A stretch of 64,000 bases of DNA from NCBI GenBank assembly GCA_004022145.1, contig RCNU01000016.1. One strand, given 5' to 3'. Position numbers and translations under genes: made by a program. A model generated the notes under the pieces. The model made no database searches. It saw nothing but the letters and a program-made list of their open reading frames with translations, and had not been told where the DNA came from. Shown here piece by piece: positions 1 to 64,000 of the stretch. The number at the start of each line of letters is the position of its first letter. Within the stretch, counting starts at the first letter, position 1. The stretch is from Paecilomyces variotii (Eukaryota).

Positions 1-348
1 CTTTTGCATAGTTTATCTCGACTTGATGTGGCGTTAGAGACAACACAAAGCGCCGGGCGTCTCAGTGGCCCGCGATTCGCATACAAGCAAGGTTTGGGAT
101 TCAAGTTCCTCGACGGTAGCAGTTTAGCTAGTTACATATCTAGTCTAACTACCTAGCTAGATCCGCATTACTCTTACTCCAGATACATCCCTGTAGCCCG
201 GTTAAACTCACGGATAGCCGGCACAGATCCGAGCGATAGACTAAGGCTACTGCAATAATGGGTCCTAAGCTGGAGACTGATTATCGGCGATGGATCCAGG
301 ATTCTAAAGCGTTAAACATCACCACAACCTGCTATGCTAACCACTGAT

Positions 349-387
349 CTCCGCATGTGCTCTCTCCGCCACCTCTGAGATCTCCGC
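349..387 (-). promoter_or_regulatory. Three clustered SYGGRG (GCGGAG) CreA-type sites upstream of the GH92 gene
   Basis: CTCCGC on the + strand at 349-354, 364-369 and 382-387. The motif is short, so chance occurrence is possible. Confidence 0.3.
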
Positions 388-536
388 CAGATCTAGATCT
401 ACCACCAATGAAGAGTCGGATGCTTCTTTCATGGTCACTGGGTAATAGGTATTCGCGGTCTGACTAGCGTATCGGCTTTGGACTTGTCTGGGCCGATATT
501 ATAGCATAGAGATTGATATCATCACCTGGGTCCATC

Positions 537-3294
537 ATGTCGCTCCTTCCTCCGGTTCTGCACGAGCTATGGCTTGGTGCGGAGGCCTTCCTGGGAGCTA
601 GATTCTACATATCTACGCTGCCCACGGAGGAAGCCGAGCCTTTTCTCTCTCAGATCGCAGCCTTGTTCGAAGGCCCGTCTCTGTGGTGCTGGATTCGGTC
701 TGTACTGCTGATGATAATCCGCACGACGGTGTTTTCTGGTCTATTCAGAAACTTCCCTTCGCTCGCCATGCTTTCCATGGATGTGTCCTCCGGCACGGTT
801 CTTGGCTCGTTGGTGGCACGGTCGTTGGATTTCACGCAATATGTCAATGTTTTGTGAGCGATATCAGCTACATATGTTGTAAATGTTTATCCACAGGAAA
901 CAGTTCTAACAGCGGTTAGCACGGGATCTCAAAATGGCGGAAATGACTTTCCTGGAGTCGCCCGCCCGTTCGGCATGGTCAAATTGGGACCTGATCTGCT
1001 CGTCCCAGGAACGGATTCCTATTCCGGCTATCTACCCAATGGGAACTTTTCAGGTTTCAGCTTAATGCACGAGCAAGGAACCGGTGGTGCTCCGAAATAT
1101 GGCACTGTCTCTCAACTTCCCATTGTCGGTGTCGTGTCTGATCCATTGTCCAACTTGACTGTTGGGCGAGCTGTCGCAGACCAAGCATCCGTGGGATACT
1201 ACAAGGCCCAGACGACGGATAATGTCACCGTCGAGCTCGCTGCTTCGGAGCGGGCTGGTATGTACCAATATACCTTCCCGGAAGGGGTGTCGGGGAGTAT
1301 CCTCGTCGACGTCTCACATGTGTTGCCCTCCTTCAGAGGACAGGGTCTGGGGCAGAACTATGAAGGTGGTCAGATCGAAGTATTCCCTGACGGCCATTAT
1401 GAAGGCTATGGAACTTATGACAACGGCTGGAATAGGGCACCAGACTGGAACATATACTTCTGTATGTGCATGGTTGAATGATCCTGCGGAAGGAATAGGT
1501 TGCTGATTGTAAATAGGCGGACATTTTGATACTGCTCCCGTCAGCAACAAGACTTATAGTGGCACTGATGCTAGTGGGAGCGTTGAACAGGCCAGTGGAT
1601 CTGCATTCTCCAGTGCAGGCGCTACCCGAGTCGGCAGTCTGTTCACATTCAGCAGCCCTCGAGTCGTGTCGCGGGTTGGAATCTCTTGGATCTCCACCGC
1701 ACAAGCCTGCCAAAATGTGCAGACCGAGATTCCACCTGGAACTGACCTGCAGACGGTCGTCGACGACACGAAAGCAGACTGGAATACCAAAGTGCTATCC
1801 AAGATTACGACCACGAACACAAACGAGACGAGCCTGACACTGTTGTACACTTCGTTGTATTTCATGCATCTGATTCCCACCAATCAAACTGGCGAGAACC
1901 CGAGCTGGAGCTCCAGTGAGCCTTACTGGGAGGATATCTTCACTTACTGGGTTGGTTTGCCTCCCCAATGACTTTGGTCATGCTGTGGCCTTTTTGACTG
2001 TTGTTCTAGGATCTCTTCCGCTGTTCTACCGCTCTGATGCAGGTCCTGCAGCCAGATGTGTACGAGGAGCAGATCCGATCTCTCATCGATATCTGGCGCA
2101 ACGAGGGCTACATGCCTGATGCGCGGTCATCTAACTACAATGGACGCACGCAGGGCGGGTCCAATGCTGACAACATCTTGGCCGACGCGTATGTTAAGGG
2201 AGTCCGCGGCGCCGTCAACTGGCAGGACGGTTACAAGGCGATGCTGAAAGATGCCGAAGTAACCCCTCCAAACAACGATCCGGATCCCATGGCACCGGAT
2301 TCTTCAACCAAGGAGGGCCGTGGAGCTCTTCCAGACTGGCTGAGTCTCGGCTACATCACTCCTCGATTCACGCGGGCCGTAACTCGCGCCGTCGAGTATT
2401 CTTGCAACGACTTCGGCCTCTACCAAGTGGCTTCCGGCCTTGGTATCCAGGCTGATTCAGCGAAGTACCTGAACCGTTCTAGAAACTGGAGAAATCACTG
2501 GAACCCCAACCAGCAATCACTGGGATTCTCGGGCTTCGTCGTGCCCCGAAACACCACTGGGTTTATCGCCACTGATCCATTGACTGATAGCGGATATTGG
2601 GGCGATCCATACTACGAGGCCAGCTCGTGGGCGTACACATGGGCGAGCGTGCATGACATGAAGCACATGATTGATCTGATGGGCGGTCCTGACACAGTTC
2701 TGAAGCGTCTGGAGACAATGTTCACTCCAGGTGCTGGAGGTGGTACGGGGATCATCTTCGACTCTACTAACGAGCCGTAAGTTAATTCTGCGGAGGTCCG
2801 TTGACATTATTTCCAGAATGCTGACCAGGTGCAGAATGTTCAATATCCCGTACCTATACAACTATATCAACCGACAAGACCTGTCCGTGCTGCGATCCCG
2901 AAACGTCGCCAAGACCTACAACACCGGTGTGGCTGGTCTTCCTGGCAACAGTGATGCTGGCGCTATGCAGACCTGGCTCCTCTGGAACATCATCGGTCTC
3001 TACCCCATCACGGGCCAGACGACCTTCCTGATCCACTCCCCGTGGTTCGAGTCCCTGACGATCGACCTGGGTAGTGGGAAGACGCTTCAGATCACCTCCA
3101 CCGGCGGCGATGGCAACGGTGACAGCTCCTTTTATGTCCAGAGCCTCAAGGTCAACGGAAACCCGTGGAATCGCAACTGGCTCACCTGGGACGATGTCTT
3201 TGCCCAAGGAGGTACATTGGAGTTCGTCCTTGGTGATAGCCCGACTGATTGGGCGACGGGTGACGTGCCCCCAAGCCCTGCTTCAGAGGCATGA
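537..3294 (+). CDS. Glycoside hydrolase family 92 (alpha-1,2-mannosidase-like) protein, 5 exons
   Basis: GT-AG introns 854-919, 1462-1516, 1951-2009 and 2777-2834 join in frame DFTQYVNVF|TGSQNGGNDFPGVARPFGMVKLGPD, HEQGTGGAPKYG, TQGGSNAD, YYEASSW, TNEP|MFNIPYLY and GLPGNSDAGAMQTW, all typical GH92 motifs. Stop TGA at 3292-3294. Start codon uncertain (ATG 537 vs 768). Confidence 0.93.
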
Positions 3295-3682
3295 GCATGG
3301 GTATGCGTAAATATATAGAAGCAGCGTAGATATATAGCATATCTATAGTACATAGTATATAGCATTGATAGGCACAGTATATATTGGATGAAGCGTATCT
3401 GTGTTTGAAGCTTGTAGTAAGTAGTTGATTATGGGGAAACGCGGGGACATGACATCACGTCCCGCGGGCGGTCTGAGCGCATCCAGACTGGTCTTTCTCC
3501 CCGCATCCAGTCCAGCTTCGTTGCATCGCCTGATAACTCTAGAAAAGCCTGCCTTCGACCCACGGTTCCGCTTCGTTTTCTCCTCTTCTGGGTAGATAAA
3601 CAATCGATTGTCTCGAAGAATACTCCTTGACCGTCTCTTTTGCCTCCCAATCTCAGGACGCTTCCATCTCCAAGCTACGATA

Positions 3683-6140
3683 ATGATGCCCCAGGCCCCG
3701 GACGGCACAGGTCAGTGAGAGACTCTGCTCTGTCTGTTGATTTCATGTTTTCTCTGTCTGGCTTTTCCCCTAGTGTCGTCCTATGCTCAATTCGTCCAGG
3801 CGTCGTCCAGCTGGACCCGTGGCTCGAGCCCTACAAGGAGGCACTGCGCACCCGCTTCAGTTACGCGCAGAAATGGATCAAGGCCATCGAGGAGAGTGAA
3901 GGTGGACTGGAGAAGTTTAGCAAGGTATGGGATTCACCTATCTGATGATAATGAAAGAAGCATTCGCTGACGGGTTGATTGAATAGGGCTACGAGAAATT
4001 CGGGCTCAATGTCAGCGCAAACGGAGACATTACCTATCGAGAATGGGCACCCAATGTGATCCAGGCCCATCTGATTGGCGATTTCAGTGGGTTTCCGGAT
4101 TAGAATTCGACGATGGGCTAAGAGAGTGCTGACTGGGTAGATAATTGGGATCGTACCGCGACGCCTATGAAGAAGAACGACTTCGGGGTCTGGGAAGTGA
4201 CTCTACCGGCGAAGGATGGAATGCCTGCTATTCCGCATAATAGCAAGCTGAAGGTATATTCTCCGGGCCAGGGTTGGTGGTGATTACTGACGTTGCGACC
4301 AGATCACGATGGAGATACCCGGCGGAGAGCGTATTGACAGACTGCCAGCCTGGATCAAGCGTGTTGTCCAGGATCTGTCAGTGTCGCCTGTTTACGAAGC
4401 CGTCTTCTGGAACCCGCCCGCGGAGGAGCGGTATACCTTCAAGCAGCAACGCCCAAAGAGGCCCGAGAGTCTTCGCATCTACGAAGCTCACGTCGGTATC
4501 TCGTCCCCGGAGACGAGAGTCGCGACGTACAAGGAATTCACCAAGAATATGCTACCGCGCATTAAGTATCTTGGATATAACGCGATTCAGCTTATGGCCA
4601 TTATGGAACATGCCTACTATGCCAGTTTTGGGTACCAAGTCAATAACTTCTTCGCGGCCAGCAGTCGATACGGTACCCCAGAAGACCTGAAAGAGTTGAT
4701 CGACACCGCGCACAGCCTCGGTCTAGTCGTTCTCCTCGATGTCGTCCACAGTCATGCATCGAAGAATGTGCTGGATGGTCTGAACATGTTCGACGGGACT
4801 GATCATCTGTACTTCCATGGAGGTGGCAAGGGTCAGCATGAGCTCTGGGACAGTCGCCTGTTCAACTACGGTCATCACGAAGTCCTCCGTTTTCTGCTGA
4901 GCAACCTGCGGTTCTGGATGGAAGAGTATCGGTTTGATGGGTTCCGATTTGATGGTGTCACGAGCATGCTCTATACTCACCACGGCATTGGGACGTAAGT
5001 GATGCTTCGTTTTTTGTACTAGTTGAACTGAGCTGACCGTTGCAGTGGATTCTCCGGTGGATACCACGAATACTTCGGGCCCTCGGTTGATGAAGATGGC
5101 GTGATGTATCTGCAGATAGCAAACGAAATGCTTCATCAGCTCTATCCTGAGGTTATCACAGTGGCTGAAGATGTGTCAGGAATGCCTGCACTATGTCTCC
5201 CACTCTCCCTCGGTGGAGTTGGCTTTGATTACCGTCTAGCAATGGCTGTCCCAGATCTTTACATCAAGTGGTTGAAAGAGAAGGCCGACGATGAATGGGA
5301 TATGGGCAACCTTTCCTTCACGCTCACAAACAGAAGACATGGAGAAAAGACAATAGCCTATGCGGAGAGCCACGATCAAGCGTAAGTTTCTTCTATCCTC
5401 GATGCTGAAGCGTATACTGACCAATGCAGACTTGTCGGAGATAAAACCCTGATGATGTGGCTCTGCGATAAGGAGATGTACGACCACATGTCAGTTCTTT
5501 CACCACTCACGCCTATCATCGAGCGTGGCATGTCACTGCACAAATTAATCCGTCTGGTCACCCATGGTCTCGGTGGGGAGGGCTACTTGAACTTCGAGGG
5601 TAACGAGTTTGGTCACCCCGAATGGCTTGACTTCCCACGCGAGGGCAACGGCAACTCTTTCTGGTATGCTCGTCGCCAGCTGAACCTGACGGAGGACCCT
5701 CTGCTGCGATACCGTTTCCTGAACGAATTCGATCGCGCGATGCAGTTGACAGAAGAGAAATACGGCTGGCTCCACTCGCCTCAGGCGTATGTGAGCTTGA
5801 AGAACGAGACAGATAAGGTCCTGGTGTTCGAGCGCGCGGGCCTGCTCTGGATCTTCAACTTCCACCCAACAAACAGCTTCACCGATTATCGCGTCGGTGT
5901 CGAAACAGCGGGTACGTACCGCATCGTACTCGACTCCGACGACACCGAGTTTGGTGGCTTCGGTCGTAACCAGAAGGAAACGAGGTTCTTCACCACCGAT
6001 CTACCATGGAACGGAAGAAAGAACTTTGTGCAGGTCTACATCCCGACACGGACAGCACTTGTACGTATCTCGAGATTCTTCATCCTCCACATTATATACT
6101 AACATTTCTATAGGTTCTAGCTTTGGAGGAGACGCTGTAA
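3683..6140 (+). CDS. be1: 1,4-alpha-glucan (glycogen) branching enzyme, GH13 with CBM48, 8 exons
   Basis: Exons 3683-3710, 3800-3924, 3987-4086, 4141-4253, 4303-4994, 5046-5381, 5430-6060 and 6114-6140 splice in frame: [96 protein letters not shown]. Orthologue of yeast GLC3. Confidence 0.97.
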
Positions 6141-8198
6141 ATTAATTTACTTCGAATGCACATTACCGCTGACGCCAATACACTCTCTGATGTCCTGGGC
6201 CTACTTTGTTTCATTTTCTATTCTGCGCAAGACTGCAGTCTTTATCGCATTTTCGATCCGTTGTCATTAATAACTGCCCATGTCTCGAACAATGGGTAAT
6301 CTCAACAATGCTACCATATCCTCTCCAGTTTGTCGGATGTCAAAGTAATGTTTGAATGAGTAAATTCTATATTCTATATCTATACAGTTATGAGTCGATG
6401 ATTCAGAATGATGATAGCGCATCTCTTGGTCTTCTATATTAGTCCGTAAACATGGTGCTTCAGAGAGTGGTGTCTCGGAGTACAGCCCTCGTTTCGTATG
6501 TGACTGATATTGTGTGCTTATCATCACAGATTGGTCTGAGTTCCACCGTTACATTTGCGGGTTGGATTTTGCGTAAGCACCAGAGAGGAAGGCTTTTCTT
6601 GCGCCATAGGGATAAGATCATGTCTGAATTTCTATGATGTCCTGCTCTGGGCCAGTACTAGTTTTCACAAAATTTGGGTGGGTTTTCCTCGTCCTTTCTT
6701 CACGGGCGCAACAAAGGTGAATTTTGGCAGAATTAGGTCTGAGTCCGCTAACTGAATGTTTGTTTAGCAAATGTGCGATGCGATTTCTGACAAGGTACAT
6801 ACATATGAGAAATATCGCATTTCCAGACTAGGTCAGTATCAGCCACAGAACATGTGGCTGCCTGAGATAAATCTTGAATTCGACCTGTCACTGGGCTTTT
6901 GCTGGGGAATTGAGACGCCGCTGGTCAAGATGCTTCTCTACAACAGCTATTTCAATGTTGTCTTGGATGACGGACACCCATCGTGCATGCGTGAAGCCAG
7001 TAGCGGACAAGATTATGACTGGATTCTTTTTGCACAGTCCTTAACACTTTCGAGATCCTTAGGCATCATCCAGGTACGCACCTTCCCATTTTATCCCATC
7101 TGCCTCACTGATGCCGAAGATCCAGATAACACCTCGCTTTCCAATTTCCCATCATATCAGATTCAGACGAAAGCTGCTGGTGTGCAGTAAGTAGGAGAGG
7201 TTCAGGCGATAAACATCTACCACCTACTAGCACTCCGCATAGCTGACATGGATAGAGACCAAACGAAAAATTTGCCTCCGACGCGCAATAAACCCGGTCA
7301 GAAACGCTTTCGCTGACTCAAGAGATCTGTGATATGATCGGGGAATCCGATCCCTGCACTTTTAGCGTATATGAAACGGAGATTATCCCCGACATCCGGT
7401 CCATCTCAGTGTTTGAAGGAATTTTCAGCTCAGGCGATGTCCAGGAAGGCAGGCATTCATCATAATATTTTTACCCCTGAACGGATGAAATAGTAACGGA
7501 TCGCAACATATTGCTTGGTTAGGCCTTAGCGTGTCGCAGGGAATAGTTCCAGAAGTGTGGCGACCGCATGATGAATTGAATCCCAGATTTCTTTTCTCGT
7601 TCTCAACATGACCATCTGACAGATCAGCGATTGGGTTCTGGCAGTGGCAAATCAGATACCTGCTCGATATTGGTGCGCTCAACCCATATGATGCACGTTC
7701 TAAACGTGCCAAAGCGGCTTGTTATTCAACGTTGAAACGATCAACAGAAGCTGTGGATGCTATTCTCGCCAGTTGAACAGTACGAGTACATTCCTATCCT
7801 GGTTAAATGTATATAGGTAAAAGTCATCACACGCTCTTGGGCGCAGTTACAGGATCAGCGTTTGGCGGTCTCCTATTGACATTTTCGACATCAGATAGTA
7901 TTGGTTCGTGATTGCTTCAGAATCATATAGTAAGTCATGTGGCTATTTGCTAAAAGAAGAGGCCAGCAGCAACTCCATTTGACCCTGATCCTGTCTTGTA
8001 TTAAGGTATGGCCACCTCAATGCCCTAATTCAGAAAATCGATGGACATTCTTGGCTGTCGAAAGACAAGGATCTTCTCCCTTACTTCCCAGTTAGTCCTC
8101 GGGTCTCGTTCAGCTCAAGAAATGGAAGAAAACGGCGCGGAGAACATGCATTTAACTATATCGGCGCATGTCAGCTGAGGGTTCGCTGAACATCGCTT

Positions 8199-8230
8199 CC
8201 ATGCACACTGTACACCATGCACACTGTACA
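8199..8230 (+). repeat. Perfect 16-bp tandem duplication (CCATGCACACTGTACA x2)
   Basis: Directly visible at 8199-8214 and 8215-8230. Confidence 0.8.
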
Positions 8231-10673
8231 GTACTTACATATACGACAACAGGGGGCATCCCAGGCATTATAACGTCCGCCGCTAAACTAACGCCTCCAG
8301 GCCCCTGATCGCTCTACGAACCCTCTTCTGCTGCTTATTCTTAGGATTTCGATAGAGATTTCCATCGATGAATTAAGCTCGCTGGCTAAGCACTCGCAAC
8401 CCAGGACGGAATAATAATATCCTTTCAGTGTGGCGTTTGTATTATTGCCAAGGCCCTTGTTGACTGCCGAGAGCCGGTAACTAGTCTTCTCCTCCCGTTC
8501 CCTCAACCAGCACAGAGACGTGGTAAACAACTTGCTCGCTCACCCAGGATCATAGAGTTTGCCCGCAGAGGAACCCAACGTTGCTTAGGGATCGTCAGAA
8601 TCGCTGCGCTGTCACTAGTTGCACTCGTGTTCAAGACCATTGCTTGCACGGAGAACGGCCGTAGGCGCTGATTGTCGAGACTCGAGACAGAGAGACGAAA
8701 GCCTAGCCTGGCAAGCCCTCGGTGTTATTTTAGTCCTCCCTGTCGAGCTGGCCTTACGCTAGGGCCCAGGTATCTGTGGCACCGCTAGACAAGATGGTTT
8801 CCATATACTATTTCTGACCCGGAAAGATGTGATGCGGCTCATTTTCACGTTTTCAATCTAGACGGAGATAGTACGACAGATAGGATCCGACGGTAAAAGG
8901 TCTATTGAGTCTCGACTTTCCGATTGTCTGGAGATCATCGCTAAGGCTGCTCGGCACCGGACGACCAGATGCCTACGACGATCCCACGGAAGCATTGAGT
9001 ATTCCGTACTCTGGACCAGTAATGCACTCGATCCCCGTCAGACTGTTGCTCCTTGGTTTGGGATACGAAATGCTGATGCTGTGGCTGCAAATTGAAAGAA
9101 CCAACCATGGCCGAGAGTATAATTACTGACGGTATCCGGAAGCACCTACATCAAACAACAACATCATCCACTGTTGGACGGCTCGAGTACTCAGAGGGAA
9201 ATAGGAAGGAGACAGGAGGCCAAAGCCATATGGAGATGGAAAATCAAGCACGTTGACCCCACCAGCTGAGACTTGGAAGTTAACATTGGACAGAGCTGCC
9301 ACTGATTTCCGTCAGTCGAAGTCGGTAGTTCCGATGACAGCTGCGACGATCATTATTCAGATTAAGGAAGTCTTAGAAAGCAGCCTGCAGCTGGTCGCTA
9401 AGCGGCTAAGGATAGCTCTAGCCTGACGTCCATGGCTCATCGACCGGGCCAGCCACATCGCTACGCCTTTGTGGAGTAGTATCAACTAGGACCTGCCATC
9501 GGCCCTACGGAGGGCGGCATGGTCTCGTTTTGAAGACGCTAATCAGGCCTGGAGGAAATCTTCTCCGCCCGAGTCACAGGAGGACACAAGCCTCATGCTT
9601 GTGCGTCTCCCTACGACTCTGTGGCTGCCCTGGGGACGGCCCCCAGTTTCGATCTTGGTGAGCCCATTAAGTACGGAGTATTATTGATAAATTCACTGCT
9701 GATATATGGAGTAAATATGCTAGTTATTATTCTCTTCGTTGCTAGATATCCAGGGTCCTGTGGAGCCACGATCTGGTTCGTTCCGTCATGCAAGCTCACC
9801 GCGTGTCACATTTCATCGCTCGCGTTAAGTATTTGAGTTGTTCCTTACCGTGGATCCAGTCGCGCTGTCTTCTGTCCCTACCCGGTAGGGATGATCTCTC
9901 CCGCGTCCTGCGAGAACTGTTCCCGTGATGATCTCACCATCCAATGCCCTTGTGGATTATCTGGGGCAGATCTGAGAAACGAGGTTATGGACATGGAGGG
10001 GGTTCCTGAGCCACGGCCCCGTCGAGATCCCTGTGGCGCCCGGTTAGGATCCTAGCCGAATACATCCCGCTGAACCAGACGCTTTTTTTGTCAGCCTCTC
10101 TACGACATCGTCTTTCACTGCTTTAACCCAAGTACAGTAAGCACTCGACCAACTCCAGGCATTATTATTAGAGTCGGTGCGGAGAGACAGCCACACGTCC
10201 AGGCTTTCCGTTCGGTATCCTGCCCTGCCTCGGGGATCAAACCGTAGGTGAAGCTGAAGTACCTCGACCGGAGGTTACCCTAATGTAGCTGGGCATGATT
10301 GGCTCGCTGGTATCCAGAACACGAAGATATCTGCCCCTCACAGTCGAACCCTATGGCGACGGACAACAAGCGCTATCGGATGTTTGCCACTGTGGCTGGT
10401 ACGCTAGGATCGCAATGTCGAATAAACATCAAGCCTTAGCGGGAGTTCCGCCCTTTACCGGCACGATCCCGTCACTTCACTACGAAGTATTTTGTCTTCC
10501 TGTGTACAATTTGCTCGCACGTCGAGTACTCCGCTTAGCACCGCGTCGGTCATCTTCCAGGTGGTCCGTACGAAGCCATAAGGACACGGAAACTCCATCA
10601 AAGAGTGGAACTTGAGGCTGAGGTGTTCCCCCTAGCCACACTATCACTGGAGAGTATAATTCCATTCGGGTCC

Positions 10674-10693
10674 TTTTTTTTTTTTTTTTTTTT
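10674..10693 (+). repeat. Poly-T tract (~20 nt)
   Basis: Homopolymer run in the intergenic region. Confidence 0.9.
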
Positions 10694-11772
10694 CAGGGCA
10701 CGAAGAAATCAATGGCTAGCGAGGGGATGCATACCATGTCATCATGTAGGTAATTCGATCTTGGAACAACATTTTGACGTCTTTGCACAGCTTCATGATT
10801 GGGACTTTCTTGAAGTTCGTGCTCTTGCGCCGACGCAGCTCGAAAGGCTATCCTCGTGTTACGCCTCGGTTCACGGCTGAGATGAACTTGCGGCCGGCTC
10901 TTTTCTGGGCACCTGAAGATCGAACTTTCAAAATGGCAAATAGAATGAAAGGGATGGTTCCCTCGGACAAACTGTCCCAGATGTAACGGTTTCTCCGCCC
11001 ATTCCTGTCAAAACAATGGTCGGGTTTCCTGTCTCAGGGGAAAGATATCGATCAATGCCATCCGGCCGCTTGGAGACCATCTCTGAGAGCGCTCCGTCTA
11101 TGTAGTCATTTGTCCGGTCAAGGACGAAACGCATGCAGGAGTTTTGCCAGCCCCGCAGGCGGATCTCTCGTTCCGTATTCATCGGTGGGGAGTCCAACCA
11201 TAAGATGCAGACATCTCAAGGGTCTTCTGCGAGCCAGAGAGATATACTTCTGTCAACATGGATAATCGGTGAGCGCGACATTAACTTTTGAGCTAATGGC
11301 TCCGCTTCAGTGGATATTGTGGCAAATTGGCTGGACTGGCTATGCCCCTACGTCCCTACGGTCCTAGTACAGTACTACTAGATGAACTTGCATGAGGCTG
11401 GAGCCGGTCCGACGTACGGGAGAAGGAATGCGGCACGCCATGACGTTCACCGCCACACTTTCTAGTCTGGTCCAACTTAGTTCGTGTCATAATCCGTGAG
11501 ACTATAGACTCTATGTGCGCCAATTGCTTTGTGGATATCGCACAGACTGATTCGATCCTGGCTCGCAGCCTTAATTCTTCACCCCAGACAGCGCCCCCTT
11601 CATCCCTAGTGATCGCTTCTGATCACAGCTTCGTCGAAGAGCAAAAGTCGTCAAAGTATTTAGGAGTGTTTACTCCTACAAAGTAGATATCGGGGAAATA
11701 TTCATGCATTTGCTGGGGTGGAGCTCTCCCGATCTTTCCTATCACATCTATGGTTGAGGCACAATAAACCCT

Positions 11773-13263
11773 ATGGATAGAAGCGCCTCACACATCCAAA
11801 CCTCGGCAGAGATGTATGGAGGAACAACTCCATGGGTGCGTGTTGGGATGCTACAGTCTATGATTCTCTCAACGTGCTTTTTGACTGACATGTCGTCTTC
11901 TCAGCCTGTGGATTGGAACCCACGATACGGAGTGGGTCTTTCGACAGCAAGTTCACTGCCCAATTTGACTCAATTCGATCATTCTGGAGGCTTCATCCTA
12001 TCCAACTCACAATACGACGCTCCTCAACCTCAGTATCCTAAACCTCATCCAAGTTCTCTACCATGGAATCCCTCGCAACGTCAAATCTACTCATCCGGTT
12101 GGTCATCTATTGTCCTTCGTTGGCAAGGCTGTGCTGACTCAATCTGGGACTCAAGGACATGTGCGACCTCTATCAGATGTCCAACATACGACACAGGCAG
12201 AGGTTATAGCCTCTCATCCCTACATGGTCTATCAGAACCCAATGGTGACAGCACCTATGGTTCAGACTTCATATCCACCAAGGTTTGATCCGTTGGGATT
12301 AGGCCCGAAACCTCCAGAGGGGCTACCTCTGAATCTACCAGTGTCCCCTCATCATCGCCTGGGCATCGTCGAACCTATCCAGCAGCAGTCTCTGGCTAGC
12401 AGTCCAATCAAATCGATCAGGGTCGGAGATGAAGCTACGATGGTGGCCTATTATGAATCAGCATTCCATGCTTTGCAGCAAACGAATTGTCGGATGATCG
12501 CGAAAGCGTTCATTAAAGTCGTCGAACCTAGGAAACAAGCGAAATACCCGTACAATGGAGGAAAAGGGCCGGATGGAAAGAAAGGGGACCCGGAAAAGAC
12601 AAAGCCTGCTTGGTGGCCTACAAAAGTCACCCACCGAGAACCAGACCATCTGAAGAAGCCAGGTAAGATGGGCATTCTTCTTTGTTTTCAAGGCTGCGAC
12701 TGACATATCTGGGATAGAACGAGTTCGATTACTTATTCATCTTCTGCGAGGCCTGGACAAGCGACGCGGCATCACGGTCGATCAACTGGAGGATGCAGGC
12801 CGCAGCATTAGGCGGCGAATAAAGCCTGCCGATCGTCTGGATGTTCTGGCCGAAGTCTACCGTGTGAGAAGGGTAGAAGAACGCTACGAGAACGGAGAGA
12901 TCGGTAAGTAAAGATGATGCTATTGATATCTGTTGTTTCCCAACTCTTCTAACCTTAACAGATGGTAACACGGAAATCTACGTTGTCGACCGAGGCTGGA
13001 AGACGAGCAACGACGAGGAAAACCGCTCACCAACCCCTACTCTACAATCAGAAAACACACAGAACTCGCCTACATCCGATTCGTACCCTAGAAGCGTTCC
13101 CAATAGCACACCTGTGACTACCGAAAGCACTCTATACCGTGAAAATGTTGGGCCTGTTCAAGCGCCCATTCACCCACCAGTCCAGCCGCCTATCCAGGAC
13201 CAGCATAGTCCAGCAGCCTACATGCACCATTACAGCCATAACATGCCCCCCCGATATCGATGA
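11773..13263 (+). CDS. DUF2841 / YDR124W-like helical-bundle domain protein, 5 exons
   Basis: Introns 11836-11904, 12098-12155, 12663-12717 and 12904-12961. Core YYESAFHALQQTNCRMIAKAFIKVVEPRKQAKYPYNGG...PEKTKPAWWP...HREPDHLKKP|ERVRLLIHLL is the DUF2841 signature. Pro/Ser/Gln-rich termini; stop TGA at 13261-13263. Confidence 0.85.
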
Positions 13264-16200
13264 GAGTCACAGTTCGAGCGGGCGGCCATTTCGTCTAGCG
13301 GGAACACGATTAGTTTCCGTCAGATGACGAGTATTGCTCGCCATATTGTTTCGCACCGGGCATAGTTGAACCCCCTTTCGCTTCTATTGTCTCAGGTGTC
13401 TTATCATGTCAGCTTTATGTTTATATTTATCATGCATTATATTATTAGGGTCACTTATTCCATTGAATAATTAGGGAAGGGTTCGGGAAAGCGTTTCGGG
13501 AGCGAAGGCTCGGAAGTCCTGGAGTATTTTGGTCGAGATGAATACGATTGAGTTTGGGTTCTTGATAATGATATGAAGGCGCTATGTGTGCTGTTATTTC
13601 TTATTTCCTGATCCTTTTTTTGTGCGTTCGAATCCCACTTTTGTGGAGTGACGAGGCGCTTTCATCGATTGGTTTCGTTTGAGGACGGATTACGTGTGGA
13701 AATGGTGATGCCGCCCACCCAACAAAGCACAAAATATGTCGAAGGAATTCGACCTGTATTGTCCACCAACACACCACCTCTTTTCCTTGTCGAGCACGGG
13801 GAGGGATGAGAGGTATCTAGGTCCGGCCTAGAGGGACTGCGGTGGTCTTGTCATACGTCTACGACGTTACGCTCTTTCGGTTATTGTATGAGGACTTGGA
13901 AGACAAATTCTTGTGGGAAGCGGCAGTGGCCTGTTGAGCAGATGACCCAATGTCTGGCTCTCATAGCGGGGAACAGAACGCATTACAACGATTATAATGT
14001 ATTAGCATGTGCAGGAAAAGCGTGAACTTCCGGCATTCATGATTATTCTCATGGAATAGGCGTTCTTCTCCACAATATCTTTCAACAGAACTAGAAAATC
14101 CGTATGCTTTAGTGAACCAGGGACCAGGGATTCTGACGGTCCCGGGCGAACTCCCCTGTCTACTATGAGGTTAGAGTGAAACAAGCTGCCAAGTGGAAGC
14201 ATGGTATCCATGCCATTCAGCAAATCAGAGTATCGTACATGTTCTGACTCCAGAGTTGGCGGTAAAGCGGTAACTTGCCGACTAGCTGTCAGGCCGACTT
14301 CAGACCCTGTGCGCTCGGGCATATAAACACGTCCGGCCTACCTATTGCAGACGTAGACCAACTGATTCGGCCGACTTTGTACTAGGCAGGGCCTTGTCAT
14401 TTTTTTCTGGCGGCACTGCTATCGGCATGCATAATAAAGTTTCTGATACAACCGAGAAAGCACCGATCTTGGGTCTCTTCGATCTGGACCCATCTGATGT
14501 CCGCTCTCGCGGTGCTCAAGAAGGACTAAACCCGGAGCTCGTGGCGTAGCCCCTTATTTTGCAGTTTACTTAGCCGCACGGCGCTTTCCAGCGTACACCT
14601 ACGGTCGGTTACGCCCTGAGTTGCGGAGAAATAGTGGAGGGCAGAAGGGACAGGAAAAGAACAGAAGAGAATGGGGGTGGCTAGTGAGTCGGGAGGTCCC
14701 TACTACATTCCAGCCTCTTTTTCAAATTACTCCCCCTTCTCAAGACACATAAAGAAGACACCTAGGCCTCTTCGAGACATCTCTCGAGTATAGAGTACGT
14801 CTAGGGCTATAAGGAGGAGACTGTATATTTTAAATAAATAACTATATATAGATAACTTATAATTATATTAGCTATATTAAGAGTATAATTAAATTACTTA
14901 TAAGTATTTAAACTTTAAATAAAGATATATTCTTATAAGGCTTAACTCTTTTACTTATATTAAGAAAATATTTAAATATTAATTAAGATAAAAAAAATAA
15001 ATATACTTAAAAGTTAAAACTTTTACTTATATAAAAGTATTATAATATAAAGTATAAAAAGAATAAATTCTTTAAGTCTATTAAAGTATAGACTTAGAAA
15101 TTAAGTTAAAATAAATTAAATAAAGTAATTAATATTAAGACTAGCTATAAAGTTTATTAATTTAAGCTAAAAATAAACTATTATTATAAGTAAGCTTAAT
15201 AAATAAAATATAGCTTAAAGAGTTAAATTTAAATTAAGCTATATAATAAAGATATTAATAAAATTACTTAACTCTCTTTATATTAAGTTAATTTAATTTA
15301 AAATTAAAGTTATTATAAGATATAAGCTTTATACTTTTAAAAAAGCTTTAAGAACTTTAATTATTAAACTATATAATTTAATATTAACTTAATTAAAATA
15401 TAATTATTATAGTTTTTTTAACTAAGTAATTAAAGAATTTAATTTATATAACTTATTAACTATTATAAATAATAACTTTAATCTTAAAAGTTATATAATT
15501 TACTAATTATATAACTTATTTAATATACTTAAATTTTTTTAAATTTTAAAATCTCTTTTAATTCTTAATAAGAAAACCTTTAATTATTATATTATAAGGT
15601 CTTTAGCTATATATCCTGTATAGCTATTACCTTTAATAGAAAGCAGTACTTAGTATATAGAGCTTAGCAATTAGGATAGTATATTAGGACTTTAACGCTA
15701 ACTACTATAGAGGCTTTAATACCTTATTTTATCCTATAGAATGGCCTATTTAAGTTCTTAATTAAAACCCCGAATATTAGCTATTTTCTCTTTACCTCTT
15801 ACCCCTAAATATAGAGTATAAGAGCTGCTAATATTCTTATACCGACAGTACTTAATATTCCCTAGATCGCGATTATAATAGACCCTAGATTTAACTCCCT
15901 AGATTTAATACATTTAACACCGACCTTAGACAGTACCCGCCGGATAAATCCCTTAGACTAAAGCTTATCCCTAGACTTTATAATACTAGATAACTCTAGA
16001 GCCGGAGTTAAAGCGGCCTATTAAACTATTAACCTATCCGGGTAATAATCTGCAGCTGCTCTTATTTTATATAGCTATCTTATACTTATCTACTATAAGA
16101 ATTATAGTTATTAATCTGTATATATACTCTAGTCTAATATAAAAAGGGGTCTTTAACCCTAGCCTAAGACTAAATATAATATATATAAGTGCTAGTAGCA

Positions 16201-19200
16201 GGAGTTCCTTATACTCTTAATACCTTCTAGCTAATATATTACTTATAGTATAATAATAGTAAGCTTAATTATTAATATATTACATAGTAATTATAAGGCT
16301 AAATCCTTATACTAGGCTAACTCTTAGTATCGCACTATCTTATTTTTTTTTTTACTCCTTTTATTCTAGAAAGCACGCTAATTAATAGATAATCCTTATT
16401 AATTAGTCTGGCAGAGCTAGGCATTTAGAGAGGGTATATAGCCTAATTATTTAAAGCTAATTACTAGAAGTAAGTACCTATTTAAACTATAAACTGCTAA
16501 ATTTAAAGTTATAATAGCTAATTAACCTTATTCTCTAATACTTCGCCTATTTTTATTTCTTTACCTTCTCCTTAGAGATCTCTTTTATAATAGACTTATC
16601 TATAGAATAATTATTAGTATTATCTAATTAAGTGCTTTTTAAATCTAAGCCTTTATTTAAAGTCTTATTATTAGACTTAGCTATATTATTATTATTTAAC
16701 TTAGACTTTATAGAGCTAGAGGCTCTAAAATATTAAGAAAAAGGGCGGGAAGAGAAATAAGAGAAAAAATAGGAGAAAGAATTAATACTAACAATTATAA
16801 ACTTAGCAATATAGGCTAAAGCTAAAAATACTATATCTAACTAAGAGGCCTTATCTTTAGCTTAATCCTTAGCTTAATCCCCGGCAGATATATTATTTGC
16901 TTTATTAAGGACCTTATAGTAATACTTATAAGATACTATATTAAATATAAATACCTGCATAGTAATTAGCGAATTATATAGAATATATAATAGGGCTATA
17001 GTATAAATATAAAGATACTTCTTCCCCTTAAATATAAAGTAACTAATTAAATTACTAAAGACTTAAAGAATATATCCTATATTAATAATAGGAAATATCT
17101 TCAGATTAAACTTTAGGCTAATTATAACTACTACCTAGAAGATAATATATTACTCTAGGCTACTCTTCTATAGAATATCTGCATTAACTGCCTTACTACT
17201 ATAATTATATACTATTAGCTATATATATAGTATTTAATACTTACTAATAGCTAGTAGCTTATAGATTATAATTATAATATAAGATAAAGAAGGCTCTACT
17301 ATTAATAGTATATAGTCTTTATATATATTAAACTCTAAGTTACTAAGTATTTTATAATATAATAGTAAGTTAGCAATAAGCAAATATTAGCTAAAAAGAA
17401 GGGCTTTTATAAGGTAAGATACTTAGCATAAATAAATAAGATAAAGTAGCCTTAATCTATTATCTTTACTAATAAATATCCCTAATAGAATATAACTATA
17501 CTACTTAGAAAAGTTAAGTTAAACTAATTATAGTACTCTATAGTAATAAAAAGACTATTAGGCTTAATAATTAGGCCCGGTAATAGTTCCTTTAGACCCT
17601 AAGTAAACGCCTATATAACTACTTACTTAGCTATAATTTTAAGCGCAGTATTAATAGCTAAGATGCCAGAAAAAAAACAATATATATTAAAGGTTAATAT
17701 AATGCTAAGCAGTAAAGATTCTAGCAAAGGGAAGTAAATAATAAAAGAAAAGAAGAATATTTAAAAAGATTAGAGGAGTTAGCAGGGGAAAATAATATAT
17801 ATATATTTTTACCTAGAGGAAAGTATACTTAATCCTTTACCTGCAGATTAATAAAATTAAACATTAATAATATCTATCTTCTATTTAAATAGGTCTTATC
17901 TAAATAGGCAGAAAAGGCTTAAGTATCTTTAGCTATATAATATTCTCTATAGTCTAAGCAGTATTATCCTCCTTAAATAATATACTAAGTCTTTAAGCTA
18001 ATATCGTCCTTAATATAGTAATATATAGCTAACTGTAGCTAAATATAGATATCTGCAGATTTACCCTAATATAGTAAAGTAATTAACTCTAGGCCTTATT
18101 AATAGTTATAGCAAAGGCTAATTTAACTAAGAATTATATATAAGTTAAAAGAAATAAGAATTTACTATTCTTAGATAGAAGCTTAAGCTATAGTAAAAAA
18201 TATTAATTACCTTAAATCTACTTATAGTAATCTTAATTTTTAAATAATAGCGCTAAATATTAGTAATAATAAGATAAGTTCTATTATATATACTATACTA
18301 TAAGTTATAGTTTTATATAAGTATTATTAATATACCTATCTTTAACTATAGATTACTTAAAGGTAATAAAGAAAAATAAAGGCTTTATAAAAACTCTATA
18401 GTATACTCTTTATCTAACTTATTATTACTATTATACTTATCTAATAATAAAAAATATATTTCTTAGCTAAGTAAGCAAGTAAGTAATATCTTATTAAACT
18501 TATTAATATTAATATTATATAGGGTTAAAATAGTATAATCTTAAAATAGAGCTAGACTTATAACTAGATTAATTATTGCCTAAAAATACTTTATAAGATA
18601 AACTAATTCTAAAAATATATCTAACTTATATATTGCCTAAATATATTAAGGTAGAGAAATTAGGCTAGTTATAGTCAGATTATAGTTAAAATCCGCTAGC
18701 TACTATATTAAATAGCAATTCTCCTTATAAATAGACTATAGGCATATATTATTAATTAGAGAAATAATCTTTAAATATAACTAAATTATAGTATATTATA
18801 GATAAATTGCTATAATATCTGCGCAATTACTGCTAGATATAATAAGTAAAATCTGCTAAAAATTATTATTAAAAATAGTAGGAATCTTATTAAATAGCTA
18901 ATCTCTGCTAAGTATATTATTGCAGATATTATAAAGTATTTAGTTAATAATATTAAAGATATAGTAACTAACTATAAGAGTCTTATCCTAAATAATTAAA
19001 GATATCTACTATATTAGCTCTACTACGCCTATCTCTTACTTAATATTATAAGTTAAATCTTTATTATATAATATAAGGACTTAAAAATATTTATAAGCAA
19101 TATAGCTACTAGGAAGAAGTAATAATATAATCTCTATAGAGGCAATATAAAGGATAATTAGGCTATAAGAATAGTAATATTTGGCTAGTATATTATATAA

Positions 19201-21492
19201 ATAAATCTTGCCTATAGTAAATAGAGATATTAATATTAGGATTATATAGTAAAAAAGAGAATCTTACTAATACCGCTAGGGCTATATAAAAAGAATTTTA
19301 CTATTATAAAATTTTCCTTAATAGCCTTAGTAATATATAAAAAGGCTATATATTACCCTTTATTAAGTAATGCAAAGCAGCGCTTAAAGGCATTATATTA
19401 CTTAGTATAATTATATATAAGCTCTTCTTATAGCTCTTAATAAGTATTTAATATCTATAATAATTAATTATATTATACTAAAGATAATCTATAGTCTAAT
19501 AGAATTCTATTAGCCTATACTATAGTCTGCTAAATATACTATAGTATAAAATCCTTATATAAATTATTATTAGGGGGATTAAATAGAAAGTATATATACT
19601 AAATATATATTAGTAAATTATTGCTAATTAAGTTATTAAAACGCTCTTAGATAATAATAGTTAAATTATATATTAAAGGTATATATACTAAAGCTATAGT
19701 AAATATTATATAAAGAATCTTATTTATCTAGAAGGTAATAGTATCTTTAAAATATTTTACCTACTTATTCTTATAATTAATAATATTAAGTATATAGTAG
19801 GCCTCTTAGAAGATAAGATAGATAATATTACCTACTATATAAATAGCTTTATAGCTTAAAGGGCTAAAGATAATTATTAGTAAATAGTATAAGTAGTAAG
19901 CCTTATTTTAATAAGGAATTAGGGGGTAGATCTATCTTATCTAGAAGCCTTTTTAATATAGCTTTTATCTATTTCTCTCCTAAATAAAATACTGCAGTAT
20001 ATTAATATAGAGATACTTCTCCGCTATAGGGTTTTTACAATAATACTTAAAGAATTCTAGGAGATAAATTATCTTACTATTAAGTATTTGCTAAACCTTA
20101 TCTATAGAGATATTAGTATTATATATAATATCTTGCTTATCTTTATTATATACTACTAATACTATAACTAAAGGCTTTATACTATCTATATAATATTCTA
20201 TAAGGCGCCAGATTGCTTCTAATATACCTAGATACCGCCTATTAATAAATTCCTTTATTTTATTAAAGCTAAACTTAACTATAAAGCAGTTTAGCCCCTT
20301 ATAAAGGTACTTATAGAGATAGCAAATCGCCTTAATACTGCTATATAGTTTAACATTAATATAAGCAATATACTTCTAGCTCAGGTAGGGGTTATAGGGA
20401 ACTACCTACTTATTACCTATCTCTAGAAACTCTCGCAACTAAGTAAAGTACTTAACCTTAATTTATATAGTATTATAACAGCAATATTATAGATAACTAT
20501 CCTCTATAATCTTAGTAATATTATAGAAAGGCTTAGAGAAGCGCTTAGAGCAAGTTTAAACACTATTAACCTCCTTTATATAGACAGCTATCGGGTTATA
20601 ATTACTATATAGCTAATACATTATTATCTTTATAACTACTATATATAACTGCTTACTACTATAACTATTAATAGGCAGAATCTCTGCTAAGATTACCTTA
20701 TTAAGGGTAAATAGGTTAAGGAATTACCGACTACCGTTTACCTATAAAAGGATATAAGTATAAGGAAGTCCTTACTTCTAATACTTAACTATAAAGATAT
20801 AGGCTTTATATTAACTAAAGATATCTTGCTTAATAATATTATCTAAGAGGCAGTTTAGCTTTATTTAAAATACCCGCGTAACTAAATTAGGACGGGTATA
20901 AATATTTTAAATTAAAACCCTAGTATTATCTTAAATAAGCTTATTCTTAATCTTTACTTAATATAGGTTCGCCGTAAATATAATAAAGAAAGTAAGCTTA
21001 TTATATTATATTATAATAACTATAGAATTATAGTAATACTTCTAATAATAGTATATACTTCTTATAAATATTACTAGTAAAATTACCTATTAACTTATCT
21101 TAGTAGGTGCTAATTAATTAGGTAAACCCTTATATAATTCTTAAGCGCGGGTACTTAACTATATCTAGGAGTATTTCTCAGCATATAGCTTAGACTAATT
21201 TCTCTATATAAAATCTAGCTTTCTCTTCTCTATTATAATATAGGCATTAATAATAAACTGCTAAAAGAAATTAGTACCTTAATATAGAATATTAAATAAA
21301 CCCTTATATAAGTATATTAGCTACTATACCTATATCTAATTAGTTAGCTTATTCTACTAATAAGAATTACCTTAATCTATTATCTTAGTTAATTGCATAG
21401 CCTAGTAATAGCCTATCTTACTATTAAGATAAAAGAGAATATAATAAAGCAGGAAATATAGAAGATAAATATAGTAAATATTTATTAAATAC

Positions 21493-21835
21493 TGTAGTAG
21501 GGAAAATTAATGCGAAGAATATAATTAGTTAAAAAGTTATATACTTTTACTTAAAGTCTTTAAAAAGTCTATAAGTAAAGTAGAAGAGAAGAAAAAAAAA
21601 TAAAAAGAAGATAATATCTTTTAGTTATTTAGAATAAAATAATTGGCTTTTCTTTTCTATTATTATTTAGTATTAGTTTAGTATTAGATTATTATTAGTT
21701 TATTATATTAGTCTATAGCTAAAACTTCTCTTTTAGCTTTACTCTAAGCTTTAAAACTAAATACTCTTCTCTTCCTTCTTAATACCTACTTGCTTAAAGA
21801 CTTTATATTAAGTCTTAATATATCTTCCTACAACA
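21493..21835 (+). repeat. A1 5' LTR (343 bp)
   Basis: Matches 38978-39321, 40287-40615, 59159-59487 and 62404-62732. The A1 pair shares a ~15-nt longer purine stretch absent from A2/A3. Confidence 0.93.
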
Positions 21836-22732
21836 AATTAGAGCTAAATATAAAGGGTATTAAAATATTAAGTAAAAATAAGGGAGAAAGGAAAATTAGA
21901 AGCTAAGATTAAAGCTAAAGTTAAAGAAAGAAATAAAAAGTAATAAAAAAATAAATAAAATAGCTAAAGAAGATTACTACTATAAATAAAAAAAAATAAA
22001 TATATCTCTTAAATTAGTAAAAATAATAAATATAATATAGGGCAAAAATATATATTAATAATAAGAAAAAGGAAGAACTGCTAAATATAAAGAAGAGCTT
22101 AGTAAGTATAAAAGGAAAGTAAAAATTTAAAAAGAATAAAAAATTATTAAATAAAAACTATTTATTAAAAAATAGAAGAATTTCTTATTATTATTTTTAT
22201 TACTATTCCTTTAAAAAAATATAAAAAAAAATACTAATCTTTTTAGTATTAGTTAAAATAAAAGAACTTCTAGCTCCTTAATATTACTAGGTCTAGAGGT
22301 ATAAATAGCTTAAGCATTTAAAAACGCAAGACTACTAATAGTGCAGCTAATCTAGGTTATATTAGCTCTATAAATATTAATACCTAGAAATCTTAGGGTA
22401 CTATATTTTAAAGGGGATAATATTACTTATTACTTAAGGCTTTTTAAAAGGCTATATAAAGTAAATTAACTCCTAGAAGAAGAAAAAACTAAATAATTTA
22501 TAGACTATTATAGCCTATTAATATTATTATAGATAAATACTTAATCTAAATATAAAAAAAAGAACTACTTAAAACTAGCAGAGGTAATTAAATAAGAGTA
22601 TATTTACTATAATAAATATTAAAGAAAATATAATATCTAATAGCTAAAAAGGTTTAAAAATATAAAATATAATAGCTTTAAGGACTTAAAAAAATATAAT
22701 TAAGAATATTAAGCTATATTAGAAGCGCTAAT

Positions 22733-25700
22733 TGTAAGGAACGGGGGTTCCTAGGGGTTGCTGACGAATTACTCCGCCAGCGATTATAGCGAGAGGGGTA
22801 GCAGCTTCGCGCACCCAGCTCGAAGAAGAGTCTACCAGCGAGACGAAGGGTTAACTATTATAATGAAGGGTCTAACTAGCGTAGAAAAGGGTCCACGCCG
22901 GAGGGTTCTAGTAGTAAAGAGTCTATATGAGTAAGGAAATAGTAGGGTATATGTTATATTAGAACAGATCGCTGGCTTCTAGTAAGATAGCGATTTAGAG
23001 CCTGTTTATATTCTAAATCTTAAGCACTTCCTAGCTTTATCTTATATAAATCCTGAAAGTAGGGAGAGCGGGGTTTAATTGATTACCTCGGCATTATATT
23101 TAGATTTAGGGCTTTACTGCAGTCCTGCGAGCTTATACCTTAGTAGGAGGCTAGGGGTATAACAGTATCCCCCCTCTTTTTAAAGGCTCGTCCCCGAGCC
23201 GTTATAAAGTTATTATATTAAATATAAAATATAGCTTTATAGAGGTTTGTCGTATAGTAAATAAAGGAGCTTCTCGCTATCTTTACAATAAAGGGTTAAG
23301 AAGTTATATAAGCTGGGAGTGTTATTTATATAATATTATAAGGTTAAAATTCTAATCCCTAATAACTATCTTCCTACCTCTTACTATATATAGCTCTTAA
23401 TCCTAAATATATTTAAATAAAGATTTAGACATGTTTTTAAGGTTATAATAATGCTAACAGTATAGCAGTTTATTAAACTTAAGAAATTAGTTGTTTTTTT
23501 ATTAGTTTCTAGAGCTTCCTGCTCTAGGGGTAAGTTATCTTAATTAACTATATTAATATAAGCTAATTTAATTTAGATAATACCGCCCTAAATTTATTTT
23601 ATATCTAAGCAATATAAGAAAACTTCTTAAATAAGTATTCTAGTGCGAGATTTTATATATTATATGCTGATTTCTATAGTATTAATAGCCTGAGGATATT
23701 ATCTCCCCCTTTAGGGAGCTATCCCCTCCTCCTATCTTTAAGATAGAGGATATAGCTGCTGCTGTTGTGACGCAGTTAAATCTAGTTACTACTATAATAC
23801 CAGAAAATAATCTCTTAACTACCGCTAAGATATTAGGGACTCTAGCTATTATTGTAACGCTAGAGAGACTGCCTTCTTAGATAAGTATTATCTCTTTTAT
23901 AGCTATTAATAGGTTAATATCTCTATTTACCCCAGGTCCTGTAGAGGATCTATTGGCTGAGATAAATATTGCGCTAGAATTAAAGTATAGAAGGTTTATA
24001 CCTCTATTAAATTAGCCTTTTTCTATAGTCCTAGCTACTGTATAAGTGGGTTTATTTAATTTAATAGCAGCGCTAAAAAGCCTGCTAAAAAGAAAGAGGA
24101 CTTATCCTATTACTAGGCTAGCTACTATAGTTAAGCTAAGAATAACTCCCGCTTATGCTATAAAAAGACTCTAGAGATAAAGCGCGGGGCGTGAGGAGGT
24201 TATTAATATAGGGACCCAGACTGAACCAGCTGCTATTAAAATGCCAGTTAAGACTATTACTATTATTATTGCTAATATAGCAATAGAAAATAGCCCTACT
24301 ATCTCCTAGCTAGGTAAGGAGTTTCTTTTAATACCTTAAAAGATATATCTTTACTGTTTAAAAGGGCTAATTAAGAATCCGGCACTTTAGTATATCTATG
24401 CTAATACTAATATTAAGTATAATTACTGCAGTTGCAAGTATAAGCCCTATATTCTAGTCCTATTAGTTTATAAAAATAAGCTTACTTATCTATAGAGCCT
24501 TGGCTGAGAGGCCTATCTCTCAGATAATCACGGGTCTTTTAAAGAGGCCTATAGTAAGTACAAATCTTCTATAGAGGTATACCTGCGCAAAGCGCCTATT
24601 AAGGCGGATATAGATAAGCTTATATCTACTGTTCTATTAACCCTATCTTTATATAAATAGTCTATAATATAGCTCCAGTAAGAGTTGCTTAGGTTACTTT
24701 ATTTAATAATATTAGATCTGCAGCGCATGTGAGAAATTATATGTATTATTTATAATATTCCTCCTTTCTCTAATAAGGAGGAGAATAAATCTATGCTAAT
24801 AGGGTTCTATAACAGTAAAGTAGATAAATAGGGGGGATTAATCTTAGGCCTATATTTTTAGTTCCTGCCGGGGGTAGCTTAGTTAAAATAAATTTATTTC
24901 TAGATAGACTAGCTTCTTATATTCTTATTAAAACTCCTAAACCTCTATAAATAAATAAATAGAAAAAGAGTAATATAAATTTAATAATAAAATAATTAAG
25001 TAAAACCTATAAACCTAGTAGGAAAAAAGGGAAATTTTGCTAGTTCTATTAACTCCTTTTTCTAGAGCTTCTTAAAGCCCTTCTTAAAGAGGTCTTATCA
25101 ACAGCTTATATTATTACCTTAAATTCGGCTAATATATCTTAGGCATACTTAAGGTCCTTCTTAGACTACTATAAATTTTTATAATCTAGATAGCCCTTCT
25201 ATTTAATTAAATATTGCTTCTTCTCCCGTATTATCTATTTATCTAGAATAGCTTTAATCTCCTATTCTGGTTTATTATCTACTAAGATTAGGTCTAAATA
25301 CTTAGGTTTAGCCCTTAGTCTCTGATAGTAGAGCTCTAATAGGGAGATATAAAAGATTAGGTATATTCTGCTCAGGCTCTTCAGAAGCCTAAGCTAATAG
25401 GCTTAAGTTCTAATTCTCTCTATAACTTTATAAGGTCCTAAATATTTTATGTCTAGTTTCTTAATTGGTTAATCTGTCTTTAAGTTCTTTATTAAAAGGC
25501 AGACTTAGTCTCCTACCACATAAGATCTAGGCTTATACTTTTTATTATAATGCTTCTATTGCGCAGTAATAGCCTTTTAGAGAGATTCTTCTAATTAGGC
25601 GCGTATTTCAGCAAGCTCCTTCAATTAATTATTAACTGCCGGTATATCTATTCGCTTCCTAGAGTTATATTTATTCTAACTCCTAGGGTTAAATCTATAG

Positions 25701-28700
25701 ATAACGCGGAAGGGAGTTATACTTATAGAGGCATAGATTGAATTATTATATATAAACTCCACCATAGTTAATAAGGATGCCTAATTATCTTGCTTATAGT
25801 TTAAATAGACCCGGAGATAATACTTTAGCATCTAGTTCTACCTTTTAGTCTGGCTATTAGTCTAAGAGTAGAACGCAGTGCTTAGAAGTCTAATAATTTA
25901 AATACAGCGGTAAAGTTCTGTCCAATATTTACTAGTAAACAGCGCCCCCCTATCTAATATAATTAACTGTAGAGGTTTAAAGCGGTTATAAATATAATCT
26001 ATAATAAGGTCAGCTATCTTATCCGCCTTTAATATTTTATAGGTAAAGATATAAAGCGCTATTTTTAAATAGCGGTCTATAATTACTAATATTAAATTAT
26101 AGGTAACTTCTTATTTCTCTAACAGCGGCAGTCCTACTATAAAATCTATTAAAATACTCTACTATAGCTATGCTGGGATTAGCAGAGACTTTAGCTCTCT
26201 ATATAGCCTATATTATAGAGTTCAGTTTCTCTAGTAGATATTATATATAGATATATATTCTTGTATATCCTGTGCTATCTTAGGCTAATTAAATCTTCTT
26301 TAAAGCAGCTCTTTAGTTTTCTTAACACCTTAATATTCTATATAAAAATCGTTATAATATATTTAAAGGAGCTCTTACTTTATAGTAGATATATTTAGTA
26401 TAAATATAGTATTACCCTTTTATAGTAGTCCTTTGCTGTCTATTCTCTATATTATCTCTAAGCTATCTCTAGGAGTATATGCTTTTAGTTCCCTAGTTTT
26501 CTCTAAGATAAAGGCGTCCCTTACTTAAAGCTGCTTTAATATAAAAAATAGGCTAGGAGTTATAGCATCTTAAATAGACTCTTCCCTAATTACTCTAATA
26601 ACTAATATTCTTTATATTAAGTATTTTAGACTACCTATACCGCCCGCTTTAACAGGTTTATACTTTAGATTACTTTCCTATATATACTTATTCTAAGCTT
26701 TATACTAGAGCTTTTTCTAGAGAATTAGAAGTAATCCTATCTAGGATTTAGATTTAAATAGTTTAAAATCTGCCCTTCTAGACAGGGTATCTGCAATATT
26801 AAGCTATCCCGGCTTATATTTAATTTAAAAGTTATATACTGCTAATAGTTCTACCTACTGAGCTTATCTATTATTTAATATCTTTATAGTAAAGAAATAG
26901 CGCAAGTTTATATAATTACTCTGTACTTATATAGAGTATCTATTACCTTCTAAGTAGTAACGCTAATATTTAAAAGCATTAATAATAGCCAAGAGTTTTT
27001 AATTATAGACCTTATAATATGCCTCTATTTTAATAAACTTCTAGGCATAATATGCTATAGGATGCTAGTTCTTAGATATAGTTTATTAATCTGTCTGGGT
27101 TCTAATTCTTAGACTTATCTTTAACCCGGCGCCTAGAGCTATCTTATTACTATCTCCCTAAAAGAGTATAGCAGTAAGGGTAAATCCTAAAGTATTAATT
27201 GCTAATATTATTAGCTTCTCTAGATTAAAATACCTTAGCACTGGCAGAGTTATAAAAGCTAATTTTAGCTTATTAAATGCCTTCGCGGCTTCTCTAGTCT
27301 AAATAAATATCTTAGTTTTCTTCCTCCAGACGCTTCCTTTTAGCAGACTAGTTAGGGGAGCTATTTTTATAGAGTAGTTATAGATAAACCTTCTAAAGAA
27401 ACTAGCAAATCTTAGGAAGACTTAGACTTCCTTAAAGGATTTAGACTCCGGCTAATTTCTAATAGTTTCTATTCTGCTAGAATCTATTTCTATTTTATCT
27501 TTTCCTATAAAAAAACTAAGGAATTTAACTCTCTTCTTATAGAATTTATATTTAGATAACTTTATATATAATTTATGCTCTTATAGCCTCTTTAGGACCT
27601 ATATTATATATCTCTTATACTCCTTAATAGAATTAGAGAAAATTAAGATATTATCTAAATATACAATGTAATAAATATCTAATAACCCCTATAATGCCTA
27701 ATTAATATAGGCTTAAAAAGTAGCAGGCGCATTGCACAGGCTAAATAATATTACTAAGTATTTAAAGTATCTATAATAGGTTTAGAAGGCCGTCTTTTAT
27801 TTATCTCCTTAGCAGATTTAAATCTAATAATAAGTATCCCTAAGATTAAGCTTAATAAAGATCTTAGAGCTAACTAATCGGTTAAGCATTTTATTTACCC
27901 TAGGTAAAGGATATCTATTTTTTATGGTAATACTATTTAAAGCTCTATAGTTAATATAGAGTCTTAGTGTATTATCCGCCTTTAGAATAAATAGAACAGA
28001 TACCCCTATAAGACTAGTTAATAATTATATCTAACCCTTCTATTATATATCTTTAAGATATTTATGCAAAATATCTAATTCTTTAGCAGAGAGGTTATAA
28101 AATCTATTCTATAGAGGCGCCTTACTATCTAGAAGTTTAATCTTATGTTTACCTGTCTCGGTGGGTAATATGCTCGCATCCTTCTCTAAGAAGACCTTAG
28201 TATACTTTTTATATTCTAGAGGTAGGTCTTTAGGAGCAATGGGGTTAATTTAGTCCTTATAGAGCATATAGATTATCTCTCTTCTTACTATCTTAGAGAA
28301 TTATTAAGTGCTTTTAATCTTTACCTATAGCTAATATAGAATATAATATCTTTAAGTTATTAACTCCTAATCTACAATAGGATTTACAGTATATAACTAT
28401 AATTTCCCAAGGATAATACTTAATCTAGGCATTAAAATAATATAAAAGTATATCTTTACCTTCTCTATTATTTTTTCGGAGTTAGTAATATAAATCTCTG
28501 CTTTAAATAATCTATACTTCTGAATTTTATACCTATTAACAGATTTAAAGTTTATATACTGCTAGAAGTTTAAAGGAATTCTATAATATATAGCTATATC
28601 TAGGCTAATATAATAGCGGGCTGATCCAGAATTAATAAAGGCCTTATCTTTAAATATACTATTAGAAAGGTGCAGTTATACTAGAGTATATAAAGATTCT

Positions 28701-30253
28701 TCCTTTAGCTCGGACCCTTTATTATAAAAGGCTATAATAGTCTTAGGTTTTTTTTTCTTAGAAGGGTCTTTCTTTTTCAGGCATAATTTAGATCTCTATA
28801 TATAGCCTGTTTTATTATAATTAAAGCAGCAGCCTTCTTTTTTAAGCTAATCTTATTCTGCTGGCAATTTAAATTTTTTCTTCTTTTAGAGTTTAGTTAA
28901 CTCCGCATGTTAATTATTAGTCTCCTTCCTCTTTTATCTTAGGGGGGAGTCCTTTAGCGCGTTCTATATTAATCTACTTGCGTTTAGCGGAGTAAGTTAA
29001 CTTATAGTCTTATTCTTCTTCTGGTTCGTCTCCTAATTAGTGGCTAAAGACACTAATTGGTTAAGATTTATTAGGAGGTCTTAATAGTTTAATAACCCTA
29101 TTTAAACCTCGAGTCGGAGTTTCGCGTAAAAGATATAAGACTAGATAATTCTATTGTTATTAAACCCTTTACCCTAATTTAACTCTGCTTAAGCCTGCTT
29201 AAAATAGTATAGGAAGGCTTAGGCAGTTTAATTAGGATATTAAATTAAGGTATAAAAGCAATTTATTATATTCTATCCTTAATAATATAGATTATTAAGC
29301 AAATCCAGCAACTAACCTTTAAATCCTTCCTAGGTTAGTATCTAGAAGTTAGGATCCTCCTGCCAGTAGATCTAAGACTAAGCTAGTTCCTTATCTAGTA
29401 ACGCTGCGGTATAGGTAATCTTCTCGGCTTTATCTTTAAATGATAAAGCATTATAAGCTAAGTATTTATTTATATACTGGCACTACTAGTGATAGGTATT
29501 AAGCGTAGTAGCTTTATACTTCTGCGGTTCTGGCAGCTTAAGCCTTAGCCGCTTACTAGTATAACTAGCGGTGAGAAGCTATAGGAGGTCTCTCTTTATT
29601 AACAGTTTATCTTCTGTTTAAGCTCGCTCTATCCCTAGGCCTGTTAGAGTATCTCCTGGGGTTTGTGAGCTAGCTTCAGCAATTGGTTATTGCGAGCTAG
29701 GTTTAGCACTCTTTGAACCCTTTGAAGTATGCACTATAGGCTAAGCGCTAGAACCCTCGTCCTCTGAGTCATGGGGTATATCGGTACTGCTACTTATATC
29801 GCTAGGGCGAGCGATCCGAACTATAAGGAATGGGGGTTCCTGGGGGTTACTGACAAATTATTCTGCCAGCAATTATAGCGAGAGGGGTAGCAGCTTTATA
29901 TATCTAGCTCGGAGAAGGGTCTACCGGCAAGATAAAGAGTTAACCATTGTGATAAAGGGTCTAACCGGTATAGAGAAGGGTTTATGCCGGAGGGTTCTAA
30001 TAGTAAAGAGTTTATATAAGTAAGGAAATAGTAGGGTATATATTATATTAGAACGGATTGCTGGCTTCTAGTAAGACAGTAATTTAGAGCCTGTTTATAT
30101 TCTAAATCTTAAGCACTTCCTAGCTTTATCTTATATAAATCCTAAAAGCGGGGAGAGCGGGGTTTAACTAATTACCTCGGCATTATGTTCAGATTTAGGG
30201 CTTCGCTGCAGTCCTGCGAGCTCATGCCCTAGCGGGGGGCTAGGGGCATGATA
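22733..30253 (-). mobile_element. Chromovirus (Ty3/Gypsy) family B, copy B1, inserted in A1 gag
   Basis: 432-bp LTRs 22733-23164 and 29822-30253; 5-bp TSD CTAAT; reverse PPT at 23165-23180. On the minus strand: gag from ~29797, CCHC knuckle ~28780-28830, protease DSGS ~28625, RT CNAPATFQ and YLDD ~27650-27745, chromodomain EWEIEAIL...QYLIKWKGYP..ENSW ~25135-25275. Confidence 0.95.
23430..24831 (+). pseudogene. Spliced antisense accessory gene of B1 encoding a ~400-aa protein with a Cys6 motif
   Basis: Intron-like 23530-23576 (GTAAGT..GCTAAT..TAG) and 23631-23679 (ATAAGT, read as a RIP-mutated GTAAGT donor..CTGAT..TAG). An 18-codon exon splices in frame to one continuous frame 23680-24831 with de-RIP C-x2-C-x11-C-x8-C-x2-C-x6-C at ~24346-24450. 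Confidence 0.65.
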
Positions 30254-33200
30254 CTAATAACTTTAAATAAGTTAAACTAATACTTATAGGGAGTTTAATA
30301 TCTTTAAAAACTTTTAAAGAAGCTTAAGCAGCAAATAGCTTAGGAGTTAAATATAGACTACTATATTTTATCTACTATTAAATATATTAATTTCTATAAG
30401 AAGATAATAGATAGAGTAAGAATAATTAAAACCTTTTACTATCTTAATAATAATAAATTAAAGAAAGATTAAGATATAATAGCTTTAATAAAGGAGAAAG
30501 TAACTAAAGAAGATAATATATAATTTCTTATTAAATTTAATAAAACCTATTTAAATAAAAATAAGAATAAGACTAAATAATAAAATATTAAAGTAAAGTT
30601 AATAAAGCAGTTATAGATTAATTAGTTAATAAAAGAGTTTAAAAAGTTAAAACTATATAATATATAGTATATAGAGAGGCCTAATAATAATATATCTAAT
30701 ATTAGCATAAATATATAAGCTAAGGCGCCTTTAAGATTTAACCTAATTAAAGGATTTAGAATACTTCTAAACTTATATAACTTCTACTAAGCTCCTAATT
30801 ATATTTAATCTTATTACTTAGATTTAAAAAGCCTCTTAAATTAAAAGCTTATCTATTAAGAAAAAAACTATAAACTTTACTTTAAGCTAAAAAGATAGAA
30901 TAAAGAAGTTATTTATCTTATATAGGAGAATATATTATAAAAGGAGATTATTAAACAGAGACTAAAGAAAGAGTAAAGAAATATTAGCTTAATTAGGTAT
31001 AATATCTAGTCAATTATATTAGGATAGCCTAAGGATAACTTAAGCTCTAAGGAAGAAGCTGGGGATATTATAGAAAATTATTACTCTATTAATATAATAA
31101 GATTAGATAAGTCTTAAGGAGTAAAAAAAAGGTAAAGCAGGACTAAATAACTATATAAAGAAAAATTACAAAAAATAATTAAATAGGAATAGAGATTTTC
31201 TTTAGTTAAGATAAACTAATTTAGCAATTATTAGTCTTTAAGCATAATTAAAAAAGTAAAGATAATTAAAAAAGAAATAAAGGATACGCCTAAGCAGAAT
31301 AAGAATAAAAAGATTGTTAAAATAAAAGAAAAACAGAAATTAAAGAGATTTAAAGTTATAGATAAGCTAAAAAGGACTATTAATATAATAGAGGTTATAA
31401 ACTAGATATTAAATACTAGAGTTTAGATATTAATTTAAGACCTTATTAGTCTATTTCTTAATTTATATAAGGCCTTATTTACCTTATAACTGTAGCAGAT
31501 AATAATAAAGGCAATATTTTATAATATTAAAGGAGTATAGTTTAATACCTCTATATTAAATATAGAGTATATAGTAAATAGTATAAATTAATATACTTAT
31601 ATATCCTTATAACTTAAGCCTCTTAATAAAGATAAGGTACTATATGCGGCTATAACTCTAAAGTTATTAATTAGAATTAATAGTTATAAAGAGATATAAA
31701 ATATTATAGTAGATAGTAAAGCCGAAATTAATATAATATATAGAGATATAGTAAATTACTATAAATTTATTATAAGCTAGAAATTTAAAGATAATATAAT
31801 ATTAGCAAATAGTAAGTAAACCCTTTTTATAAATCTTTATAAAGAGGTACCTATATAAGTAAGATCTTTTTATTATAAGGTCTCTTTTTTTATAATAAAT
31901 AATAAGATTAACTATAATTATATTTTAGGACGGCCTTTTAAGCATTAAGTATATTTATAGTATATTACTCTATTAAATAAGATAGTAGAAAGTATAATTT
32001 ACTCTATAAACTAAAAGAATTAAGCTATTATTTAAGTATTTTTAATAGATAACTTAAGAAATAAGTTAAAAGAAGAGGTATTATATAATCTATTATCCCG
32101 GGCATAAGAGTTATTAAACTAAAGCTAGAAAAAAATAATAAATACTAGACTAAGAATAGAGAAGGCCTGCGGGAGCTATACTTAATAAATAATATTAGCT
32201 TTAGAATAAGCAAGAAAATTAAAAGCAAAGGGGTAGGGATATTTAAACCTATTAAATTAAATAAAGGAGTTAAAAAGTTATAGGAGTATAAACTATCTAG
32301 AAGATATAACCTTTTTACTATAAAAATAAAATATTCTATTAATATATAGTATAAGAAAAAATATAAAAAGATTTATCTAATAAATATATTAAACAGACTT
32401 ATAATAGCTTTAGGGGGATTATTAAAATAAAAAGAAATTATTAAAGAGCGCTATTATAAAAACCCTTAAAAAAATATAAAAAAAATATATAGAGGATTTA
32501 CTAAATATATCTAGCTAAAGATATTAAATATTAAGAAAGGAATAAGATTAATACTAGACTGTCTGAAAAACCTTATTATAGATAATAATTTATAGCTAAG
32601 AGAGAAAGAACTATTAATAGAGGTACTTTTTATTTAAAAAGCAGTCCTTATCTAGATCTTTAAAAAGATTAGATAAATATATCCGGAAGTTATATCTTTA
32701 ATTATTATTCAGACTATAGATTATAAACTATAGTAAGTAAAAAGCTTCCTAGTACTAAAGGTACTCTATAATATAATATAAAAAATAGTAAAAGAGAGAA
32801 TAAATATAGGGATCCTTAAATATAGTTAAGGACCTTATTAAAATCTATAATTCTTAGTAAAAAAAAAGTAGTAAATATTAGCTAATTAATATAGCTATAA
32901 AAATTAATTAAGTAATAATATAAAATGCTAATCTGCCTCCTTTAGCTAATAAATTCTTAGAAAAGTTTAATAAAATACTAGTATTAATACTTATAGACTT
33001 ATTCTCTAAGTATAATTAATTAAAATTAGCTAAGGAATTGTGAGACTTAATAGCTTTCTATATACTAGAGATTAGTTTAGTTTATTAAACTAGATTATCT
33101 TAAAGATAAATAAATACAATATAGGAGTTTATATAAGAAGTTATAAGAATATTAATAAATAATATTTTTAATATCTGTAATATATTTCTAAATAATATAT

Positions 33201-36039
33201 TAATATAAGGACCTAAGACTAATTATAGGGGGGAAGAGACGCTACCGGGAATTAAAAGGTTTATATTTAAATATATCTAGAATATTAATAAAGTACTATA
33301 TAGTCTTAAATTTATAAGTTTAATAATTACTAAAGAGAAATTATAATTTGCAGTATTAGGAATTAAAGTAATAGGCTATATATATAATGCTAAGGGGAGA
33401 TATCTTAAGTTAGCTAAGGTAATTAAGATCTTAAAGTAGCTACTTTATTAGAACTTATAAAAAATAAAAGGATTTCTAGAGATTATAGCTTATTACTAGA
33501 TATAGATTAAAAGATATATTATTAAAGCTAAGCTGATATACTTAATACTAAAGAAGAGATAAGACTTCCTTTAAAGGCTAAAATAATAAGAAATAATAGA
33601 TATTTTAAAAGTAGCCCTAATAATAATACCGGTATTTAAGCTAATTAACTATAGAGAAGGAGGCATAATTATTATTAATACTAATGCCAGTAGTAATAGA
33701 TAGAGAGCTTAACTTACTTAAAAAAAAAGAGTTTAATAAGAGATACCTAGCTAAATATAAAAGTAAAGTATAGATATAGGTAAAGAGGCAATATAATAAA
33801 AGAAAGCTAGAATATAGGGCAGTATTAAAGGCGCTTTATAAATTCTAAGCATATTTATATAATATATACTTTTAATTAAAGATAGATATAAAAACTCTAG
33901 TAGTATAACTAAATAAAATAGTTATAAATCTCTTTAAATTAATAATTACTTAATAGATTACTTAAATTTAGCTATTTAACTTTAATATCGTCTATATATT
34001 AGAAAAAAAAAACTTAGTTATAAATAGATTATCTTAGAAGCCAGTAATAGAATAAAACCTAAAAGAGGCAGAAGATAATAATATAGAGAAATTCCTAGAC
34101 TTATAGTTTTATATAATCTATTATATTAATATATAAAAGATAGAATTAAATAATATCCCTTAGTTAATACTTATATTATATTAGTTAAAAAAATCTTTAC
34201 TAATTATAGAATAATTATAAATTATAATAAAACTAGATAATATAAATAAAAGATAATATACTAAGTTTAAGAAAAAGGCCTTAAAATACATAGTCTAAGA
34301 TAATATACTTTTCTAGAGAGTATAATAAAATCAGCCTTACTATATAGTTATTAATAATAAAGAAAAGTAAAAAAAAAATTCTTATAGCCCTTTATAAAGA
34401 GTATAAATATTATAAGCATAAAATAACTTATTAAAAGATAGCTAATTAATATTAGTAAAAAGGCCTATATAAGTATATTGCTAAATAAGTAAAGATATAT
34501 AATAAATACTAGAAAGTAGATAAAGAATATATAGAAGAAGCTTTATAATTAATATTTATTTTATTAGGGAGATTAAAGGCTTTTAAAGCTATACTTAAAT
34601 ATCTATAAGATTATACTGCTTAGTAAAAAAAAGACTTATATTATTATACTTTAGGATAACTTCGGCTAAGTTAAATATAGAGTTCTTAATAGCCTTACTT
34701 TAGGAGCTATTACTAAATTCTTATAAAAAGACTAGATTTATTATTAGAGAATAATAGAGACTCTTATTAATAATAAAAGACTAGAGAATAAAGTTATAAT
34801 TAATATATTAGTATAGAAGTATAAGATTAACCGCATTAAAATCTTACTATATAATCTGTAAGCAAATAAAATAGTTAAAGTTATATATAAGTCCTTTATA
34901 TATAGTATTAAAAAATTTATAAAAGAAATAGGGGTAAATTAAATAAATTACCTATTAACAGTAATCTAGGCAGATAAAAATATAGTTAAGACCTCTATAG
35001 GCTTAATAAGTTAATACTATTTAGAGTAATTATAAGATATAATACTATATTGCTAATTAAATTAGAAGTACCTATCTAGAAGACTTTAGTATAGGATAAG
35101 GTTAAGATTATAAAAGATCTTCTACTCCTTTATATATAATAAATAGAGCTCTAAGATTAGGATATAGAAGAGGCCTAACTTTATATCTAATATATAAGAA
35201 AAACTAGTAAAGAAGTCTTTAATAATAAGAAATAGCTTTATAAAGAATAACTAATAAAAGAATAGCTTATTCTGCTTTATAATATAAAGCTTAAGATATC
35301 TTACTCTATAAAACTAGTATATTACTAGCTTAGACTATATAAGATTAAAAAAGTCCTTAAGAAAGAATCTTATAAGCTTAAGGAGTTAAATAATATATCT
35401 TTTAGGGACCCGATTTATAGAAATTACTTAAAAGGCTATTATTTATAAAAGAATTAAAATAAAATACTAACTGCAAGTAATAATATAGTACTTAAGTAAG
35501 AAAATTAGCAATTAAGTAATAATAATAATAATATAGACTAAATACTACCTAGATTAAAATATATAGTTATAGTTCTAGTATTCTCCTTCTAAAAATATTA
35601 GCTTAAAAAAAGGAAAATAAAAAGCTAGTAGTAAAGTAAGTTTAATACTAAATAAGGAATTAATATAAAAGAAGAAGAAATAAAAGAATAATAATAAAAT
35701 AAATATTAGTGCTATAATAGGAATAGAAGAAGGATAAACTTAAAATAAGAGCATCTTTTTTAGGGGAGAGGAAGAATTTAAAGATACCTAATAATAATTA
35801 AGAAAGAAAAAAAAAGAGATAACTAAAAAATATATAATATTAGCTTAAATATCTTAAAAAAGTCTATAAATAAAGCTAAAAATAAAAAATATTAGATAAA
35901 GAATATAAGTAATAAATAAAGAATTCTTACCTTATTATAAAAATCTTACTTTTTATATTATATAATATTATAGCGGAAGTAACTAGAGACTAAATTAAGC
36001 TAAACTTAACTTTATCTTATCTTTTAAGTATATCTTTTT

Positions 36040-38977
36040 ATTTAGAAATTATTTTAAAGAGTTACTCTATAAAGATATATATTAAAAATAGAAGAAAATA
36101 TACTAGAAATATAAAATATTATTTATTAAGATAAAGCTCTTTAATTTAGAATATATATATATACTATAATTAGGGAAATTTATAAACTTATAAAGGAGAT
36201 AATAAGTAGGGCTAATAATAAAGAAGAGAAGGTTTAGTTTATAAGCAATATAATAGTAATTATTTTAAATTTTTAAAGCAGGTATAATAAAGCAGCTAGT
36301 AATTTTTATAATTTTCTAAATTAATAGGAGCTATTAAAAGAAGTAAGAAAGAAAGAAATACTAGCTATTAATAAATTAAAAGAATTAAAAATATAAGCAG
36401 AAAAGAACTATAAATATACTAATAAAGATTACTATAAAGTTATAGAGAAATAAAATTAAGAGACTATAGACTAAGTCTTATTAATTATTAAATAATTATA
36501 CTAGACTTTAGTAGCTATAGGAGGATTAGCATCTAATACTAGAGACTAAAGAATAGCAGCTATATATCTAGTAAAAATATAGATTAATAAACTTTATAAT
36601 ATTAAGAGATAAGAAATATTAACTAAAAAGAGCCTTTAACTAATTAATATTAGAAAGGCAAGAGATATTTTAAGAAAAGCCCTTAATAAAAAAGGATTAA
36701 TTTTTTAAAAGTCTATTAATAAAGAGCTATAAAAGGTTAAAATAAGAATAAGAAAAAATAATCTTCTAGAGGAGATTATAGGAGAAGAGAAAAAATATAA
36801 AATAAAAGATTTAGATAAGAGCTTATTAATAAATCTAATATTAAATAAAAAAAAGAAAAGTATAAAGAAAGAGAAGAAAGAGAAAAAAAGGACTAAAAAT
36901 CCTAAGAAGCTAAAAAGAGAAAAAAAGCTTAAGATTTAAGATAAGGGGAAATAGCTAAAAAAAAGATATAAATATAAGATTAGTATATTTATATTAATAA
37001 AAAAGGCTATTATTAACTTAAAAGGCAAAAAAGTATTAAAATTTTTAAGGGAAGAAAGGATTAAACCTGCCGTTATATATTAAGTTTATATTAAAGAAGT
37101 ATAAAGCGTAATAAGATTAAGAAGTATAGAAGATAATATCCTTAGAGAAAGATTAAAAATACTTATAGATAGTAATAATAATCTTAAATACTAGAATACT
37201 AATATAGACTACTGGAAATAGTTTTAAGGGGAATAAAGACTTAATACTAACTTTAAGGCTTATTACTATCTAGATAAGAAAGAAACTAAAGTATAGTCTT
37301 AGCTAAATAGACTAAATATAAGTATTAAGAAGGTTAAAGAAGTCTTATAGTAGGTTAATTCTAGGAAAATTAACTTAATCTATAAGCCTTATATATAATT
37401 GTTGGCCAATATAATTAATATAAAAAAAATATATTTATAAAAAAAGCTAGAGGAGTATTAAAAATAGTTAGAAATATAAAGCTAGCAATAATAAAATAGC
37501 GAAAAAAGAAATTATTTAGAGTAATAACTTATTTTTATAAAAGTTTATTTAAAGAAATTAAATAGTCTATAAGTAAAACTTCTAAAAATAAATAGGCAAT
37601 AGAATCTCCTAATAAAGCCTTAAGAACTAATATAAAGCCCTTCTTTTCTATAGTAAACCTAGAAGACCCCTTTATTAAGAAAGAAACTAGGCATTTAAAA
37701 GATATATAGAATACTAGAACTATATAATTTAAAAATAATATAGAGGCTAAGTAAATATTAAATATACTTAGCAACAGCTAAATTAAAGGAAGAATAAAAA
37801 GTCTTATTCTAGGAAATCTTAAAAGTATAAAAGATAGAGATAATATAGAAGTTAAAGAATCTTTATCTAAAGACCTTTTCCCTAAGAAATCCCTAGCATT
37901 AAAGATAGTTTAACTGTTTAGAGATCTTAAGTTAATTAATATAGATACTTCTAGTAATATACCTAGCAGCTTATATTATAAAGCCTAAAATAACCTATAT
38001 AGGGCTAAAGAGTATCTTAAATCTAAATATAGGGATAAAAAATATTTTAACCTAAGCAAAGAAGACTTTACCCTAAATAAGATATAGGACTAATATATTC
38101 AGTTAAATATTATAATAAAAAAGGACTTTAATTATTAGGAAATAAATAGAGTTTTTTAAATTATACTCTTTAAAAAGAAATTAATAAAAGAGATATTATA
38201 ATATACTATTATAGAAGTAAAAGCAGCTCTTTATTATAAATTTATAAGAAGGAAAGTAAAGGATTAATAAGGCTTAAGAACTTATCTAGAAGTATTCTTT
38301 AGAAAGTTATTATATAAAATATCTAGGTCTATTTAATCTAGTTAGCACTATATAATTATAGCAAATATAGGTTACAGGTCTAATATTTTAGAGGATATAA
38401 GCTAAGAGTATTAAATATAGAGACTATAATTCTTAAGGGAGAAATAGGCTAGAGCTTTATAACCCTAAAGACTAGATTAATTACTAGAGATAAGTCTAAG
38501 GAAACTATAGGCTTAAAAAATATTATACTTAAGCAGGGAGAAGTAACCTTTATTAGCAATCTATATTAGCTAATACTAGAGAATTAAGGAATAAATCTTA
38601 ATAATATCTGCTGTTTTAATTATAAAGAATAAAATAAGATAAGATTTAACTAAGGAGAATCTAGGCCTTTTAATATCTAGGTAAATAAAGTTATAGCTAT
38701 AAGTAAAGTAATACTTAATTAGTTAAACTAGGATTGCTTAAAAGTTAAAGTAAAGCTATACTTTATATTAAAGCAAGATATATTATTAGTCTGAGATTAT
38801 CTATAGAGAAAAGGAACTCAGCTTTATAAATTAAGAGTTTTAAGATATATATAATACTAAAAACTAGAGTATTCCTGCTTTAAGAATAATTTATAGTATT
38901 AAAAGGAGGAAATAATATAAACTATAATAATTAAGGAAGATAAACGGGAATATCTACTCTTAGAGAAGGGGAGGCTA
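36040..38977 (+). pseudogene. A1 extra 3' ORF (after pol, before the PPT)
   Basis: Colinear with the A2 copy at 56221-59158; one frame with RIP-type stops, apart from an 8-bp insertion at ~38240. Confidence 0.6.
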
Positions 38978-39321
38978 TATAATAGGGAGAATTAGTGCAA
39001 AGAATATAATTAGTTAAGAGGTTATATACTTTTACTTAAAGTCTTTAAAAAGTCTATAAATAAAGTAGGAGAGGAGAAAAAAAAATAAGAAGAAGATAAT
39101 ACCTTTTAATTATTTAGAATAAAATAATTAGCTTTTCCTTTCTATTATTATTTAGTATTAGTTTAGTATTAGATTATTATTAGTTTACTATATTAGTCTA
39201 TAGCTAGAGCTTCTCCTTTAGCTCTACTCTAAGCTCTAAAGCCGAATAACCTTTCTCTTCTTTCTTAATACTTACTCGCTTAAAGACTTTATGCTAAGTT
39301 TTAATATATCTTCCTATAATA
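38978..39321 (+). repeat. A1 3' LTR
   Basis: Preceded by the PPT, followed by TSD ATAC. Confidence 0.92.
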
Positions 39322-42300
39322 ATACTAGTTATTACCTATATTATAGAGGGCCTTTAGGGTATAAAGATTAGCAACCTCTAGAATACTAAATAGCGGTTAC
39401 TTATTAAGTATATAATTAAGGTAAAGGCGGATATTATAAAAGCTAGTATAAAAATATTTATCTAGTATATCTAGACCTGCTAGTATAGCTAATATATTAG
39501 AGATAAACCTAGCAATTTTATAGGCAGATATAACTAGATCGAACTATTAACTACTACTATCTAGGGCAATAATATATACTTACGCATTTAACTAAAGGAA
39601 ATCTAAAGAGAGAATTCTTATAATATTTTTAGCGCGGCGAAATAATATATAAAATAGATTTAACTTATAAATACCGCAGTCTAATTATTTTATAATAACT
39701 ATAGCTTATTAATATAAGGTTAAATTATTTTAAGTATAGATCTTATAGGCGGAAGAAGAATTAAAGAAGTAAAGGCTAATATAAGTAGGGTTAGCACCTA
39801 TAAACAGAAGATATATATTAAAATATAATATAATAACGCAGGGCTTATATCTTACTAGCTAGAGGCCCTTAATAGTAGTATATAGTTCTATTAATCTAAA
39901 AGATATAATTTAACTTATTAAGGCCTAAATAGTTATCCTAGTTATAGCTAATAAAAGTAAATACTAAAGAATAGTTTAATTAGCAAATATAGAATTAAAA
40001 TAGCTTTAAATTAATATTATTTATACTAAAGTAATAATAAAGTTTAGTATTTAAAGAAGCTAGAATAAGGTCTAAATATATAGAGCCCTTTCTACAGCAT
40101 ATATTAAAAAATATATTATATAAAATTATAATCTTATAATGCTAATAAAGAGTACTATAAAAGGAATAAACCTAATTTATTTACCCTAGATCTAATATAT
40201 TCTATTCCCTAGTATAAGAAGAAAAGGCAATAGGAATATCTTATTTATGCTAATACTACTTATAGCAGGCACTATAATAATAATACTGTAATAGGGAGGA
40301 TTAATATAAAGAATATAATTAGTTAAGAGGTTATATACTTTTACTTAAAGTCTTTAAAAGATCTATAAGTAAAGCAGGAGAGAAAAGAGAGAATACCCTT
40401 TTAGTTATTCAAAATAAAATAATTAGCCTTTCCTTTTTATTATTATTTAGTATTAGTTTAGCATTAGATTATTATTAGTTTACTATATTAGTTTATAGCT
40501 AAAACTTCTCCTCTAGCTCTATTTTAAGCTTTAAAGCTAAATACCCTTCTCTTTCTTCTTAATACCTACTCACTTAAAGACTCTATATTAAGTCTTAATA
40601 TATCTTCCTACAATAAATTAGAGCTAAATGTAGGGAGTATTAAAATATTAAATAGAAATAAGGGAGAAAAGAGAACTAGAAGCTAAGGTTAAGACTAAAG
40701 CTAAAAAAAGGGATAAAAAATAATAAAAAGATAAGCAAAATAGCTAAGGAAGATTACTATTATAAATAAAAAAAGATAAATATATCTCTTAGATTAGCAA
40801 AGATAGTAAATATAATATAAAGTAAAAATGCGCATTAATAATAAGAGAAAGAAAAGACTACTAAATATAAAAAAGAGCTTAGTAAATATAAAAGAAAAGT
40901 AAAAATTTAGAAGGAATAGAAAATTACTAAGCAAGAATTATTTATTAAAAAGTAGAAGAATTTCTTATTATTATCTTTATTACTATTCCTTTAAAAAAAT
41001 ATAGAGAAAAGCACTAATCTTTTTAGCATTAGTTAAGATAAAAGAACTCCTAGCTCCTTAATATTGCTGGGTCTAAAGATATAAACAGCTTAAGCATTTA
41101 AAAATATAGGATTACTAATAGCGCAGCTAATCTAAGTTATATTAACTCTGCAGATACTAATATTTAAAAATCCTAGGGTATTATATTTTAAAGGAGATAA
41201 TATTACTTATTACCTAAGGCTTTTTAAAAGGTTATATAAGGTAAATTAACTCCTAAAAGAAGAAAAAACTAAATAGTTAATAGACTATTATAGCCTATTA
41301 GTATTATTATAAATAAGTATTTAACCTAAATATAAAGAAAAGAACTACTTAAAATTGGCAGAAGCGATTAAATAAAAATATACTTACTATAATAAGCACT
41401 AAAGGAAATATAATATCTAATAGCTAAAAAGGTTTAAAAATATAAAATATAATAGCTCTAAGGATTTAAGAGAATATAACTAAGAATATTAAGCTATATT
41501 AAAAGCACTAGTAACTTTAAGTAAGTTAAGTTAATACTTATAAAGAGTTTAATATTTTTAAAGACTTTTAAAGAAGCTTAAGCAATAAATAGTTTAAGAG
41601 TTAAATATAGACTATTATATTCTATCTATTATTAAATATACTAATTTCTATAAGAAGATAGTAAATAGGGTAAGAATAATTAAAACCCTTTACTACCTTA
41701 ATAATAGCGAACTAAAGAAAGATTAAGATATAGCAGCTTTAATAAAGGAGAAGGTAATTAAAGAAGATAATATATAACTTCTTATTAAACCTAATAGAAC
41801 CTACCCAGATAAGAATAAGAGTAAGACTAAATAATAGAGTATTAAAGTAAAGTTAATAAAGTAATTATAAATTAATTAATTAATAAAAAAGTTTAAGAAG
41901 TTAAAACTATATAATATATAATATATAGGAAGGCCTAATAGTAGCATGCCTAATACTAGCATAAATATATAAGCTAGGGCGCCTTTAAGATTTAACCCGA
42001 CTAGAAGATTTAAAATATCTCTAAACTTATATAATTTCTGCTAGGCTTTTAATTATATTTAATCCTATTACTTAGATTTAAAAAGCCTCCTAAATTAGAA
42101 GCTTATCTATTAAGGAAAAAACTATAAACTTTACTTTAAGCTAGAAGGATAGAATAGAGAAGTTATTTATCTTATATAGGGGAATATATTATAAAAGGAG
42201 ATTATTAAACAGAGACTAAAGGAAGAGTAAAGGAATATTAGCTTAATTAAGTATAATATCCAGTCAATTATACTGGGACAGCCTAAGGATAATTTAAGCT

Positions 42301-42949
42301 CTAAGAAAGAAGCCGGGAATATTATAGAAAATTATTACTCTATTAATATAATAGGATTAAATAAGCCCTAAAGAATAAAAAAAAGGTAAAGCAGGACTAA
42401 ATAACTATATAAAAAAAAGCTGCAGAAAGTAATTAAATAAGAATAAAGATTTCTTTTAGTTAAAATAAACTAATTCGGCAATTATTAGCTTCTAAGTATA
42501 ACTAAGAAAATAAAAATAATTAAAGAGAAAATAAAGGATATGCCTAAGTAAAATAAGGATAAAAAAATTATTAAGATAAAAGAGAAGTAGAAGTTAAAAA
42601 GGTTTAAAATTATAAATAAGCTAAAAGAGACTATTAATATAATAGGGGTTATAAACTAGATATTAAATACTAGAGTTTAGATATTAATTTAGGACCTTAT
42701 TAGTCTATCTCCTAATATAACTAGGCGAAGCCGTAGAGATATAGGAGGTAAAAAGGTTAATTACTCTACTAGAGAGATATTGCTTACTAAGTACTGCTAA
42801 AGCAGTTTAATAGGCAGTCTAATACTACTGCAGCTGCAGCTATAATAAAGCTATATTTATAATAAGATACCCCCCTCCTAAATAAAAGAAACAGTATCCG
42901 CGCTATAATATAATTAGATATAATTTATTAATTATAGCTATTCTATTTT

Positions 42950-44190
42950 TTATTTAAGAAAACCTTTTTAGCACTTAAAAGCTCTTTAATATTATTTTCT
43001 ATAGTCTTAGCAGGTTATATAATATTAGTTATAAATTTATTCTGCTAAAAAACTAGCTATTTTTACTTCCTCTATTACTATTCCTATTAGTAATATTTAT
43101 ATTAATAAATATTAAGCTGGGCCTAGTAGCCTTTAAGGAAGCCTTAATAAAGCTATCTAGTAAGGTTAATAAGGCTATTATATATATAGTACTAAGGGAA
43201 GAAGATAATATTATTATATTTTACTAGTTAATAATTCTTATTTATTAGATAATAGAGTTAGTTTTTTTATTATTATAATAAGCTTAGCGGAACTATTATA
43301 TATAATAAGACTAATAGCTCTCTCTAGTAAAGCTATTATTTATTTCTTAAGAATCTTTCCTCTATTTTATTTATTAGGACTTCTACTGCAGCTATAAGTA
43401 AATTTCTTAGGTCTAAGAGAATTGGGCGCCTAGGGCTTAATTTTTAAATAAGTATAGTAGCTATAAAGATAAAGTATAACTCTAGTTATAAAAACGCCTA
43501 ATATCTGCCTATATAGACTATATTATCTTAGCGGTCTTATATTACCCCTATAATAGCTAAGTTACCTTATCTTTAGGGTTATAGGTTCTTAAACTATTCT
43601 CTGCTATTTATATTAAGCTGCCTTTATTTATTATTTAGATGTCTCTATATATATTATCTCTCTATTTATTCTTCCTTTTTATTAGGGCTTATATTATTTA
43701 TAGTATTATTAATATTATCCTCTAATATTAAGTTATTAGTATTACTCTTTAATATTAGGTTAATAGTTAGAGGTTATAGCCTATAATAGATTATTAGTTA
43801 GGCTAAGTATATATTAGGGCTATTACTAGGGCTTAAATCTAAATTTTTATTTATAGGATTTTTACTAATATTAAGTTCTCCTACTATTATAATATAGCGA
43901 TATTCTTTCTTAAAGATATATTAATAATATGCTTTAATCTGCTAATAAAATTATAGAATATTATTTAACTATATTAGTATTACTATTATAGCGCGTATTA
44001 AGCATATTAATGCTAAGTATCTTATTAAGTCCAGGAATTATTCTTTCTGTCTGGCCTTATAGTCTTATAGTATTTCTTTTATTTAAATATTATAATAAAG
44101 TCTTAATCTCTCTTATAAGGTAGATTATTCTACTAGCTATATGTTTAATTACGCGACTATAATATAGCCTCTGTCCTTATTATTAGGTAT
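42950..44190 (-). pseudogene. C1 putative extra sense ORF (~410 codons) between the chromodomain and the 3' LTR
   Basis: Minus-strand frame with TAA/TAG stops reading MPDDEDRGHIVVAQ... to ...CVTCQDC...*; at least one frameshift is required. Confidence 0.4.
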
Positions 44191-47100
44191 AAAAATGCTT
44201 ATTAATATGTTAATATTCGATAATAATACAGAATAAGTAGTAGTTTATGCTAAATAAGGGAGATTAAGCTAACGCTCTGCTAGAGTTAGCTATAGGTATA
44301 ATATAAGGGTAAAATAGGTAAAGTATTGCTAGTATTAGCTAGGTAAGCTAATAACCCCTTTTTTAGCAGTAAATATACAGAATTACTAGTAACTTTATCT
44401 TTATATTCTTTTATTAGCTCTAGCGTGTCTTTAAGATTATTAATATTATACTATATATTATATTCTAGCCCCTAGCCCTTTTATTAGACTAAGTATTCTA
44501 TAATAATATATTAGTAATACTAGCGGACGCGCTTATCTATAAGCTTCTTAATTTTATAGGTCCTAGTATTATCTTCTTTTATATATAGTGCTGGCAGTAG
44601 TTATAGCTATCTGTTAAAGGGGTCGTCTCTTAGTAAGGCCGGCTCTAAGTATACTACTAAGAATATATTATATACTCTCTAGTATAGTAATAGCTTTAGC
44701 TTATATACTAGTTTTCCTATATATTAAATTACTTTAAAAGATCTAATATATTATTATAAAAGCTTTTTCCTTAATACCTCTATTGCTAGTATTAAGTAGC
44801 TTTTATAAAGATATAGATAGACCTAGTTACTAGGCGCGAAGGTAATATAAAGATATTGCCGGTTATAGTATTGCTTAGCCGATATAGCTACTATCTTTAT
44901 AGCTTCTTTTATATTAATCTTATATATAAAGCTCTATTCTAGTTCTATATCGTATATAAGATCTATAGATATAAGTAACTTAATACTATATATTAGCTAA
45001 TGCGGTATATGCCCTATAGATATATTTTTATTGCTATTAAAGGCTTCTTAAAGCTATAGTAGCGCTAAGAGCTAATCTGTTAGAGTATCTAATATATTGA
45101 GGAAGTATCTAAGAGCTATCTCTACTTACTAGTTTATATACTCTAATTACTTATCTATTTATAGGTAAAATACTATTAAAAATAATAGCTAGATATCTAG
45201 GTATTTAAAAAGTTCTTTTTATAAGTTAGATAGAAACTTAGGGTTTCTATTAGAGATAATTTTCTATAGTAAACCCTAGTCCTTAATATATAGATAATTT
45301 AGCAGAGCTGCTGCCTAATTAGCTATAGTCTAAGTAGCTTTTTTTAGAATAAATATTATTCTCTTAGTAAACTTATATATTATTAATATAGCTTAATTAA
45401 GGCTATTCCTTATCTTAAGCAGGCCTATAATAAAATTAATAGTTAGTATATTAAATAAGATTAGTAATATTATAATAGGCTATATAGACTTAAAGGGCTA
45501 ATATTGCTATATCTAATTTACTATATATTTAGGGCAGTAAGCAATATATTCTTATATTAGCTTAGATATCTTATAAATAGCTAAACTATTTAGTCTATCT
45601 AGTATCTTATTAACTCTAGAATAGTTAATTTAGTTATAGGCGAGCTATAGTATCTCTAGGACTATTAATTATAGAATGCATAAATATTAATATTTATTAT
45701 ACTTATTAACTAAGTATAAAAGATTATCTTCTATCTTATATAGCAGTATTACCTTTAACTTATTCTATAGGTTATCTAATATTTAATTTTATTTAGAGTC
45801 TGTTTAATAGCCCCTTACTAATTTCTCTTTAAACCTAGGGCTTATCTTAACTAAAGAGATATAATAAATATCTGTCTTATTATTAATATTAGTAATAAAG
45901 ATATCTGCGTCTTTAATATTCTCTAACAGGGGGGTATATAGCTCTATTATAGCTAACAGTAAATGCGATAATATATCTAGTACTATATTAGTTTTGCTGG
46001 GCTTATAGATAAGGTTTAAATTAAATTATTAGATATATTATACTATAAGGACTAGGTATAAGTTAATCTGCTTTATTAAACTAGATTTTAATATATTTTA
46101 TTTAGCTATTACTAGAGTAGCGCTGTAATCTATAAATATTATAATAGTTAACTTTAATGCCTTAATAAGGTAGTATATTTTCTTAAGTATTTATACTAAG
46201 TATGCGACCTTTAGTTCTATTAGCTAATATCTTATTTCTGCAGAGTTTAGCTGTCTTAATAGGAATAGAATTAGCTATACTTTTAACCTATTTAATATTA
46301 TCTTAGCTAGTAGGCTAGCTGCTGAGAGATAATACTTATCTGCTAATATCTTATCGCGTAAGTAGTATATTATTATACTAAGACTGCGTCTTAATATATT
46401 TACCCCGGAGCTGCTTATTATATTAAAGTTAATATAAAATAATCTATCTAGCAAGAAGTAAGCTAGAAAGAATAGGTCTTAAAAATATTATTTAATTTCC
46501 TAGAATAACTATAGCTCTTATTTAATTAAAAGGTTTACTTAAGTATTAGTTATAAATTTTTAGTATAGTTTATCCTTAATAAGATTAAGATATAATAATA
46601 ATATTTTGCAGTCTTATAAAGGATCTATAATAATTATATATCTTAAGATATACTAGCGGAACTATCCTATAAGAATAAGAAAATATTTAAGGTTTTTTAA
46701 GATAGCAGAGAAAGGTAAGTCTATTATAGCCTTTGTTTTCTCCTCTAAATTAGCTATATTAAAGGTATTAACCTAATAACCTAATAGTATTACTAAGGGA
46801 AACCTAATAAAGGATTTTTTAGGATTTAGAATAATATTAAGCTCTTATATTATAGAGAATAATATATGCAGGTATTACTTATAATTATTTAATATCTTTA
46901 ATATTATAATTAGATTATTTATATAGATATAAATAAACTTCTAGAACTTCTATAAGTAATAATTTATAATTTATTAGATATAGGCAGGCGTATTATAAAA
47001 TCCTATTATAGCTATATTAAAAACCTCTTAGCCCTAATAGCTAATTACTGCTAGTTATAATTAATAGGGTAGGAATACTCTCTACTAATAAAAAAAAGAA

Positions 47101-50100
47101 ATCGCGTTATAAACAGAGATAAATAGCTTCCTTATTATTATTATTAAGATTTTATCCTATAGTAAAATAAGATAGATATTAGGTTCTGTCTCTTAGTTTA
47201 ATGCGCGAATATCTACTATAATATATTCTTTTTATATTTATTAGCTATTCTTTTCTACTGTTTTCTAGATAATAAAGACTGGGTATTTAGTAAATATATA
47301 GCTATTAGCCTATTCTATATAACCTAGGTTATAAAGTTTATTAAATATATTATCTATAACCTTTTAATCTGCTAGTTTTAATAAGTAAACCTTAGATTAA
47401 TATAAGAGCTAGGCTTCCTAATCTTCCTTTAATAGTATTTATATCTATTAATCTTCTAGTATATTAATAAAGCTATAATTATCCTATATATTATATAATT
47501 TAATAATATATTATAGCTAATTAGCAGTATCTTTATCTCTATAGATAGTAATACCTTTTACTATAACTTACTCTAGGCTTAGCTTATATATTATTTCTAG
47601 AGTTAGTCTGTTATATTCTTTTTATAGAGTCTTTATTAGGGGCGCTATTATAGAGTTAACTATAAGAGTATTTATTCTATTTAATTTACTAAGTATACCT
47701 AATTATATTTTTTATAGAATCGCCTATAGCTATTCTAAGAAGTTAAATGCTTAGATAAATATTATCTTTATATTAACTATATAAGTAAATAGCGCAACGC
47801 GATTATAGCATAGATTAAAGAGGTAGTCTCTATTATTAACTAAGTTACCTTTTACTTTAACTAACAGCTGTATATTAGATTTTAGCAGTATTATTACTCT
47901 CTAAGCTAAATAAATAGATTAGAGTATATAGTACCCTAGCTTTGCTATAATTTTTATTAGTATTATTATTTTTTAGCAGGTATTAATAATTGCTATACTA
48001 GTATCTAAATTAAGTATAAACTTATATAGTATAAGAATATTATTATCTATAAGAATATTTACTCTTAGCCTATTAATTAAATACGCTTCTATTTTTAGTC
48101 TAGCCCTAACCTCTTAGCTATTAAGAGTAGCAGGCAGGTTAACTAAAAGTTAAATAAATTAAGTAAATAGTATAGCTATGCTACTAATACCCCTAACTAT
48201 AACTTTTAATATATCTTATATTAATAAGTATAGAGCTTATTATTATAAGAACTATCTATTAATAATTATTATAAAATAACTGCTATTTAAGCAAATAGTA
48301 ATATATTTTTAAGAGTCCGCTATATATACTAAAACCTTAGCATAATACTATCCTTTAAAGGAGTATCTAGTGCTTATTTATAGCTGCATTAGGGCTATAG
48401 AGTATATTATCTAAGGTATCTTATCTTTAGTTATTGTAGGTATTTATAGTATTATTATCCCTTTACTATACTTAAATTATATACTCTAAAGGTATTAATA
48501 TAGTTTATTATTTAATTTAAACTTATATAAGTATATATAGTATTCTTAGGCAAGGGCTTTTAGCTAAATATAGTATATAAACTAGTTATAGCTATTATCT
48601 CCTATATAGTCTACTATATCCTCTATATATTTAATACCCTTATCTGGCCTATTATTAAATCTAGTATCTCTGTATTCTGTATAATATATGCCTTAGTAAA
48701 ACCTGTCTATAAAAGAACTAGTTTAACTGCTATTAATATTTATTAAATATTATAATATAGATAGCAGATCTCCTGCTCCTAACTTATTATTAATATATAT
48801 ATTATATACTTATTAGAGAATAGCATTATCTTAGTTTAGTTAGTCTTAATTTAGCATAAATAACTATTAGGCCCTATTATAGTTTTATAAGAATGCTTAT
48901 TAAGTAGTAATACCTTAGTTTAACTAGTTATAGTTTTATATAAATGGCGATCTAAAAGGTATAGAAAATCTACTTTCTCTACTTCCTTTATTAATAAATT
49001 ATCTTATTTAATCTTGAGAAATATTAGCTGCGGGCCTTATATCTAAGAATTATAGCTATAGCTATAGCCTTAGGTTAAGTTATCTTAAATTATTATAGCA
49101 ATATATTTAGTACAGCAGCGCCTATATATAGCCTTAATTACTATATTTATAGTTACTATATTAATTATATTATCTTAACTGCTGATTATTCTTTAAATTA
49201 GCTTAGTCCTATTATATTATATAGGCTTTATTTACTAATTCTATAAATTATATTAATAATATATTCTTATTAGAATAGATAAGGTCTTTCTATATATATA
49301 GAGAGAACTTTATCTATACTAAATAAAGCTATATATAAGTTATATTAGGTCTTATCGCCTTATATAGCTAGATAACTATCTATATAAAATTTTATAGTAT
49401 AATTCTATTCTGTATATCGGCTATAGAATATAATATTTTTTTTAACTCGCGTATTATAGTGCCTATATTAACCTTAAATTACTTTAATAATAGCGGAATT
49501 TAAGCTTCCTTAACAGGATATACTTATAAACTATCTTATTTGAATTTAGAAAGCTCTGCTATATACTATTATAATGCTTATCCCTTAAAGGATATATAGA
49601 GCTATAGCCGGACTAACTTATTACCCTTAATTAAAATAAGATCCCGGATATATTTAGTAAATAAATAAATATCTCTATAAAATATCTAGCTATTAATAGT
49701 TACTATTAGCCCTATTCCTATATACTTATAGTCCTTTAAATCTAGTTAAAAGAACCCGAGTTCTTCCTGCTTCTAGGAGACTAAGCCGTTTAAGTATAAT
49801 AATAGTATTATTATAGTATTACTAGCAGTATTCTAGTTGTAATTATAATTATTGCCTAAAGTAGAGCAGTTTTTATTAAACTATATATTATTCTACTATT
49901 TATTAAGTTTATATAGGATACCCTGATTTTATTCCGCTAGCTTAATTATAGTCTTAGTTATTATCTTGTTTAATATAGCTATTATCTTTATTATCTATAT
50001 AAGTAAAGTATTAGTACTTATTAAATCGGGATTGACTTTTATTAATAACCCCGCCCTAGTATTATTATCTATATCTTTATCTTTAATTAATAGCAGTATA

Positions 50101-50591
50101 ATATTATATATAGGTCTTTTATTTTCTATACTGTTTATTCTTCTATCTTATTATTAATTAATTATAGTATTATCTTTACCTTATTTAACTCCTATATTAA
50201 GCGGTAGTTGTCCTATATTAAAGATTAAAGAACAGAAATTAGTTCTTAAATATAATAGCTTATTAAACTATATCTATAAGAAGTTTAAAGAGATATTAGA
50301 GATATTTATAGGATATTTAGGTATATAGTATTTTTAGTCTAAGAATACTAGGGTATTCTTTTAAGAGTTAGAGAAGGCCCTTATTTATATTATATATAAT
50401 AATAATATCTTAGAACGGCTATAGCCTAATAGATTAATTAGTTTTTATATTACTTCTTCCCCTAATAATACTCTTTACTCTTACTGCTAGAATAGGAAGG
50501 TAGAATTATTAGCTAGTGCCTTTATTACCCTGTAAAAGCTACTTATAGCCTAGTTTAAAGTATTTTAGTTAATTACCCAGTCTGCAGGAAA

Positions 50592-51087
50592 TAGAGTGGT
50601 TACAGTAAACCGAAAAAACCGAACCGAACCGAACCGAACCGCCTATAGTTCGGTTTGGTTCGCTTCCTAGTAAACCGCGGTGCGAGTCTACTAGAACCGA
50701 ACCGAACCGGTAGTTTTTAGTTTAAACCATTTGAACCGTAATTTTAACCTCGTATTTAAATTACACTATGTAATTTATCGATACTTATATCGGAGGTATA
50801 AAATTACTATAGTATTTAGTATATATAATAAAAATATATTAGAAATCGGTAAATTACGGTATTGTAATTTTCGCTTATTTATCCTAATATAGCTAGAGCA
50901 TAGTTATATAACCGGATCTAACTTAGGTTAGTAACTAATTATGCCGATCCGGTTTTTTTTGGTTTTAAACCGAACTACTAGTATACGGTTCGGTTCAGGT
51001 ACGGTTTATCTGCCCCGAACCGAAAACCGCTACGGGCGGTTTAACCCCCCCCCTGAACCGAACCGAACCGCCTATATAACTACTCTA
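50592..51087. mobile_element. hAT-family MITE (496 bp) in the C1 5' leader
   Basis: 8-bp TSD GCAGGAAA at 50584-50591 and 51088-51095; 11-bp TIRs TAGAGTGGTTA / TAACTACTCTA (one transition); subterminal AACCG/CGGTT arrays at both ends; no transposase. Confidence 0.9.
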
Positions 51088-54000
51088 GCAGGAAATAAAA
51101 AATTTCCTGCCTATAGGGTAGCATTACCTCTAGGTATAACTAAGTTAACTATAAGATAAGCTAATATTAAACTTCCTTTTAGTACTAGGTAAAATAAAAT
51201 AATAAAGTTAATTAAAAATAAGATAACTTAAGGAAGCTAATTTCTATAGTTTAACTGGCTTACCTAGAAAGCTATAAGCTAAAAGGCAGTTAATATAACT
51301 TAAAAAGGGATTATAAGCAGGTATTAGGAGGGAGGGTTTAGATTATTAAAGAATATAGGCATATAGTATTATAAGAATACTAGTATTATTCTTATTAATA
51401 TATAGTAAATTCTTCTGTAAGATAGTAGGATTAGTTAATTAAAGTCTAATAATCTTAAAATCCTAAAGCTTAAAATAGAGATAGTAGAGATACCCTAATT
51501 AATTAAAACATGCTATTATTTATAACTAGGCAAAGCTATAAAAATATAGGAGGTAAGAAGGTTAATTGCTCTATTAAAGGGATACTGCTTGCTAAGTACT
51601 ACTAAGGCGATTTAATAGGCGGTTTAATACTGCTACAGCCGCAGCTATAGCAGAGCTATATTTATAACACTTAATTTATATAAGGCCTTATTTACCCTAT
51701 AACCGCAGTAGGTAATAATAAAGGCGATATTCTATAATATTAAAGGAGTATAGTTTAATACCTCTATATTAAATATAGAGTATATAGTAAACAGTGCGGA
51801 TTAGTGCACTTATATATCTTTATAACTTAAGCCTCTTAATAAAAATAAGATACTATACGCGGCCGTAACTTTAAAGTTACTAATTAGAATTAATAGTTAT
51901 AAGAAGGCGTAAAATATTATAGTAAATAGTGGAGCTGAAATTAATATAATATATAAAGATATAATAAATTATTATAAACTTATTATAAGCTAGAAATTTA
52001 GAGATAATATAATATTAGTAAATAGCAGGCAGACCCCTTTTATAAGTCTCTATAAAGAGATACTTATATAAGTAGAATTTTTCTATTATAAGATCCCTTT
52101 CTTTATAATAAATAATAAGATTAACTATAATTATATTCTAGGATAGCCTTTTAAGTATTAAATATATTTGCAGTATATTACTTTATTAGATAAAATAATA
52201 GAGAGTATAATTTACTCTATAGACTAAAAGAATTAAGTTATTATTTAGGTATTTTTAATAAATAACCTAAGAAATAAATTAAGAGAAGAGGTATTATGCG
52301 ATCTATTATCTCAGGTATAAAAATTATGAAACTAAAGCTAGAAAGGAATAATAAGCACTAGACTAAGAATAGAGAAAGCCTATAGGAGCTATACTTAATA
52401 AATAATATTAGCTTTAAAGCGAGCGAGGAAATTAAAAGCAAAGGAATAGAGATATTTAAACCTACTAAATTAAATAAAGGAGTTAGAAAATTATAGGGGT
52501 ATAAACTATTTAGAAGGTATAATCTTTTTACTATAAAAATAAAATATTTTATTAATATATAGTATAAAAAGAAATATAAAAAGATTTATCTAGTAAATAT
52601 ATTAAACAGACTTATAGCGGCTTTAGGGGAATTATTAAGATAAAAAGAAATTATTAAGGAATGCTATTATAAGAACCCCTAAAAAAATATAAAAGAAATA
52701 TATAGAGAATTTACTAAATATATTTAGCTAAAGATATTAGATATTAAGAGAAGAATAAGATTAATGCCGGATTATTTAAAGAATCTTATTATAGGTAATA
52801 ATTTATAGCTAAGAGAGAAAGAATTATTAATAGAGGTGCTTTTTACCTAAAAAGCAGTTTTTGCCTAAACCTTTAAAAAGATTAGATAAATGCGCCTAGA
52901 AATTGCACCTCTAATTATTATTTAAATTATAGATTATAAACTATAGTAGGTAAAGAGCTTCCTAATATTAAAGGCACTTTATAATATAGTATAAGAAATA
53001 GTAAAAGAGAGGATAAATATAAGGATCCTTAAATATAATTAAGGATTCTACTAAAATCTATAATTTCTAATAAAAAAGAAAAGCAGTAAATATTAGCTAA
53101 TTAATATAGCTATAGAAATAAATTAAATAATAATATAAGATATTAATTTACCCTCTTTAATTAATAAGTTCTTAGAAGAGTTTAGTAGAATATTAATATT
53201 AATACTTATAGACTTATTCTCTAGGTATAATTAGTTAGAGTTAGCTAAGGAATTGCAGGACTTAATAGCTTTCTATATATTAAGAATTAGTTTAATTTAT
53301 TAAGCTAAATTATCTTAAAGATAAATAAATATAGTATAAGAGTTTATATAAGAAGTTATATAAATATTAGCAGATAATATTCCTAATATCTGTAATATAT
53401 TTCTAGATAATATATTAATATAAGAACCTAAGACTAATTATAGGGGGAAAGAGATACTGCCGGGAATTAAAAGGTTTATATTTAAATATATCTAGAATAT
53501 CGATAAGGTATTATATAGTCTTAAACTTATAGGTTTAATAATTATTAAAGAGAAATTATAATTTATAATATTAAGAATTAAAATAGTAGGCTATATATAT
53601 AATGCTAAGGGGAAATATCTTAAATCGGCTAAGGTAATTAAGATCTTAAAATAGCTATTTTATTAGAACTTACAGGAAGTAAGAGGATTTCTAGGGATTA
53701 TAGCCTATTACCAGATATAGATTAAAGAATATATTATTAAAGCTAAGCCGATATACTTAATATTAAGGAAGGGATAAGACTTCTTTTAAGGGCCAGAATA
53801 ATAAGAAGTAATAGATACTTTAAAAGTGGCCCTAATAATAATACTAGTACTTAAGCCGATTAATTATAAAAAGAGAGGTATAATTATTATTAATATTAAT
53901 ACTAATAATAGTAAATAAGGGGCTTAACTTATTTAAGAAAAAAAGGAGTTTAATAAGAGACACCCAGCTAGATATAAAAGTAGAGTATAGATATAGGTAG

Positions 54001-56220
54001 AAAGGTAATATAATAAAGAAAAGCTAAAGTATAGGATAATACTAAAAATACTTTATAAATTCTAAGTATATCTTTATAGTATATACTTTTAACTAGAGAT
54101 AGATATAAAAATTTTAATAGCGCAATTAAATAGAATAGCTATAAATCTCCCTAGGTTAATAATTACTTAATAAATTGCTTAGATTTAGTTATTTAACTTT
54201 AATATTATCTATATATTAGGAAAAAAGAATTTAGTTATAAATAGATTATTTTAGAAGCTAATAATAAAGCAAGACCTAGAAAAGACAGAAGATAATAATA
54301 TAGAGGAATTCTTAAATTTATAATTTTATATAATTTATTATACTAGTATATAAGAGATAAAATTAAATAGTATCCCTTAATTAATACTTATATTATATTA
54401 ATTAGAAAAGTCTTTACTAATTATAAAATAGTTATAAACTATAATAAAACTAGATAATATAAATAGAGAATAATATACTAAGTTTAAAAAAGAGGCCCTA
54501 AAGTATATAGTTTAAGATAATATACTTTTTTAGAGAATATAATAAAATTAGCCTTACTATATAATTATTGACAATAAGGAGAAGTAAAAGGAAATTCTCA
54601 CAGCCCTTTATAAAGAATATAAATATTATAAGTATAAAATAACTTATTAAAAGATAGCTAATCGATATTAGTAAAAAGGCCTATATAAATATATTACCAG
54701 ATAGATAAAGATATATAATAAATATTAAAAAGCAGATAAAGAATATATAGAAGAAGCTTTATAGTCGATATTTATTCTATTAGGGAAATTAAAGCTATAC
54801 CTAGATATCTGCAAGATTATACTACCTAGTAAGGGAAAAACTTATATTACTATACTTTAAGATAACTTTAACTAAGTTAAATATAGAGCCCTTAGCAGCC
54901 CTATTTTAAGAGCTATTACTAAATTTTTATAAAAAGACTAGATTTATTATTAGAGAGTAATAGAGACTCTTATTAATAATAAAGGACTAGAGAATAAAGC
55001 CGCAGTTAATATATTAATATAGAAATATAAGATTAACTATATTAAAATCTTATTATATAACCTATAAATAAACAGAGCAGTTAAAGTTATATATAAGTCC
55101 TTTATATATAGTATTAGAAAATTTGCGAAAGGAATAGGGGTAAATTAGGTAAACTACTTACTAGTAGTAATCTAGGCAGATAAAAATATAATTAAGACTT
55201 TTATAGGCTTAATACTATTTAGAGTAATTATAGGATATAATATTATATTACTAATTAAACTAGAAGTACTTACTTAAAAGATTTTAATATAAGATAAGGT
55301 TAAGACTATAGAAGATCTTCTACTTTTTTACATATAATAAATAGAGCTTTAAGATTAGAATATAAAAAAGGCCTAACTTCGTATTTAATATATAAAGAAA
55401 GCTAGTAAAAAGATTTTTAATAATAAAAAATAATTCTGCGAAAAATAACTAATAAAAGAATAGCTTATTCTGCTTTATAATATAAAACTTAAGATATCTT
55501 ACTCTGCAAAACTAGTATACTACTAGCTTAAACTATATAGGATTAAAAAAGTCCTTAAAAAAGAATCCTATAAGCTTAAGAAGTTAGATAATATATTTTT
55601 TAGAGACTTAATTTATAGAAATTGCTTAAAAGGCTATTATTTATAAAAGAATTAAAATAAAATATTAACCGCAAGAGATAATATAATACTTAAGCAAGAA
55701 AATTAGTAATTAAGTAACAATAATAATGATATAGACTAAATACTACCTAGATTAAAATATATAGTTATAGTTCTAGTACTCTCCTTTTAAAAATATTAGC
55801 TTAAAAAGAAAAAAGTAGAAAGCTAATAATAAAGCAAAATAAAAAGCTAGTTTAAAAGGAGAAGAAATAGAAAAATAATAATAAAATAAGTATTAGTACT
55901 ATAATAGAAAAAAAAGGAGGGTAAACTTAAAATAAAGGCGTCTTTTTTAAGGAAGAGGAAGGATTTAAAGATACCTAATAATAATTAAAAAAGAAGAAAA
56001 AGAGAGATAACTAAAAAATATATAATATTAATTTAAATACCTTAAAAAGTCTATAAATAAAGCTAAAAACAGAAAATATTAAATAAAGAATATAAGTAAT
56101 AAATAAAGAATCCTTACCTTATTATAAAAACCTTACTTTTTATATTATATAATACTATAGCGGAAGTAACTAGAGACCAAATTAAGCTAAACTTAACCCT
56201 ATCTTATCTTTTAAGTATAT

Positions 56221-59158
56221 CTTTTTACTTAAAAACTATTTTAAAGAGTCGCTCTATAAAAATATATATTAAAAATAGAAGAAAATACACTAAAAATATA
56301 AAATATTATCTGTTAGGATAAAGCTCTTTAACTTAGAATATATATATATACTATAGTTAGCAAAATTTATAAGCTTATAAAGGAGATAATAAATAAGGCT
56401 AATAATAAAAAAGAGAAAGTTTAGTTTATAAGCAATATAGCAATAATTATTTTAAATTTTTAAAGTAGATATAATAAAGCAGCTAGTAATTTTTATAATT
56501 TTCTAAACTAATAGGAGCTATTAGAAGAAATAAGAAAGAAAAAAGTACTAGCTATTAATAAGCTAAAAGAATTAAAAATATAAGTAGAAAAGAACTATAA
56601 ATATATTAATAAAGATTATTATAAAGCTATAGAGAAATAGGGCTAGGAGATTATAGATTAAATCTTATTAATTATTAGAAAATTATATTAAATCTTAATA
56701 GCTATAAGAGGATTAGTTTTTAATACTAAAGATTAGAGAATAGCAGCTATATATTTAGCAAGAATATAGGTTAATAGACTTTATAATATTAAGAGATAAG
56801 GAATATTAACTAAAAAGAGCCTTTAACTAACTAATATTAGAAAGGTAAGAGATATCTTAAAAAAAGCCCTTAGTAAAGAAGGATTAATTTTTTAAAAACC
56901 TATTAATAAAGAGCTATAAGAGGTTAAAATAAAAGTAAAGGAAAATAATCTTCTAGAGGAGATTATAAGAGAAGAGGAAGAATATTAAATAGAAGATTTA
57001 AATAAGAGCTTATTAATAGATCTAATATTAGATAAAAAAGAAAAAAGCATAGAGAAGGAGAAAAAAAGGAAGAAGAGGATTAAGAGTCTTAAGAAGCTAA
57101 AAGGAGAAAAGAAGCTTAAAACTTAAGATAAGGGAAAATAGCTAGAAAAAGGATATAAATATAAGGTCAGTATATCTATATTAATAAAAAAGGCTATTAT
57201 TAACTTAAAAGATAAAAAAATATTAGAACTTTTAAGGAAAAAAAGAATTAAACCTACTGCTATATACTAAATTTATATTAAAAAAATATAAAATATAATA
57301 AGACTAAGGAGTACAGAAGATAATATCCTTAGAAAAAGATTAAAAATGCTTATAAATAATAATAATAATCTTAAATCTTAGAATATTAATATAGACTACT
57401 AGAAATAGTTTTAATAGAGATAAAGATTTAATATTAACCTTAAGGATTATTGCTGCCTAGATAAGGGAAAAATTAAAGTATAATCCTAGTTAAGTAGACT
57501 AAATATAAATGCTAAGGAGGTTAGAGAAGTCTTATAGTAGGTTAATTCTAAGAAGATTAACTTAATCTATAAGCCTTATATATAATTATTGGCTAATATA
57601 ATTAGTATAAGAGAGGATATATCTATAAAAGAAGCTAGAGAAGTATTAAAAATAATTAGAAATATAAAGTTAGCAGTAATAAAGCAGTAAAAGAAAAGAT
57701 TATTTAAAGTAATAACCTATCTTTATAAAAGTTTACTTAAAGAAATTAAATAGTTTATAAGTAAAATTTTTAAAAATAAATAGGTAATAGAATCTCTTAG
57801 CAGAGCCTTAAAAATTAATATAAAGATCTCTTTTTCCGCAGTAAACCTAGAAGACCCCTTTATTAAAAAAAAAAACTAGATATTTAAAAGATATATAAAA
57901 TGCTAGAACTATATAGTTTAAAGATAATATAGAGGCTAAGTAAATGCTAGATATACCTAGTAATAGCCAGGTTAAAAGAAAAATAAAGAGTCCTATTCTA
58001 AGAAGTCCTAAAAGTATAAAAGATAGAGATAATATAGAAGTTAAAAAATTATTATCTAAAGACCTTCTCCCTAAGAAATCCCTAATATTAGAGATAGTTT
58101 AACTATTTAAAGATCTTAGATTAATTAATATAGATATTTCTAGTAATATACCTAGCAGCTTATATTATAAAGCCTAAGATAATCTATATAGGGCTAAAGA
58201 GTATCTTAAATCTAAATATAGGGATAGAAAATATTTTAACCTAAGTAAAGAAGACTTTACCTTAAATAAGATATAGGACTAATATATTTAGTTAGATATT
58301 ATAATAAGAGAGGATTTTAACTATTAAGAAGTAAATAGGGTTTTCTAGATTATACTTTTTAAAAAGAAACTAATAAAAGGAATACTATAATATACTATTA
58401 TAAAAGCAAAAATAGCCCTTTATTATAAGAAGAAGGGTAAAAGATTAATAAAGCTTAAGAATTTATCTAGAAATATTCTCTAGAAGATTATTGCGCAAGA
58501 TATCTAGATTTATTTAATCTAGTTAGTACTATATAATTATAATAAATATAGGCTGCAGGTCTAGTATCTTAAGAAATATAAGTTAAAAGTATTAAATATA
58601 GAGACTACTATCTCTAAGGGAAAAATAAGCTAGAGCTTTGCAATCTTAGGGACTAGACTAATTACTAAAGATAAATCTAAGAAAATTATAGGCCTAAGAG
58701 ATATTATATTTAGGCAGAAAGAAGTAACCTTTATTAGCAATCTATATTAGCTAATACTAGAAAATTAGGGAATAAATCTTAATAATATCTGCTATTTTAA
58801 TTATAAAAAGTAAGATAAAATAAGATCTAACTAAGGAGAATCCGGGCCTTTTAATATCTAGGTAAATAAAATTATAGCTATAGGCAGAGTAATACTTAGT
58901 TAGTTAAACTAAGATTATTTAAAAGTTAAAGCAGAGCTATACTTTATATTAAAATAAAATATATTATTAGTTTAAGATTATCTGCAGAGAAAAGGAACTT
59001 AGCTTTATAAGTTAAGGGTTTTAAGGTATATATAATATTAGAAACTAGAGCGTTCTTGCTTTAAAAACAATTTATAATATTAGAAGGAGGAGATAGTATA
59101 GACTATAATAACTAAAAAAGGTAAATAAAAATATCTGCTCTTAGAGGAGGAGAAACTA
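56221..59158 (+). pseudogene. A2 extra 3' ORF (~950 codons), uncharacterised
   Basis: Single frame, apart from one poly-A slip at ~57870, with RIP-type stops. Start and stop approximate. Confidence 0.6.
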
Positions 59159-61893
59159 TATAATAGAGAGAATTAATATAAAGAATATAATTAGTTAAGA
59201 GGTTATATACTTTTGCTTAAAGTCTTTAAAAGGTCTATAAGTAAAGTAAGAGAGAAGGAAGAGAATATCCTTTCAGTTATTTAGAATAAAATAATTAGCC
59301 TTTCCTTTATATTATTATTTAGTATTAGTTCAGCATTAGATTATTATTAGTTTATTATATTAGTTTATAGTTAGAGCTTCTCCTCTAGCTCTACTCTAAG
59401 CTCCGAAGCTAAATACCTTTCTCTTTTTTCTTAATACCTACTCGCTTAAAGACTTTATGCTAAGTCTTAATATATCTTCCTACAATAATACTTACGCTAG
59501 TTCTTAAGAAGAGATATATAATATATATAATAGATTAAGTTAGATAAAGAGCTTAAATCTATATTTATACTTTATACCTATACCTATAATTAAGCCCTAT
59601 AATATTCTAACTAGCACTAGTAATAATTAGCATAAATACTATAAGATAGAGGTATTACTGCCTAGTATATATTATAGCTCTATAAGACCTATAAGGTTAC
59701 TAATAGTATAGGTATAGAATTAGCTAAGCAGCGACTAGTACAGTAATTAGCGCAGCAGTTTAAATACTTATTATATTTACTAGAAGTAGATATTTAATTA
59801 CTATAAGAAATATAATACTTATAATCTATAAATAGCTATAATATACTATTATAAATAGCTACTTAATAATCTATATACTTAATATATTAGTAAAGAATAG
59901 ATCTATAGATAGGCTCTATATATTACCTATAGTAAGTATTAGGGGCAAGCGCAAGCGTAAACGCGGAGATAAGTAAAGAAGCAAATATCTATAATAAATA
60001 CTAAAGACTTAAGATAAATATATACTGTAAAGGTACTGGTAGCTACTGTTAATATATAAAATAGCCTAGCGCTATAATAAATTCTAAAAAATTATAGCAT
60101 TATAAAGTAAAAGTAGAAATAAATTCTATAAGCGAAGTATTCCCTATAATAGAAGTAAGATATATATATATCTATAAAGTAAACTAGATATTAAGATAAT
60201 AGTTAGCACCTAATCCCTATAGTTAAAGAGGGTAATAGACTATAGTTATAGCAGTAAATAATACCCGGCATTTAAAAGAAGCTATTAGTAATACTAAATA
60301 GAGATATAAAGTATACAGTCGCAGAAGATTAGAAGAGTAGCATATAGCAGAGATAAAAAGTTAAAAATAAAAAGTATTTAGCGCGTGCTGCTAAAGGCAA
60401 TATAGAAAGTTTAAGTAAAAAAGCAGTTTTAATAAAGAATAGGAGCCTATGCGCAGGCGCGGGAAGCACCTAAAATAAAAGGTAGTATACCTAAGATAAT
60501 AAGCGGTTAGCTTAAAACTGCAAGCGGTATAGAATAGCAACAGCAGAACAGATATTAAACTATGCATTTTTAAGGAATCGCCTATATATATATATAATTA
60601 TTTTCTTATTTATTTTATTATTTTTTTTATTATACTATAATTTTAAAGATTTTAAATCTTTAAATAAATCTTTAAACTTATATTATAAACTATAGTAAAC
60701 TATAGCTTAAAGTAATTATATAAGCAGTTTAATTTAATTTAAAGAAAAGTTAAATTACTTATAGTAAGTTTTAATTTAAAGTAAAAAAACTATACTTAAA
60801 TTAAACTATACTTTAGCAGTTTAATTTAAAACTAAAAAAATTAAAATATTTATTAAGATTAAGTATTAAATAGTTAAAAAGAATAAGTTTAAATAAATTT
60901 CTTAGACTATTATATTAGCTTAAGTAAGTATAATACTTAAGAAAAGAGAATATTAGCTTATAGTATAGATATAAAGCTATATTATTAATATATATTTTTT
61001 AAGATAATTAAATAGTAAAAAGAGAAGCTTAAGAATAAATTCTTTTAAATCTTTAATTTAACTATAATAAGATTATAATAATTATATAACTTTTAATTTA
61101 ATTATAGTAAGAATATAATAATTATATAAAGTCTTAACTATTATTTTATAATACTCTTTTTTAATTTAAACTTATTATATTAATTAATTTTAACTAATTT
61201 AAAAATTTTAAGAAGTTTATCTTTAATAATAGCTTAATAAAGCTATTTACTATTATATTCTATATTTTAATAAACTTTATATTAATCTTATTTCTTTAAT
61301 ATAAGTCTTATATATAGTAATATATAATATTAATATATTTTAACCTTTTATAAGTATAAGTATCTTTAATTAATAATAGTAATACTTAATTATCTTTAAA
61401 GACTTTAACTAAAGAGCTTATAATAAAGGCTTACTTCTCTCTTATTATTAGTTTAAACTTATTTAAATTAATATAGTATTTATATATTATATCTCTTAAA
61501 AGAAGGGCTAACTATTAAAATTATTTTATAGTTTAATATATAGCTATATATTTTACTTCTATAGTTAAGGTTATAATAGATTTTTATTTTTTACTTAATT
61601 AGCTTATTAAGTAATTAGTTAAAATAAAAATATTCCTTAAGATTAATATTTAGTTAGACTTATTTATTATATAATCTAAATTTAAGTACTTAATAAGTTA
61701 TTAGTCTTTATTCGCATTAAACTTAAGATTAAAATATATACTTAATTAAAGGTATCTTATTAAAGACTTTAATACTTTAAAGTATCTTTTAAATAGATTT
61801 AATAAATATTAGCTTAATTTACTAACTATAAATATAATATTTAGTCTTATTAAAATTATTAAGTAAATAAGAATATTAATAATTCTTTAATAC

Positions 61894-62403
61894 TATAAGA
61901 AATAGAGGTTCTTAGAGGTTATTAATAAATTATTTTATTAGCGATTATAGTAAAAGAAGTAATAGCTTTATATACTTAGCTTAGAGAAGAGTTTATTAAT
62001 AAGATAAAGGGTTAACTATTATAATAAAGAGTCTAACTAATATAGAAAAAGGTTTATATTAAAGAGATTTAATAATAAAGAGTTTATATAAGTAAGAAAA
62101 TAATAGAGTATATATTATATTAAAATAAATTACTAGCTTTTAATAAAATAGTAATCTAGAGCTTATTTATATTTTAAACCTTAAGTATTTCTTAGCTTTA
62201 TTTTATATAAATTCTAAAAGCAGAGAATATAGGGTTTAATTAATTACCTTAATATTATATTTAGATTTAAGGCTTTACTATAGTTCTATAAGCTTATACC
62301 TTAATAAAGAGCTAGAGGTATAATAGTATTCTCTCTCTTTTTAAAGGCTTATTCTTAAGCTATTATAAAGTTATTATATTAAATATAAAGTATAGCTTTA
62401 TAG
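61894..62403 (-). mobile_element. Family B copy B2: 3' LTR (61894-62325) plus PPT-adjacent sequence, more heavily RIP-mutated than B1
   Basis: Aligns by eye with 22733-23242, same 432-bp LTR length; interrupted at 62404 by A3. Confidence 0.85.
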
Positions 62404-64000
62404 TATAGTAGGGAGAATTAGTATAAAGAATATAATTAGTTAAGAGATTATATGCTTTTACTTAAAGTCTTTAAAAGGTCTATAAATAAAATAAGAGAGG
62501 AGGAGGAGAATACCCTTTTAGTTATTTAGAATAAAATAATTAGCTTTTCCTTTCTATTATTATTCGGTATTAGTTTAATATTAGATTATTATTAGTTTAT
62601 TATATCAGTTTATAGCTAGAACTTCTTCTCTAGCTCTACTCTAAGCTCTAAAGTTAAATACCCTTCTCTTTCTTCTTAATACCTACTTGTTTAAAGACTC
62701 TATACTAAGTCTTAATATATCTTCTTATAACAAATTAGAGCTAAATATAGGGGGTATTAAAATATTAAATAAAAATAAGGGAGAAAGAAAAATTAGAAGC
62801 TAAGGTTAAGGCTAAAGCTAAAAAAAGGGGTAAAAAATAATAGAAAGATAAGTAAAATAGCTAAAAAAGATTACTATTATAAATAAAAAAAGATAAATAT
62901 ATTTCTTAGATTAGTAGAGATAGCAAATATAATATAGGGCAAAAATATATATTAATAATAAGAGAAAGAAAGGACTGCTAAATATAAGGAAGAGCTTAAT
63001 AAATATAAAAGAGAAGTAGAAATTTAGAAGAAATAAGAAATTATTAAGCAAGAACTATTTATTAAAAAATAGAAGAATTTCTTACTATTATCTTTATTAT
63101 TATTCCTTTAAAAAAATATAGAGAAAAGTATTAATCTTTTTAGTATTAGTTAAGATAGAAGGACTTTTAACTCTTTAATATTATTAGGTCTAGAGGTATA
63201 AACAGCTTAGGCATTTAAAAATATAGGATTATTAATAGCGCAGCTAATCTAGGTTATATTAGCTTTATAGATACTAATGCCTAAAAATCCTAGGGTATTA
63301 TATTTTAAAGAGAATAATATTACTTATTATCTAAGACTTTTTAAGAGGCTATATAAGGCAAATTAACTCTTAGAAAAAGAAAAAACTAAATGGTTTATAG
63401 ATTATTATAGCCTATTAATATTATTATAAATAAGTACTTAATCTAAATATAAAGAAAAGAATTATCTAAAATTAGTAAAAATAATTAAATAAGAGTATAT
63501 TTATTATAATAAGTACTAAAGAAAATATAATATCTAATAGCTAAAAAGGTTTAAAAATATAAAATATAATAGCTCTAAGAACTTAAAAGAGTATAATTAA
63601 GAATATTAAGCTATATTAAAAGCGCTAGTAACTTTAAATAAGTTAAGTCAATATTTATAGAAAGTTTAATATCTTTAAAGATTTTTAAAAAAGCTTAAAT
63701 AATAAATAGTTTAAGAGTTAAATATAGACTACTATACTTTATTTACTATTAAATATATTAATTTCTATAAGGAGATAATAGATAGAGTAAGAATAACTAA
63801 AACCCTTTACTACCTTAATAGCAATAAACTAGAGAAAGATTAAGATATAATAGCTTTAATAAAGGAGAAGGTAATTAAAGAAGATAATATATAACTTCTT
63901 ATTAAATTTAATAGAATTTACCTAAATAAGAATAAGAGTAGGACTAAATAATAAAGTATTAAAGTAAAGTTAATAAAATAATTATAGATTAATTAGTTAA
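62404..64000 (+). mobile_element. Family A copy A3 (5' LTR 62404-62732 plus gag), truncated by the window edge
   Basis: 329-bp LTR of the A2 type followed by the same leader and gag sequence as 40616 onward. Confidence 0.9.

Follow-up and report, generated by a model that had tools for sequence, protein, structure and literature searches.

What is encoded in the gap between pol and the 3′ long terminal repeat (LTR) of a decayed fungal retrotransposon, and on which strand? We examined this question in a 64,000-nucleotide stretch of Paecilomyces variotii DNA (hereafter the window), where a Ty3/gypsy chromovirus of 7.5 kb, B1, lies on the minus strand at 22733-30253 and has been degraded by repeat-induced point mutation (RIP). 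The 3′ LTR (22733-23164, minus strand) and 5′ LTR (29822-30253, minus strand) were delimited by BLAST and by direct reading of their ends; each is 432 bp long, and the pair aligns in BLAST over 426 bp at 86.4% identity. The target-site duplication CTAAT, read from the sequence, is found at 22728-22732 and again at 30254-30258, with the host repeat resuming on the far side of the insertion, and a polypurine tract, also read directly, adjoins the 3′ LTR at 23169-23181 (minus strand). Between the LTRs, the gag-pol frame (25049-29821, minus strand) is RIP-degraded, with 107 stops counted over 1449 codons. Within this single minus-strand frame we detected RVT_1 (E 8.5e-20), RT_RNaseH, Integrase_H2C2 (weak, E 0.0028) and SH3_Tf2-1, and at the C-terminal end of pol a chromodomain (25118-25264, minus strand; PF00385 Chromo, E 1.3e-6, 28.7 bits with the cutoff at 25.1). 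B1 was classified as a chromovirus on its paired LTRs, target-site duplication and polypurine tract, together with a pol order of reverse transcriptase, RNase H, integrase and then a C-terminal chromodomain. Now that the LTR and the end of pol (at 25049-25106) have been located, the distance between them is indeed about 1.9 kb, as the original prediction had it for this minus-strand element.

This gap holds a dead gene on the plus strand (23580-24831), situated between the chromodomain and the 3′ LTR and running opposite to gag-pol. Its main exon, exon 2 (23689-24831, plus strand), consists of 380 codons and a TAG stop codon (24829-24831), and it is interrupted by 14 in-frame stops made by RIP. 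Over 23689-24828, these 14 stops in 380 codons compare with 20, 38, 43, 49 and 57 in the other five frames. Dinucleotide-preserving shuffles (n = 2000) had a mean of 40 stops, and none of the 2000 came down to 14 even when the best of six frames was taken. Several signals proposed from the sequence alone were also recovered: a KRKR motif resembling a nuclear-localisation signal, previously placed near 24085, lies at 24088-24099 (plus strand) and recurs in the relative P0003; the remnant of an acidic tail, which in relatives reads PPFS followed by acidic residues and is conserved among them, lies at 24760-24789 (plus strand); and three AATAAA signals follow the frame at 24887, 24950 and 24986 (24887-24991, plus strand), in the interval that separates the two convergent stop codons.

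The protein has relatives, all of them close to home. We searched the read-through plus-strand frame with phmmer against 1.84 billion protein representatives and obtained six matches (E 7e-36 to 1e-4), which span residues 1-183 and 206-365. The four matches that carry a name are all Paecilomyces hypothetical proteins, as is the cluster member P0009, and the relatives include KAL1854635.1, KAJ9271474.1 and KAJ9375828.1. By protein searches, the family is found only in Paecilomyces. Word-based searches were similarly narrow: P0007 retrieved only itself and P0006, P0003 only itself and P0010, and a search with alignment A1 returned only P0007 among 8000 scored candidates. No related loci were found in metagenome, viral or prokaryote genome contigs, all of which are non-fungal and have no bearing on the range of the family. 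Within the window, tblastn with seven relatives gave no match better than E 0.28 outside 23580-24828 of the plus strand.

Comparison with these relatives shows how the gene was lost. C>T or G>A changes can account for 46 of the 51 differences from P0009 (controls after shuffling: mean 11.8, max 20) and for 74/106 differences from P0003 (mean 20.5, max 32), and the stops that align with P0003 fall without exception on R or Q (7/7). The window stop codon marks the same point at which P0006 and P0007 end, two proteins with 39% identity between them. Most of the 22 invariant columns in a five-sequence alignment fall in one block in the N-terminal half (23881-23997, plus strand). Stop statistics, relatives and location together bear out the claim of an antisense, intron-bearing gene inside the chromovirus, and its reading frame of 397 codons was ancestrally open. 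Undamaged relatives exist in nature, such as a 243-residue protein of Paecilomyces lecythidis; an unmutated Tf2-type element described from a P. variotii strain (PMC6300479) would be a further source if it is a member of the B1 family. RIP-mutated DNA that gene finders have passed over can still be read.

The beginning of the gene required revision. Exon 1 (23580-23630, plus strand) has 17 codons, one fewer than originally proposed; it starts at 23580 with an ATG mutated to ATA and contains two RIP-made stops. Against residues 1-17 of P0009, nine positions are identical, and all eight differences are derivable by C>T or G>A. Exons 1 and 2 match one continuous annotated protein, though they are read in different frames and separated by 58 nt, and the gene models of P0009 and P0003 jump from 23630 straight to 23689. 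The 58 nt between them (23631-23688, plus strand) have a 5′ site ATAAGT (from GTAAGT), a branch-like TGCTGAT and a 3′ AG at 23687-23688; because 58 is not a multiple of 3, their removal joins two different frames. This intron, which follows codon 17, most likely has its end at 23688. The models of P0003 and P0009 were predicted computationally, partly from the same splice signals, so their support for this intron is not independent. Two intron-like units had been claimed, and the second of these stands, since both annotated relatives skip 23631-23688, although it ends 9 nt later than the proposed 23679 (both ends are in phase). The first (23530-23576, plus strand; 47 nt, GTAAGT ... CTAAT ... 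TAG) does not stand as a coding-region intron. It ends 3 nt before the start codon, and with the start at 23580 it can only be a candidate 5′-UTR intron; it is statistically unusual, being one of just six strict intron-like units across 98 kb of strand where the window is RIP-mutated. The ATG further upstream, at 23432, was discounted as the beginning of the coding sequence, as five stops occur in the 33 codons preceding 23530.

Is this gene a property of the element or of one copy? The window has just one internal copy of the B1 family (BLAST; tblastn). Contigs of two strains and one metatranscriptome cover 30 of 30 bins of B1, including 23644-24687, in many diverged variants, with no single contig spanning the whole region and a depth that is no guide to copy number. 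At the listed sites of the 23644-24687 region, the number of distinct variant contigs ranged from 7 to 15, and 1999 of the 2046 changed places in X1 are transitions. On this contig evidence, the antisense segment belongs to the B1 family, since contigs from other strains cover it many times; the original prediction had named presence in this copy only as an outcome that would count against it. In RNA data, the four contigs on B1 from the RNA-labelled run X21 of the same organism all lie in the LTR, and the metatranscriptome X20 has diverged, unspliced-looking contigs over the gene that are possibly DNA, one of which (23648-24030) enters the 23631-23688 intron unspliced.

The gene could have begun as a passenger, that is, a host gene or fragment captured in reverse orientation and carried without serving the element, and this we regard as improbable. 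Its introns do point to an origin in genomic DNA, the family was found in one genus only, and its halves behave as modules: P0007 has no N-terminal block, and P0003 is a chimera of the N-terminal half and a host-like tail shared with the unrelated protein P0010, so the two halves of the gene are separable. Against mere carriage, many diverged copies across strains cover the segment much as they cover pol, and the start, stop, cysteines and acidic tail are retained among relatives that are only 28-39% identical. Moreover, P0006 shows RIP-type Cys-to-Tyr changes, which suggest repeated DNA there too. The passenger reading concerns the origin of the gene more than its present role and overlaps with the explanation we prefer. 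Far less credible is the idea that the real gene is a third sense-strand open reading frame (ORF) downstream of pol, env-like or otherwise, of which the plus frame is a mirror image. A minus frame does have only 20 stops in 380 codons overall, equals the plus frame in the first half (5/188) and has a hydrophobic-looking translation; however, it has 15 stops in the 192 codons of the second half against 9 for the plus frame, no minus frame of the region has a Pfam match, and it is the plus frame in which canonical splice signals link two frames, the stop is common to diverged relatives and a CxxC...CxxC pattern is conserved. The solitary internal copy might likewise suggest a separate insertion or one-copy peculiarity outside family B, but this is scarcely tenable, as contigs of other copies cover the LTR-to-pol stretch in three runs and none of the joints listed (24 others lie beyond these) removes 23400-24900.

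The antisense protein contains a six-cysteine module (24346-24450, plus strand) with spacing X2, X11, X8, X2, X6. In the window, the codons are TAT at 24346, TGT at 24355, TAT at 24391, TAT at 24418, TGC at 24427 and TAT at 24448, such that C1, C3, C4 and C6 are all TAT. The proposal that these four had been cysteines before RIP proved exact: the six positions align with six real cysteines of the undamaged P0007 at the same spacing. The protein is probably zinc-binding. The module resembles the Gal4-type Zn2Cys6 cluster (PF00172) in having six cysteines as two CxxC pairs and two single cysteines, in the basic residues after C2, in a short linker followed by helices, and in the acidic C-terminus of the protein. 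The motif as given in PMC2447501, CysX2CysX6CysX5-16CysX2CysX6-8Cys, accommodates the second half of the module (X8, X2, X6), but the spacing rule fails at C2-C3, where there are 11 residues rather than 6. The antisense protein also differs in being small (243-397 aa) and in having no fungal transcription-factor middle domain.

Searches by profile and by structure did not assign the module to a fold. Neither PF00172 nor any other Pfam family matched P0006, P0007 or P0008 at E up to 10, and a PDB sequence profile search gave no match. On the window protein, MIT and Transposase_21 were dismissed (E 0.05, far below cutoffs). An AlphaFold2 model from four sequences had a mean pLDDT of 46, with values below 50 over residues 94-127, the Cys region; this low-confidence model places helices at 132-150 and 154-183. 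Foldseek with it returned nothing at E up to 0.001 (best E 0.69), a result without weight because the model is poor. In the ESM Atlas, 7 of 10 structure rows for P0007 residues 84-185 were Zn(2)-C6 clusters, all of them below the tool's own bar (TM 0.37-0.43), and in two of these below-bar rows the aligned part was PF00172. Membership of the Zn2Cys6 class, in line with the Zn2Cys6-like fold that had been suggested, is not supported, given the C2-C3 spacing of 11, the lack of a Pfam match and a pLDDT below 50 over the cysteines. A distant neighbour by features is DUF3716 (PF12511): one Atlas cluster with 28% DUF3716 members scored 0.75-0.79, which is under the level where chance matches are rare, and the relatives had no match to the DUF3716 profile at E up to 10. 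As described in PMC8232023, DUF3716 proteins are likewise small Ascomycota proteins of unknown function that are transposon-borne, occurring among other places in the REP9 class II transposon of Zymoseptoria tritici.

To our knowledge, LTR retrotransposons seldom carry extra genes, and the antisense ones are all without known function. The original prediction held that no characterised fungal case was known, which was wrong: Boty-like elements of Botrytis cinerea carry an antisense gene, brtn (Zhao et al. 2011, Virology 417:248, as cited in PMC8365987 and PMC7264820). These too are described as fungal chromodomain Ty3/gypsy elements in which an additional gene, running antisense to gag-pol, separates pol from the 3′ LTR (PMC7264820, PMC8365987, PMC4227169). 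Searching with the window protein by phmmer, we obtained only Paecilomyces proteins and unnamed fragments, with nothing named from Botrytis or Sclerotinia; brtn is stated to be missing from the current B05.10 annotation (PMC8365987), and so it may simply be outside the protein libraries. For plants, PMC7264820 describes additional ORFs in Grande1, RIRE2, Retand and PvRetro13 that occupy the interval from pol to the 3′ LTR in antisense, the same position and orientation as in B1; most copies of a family retain them, and they have no known function. Unlike B1, their carriers belong to the non-chromovirus Tat/Retand lineages. No sequence relation to the window protein was detected by phmmer, and we found no report of a six-cysteine module in these ORFs. 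The literature found on fungal retrotransposon-borne zinc-cluster or antisense genes yielded, apart from brtn, only an “add. ORF” that a figure legend leaves without a name (PMC2864245). The B1 gene shares with the plant and Boty-type antisense ORFs its location between pol and the 3′ LTR and its strand opposite to gag-pol. The type of gene position is already known from plants and Botrytis; the six-cysteine protein itself is previously undescribed.

We consider the antisense gene a likely accessory gene of a Ty3/gypsy chromovirus of Paecilomyces, located on the opposite strand between the chromodomain on one side and the polypurine tract and 3′ LTR on the other, and killed by RIP in this copy. 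Its transcription would converge on pol from a promoter inside the LTR or within the ~420 bp adjoining the 3′ LTR, and the transcript would end at the AATAAA signals ahead of the pol stop. Its introns would survive retrotransposition because the genomic RNA is the opposite strand, on which they do not read as splice sites. In the predicted product, a basic N-terminus is followed by a Pro/Ala-rich region containing one conserved block, and then by KRKR, the Cys6 module, three helices and an acidic tail. Such a layout would suit a nuclear, zinc-binding and probably DNA-binding regulator of the element's own expression or of host silencing, a role we propose tentatively. A more specific and rather doubtful version is that some Eurotiales chromoviruses encode a small Gal4-like activator, a nuclear, DNA-binding protein of zinc-cluster type whose acidic tail serves in activation; its antisense gene by the 3′ LTR would bear introns, and the protein would act on the LTR or against host silencing.

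These findings provide a clear case of intron persistence in a retroelement, with the intron on the strand that never serves as genomic RNA. The six conserved cysteines, the basic patch and the acidic tail offer a biochemical hypothesis that can be tested. If the product is a Gal4-like activator, it would be a retrotransposon counterpart of retroviral transactivators, and the neighbouring Ascomycota “hypothetical protein” clusters in the ESM Atlas would in that case represent a branch of the zinc-cluster proteins that is transposon-borne, widespread and so far overlooked.

B1 (22733-30253) is a nested chromovirus on the minus strand, degraded by repeat-induced point mutation (RIP), as its LTRs, pol domains and chromodomain indicate. 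Self-comparison of the window returned two 426-bp repeats (22735-23160 and 29824-30249; 86.4% identical), and direct reading of the ends placed the LTRs of this minus-strand element at 22733-23164 (3') and 29822-30253 (5'), flanked by the 5-bp target duplication CTAAT, with a minus-strand run of purines next to the 3' LTR. One minus-strand frame holds a Tf2-type SH3 domain, RNase H and RVT_1 (E 8.5e-20), together with a weak integrase zinc-binding match; searching with TAG and TGA translated as W, we found a chromodomain in this pol frame at 25118-25264 (E 1.3e-6, above the Pfam cutoff). Pol ends at 25049-25106, and the domain and LTR coordinates bear out the gap of about 1.9 kb between pol and the 3' LTR described in the original prediction.

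GC content per kilobase is about 0.5 up to about 15 kb of the window, which is then AT-rich (0.14-0.39); at 29001-30000, where gag ends and the 5' LTR of B1 lies, it rises to 0.39 versus 0.28-0.32 elsewhere in the element. The flanks of the B1 LTRs continue another repeat family, with copies near 40780-41752 and 62897-63869. That family is RIP-mutated and has at least two window copies (88-89% identical) besides the one into which B1 is inserted (22000-22730 with 30254-30498). Both B1 ends have CTAAT at the insertion site, against CTAGT in the copy at about 41507. Separately, 61797-62403 resembles the B1 LTRs (73-76% identity), lacks adjoining B1 internal sequence and is a possible solo LTR or LTR relative.

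Within the gap, the antisense gene runs on the + strand at 23580-24831. We performed phmmer with the + frame, read through its stops, against 1.84 billion representative proteins and found six matches (P0003-P0008). P0003 matched query residues 1-183 (E 7e-36, 50% identity), P0004 and P0005 are short fragments matching the same half, and P0006, P0007 and P0008 matched residues 206-365. Four of the six, along with cluster member P0009, carry hypothetical-protein names from Paecilomyces variotii or P. lecythidis, which makes Paecilomyces the likeliest source of the window; the other two are fragments from assemblies. When all seven relatives were searched against the window by tblastn, matches were confined to + strand 23580-24828, with nothing better than E 0.28 elsewhere in the window. 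P0003 is a chimera: its last ~50 residues match those of P0010, a P. variotii protein with no other relation to it, and it looks like a merged gene model or like the fusion of a host gene with a piece of the element. Annotations of several P. variotii strains include an unmutated N-terminal half of the antisense gene (P0003, on 5 contigs), there fused to a coiled-coil tail that P0010, from another strain, carries behind a different N-terminus.

The + frame is far more open than shuffling predicts. Across 23689-24828 it contains 14 stops in 380 codons, versus 20, 38, 43, 49 and 57 in the remaining five frames, and none of 2000 dinucleotide-preserving shuffles came down to 14, best-of-six frames included (lowest best-of-six, 20; single-frame mean, 40). 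For comparison, the B1 pol frame has 107 stops in 1449 codons. A second fairly open frame lies on the minus strand: over the first half (23689-24252) it equals the + frame at 5 stops per 188 codons, but over the second half it has 15 per 192 versus 9. We tentatively ascribe its openness over 23689-24252 to codon composition mirrored from the + frame. Its translation across this Pro/Ala/Thr-rich half gives hydrophobic stretches.

The damage to the + frame carries the mark of RIP. At each difference we asked whether C>T or G>A changes alone could turn a codon that specifies the residue of the relative into the window codon; this held for 46 of 51 differences from P0009 (shuffled mean 11.8, maximum 20) and 74 of 106 from P0003 (mean 20.5, maximum 32). 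Each of the seven in-frame stops that align with P0003 sits at an R or Q; against P0006, a more distant relative, R, Q or W stands at six of nine stops. With 16 premature stops in total, ATA in place of the ATG start and AT in place of GT at the 5' splice site, the window copy is a RIP-killed version of an open gene and is dead here. RIP is active in Paecilomyces, where a Tf2-type retrotransposon with mutated copies is known; the word "antisense" is absent from the available part of that account (PMC6300479).

The relatives also define the gene structure. P0009 residues 1-15 align at 23580-23624 and residues 18-134 at 23689-24039 in a different frame (tblastn), an exon layout common to P0003. 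The 17 codons from 23580 match P0009 residues 1-17 at nine positions, and all eight differences are RIP-derivable. Because the homologous coding pieces lie 58 nt apart in different frames and are separated by splice-like signals (ATAAGT start, branch-like TGCTGAT, AG ending at 23688), the second intron, + strand 23631-23688, is supported; since the P0003 and P0009 gene models are computational, this support depends in part on those same signals. For the 3' end, 23688 is more probable than the 23679 first given: both are in phase, and use of the AG at 23679, which lies ~7 nt from the branch, would extend the exon by three codons that include two stops. One metatranscriptome contig extends unspliced into this intron and may be DNA.

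The first predicted unit, 23530-23576, ends 3 nt upstream of the start codon and so cannot be a coding intron in a model starting at 23580; 5 stops interrupt the 33 codons of the frame before it. Its signal set is nonetheless rare: strict GTAAGT...CTRAY...YAG units occur only six times in 98 kb of strand where the window is RIP-mutated. Units allowing RIP at the first base are common (71 in the same 98 kb). The unit is thus a plausible candidate for a 5'-UTR intron. At the other end, stop TAG 24829-24831 aligns with the C-termini of P0006 and P0007 and is followed by three AATAAA signals, in the interval of 220-275 bp that precedes the pol stop.

We then considered the encoded protein. The N-terminal half, Pro/Ala-rich in the undamaged relative, has one well-conserved block (23881-23997), and KRKR is also conserved. 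In the C-terminal half, P0007, itself undamaged, has six Cys spaced X2, X11, X8, X2, X6. Window spacing is identical, with TAT at positions 1, 3, 4 and 6 and TGT/TGC at 2 and 5, so the six Cys originally read, four of them from TAT codons, agree exactly with P0007; P0006 shows like damage at three of six. The predicted helical region and acidic tail correspond to three AlphaFold2 helices after the Cys region (132-150, 154-183 and 196-220; pLDDT about 55-76) and a conserved acidic tail after them.

As to the proposed Zn2Cys6-like fold, against the motif CysX2CysX6CysX5-16CysX2CysX6-8Cys, as given in the available part of PMC2447501, the second-half spacing (X8, X2, X6) fits, but the C2-C3 spacing (X11) does not; Pfam searches with the relatives at E up to 10 gave no family, and a PDB sequence profile search gave no match. 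The AlphaFold2 model, built on four sequences only, had pLDDT <50 across the Cys region, and the Foldseek search with it was uninformative. The closest ESM Atlas neighbours, with a feature score of 0.91-0.92 and, over residues 84-185, a TM of 0.59-0.60, were unnamed Ascomycota clusters (52-157 members). Of the ten ESM Atlas structure rows, 7 were Zn(2)-C6 clusters (TM 0.37-0.43), two of them with PF00172 as the aligned part, and all lie below the tool's bar. A weaker neighbour was a cluster partly annotated DUF3716, a domain found, per the accessible part of PMC8232023, in proteins of a Zymoseptoria DNA transposon. Given these outcomes, we did not assign the protein to Zn2Cys6. That it works like a small zinc-cluster regulator is the leading functional guess, a tentative one that we doubt more than we favor.

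To place the segment in its element family, contigs of two same-organism strains and one food-fermentation metatranscriptome were aligned to 22600-30400 at 80% likeness, placing 3814, 2286 and 707 contigs. All 30 bins were covered, including the four of 23644-24687, where listed sites had 7-15 distinct contigs with a variant base. In one strain run (X1), 1999 of 2046 changed places were transitions, the RIP signature. The region is not bridged end to end by any one contig, and copy number does not follow from depth; we read the segment as probably present in many diverged copies, which is not a count. Parts of the repeat family also occurred in groundwater, grain and food-fermentation metagenomes and one metatranscriptome (runs X5, X10, X13, X16 and X20), as small shares of sampled words in the first four.

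As a whole, the feature originally predicted is real and was well read. Antisense ORFs in plant elements, which it mentioned, are described between pol and the 3' LTR in Grande, RIRE2, Retand and PvRetro13 (PMC7264820, in part). Its statement that no characterised fungal case was known does not hold: brtn is already described in Boty elements of Botrytis and Sclerotinia, in the available parts of PMC7264820, PMC8365987 and PMC4227169, which give the function of the plant and Boty genes as unknown. These genes resemble that of B1 in lying antisense between pol and the 3' LTR; for brtn the likeness is one of described position and strand. In a survey of fungal chromoviruses, extra ORFs without a known function appear in a figure legend only (PMC2864245), and in the literature on fungi we found no retrotransposon-borne zinc-cluster-like gene. 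The B1 antisense gene thus follows a known arrangement, but encodes an undescribed protein family.

Follow-up and report, generated by a model that had tools for sequence, protein, structure and literature searches.

A post-pol orphan open reading frame, about 870 codons long, in two RIP-mutated Ty3/Gypsy retrotransposons of Paecilomyces variotii

What did a retrotransposon of the ascomycete Paecilomyces variotii encode between its pol gene and its 3' LTR? Extra genes in LTR retrotransposons are rare, and those that are understood mark changes in life style, as with env and infectivity or the demethylase domain of orchid elements and RNA regulation. The window analyzed here, a 64,000-nt stretch of contig RCNU01000016.1, holds three copies of a ~10.3-kb Ty3/Gypsy LTR retrotransposon, Family A; in copies 1 and 2, in which the extra ORF was examined, ~2.9 kb is kept between pol and the polypurine tract/3' LTR. 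A first-pass annotation had placed there, in the env position, a third ORF of ~950 codons with a possible dioxygenase-like module. Our results show that an extra ORF after pol is real and lies in both copies on the sense strand, the same strand as pol; the length that finds support is ~870 codons. The best explanation, which we consider probable, is that these are two RIP-mutated Ty3/Gypsy copies with a post-pol orphan ORF that is an accessory gene encoded by the element.

Copies 1 and 2 are Ty3/Gypsy LTR retrotransposons of an ascomycete that were destroyed by RIP. Self-BLAST aligned copy 1 (31457-39326) with copy 2 (51670-59492) at 87% identity across 7.9 kb, and direct long terminal repeats flank the element, as in a Ty3/Gypsy LTR retrotransposon; the five LTRs (~331-345 bp, 85% mean column identity) begin with TG, or with TA where RIP has acted. 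A Ty3-type reverse transcriptase/RNase H was identified by phmmer searches of the PDB, in which this part of pol matched Ty3 RT/RNase H (4OL8, E 8.4e-10) and Ty3 Gag-Pol (7Q5B, E 5.4e-9) over ~375 residues, and the Pfam families RT_RNaseH and RT_RNaseH_2 gave weak matches in both copies, under the curated cut-offs (E 4e-4 to 5.6e-3). Integrase-like strings downstream of RNase H were read by eye, and the Pfam and PDB searches returned 0 matches for that region; the last recognizable pol residues (...LKGYY), also a by-eye reading, end at ~55643 in copy 2 and ~35445 in copy 1. No primer-binding site was identified after the 5' LTR. The 4-mers flanking the copies are ambiguous as a target-site duplication, and because copies 1 and 2 perhaps have a flanking 4-mer in common, a segmental duplication may underlie the pair instead of two independent insertions.

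RIP has left its signature on the copies and on the 2,938-nt range in question. Transitions account for 962 of the 983 substitutions between the two copies, and the dinucleotide indices (TpA/ApT, 1.43-1.45; (CpA+TpG)/(ApC+GpT), 0.24-0.30) compare with 0.69 and 1.21, respectively, in the genic 1-13 kb; such transition-only divergence and such indices are those of a RIP-mutated repeat. With stops at 6-9% of its codons, the extra ORF is dead in the window.

A single sense-strand frame nevertheless runs through the ~2.9 kb (Table 1), with support that begins at ~36320 in copy 1 and ~56500 in copy 2 and interruptions that consist of RIP-type stops and one or two small indels per copy. In the raw copies, this frame has about half as many stops as either of the other two sense frames. 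Over the whole raw 2,938 nt, no frame is distinct (per ~979 codons, the three sense frames hold 106-136 stops and the antisense frames 80-111). The earlier description of one frame with RIP-type stops is thus right as to the sense frame and as to the stops, which stand opposite R, Q, or W of a natural protein (see below), but the frame is split by indels, and the first ~280 nt (56221-56500 and 36040-36320) show no frame preference. The range does end exactly where it was said to end: the 3' LTR begins at 38978 in copy 1 and at 59159 in copy 2, with the polypurine tract just upstream. In copy 2 the frame shift lies in an A-run with one surplus A, where other copies in a genome sequencing run are one base shorter. 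The N-terminal part of copy 2, Lys/Glu-rich and with a basic cluster, runs on into the part matched by a natural protein (P0001), and the C-terminal part holds the conserved blocks NLSRxIL.KIIAQDI..YLI.L.L and IR..(Q)GG.GPF....AIG. For the N-terminal half the support is stop depletion (z about -2.4 to -2.9 against shuffles), the homologue search having covered the C-terminal side. Read in register, the antisense frame is no less open than the sense frame, so that stop counts alone do not fix the strand; it is fixed by a natural homologue.

Table 1. Coordinates of the extra ORF and of features of its host element in the window; stops were counted in the raw copies
Feature	Position	Strand	Stops, ORF frame	Stops, other two sense frames	Stops, in-register antisense frame	Remarks
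Extra ORF copy 2, N-terminal part	56500..57870	+	32	68/68	25	One frame, 457 codons; stops of RIP type
Extra ORF copy 2, C-terminal part	57872..59110 (end approximate)	+	31	52/64	32	+1 frame past extra A in A-run
Extra ORF copy 1, segment 1	36319..37422	+	27	50/56	23	76% identity to copy 2 translation
Extra ORF copy 1, segment 2	37428..38233	+	14	38/45	11	Frame shift, base missing at 37423
Extra ORF copy 1, segment 3	38243..38930	+	20	33/31	19	Past 8-nt insert 38234-38241; match to HMM from natural sequences only
Spacer between pol and extra ORF, copy 2	55644..56499	+				Includes first 280 nt of the 2,938-nt range
pol copy 2, reverse transcriptase + RNase H	52995..54122	+				PDB match; LDLFS.YN and FLD(D/N)ILI readable
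Polypurine tract, copy 2	59143..59155	+				3 nt upstream of 3' LTR; five LTR ends aligned
Polypurine tract, copy 1	38962-38974					Five LTR ends aligned
3' LTR, copy 2	59159..59489	+				Self-BLAST, five-way LTR alignment; ends approximate
3' LTR, copy 1	38978-39322					Ends approximate
5' LTR, copy 1	21493-21836					Ends approximate
5' LTR, copy 2	40287-40617					Ends approximate
5' LTR, copy 3	62404-62734					Ends approximate

Two other features of the region were considered and rejected. What might have been an LTR remnant inside the element, ahead of the ORF, dissolved into AT-rich noise in BLAST, with ~62% identity everywhere, and contig joints that seemed to skip ~3206 nt between 56063 and 59270, each with a side of only 21-22 letters, are an artefact of a 21-nt motif common to the spacer and the LTR. 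Two metatranscriptome runs yielded contigs that cover this stretch, which is no demonstration of transcription, and a run labelled as RNA from the organism of the genome sequencing run gave next to no coverage.

The identity of the frame is settled by natural proteins. A profile built from the window's own read-through translation (the C-terminal 429 positions) was run with hmmsearch against 1.84 billion proteins and retrieved nine at E ≤ 0.001, of which eight were counted as relatives, the ninth (P0005) being a repeat protein treated as spurious. The best match was P0001 (KAJ9316302.1, a P. variotii "hypothetical protein"; E 8.5e-76), and other members of the family followed at E 1.1e-20, 3.8e-17, and 4.1e-15. 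All 25 in-frame stops aligned to P0001 (12 in copy 2, 13 in copy 1) oppose R, Q, or W, and 167 of the 179 mismatches can be reached by C>T/G>A changes alone, compared with 14% expected by chance from random pairs. For the C-terminal part of copy 2, 128 of 207 positions are identical and 74 of the 79 mismatches RIP-reachable; for segment 2 of copy 1, the figures are 137 of 237 and 93 of 100. These alignments make KAJ9316302.1 the non-RIPped counterpart of the ORF's middle part, which before RIP was about 97% identical to part of this protein. An HMM made from natural sequences only, run against the six-frame window, matched exactly two places, both on the + strand: 58400-58960 in copy 2 (E 1.1e-28) and 38243-38779 in copy 1 (E 1.4e-26).

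The relatives (KAJ9316302.1, KAJ9305871.1, XP_028482054.1, XP_028486980.1, and others) form a small orphan family of at least four diverged lineages, with conservation concentrated in blocks; the lineages told apart are P0001, P0002/3, P0006/13, P0004/9, and P0008. All named members are P. variotii "hypothetical proteins," including the more distant fragments at 36-48% identity to P0001 (48% for P0002 over 131 aa and 36% for P0008; P0004 and P0007 share 45% with each other), which gives substance to the suggestion that the last blocks belong to an uncharacterized ascomycete family. The natural homologues are fragments of 65-372 aa, with no full-length intact copy seen among them; none longer emerged among the best 8,000 word-sharing candidates scored, which is weak evidence, and the raw translation of copy 2, used as query in a word-index search of proteins, had no match. 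Scanning metagenomes by pattern yielded 260 matching stretches and one relative (L001, a truncated 1.5-kb fragment with uninformative context), and 48 pattern matches in viral contigs included no relatives. Some guesses in the first de-RIPped reading were off ("IQVYLIQLAL," for example, is IRVYLIWLAL in the natural relatives), and its N-terminal motifs KKRKKR, CC..., and LLANVIG, present in the sequence, are covered by no natural homologue. Against the PDB, the N-terminal half gave one match, at chance level (E 0.46).

How the ORF relates to the element is less certain. The 2.9 kb could be passenger DNA, a captured host gene or a nested foreign element with no part in retrotransposition, which we regard as unlikely. 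In P. variotii, relatives sit on large contigs as annotated, ordinary genes (P0006 on 4.5 Mb, P0013 on 799 kb), and a family not seen beyond P. variotii would be young or fast-evolving, both of which fit a passenger. However, no LTR, terminal inverted repeat, or second polypurine tract was found to bound the 2.9 kb, and when the interior was searched with the LTR by sensitive BLAST, only AT-rich noise came back. The ORF also agrees in position and strand between the copies, shares the strand of pol, and extends right up to the polypurine tract, which supports an integral gene; the same blocks are retained by several diverged lineages; and in the genome sequencing run, the summed contig depth of the ORF (~6,900) is similar to that of pol (~8,200), by what is a soft measure.

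It is rather unlikely that the ORF is a C-terminal extension of the Pol polyprotein and not a separate third ORF. In copy 1, the end of pol (~35401-35445) and segment 1 (36319-37422) share a frame (position mod 3 = 1), but across the intervening ~870 nt, stops occur at random level in all frames, with no stop-depleted frame in the spacer even after copies 1 and 2 are merged. Since the spacer holds three indels, the shared frame is perhaps due to chance (1 in 3).

A dioxygenase is a much poorer candidate. The first-pass annotation had compared the C-terminal blocks to a degenerate PhyH/2OG-Fe(II) double-stranded beta-helix module that might act on modified DNA or chromatin, and a plant Ty3/Gypsy precedent with a 2OG-type demethylase domain exists (PMC9289625, in the portion available). 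That reading is not supported, and we consider it very improbable. Pfam searches with eight natural homologues at E ≤ 1 found no PhyH or 2OG family and nothing under E 0.06, and a scan at E ≤ 5 of three further homologues together with three segments of the window gave a single chance-level match (AGP, E 3.9), so that the 11 natural homologues and the window translations are alike free of PhyH/2OG-FeII matches; the family profile matched 0 of 177,635 PDB sequences at E ≤ 10. As had been noted from the window, no HxD/E...H metal site is conserved in the aligned blocks that natural homologues cover: the sole well-conserved His lies in G(E/D)HR, where the R is succeeded by L/V/R and not by D/E, and a second (IHGVT) is replaced by Ser in three of six sequences. 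AlphaFold2 models of P0013 (17-row alignment, pLDDT 47.1) and P0002 (13-row alignment, pLDDT 39.8) were too poor for a fold search, which leaves the dioxygenase some room, but they predict block 1 to be helical, at low confidence; in the ESM Atlas, P0013 had no match and the best score for P0002 (0.75) was below the useful range.

An envelope-like glycoprotein of the errantivirus type, suggested by the location between pol and the 3' LTR, is more improbable again, as the first annotation had itself judged. Among 10 natural homologues, the maximum 19-residue Kyte-Doolittle mean does not exceed 1.3 in nine, and none has a transmembrane-grade segment apart from a borderline 1.82 in P0004; the peak of 1.96 in the merged N-terminal half is a RIP-inflated value whose span takes in an Arg and two stops, and no Pfam match was obtained. 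Equally remote is a non-coding spacer or an antisense gene like brtn of Boty, for which the low antisense stop counts would speak, but the sense translation matches natural proteins with RIP-consistent changes and on the + strand only, and the strand is purine-rich, as in pol, a bias that alone lowers stops on the pyrimidine-rich antisense strand; for the C-terminal half, these alignments have in effect already refuted it.

An accessory gene encoded by the element itself is accordingly the reading that we prefer; that this gene is integral to the element and encodes neither an envelope protein nor an enzyme of known class is held at low confidence. The N-terminal half of the product would be rich in Lys and Glu and probably helical, and would include an NLS-like basic cluster; a Ser/Glu/Pro-rich, likely disordered linker would follow, and then the conserved C-terminal domain. 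The product might come from the full-length transcript or from a spliced one. Most likely it would assist the cycle of the element itself in a non-enzymatic way, for example, in nuclear entry, in particle or nucleic acid binding, or in target choice. A bolder version, which we think improbable, holds that a Ty3/Gypsy lineage of the Eurotiales has long retained it as an accessory gene, that its product has a new fold and a nuclear role, and that it is the first sense-strand non-env third gene shown for an LTR retrotransposon of a fungus. Its nuclear service might then be the choice of integration sites or the blunting of host genome defence (RIP or silencing), and the stand-alone P. variotii "hypothetical protein" relatives would be relics or domesticated copies.

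LTR retrotransposons with an extra ORF are known as a type; what is new is an orphan sense-strand ORF of ~870 codons in a fungal Gypsy element. Family A shares the LTR-gag/pol-PPT-LTR layout with Ty3/Gypsy (Metaviridae) elements of filamentous ascomycetes. Tn123 of P. variotii, a RIP-affected Tf2-type element according to the accessible text of its report, has what is likely the same host and likewise forms AT-rich RIPped blocks but, in a comparison that did not extend to sequence, is 7.1 kb long (PMC6300479), against ~10.3 kb for Family A with its ~2.9 kb of additional post-pol coding DNA. The Boty-like/BcGypsy1 elements of Botrytis cinerea also are fungal Ty3/Gypsy elements with a function-unknown ORF beyond gag-pol, but by the description available, on which alone the comparison is made, their additional gene, brtn, is antisense (PMC8365987), whereas the Family A ORF is on the sense strand. 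Orchid Ty3/Gypsy elements, which the excerpted source describes as carrying an m6A RNA demethylase (AlkB-type 2OG dioxygenase) domain, resemble Family A in having acquired an extra conserved protein module and are the nearest precedent for the dioxygenase idea, but the Family A ORF has no dioxygenase signature (PMC9289625). A third ORF between pol and the 3' LTR is reported, in the portions of the sources at hand, for env-carrying errantiviruses and for bdelloid rotifer LTR elements with captured ORFs (PMC13524379, PMC5408684); Family A has the same third-ORF position in a fungal host, and its ORF, unlike errantiviral env, has no membrane anchor and is similar to no described family. In the literature searched, with subscription journals and Repbase mostly outside its reach, we found no description of the Family A ORF or of any third ORF on the sense strand of a fungal Gypsy element.

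The gene in the window is a fossil only, and the most exciting part of the original proposal, a dioxygenase acting on DNA or chromatin, is without support. A conserved post-pol gene of such length (~870 codons) in a family of fungal Gypsy elements would still offer a handle on unexplored retroelement biology, in an organism whose RIP and crossing are, by the accessible account, open to laboratory study and for which transformation is established (PMC6300479). A set of orphan P. variotii "hypothetical proteins" would likewise find an explanation as retroelement-related: annotated as stand-alone genes of 65-372 aa, they belong to the same family that here forms part of a long ORF in an LTR element.

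Natural homologues decide both the strand and the reality of the extra ORF, the frame between pol and the 3' LTR of the Ty3/Gypsy element Family A: it is the sense-strand remnant of a real gene. A profile derived from the C-terminal translations of the window itself (429 positions, with X for stops), searched against 1.84 billion representatives, returned nine proteins at E<=0.001, with four at <=1e-10 and one at <=1e-30; the top match, P0001 (E 8.5e-76; 261 aa), is named 'hypothetical protein DTO271D3_3571 [Paecilomyces variotii]', and P. variotii names stand on six of the eight homologue clusters looked up. Of the nine, P0005 has internal repeats (10 stretches) and was treated as spurious. 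Copy 2 is identical to P0001 at 128 of 207 aligned positions and copy 1 at 137 of 237; C>T/G>A alone could produce 74 of the 79 mismatches in the former and 93 of the 100 in the latter, with 14% of random residue pairs reachable in this way as the control. The RIP-type stops reported by the first-pass annotation are borne out, all 12 in copy 2 and all 13 in copy 1 lying opposite R, Q, or W of P0001. Because of these stop positions and the C>T/G>A-reachable mismatches, the window is seen to carry a gene in RIPped form that, before RIP, shared ~97% identity with P0001 over the part that P0001 covers. An HMM trained solely on natural sequences served as the reverse check; it matched the six-frame window in just two places, both on the + strand (38243-38779, E 1.4e-26; 58400-58960, E 1.1e-28), and had no match in the window's other repeat families. 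The homologues refute an antisense or noncoding reading for the C-terminal half.

The raw sequence holds no ORF of at least 80 aa, and all of its frames contain ~10% stops (106 to 136 sense and 80 to 111 antisense per ~979 codons). Merging the two copies, with G/C retained at transitions, yielded a frame path whose switches in copy 1 coincide with an absent base at 37423 and an 8-nt insert at 38234-38241; copy 2 switches frame once, near 57870, in a run of A residues that is one base shorter in other genomic copies. In each of the five raw-copy segments, stops on this path number roughly half those of the other sense frames (copy 2, 32 versus 68/68 and 31 versus 52/64; copy 1, 27 versus 50/56, 14 versus 38/45, and 20 versus 33/31). 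Against shuffled sequence, its stop depletion reaches a modest z of -0.9 to -2.9, and the antisense frame in register with it is just as open over the same segments (25, 32, 23, 11, and 19 stops). No frame is favored 5' of about 36320 (copy 1) or 56500 (copy 2), so the supported length is about 870 codons; the single sense frame originally proposed stands, but its claimed length of ~950 codons does not.

The two long copies (31457-39326 versus 51670-59492) are 86.7% identical with 13 indel events, and transitions make up 962 of the 983 substitutions between them. Across the ORF range (36040-38977 and 56221-59158), the RIP indices are 1.43 to 1.45 for TpA/ApT and 0.24 to 0.30 for (CpA+TpG)/(ApC+GpT), as against values of 0.69 and 1.21 for the genic sequence. 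Most of the remaining differences are at ApG/CpT (569, versus 147 at classical CpA/TpG), which suggests either saturation of the CpA sites in the two copies or a second RIP context preference in the host fungus. The ~97% identity to P0001 makes P. variotii or a very close relative the likely source, in agreement with the two-part, RIP-shaped genome that PMC6300479 describes for P. variotii.

An alignment-based word-index search added P0013 to P0016 to the family, with P. variotii among the sources, and found no relative longer than 751 aa, which is weak evidence, as the 8000 best candidates were scored. All-against-all BLASTP resolved at least four lineages, namely, P0001; P0002/3/10/11 (48% to P0001 over 131 aa); P0006/7/13-16; and P0004/9/12; P0008 stands apart (36-48%). 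Two blocks hold most of the conservation, ...NLSRSILQKIIAQDIRVYLIWLAL.G.GEHR.Q.RY.RG... and ...Y.E...IR.DQGG.G.FD....GVTAIGKA..GQA.WD..EV..ELY.... A Ser/Glu/Pro-rich stretch (P0001 residues ~1-130) lies 5' of them, and farther upstream in the window ORF, a Lys/Glu-rich half contains a single basic cluster; no part of this half is covered by the natural homologues found, and it had no Pfam or PDB match.

The window copies are fossils, and their striking interpretation, a degenerate PhyH/2OG-Fe(II)-like module, is without support. Neither PhyH nor 2OG-FeII was matched by eight natural homologues at E<=1 (best unrelated match, E 0.064) or by three further homologues and three window segments at E<=5. 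The aligned blocks contain no HxD/E...H, since L/V/R comes after the G(E/D)HR that holds the conserved His, and Ser replaces the other His in half of the aligned sequences. The family profile had no match at E<=10 among 177,635 distinct sequences from the PDB, the ESM Atlas gave no usable match, and AlphaFold2 models were of low confidence (pLDDT 47.1 for P0013 and 39.8 for P0002), showing block 1 as helical. The view that the product is not env-like fits the natural homologues, which have no transmembrane-grade segment (<=1.3 in 9 of 10 and 1.82 in one); the hydrophobicity maximum of the N-terminal half is RIP-inflated and includes Arg and two stops.

Family A has five LTRs of ~331-345 bp that start with TG (85% mean column identity in a five-way alignment). 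As the polypurine tract/3' LTR boundaries were mapped in the LTR alignment, the ends first given for the ORF region, 38977 and 59158, prove to be exactly the last bases 5' of the 3' LTR. In pol, Pfam recognized only RT_RNaseH, with weak matches at corresponding positions of the two copies that fell below the cutoff (E 4e-4 to 5.6e-3); against PDB sequences, the translation of copy 2 (with X for stops) matched 4OL8 (Ty3 RT/RNase H; E 8.4e-10) and 7Q5B (Ty3 Gag-Pol polyprotein; E 5.4e-9) over ~375 residues, and the RT motifs LDLFS.YN... and FLD(D/N)ILI are directly legible. The region after RNase H gave no integrase match in Pfam or PDB; integrase C-terminal strings are legible by eye to about 35445 (copy 1) and 55643 (copy 2).

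The extra ORF lies on pol's strand and reaches the polypurine tract in each of the two full copies. More than 10,000 short contigs from a genome run with the same organism label fall on the element, and summed depth, a soft measure, is similar for the ORF (~6,900) and pol (~8,200). The structural claims of our reading are very probable. Its function is a more tentative matter: the best-supported possibility is an accessory protein, encoded by the element and made from a sense transcript 3' of pol, that would combine a helical, basic N-terminal half with a conserved C-terminal domain, of a fold without assignment, and would act nonenzymatically in the element's cycle. That the ORF is a passenger gene seems unlikely; no repeat or second polypurine tract bounds it. 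Pol and the ORF share a frame in copy 1, in favor of a C-terminal extension of Pol, which we nevertheless consider improbable.

A 21-nt motif (TTAAAAAGTCTATAAATAAAG-like) is common to the pol-ORF spacer (56043-56063) and the LTR (59225-59246), and contig joints that seemed to skip ~3206 are false products of it. The sole metagenome locus of the family is a truncated 1.5-kb fragment. Contigs from two food-fermentation metatranscriptome runs (X19 and X20) extend over the whole of 51670-59492 and may represent DNA carry-over or read-through transcription of the RIPped block.

Extra ORFs have precedents in LTR retrotransposons, such as env in errantiviruses; bdelloid rotifer LTR elements reportedly carry captured ORFs, and orchid Gypsy elements are said to carry a demethylase domain. 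The literature covered, which is incomplete and leaves Repbase outside, yielded neither an account of this protein family nor a report of a fungal Gypsy element with a third ORF on the sense strand. Boty of Botrytis has an extra gene, brtn, which is antisense according to PMC8365987, whereas the Family A ORF is sense.

Coordinates of Family A, its extra ORF, and the nested element
Feature	Coordinates	Remark	Basis
Frame path of extra ORF (copy 1 coordinates)	mod 3 = 1 to 37422; mod 3 = 0 to 38233; mod 3 = 2 to ~38930	sense	merged copies
Polypurine tract	38962-38974 (copy 1); 59143-59155 (copy 2)	3 nt upstream of each 3' LTR	
Family A copy 1	21489-22730 + 30253-39326		self-comparison
Second LTR element	22735-30246	splits copy 1; 423-bp terminal repeats 22735-23157 and 29824-30246	
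Family A copy 2	40283-42716 + 51670-59492		self-comparison
Family A copy 3	from 62400	runs off window end	self-comparison

Self-comparison resolved the 50-kb block of ~20% GC into nested repeats, with three copies of Family A (element length, ~10.3 kb). Nothing in the second LTR element matches the extra-ORF family, and LTR pieces related to this element lie at 61892-62403. Other RIPped DNA, ~8.8 kb in length, interrupts copy 2 (42716-51670) and has a 147-bp direct repeat on both sides (42716-42862 and 51521-51667; 84% identity), too long for a target-site duplication. In copies 1 and 2, ...ATAC abuts the 5' LTR on the left (21489-21493; 40283-40287) and ATAC-like letters stand right of the 3' LTR (39320-39330; 59485-59495); these flanks may mean that the two copies share a 4-bp target duplication, that the LTR ends were set wrongly, or that a whole copy arose by segmental duplication, and copies 1 and 2 might be one such duplication if the 4-mer is really common. 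The remaining 1-14 kb (~51% GC) contains ordinary gene pieces, presumably of glycoside-hydrolase-like and 1,4-alpha-glucan branching-enzyme-like genes at 858-6102, as named by reading translations.
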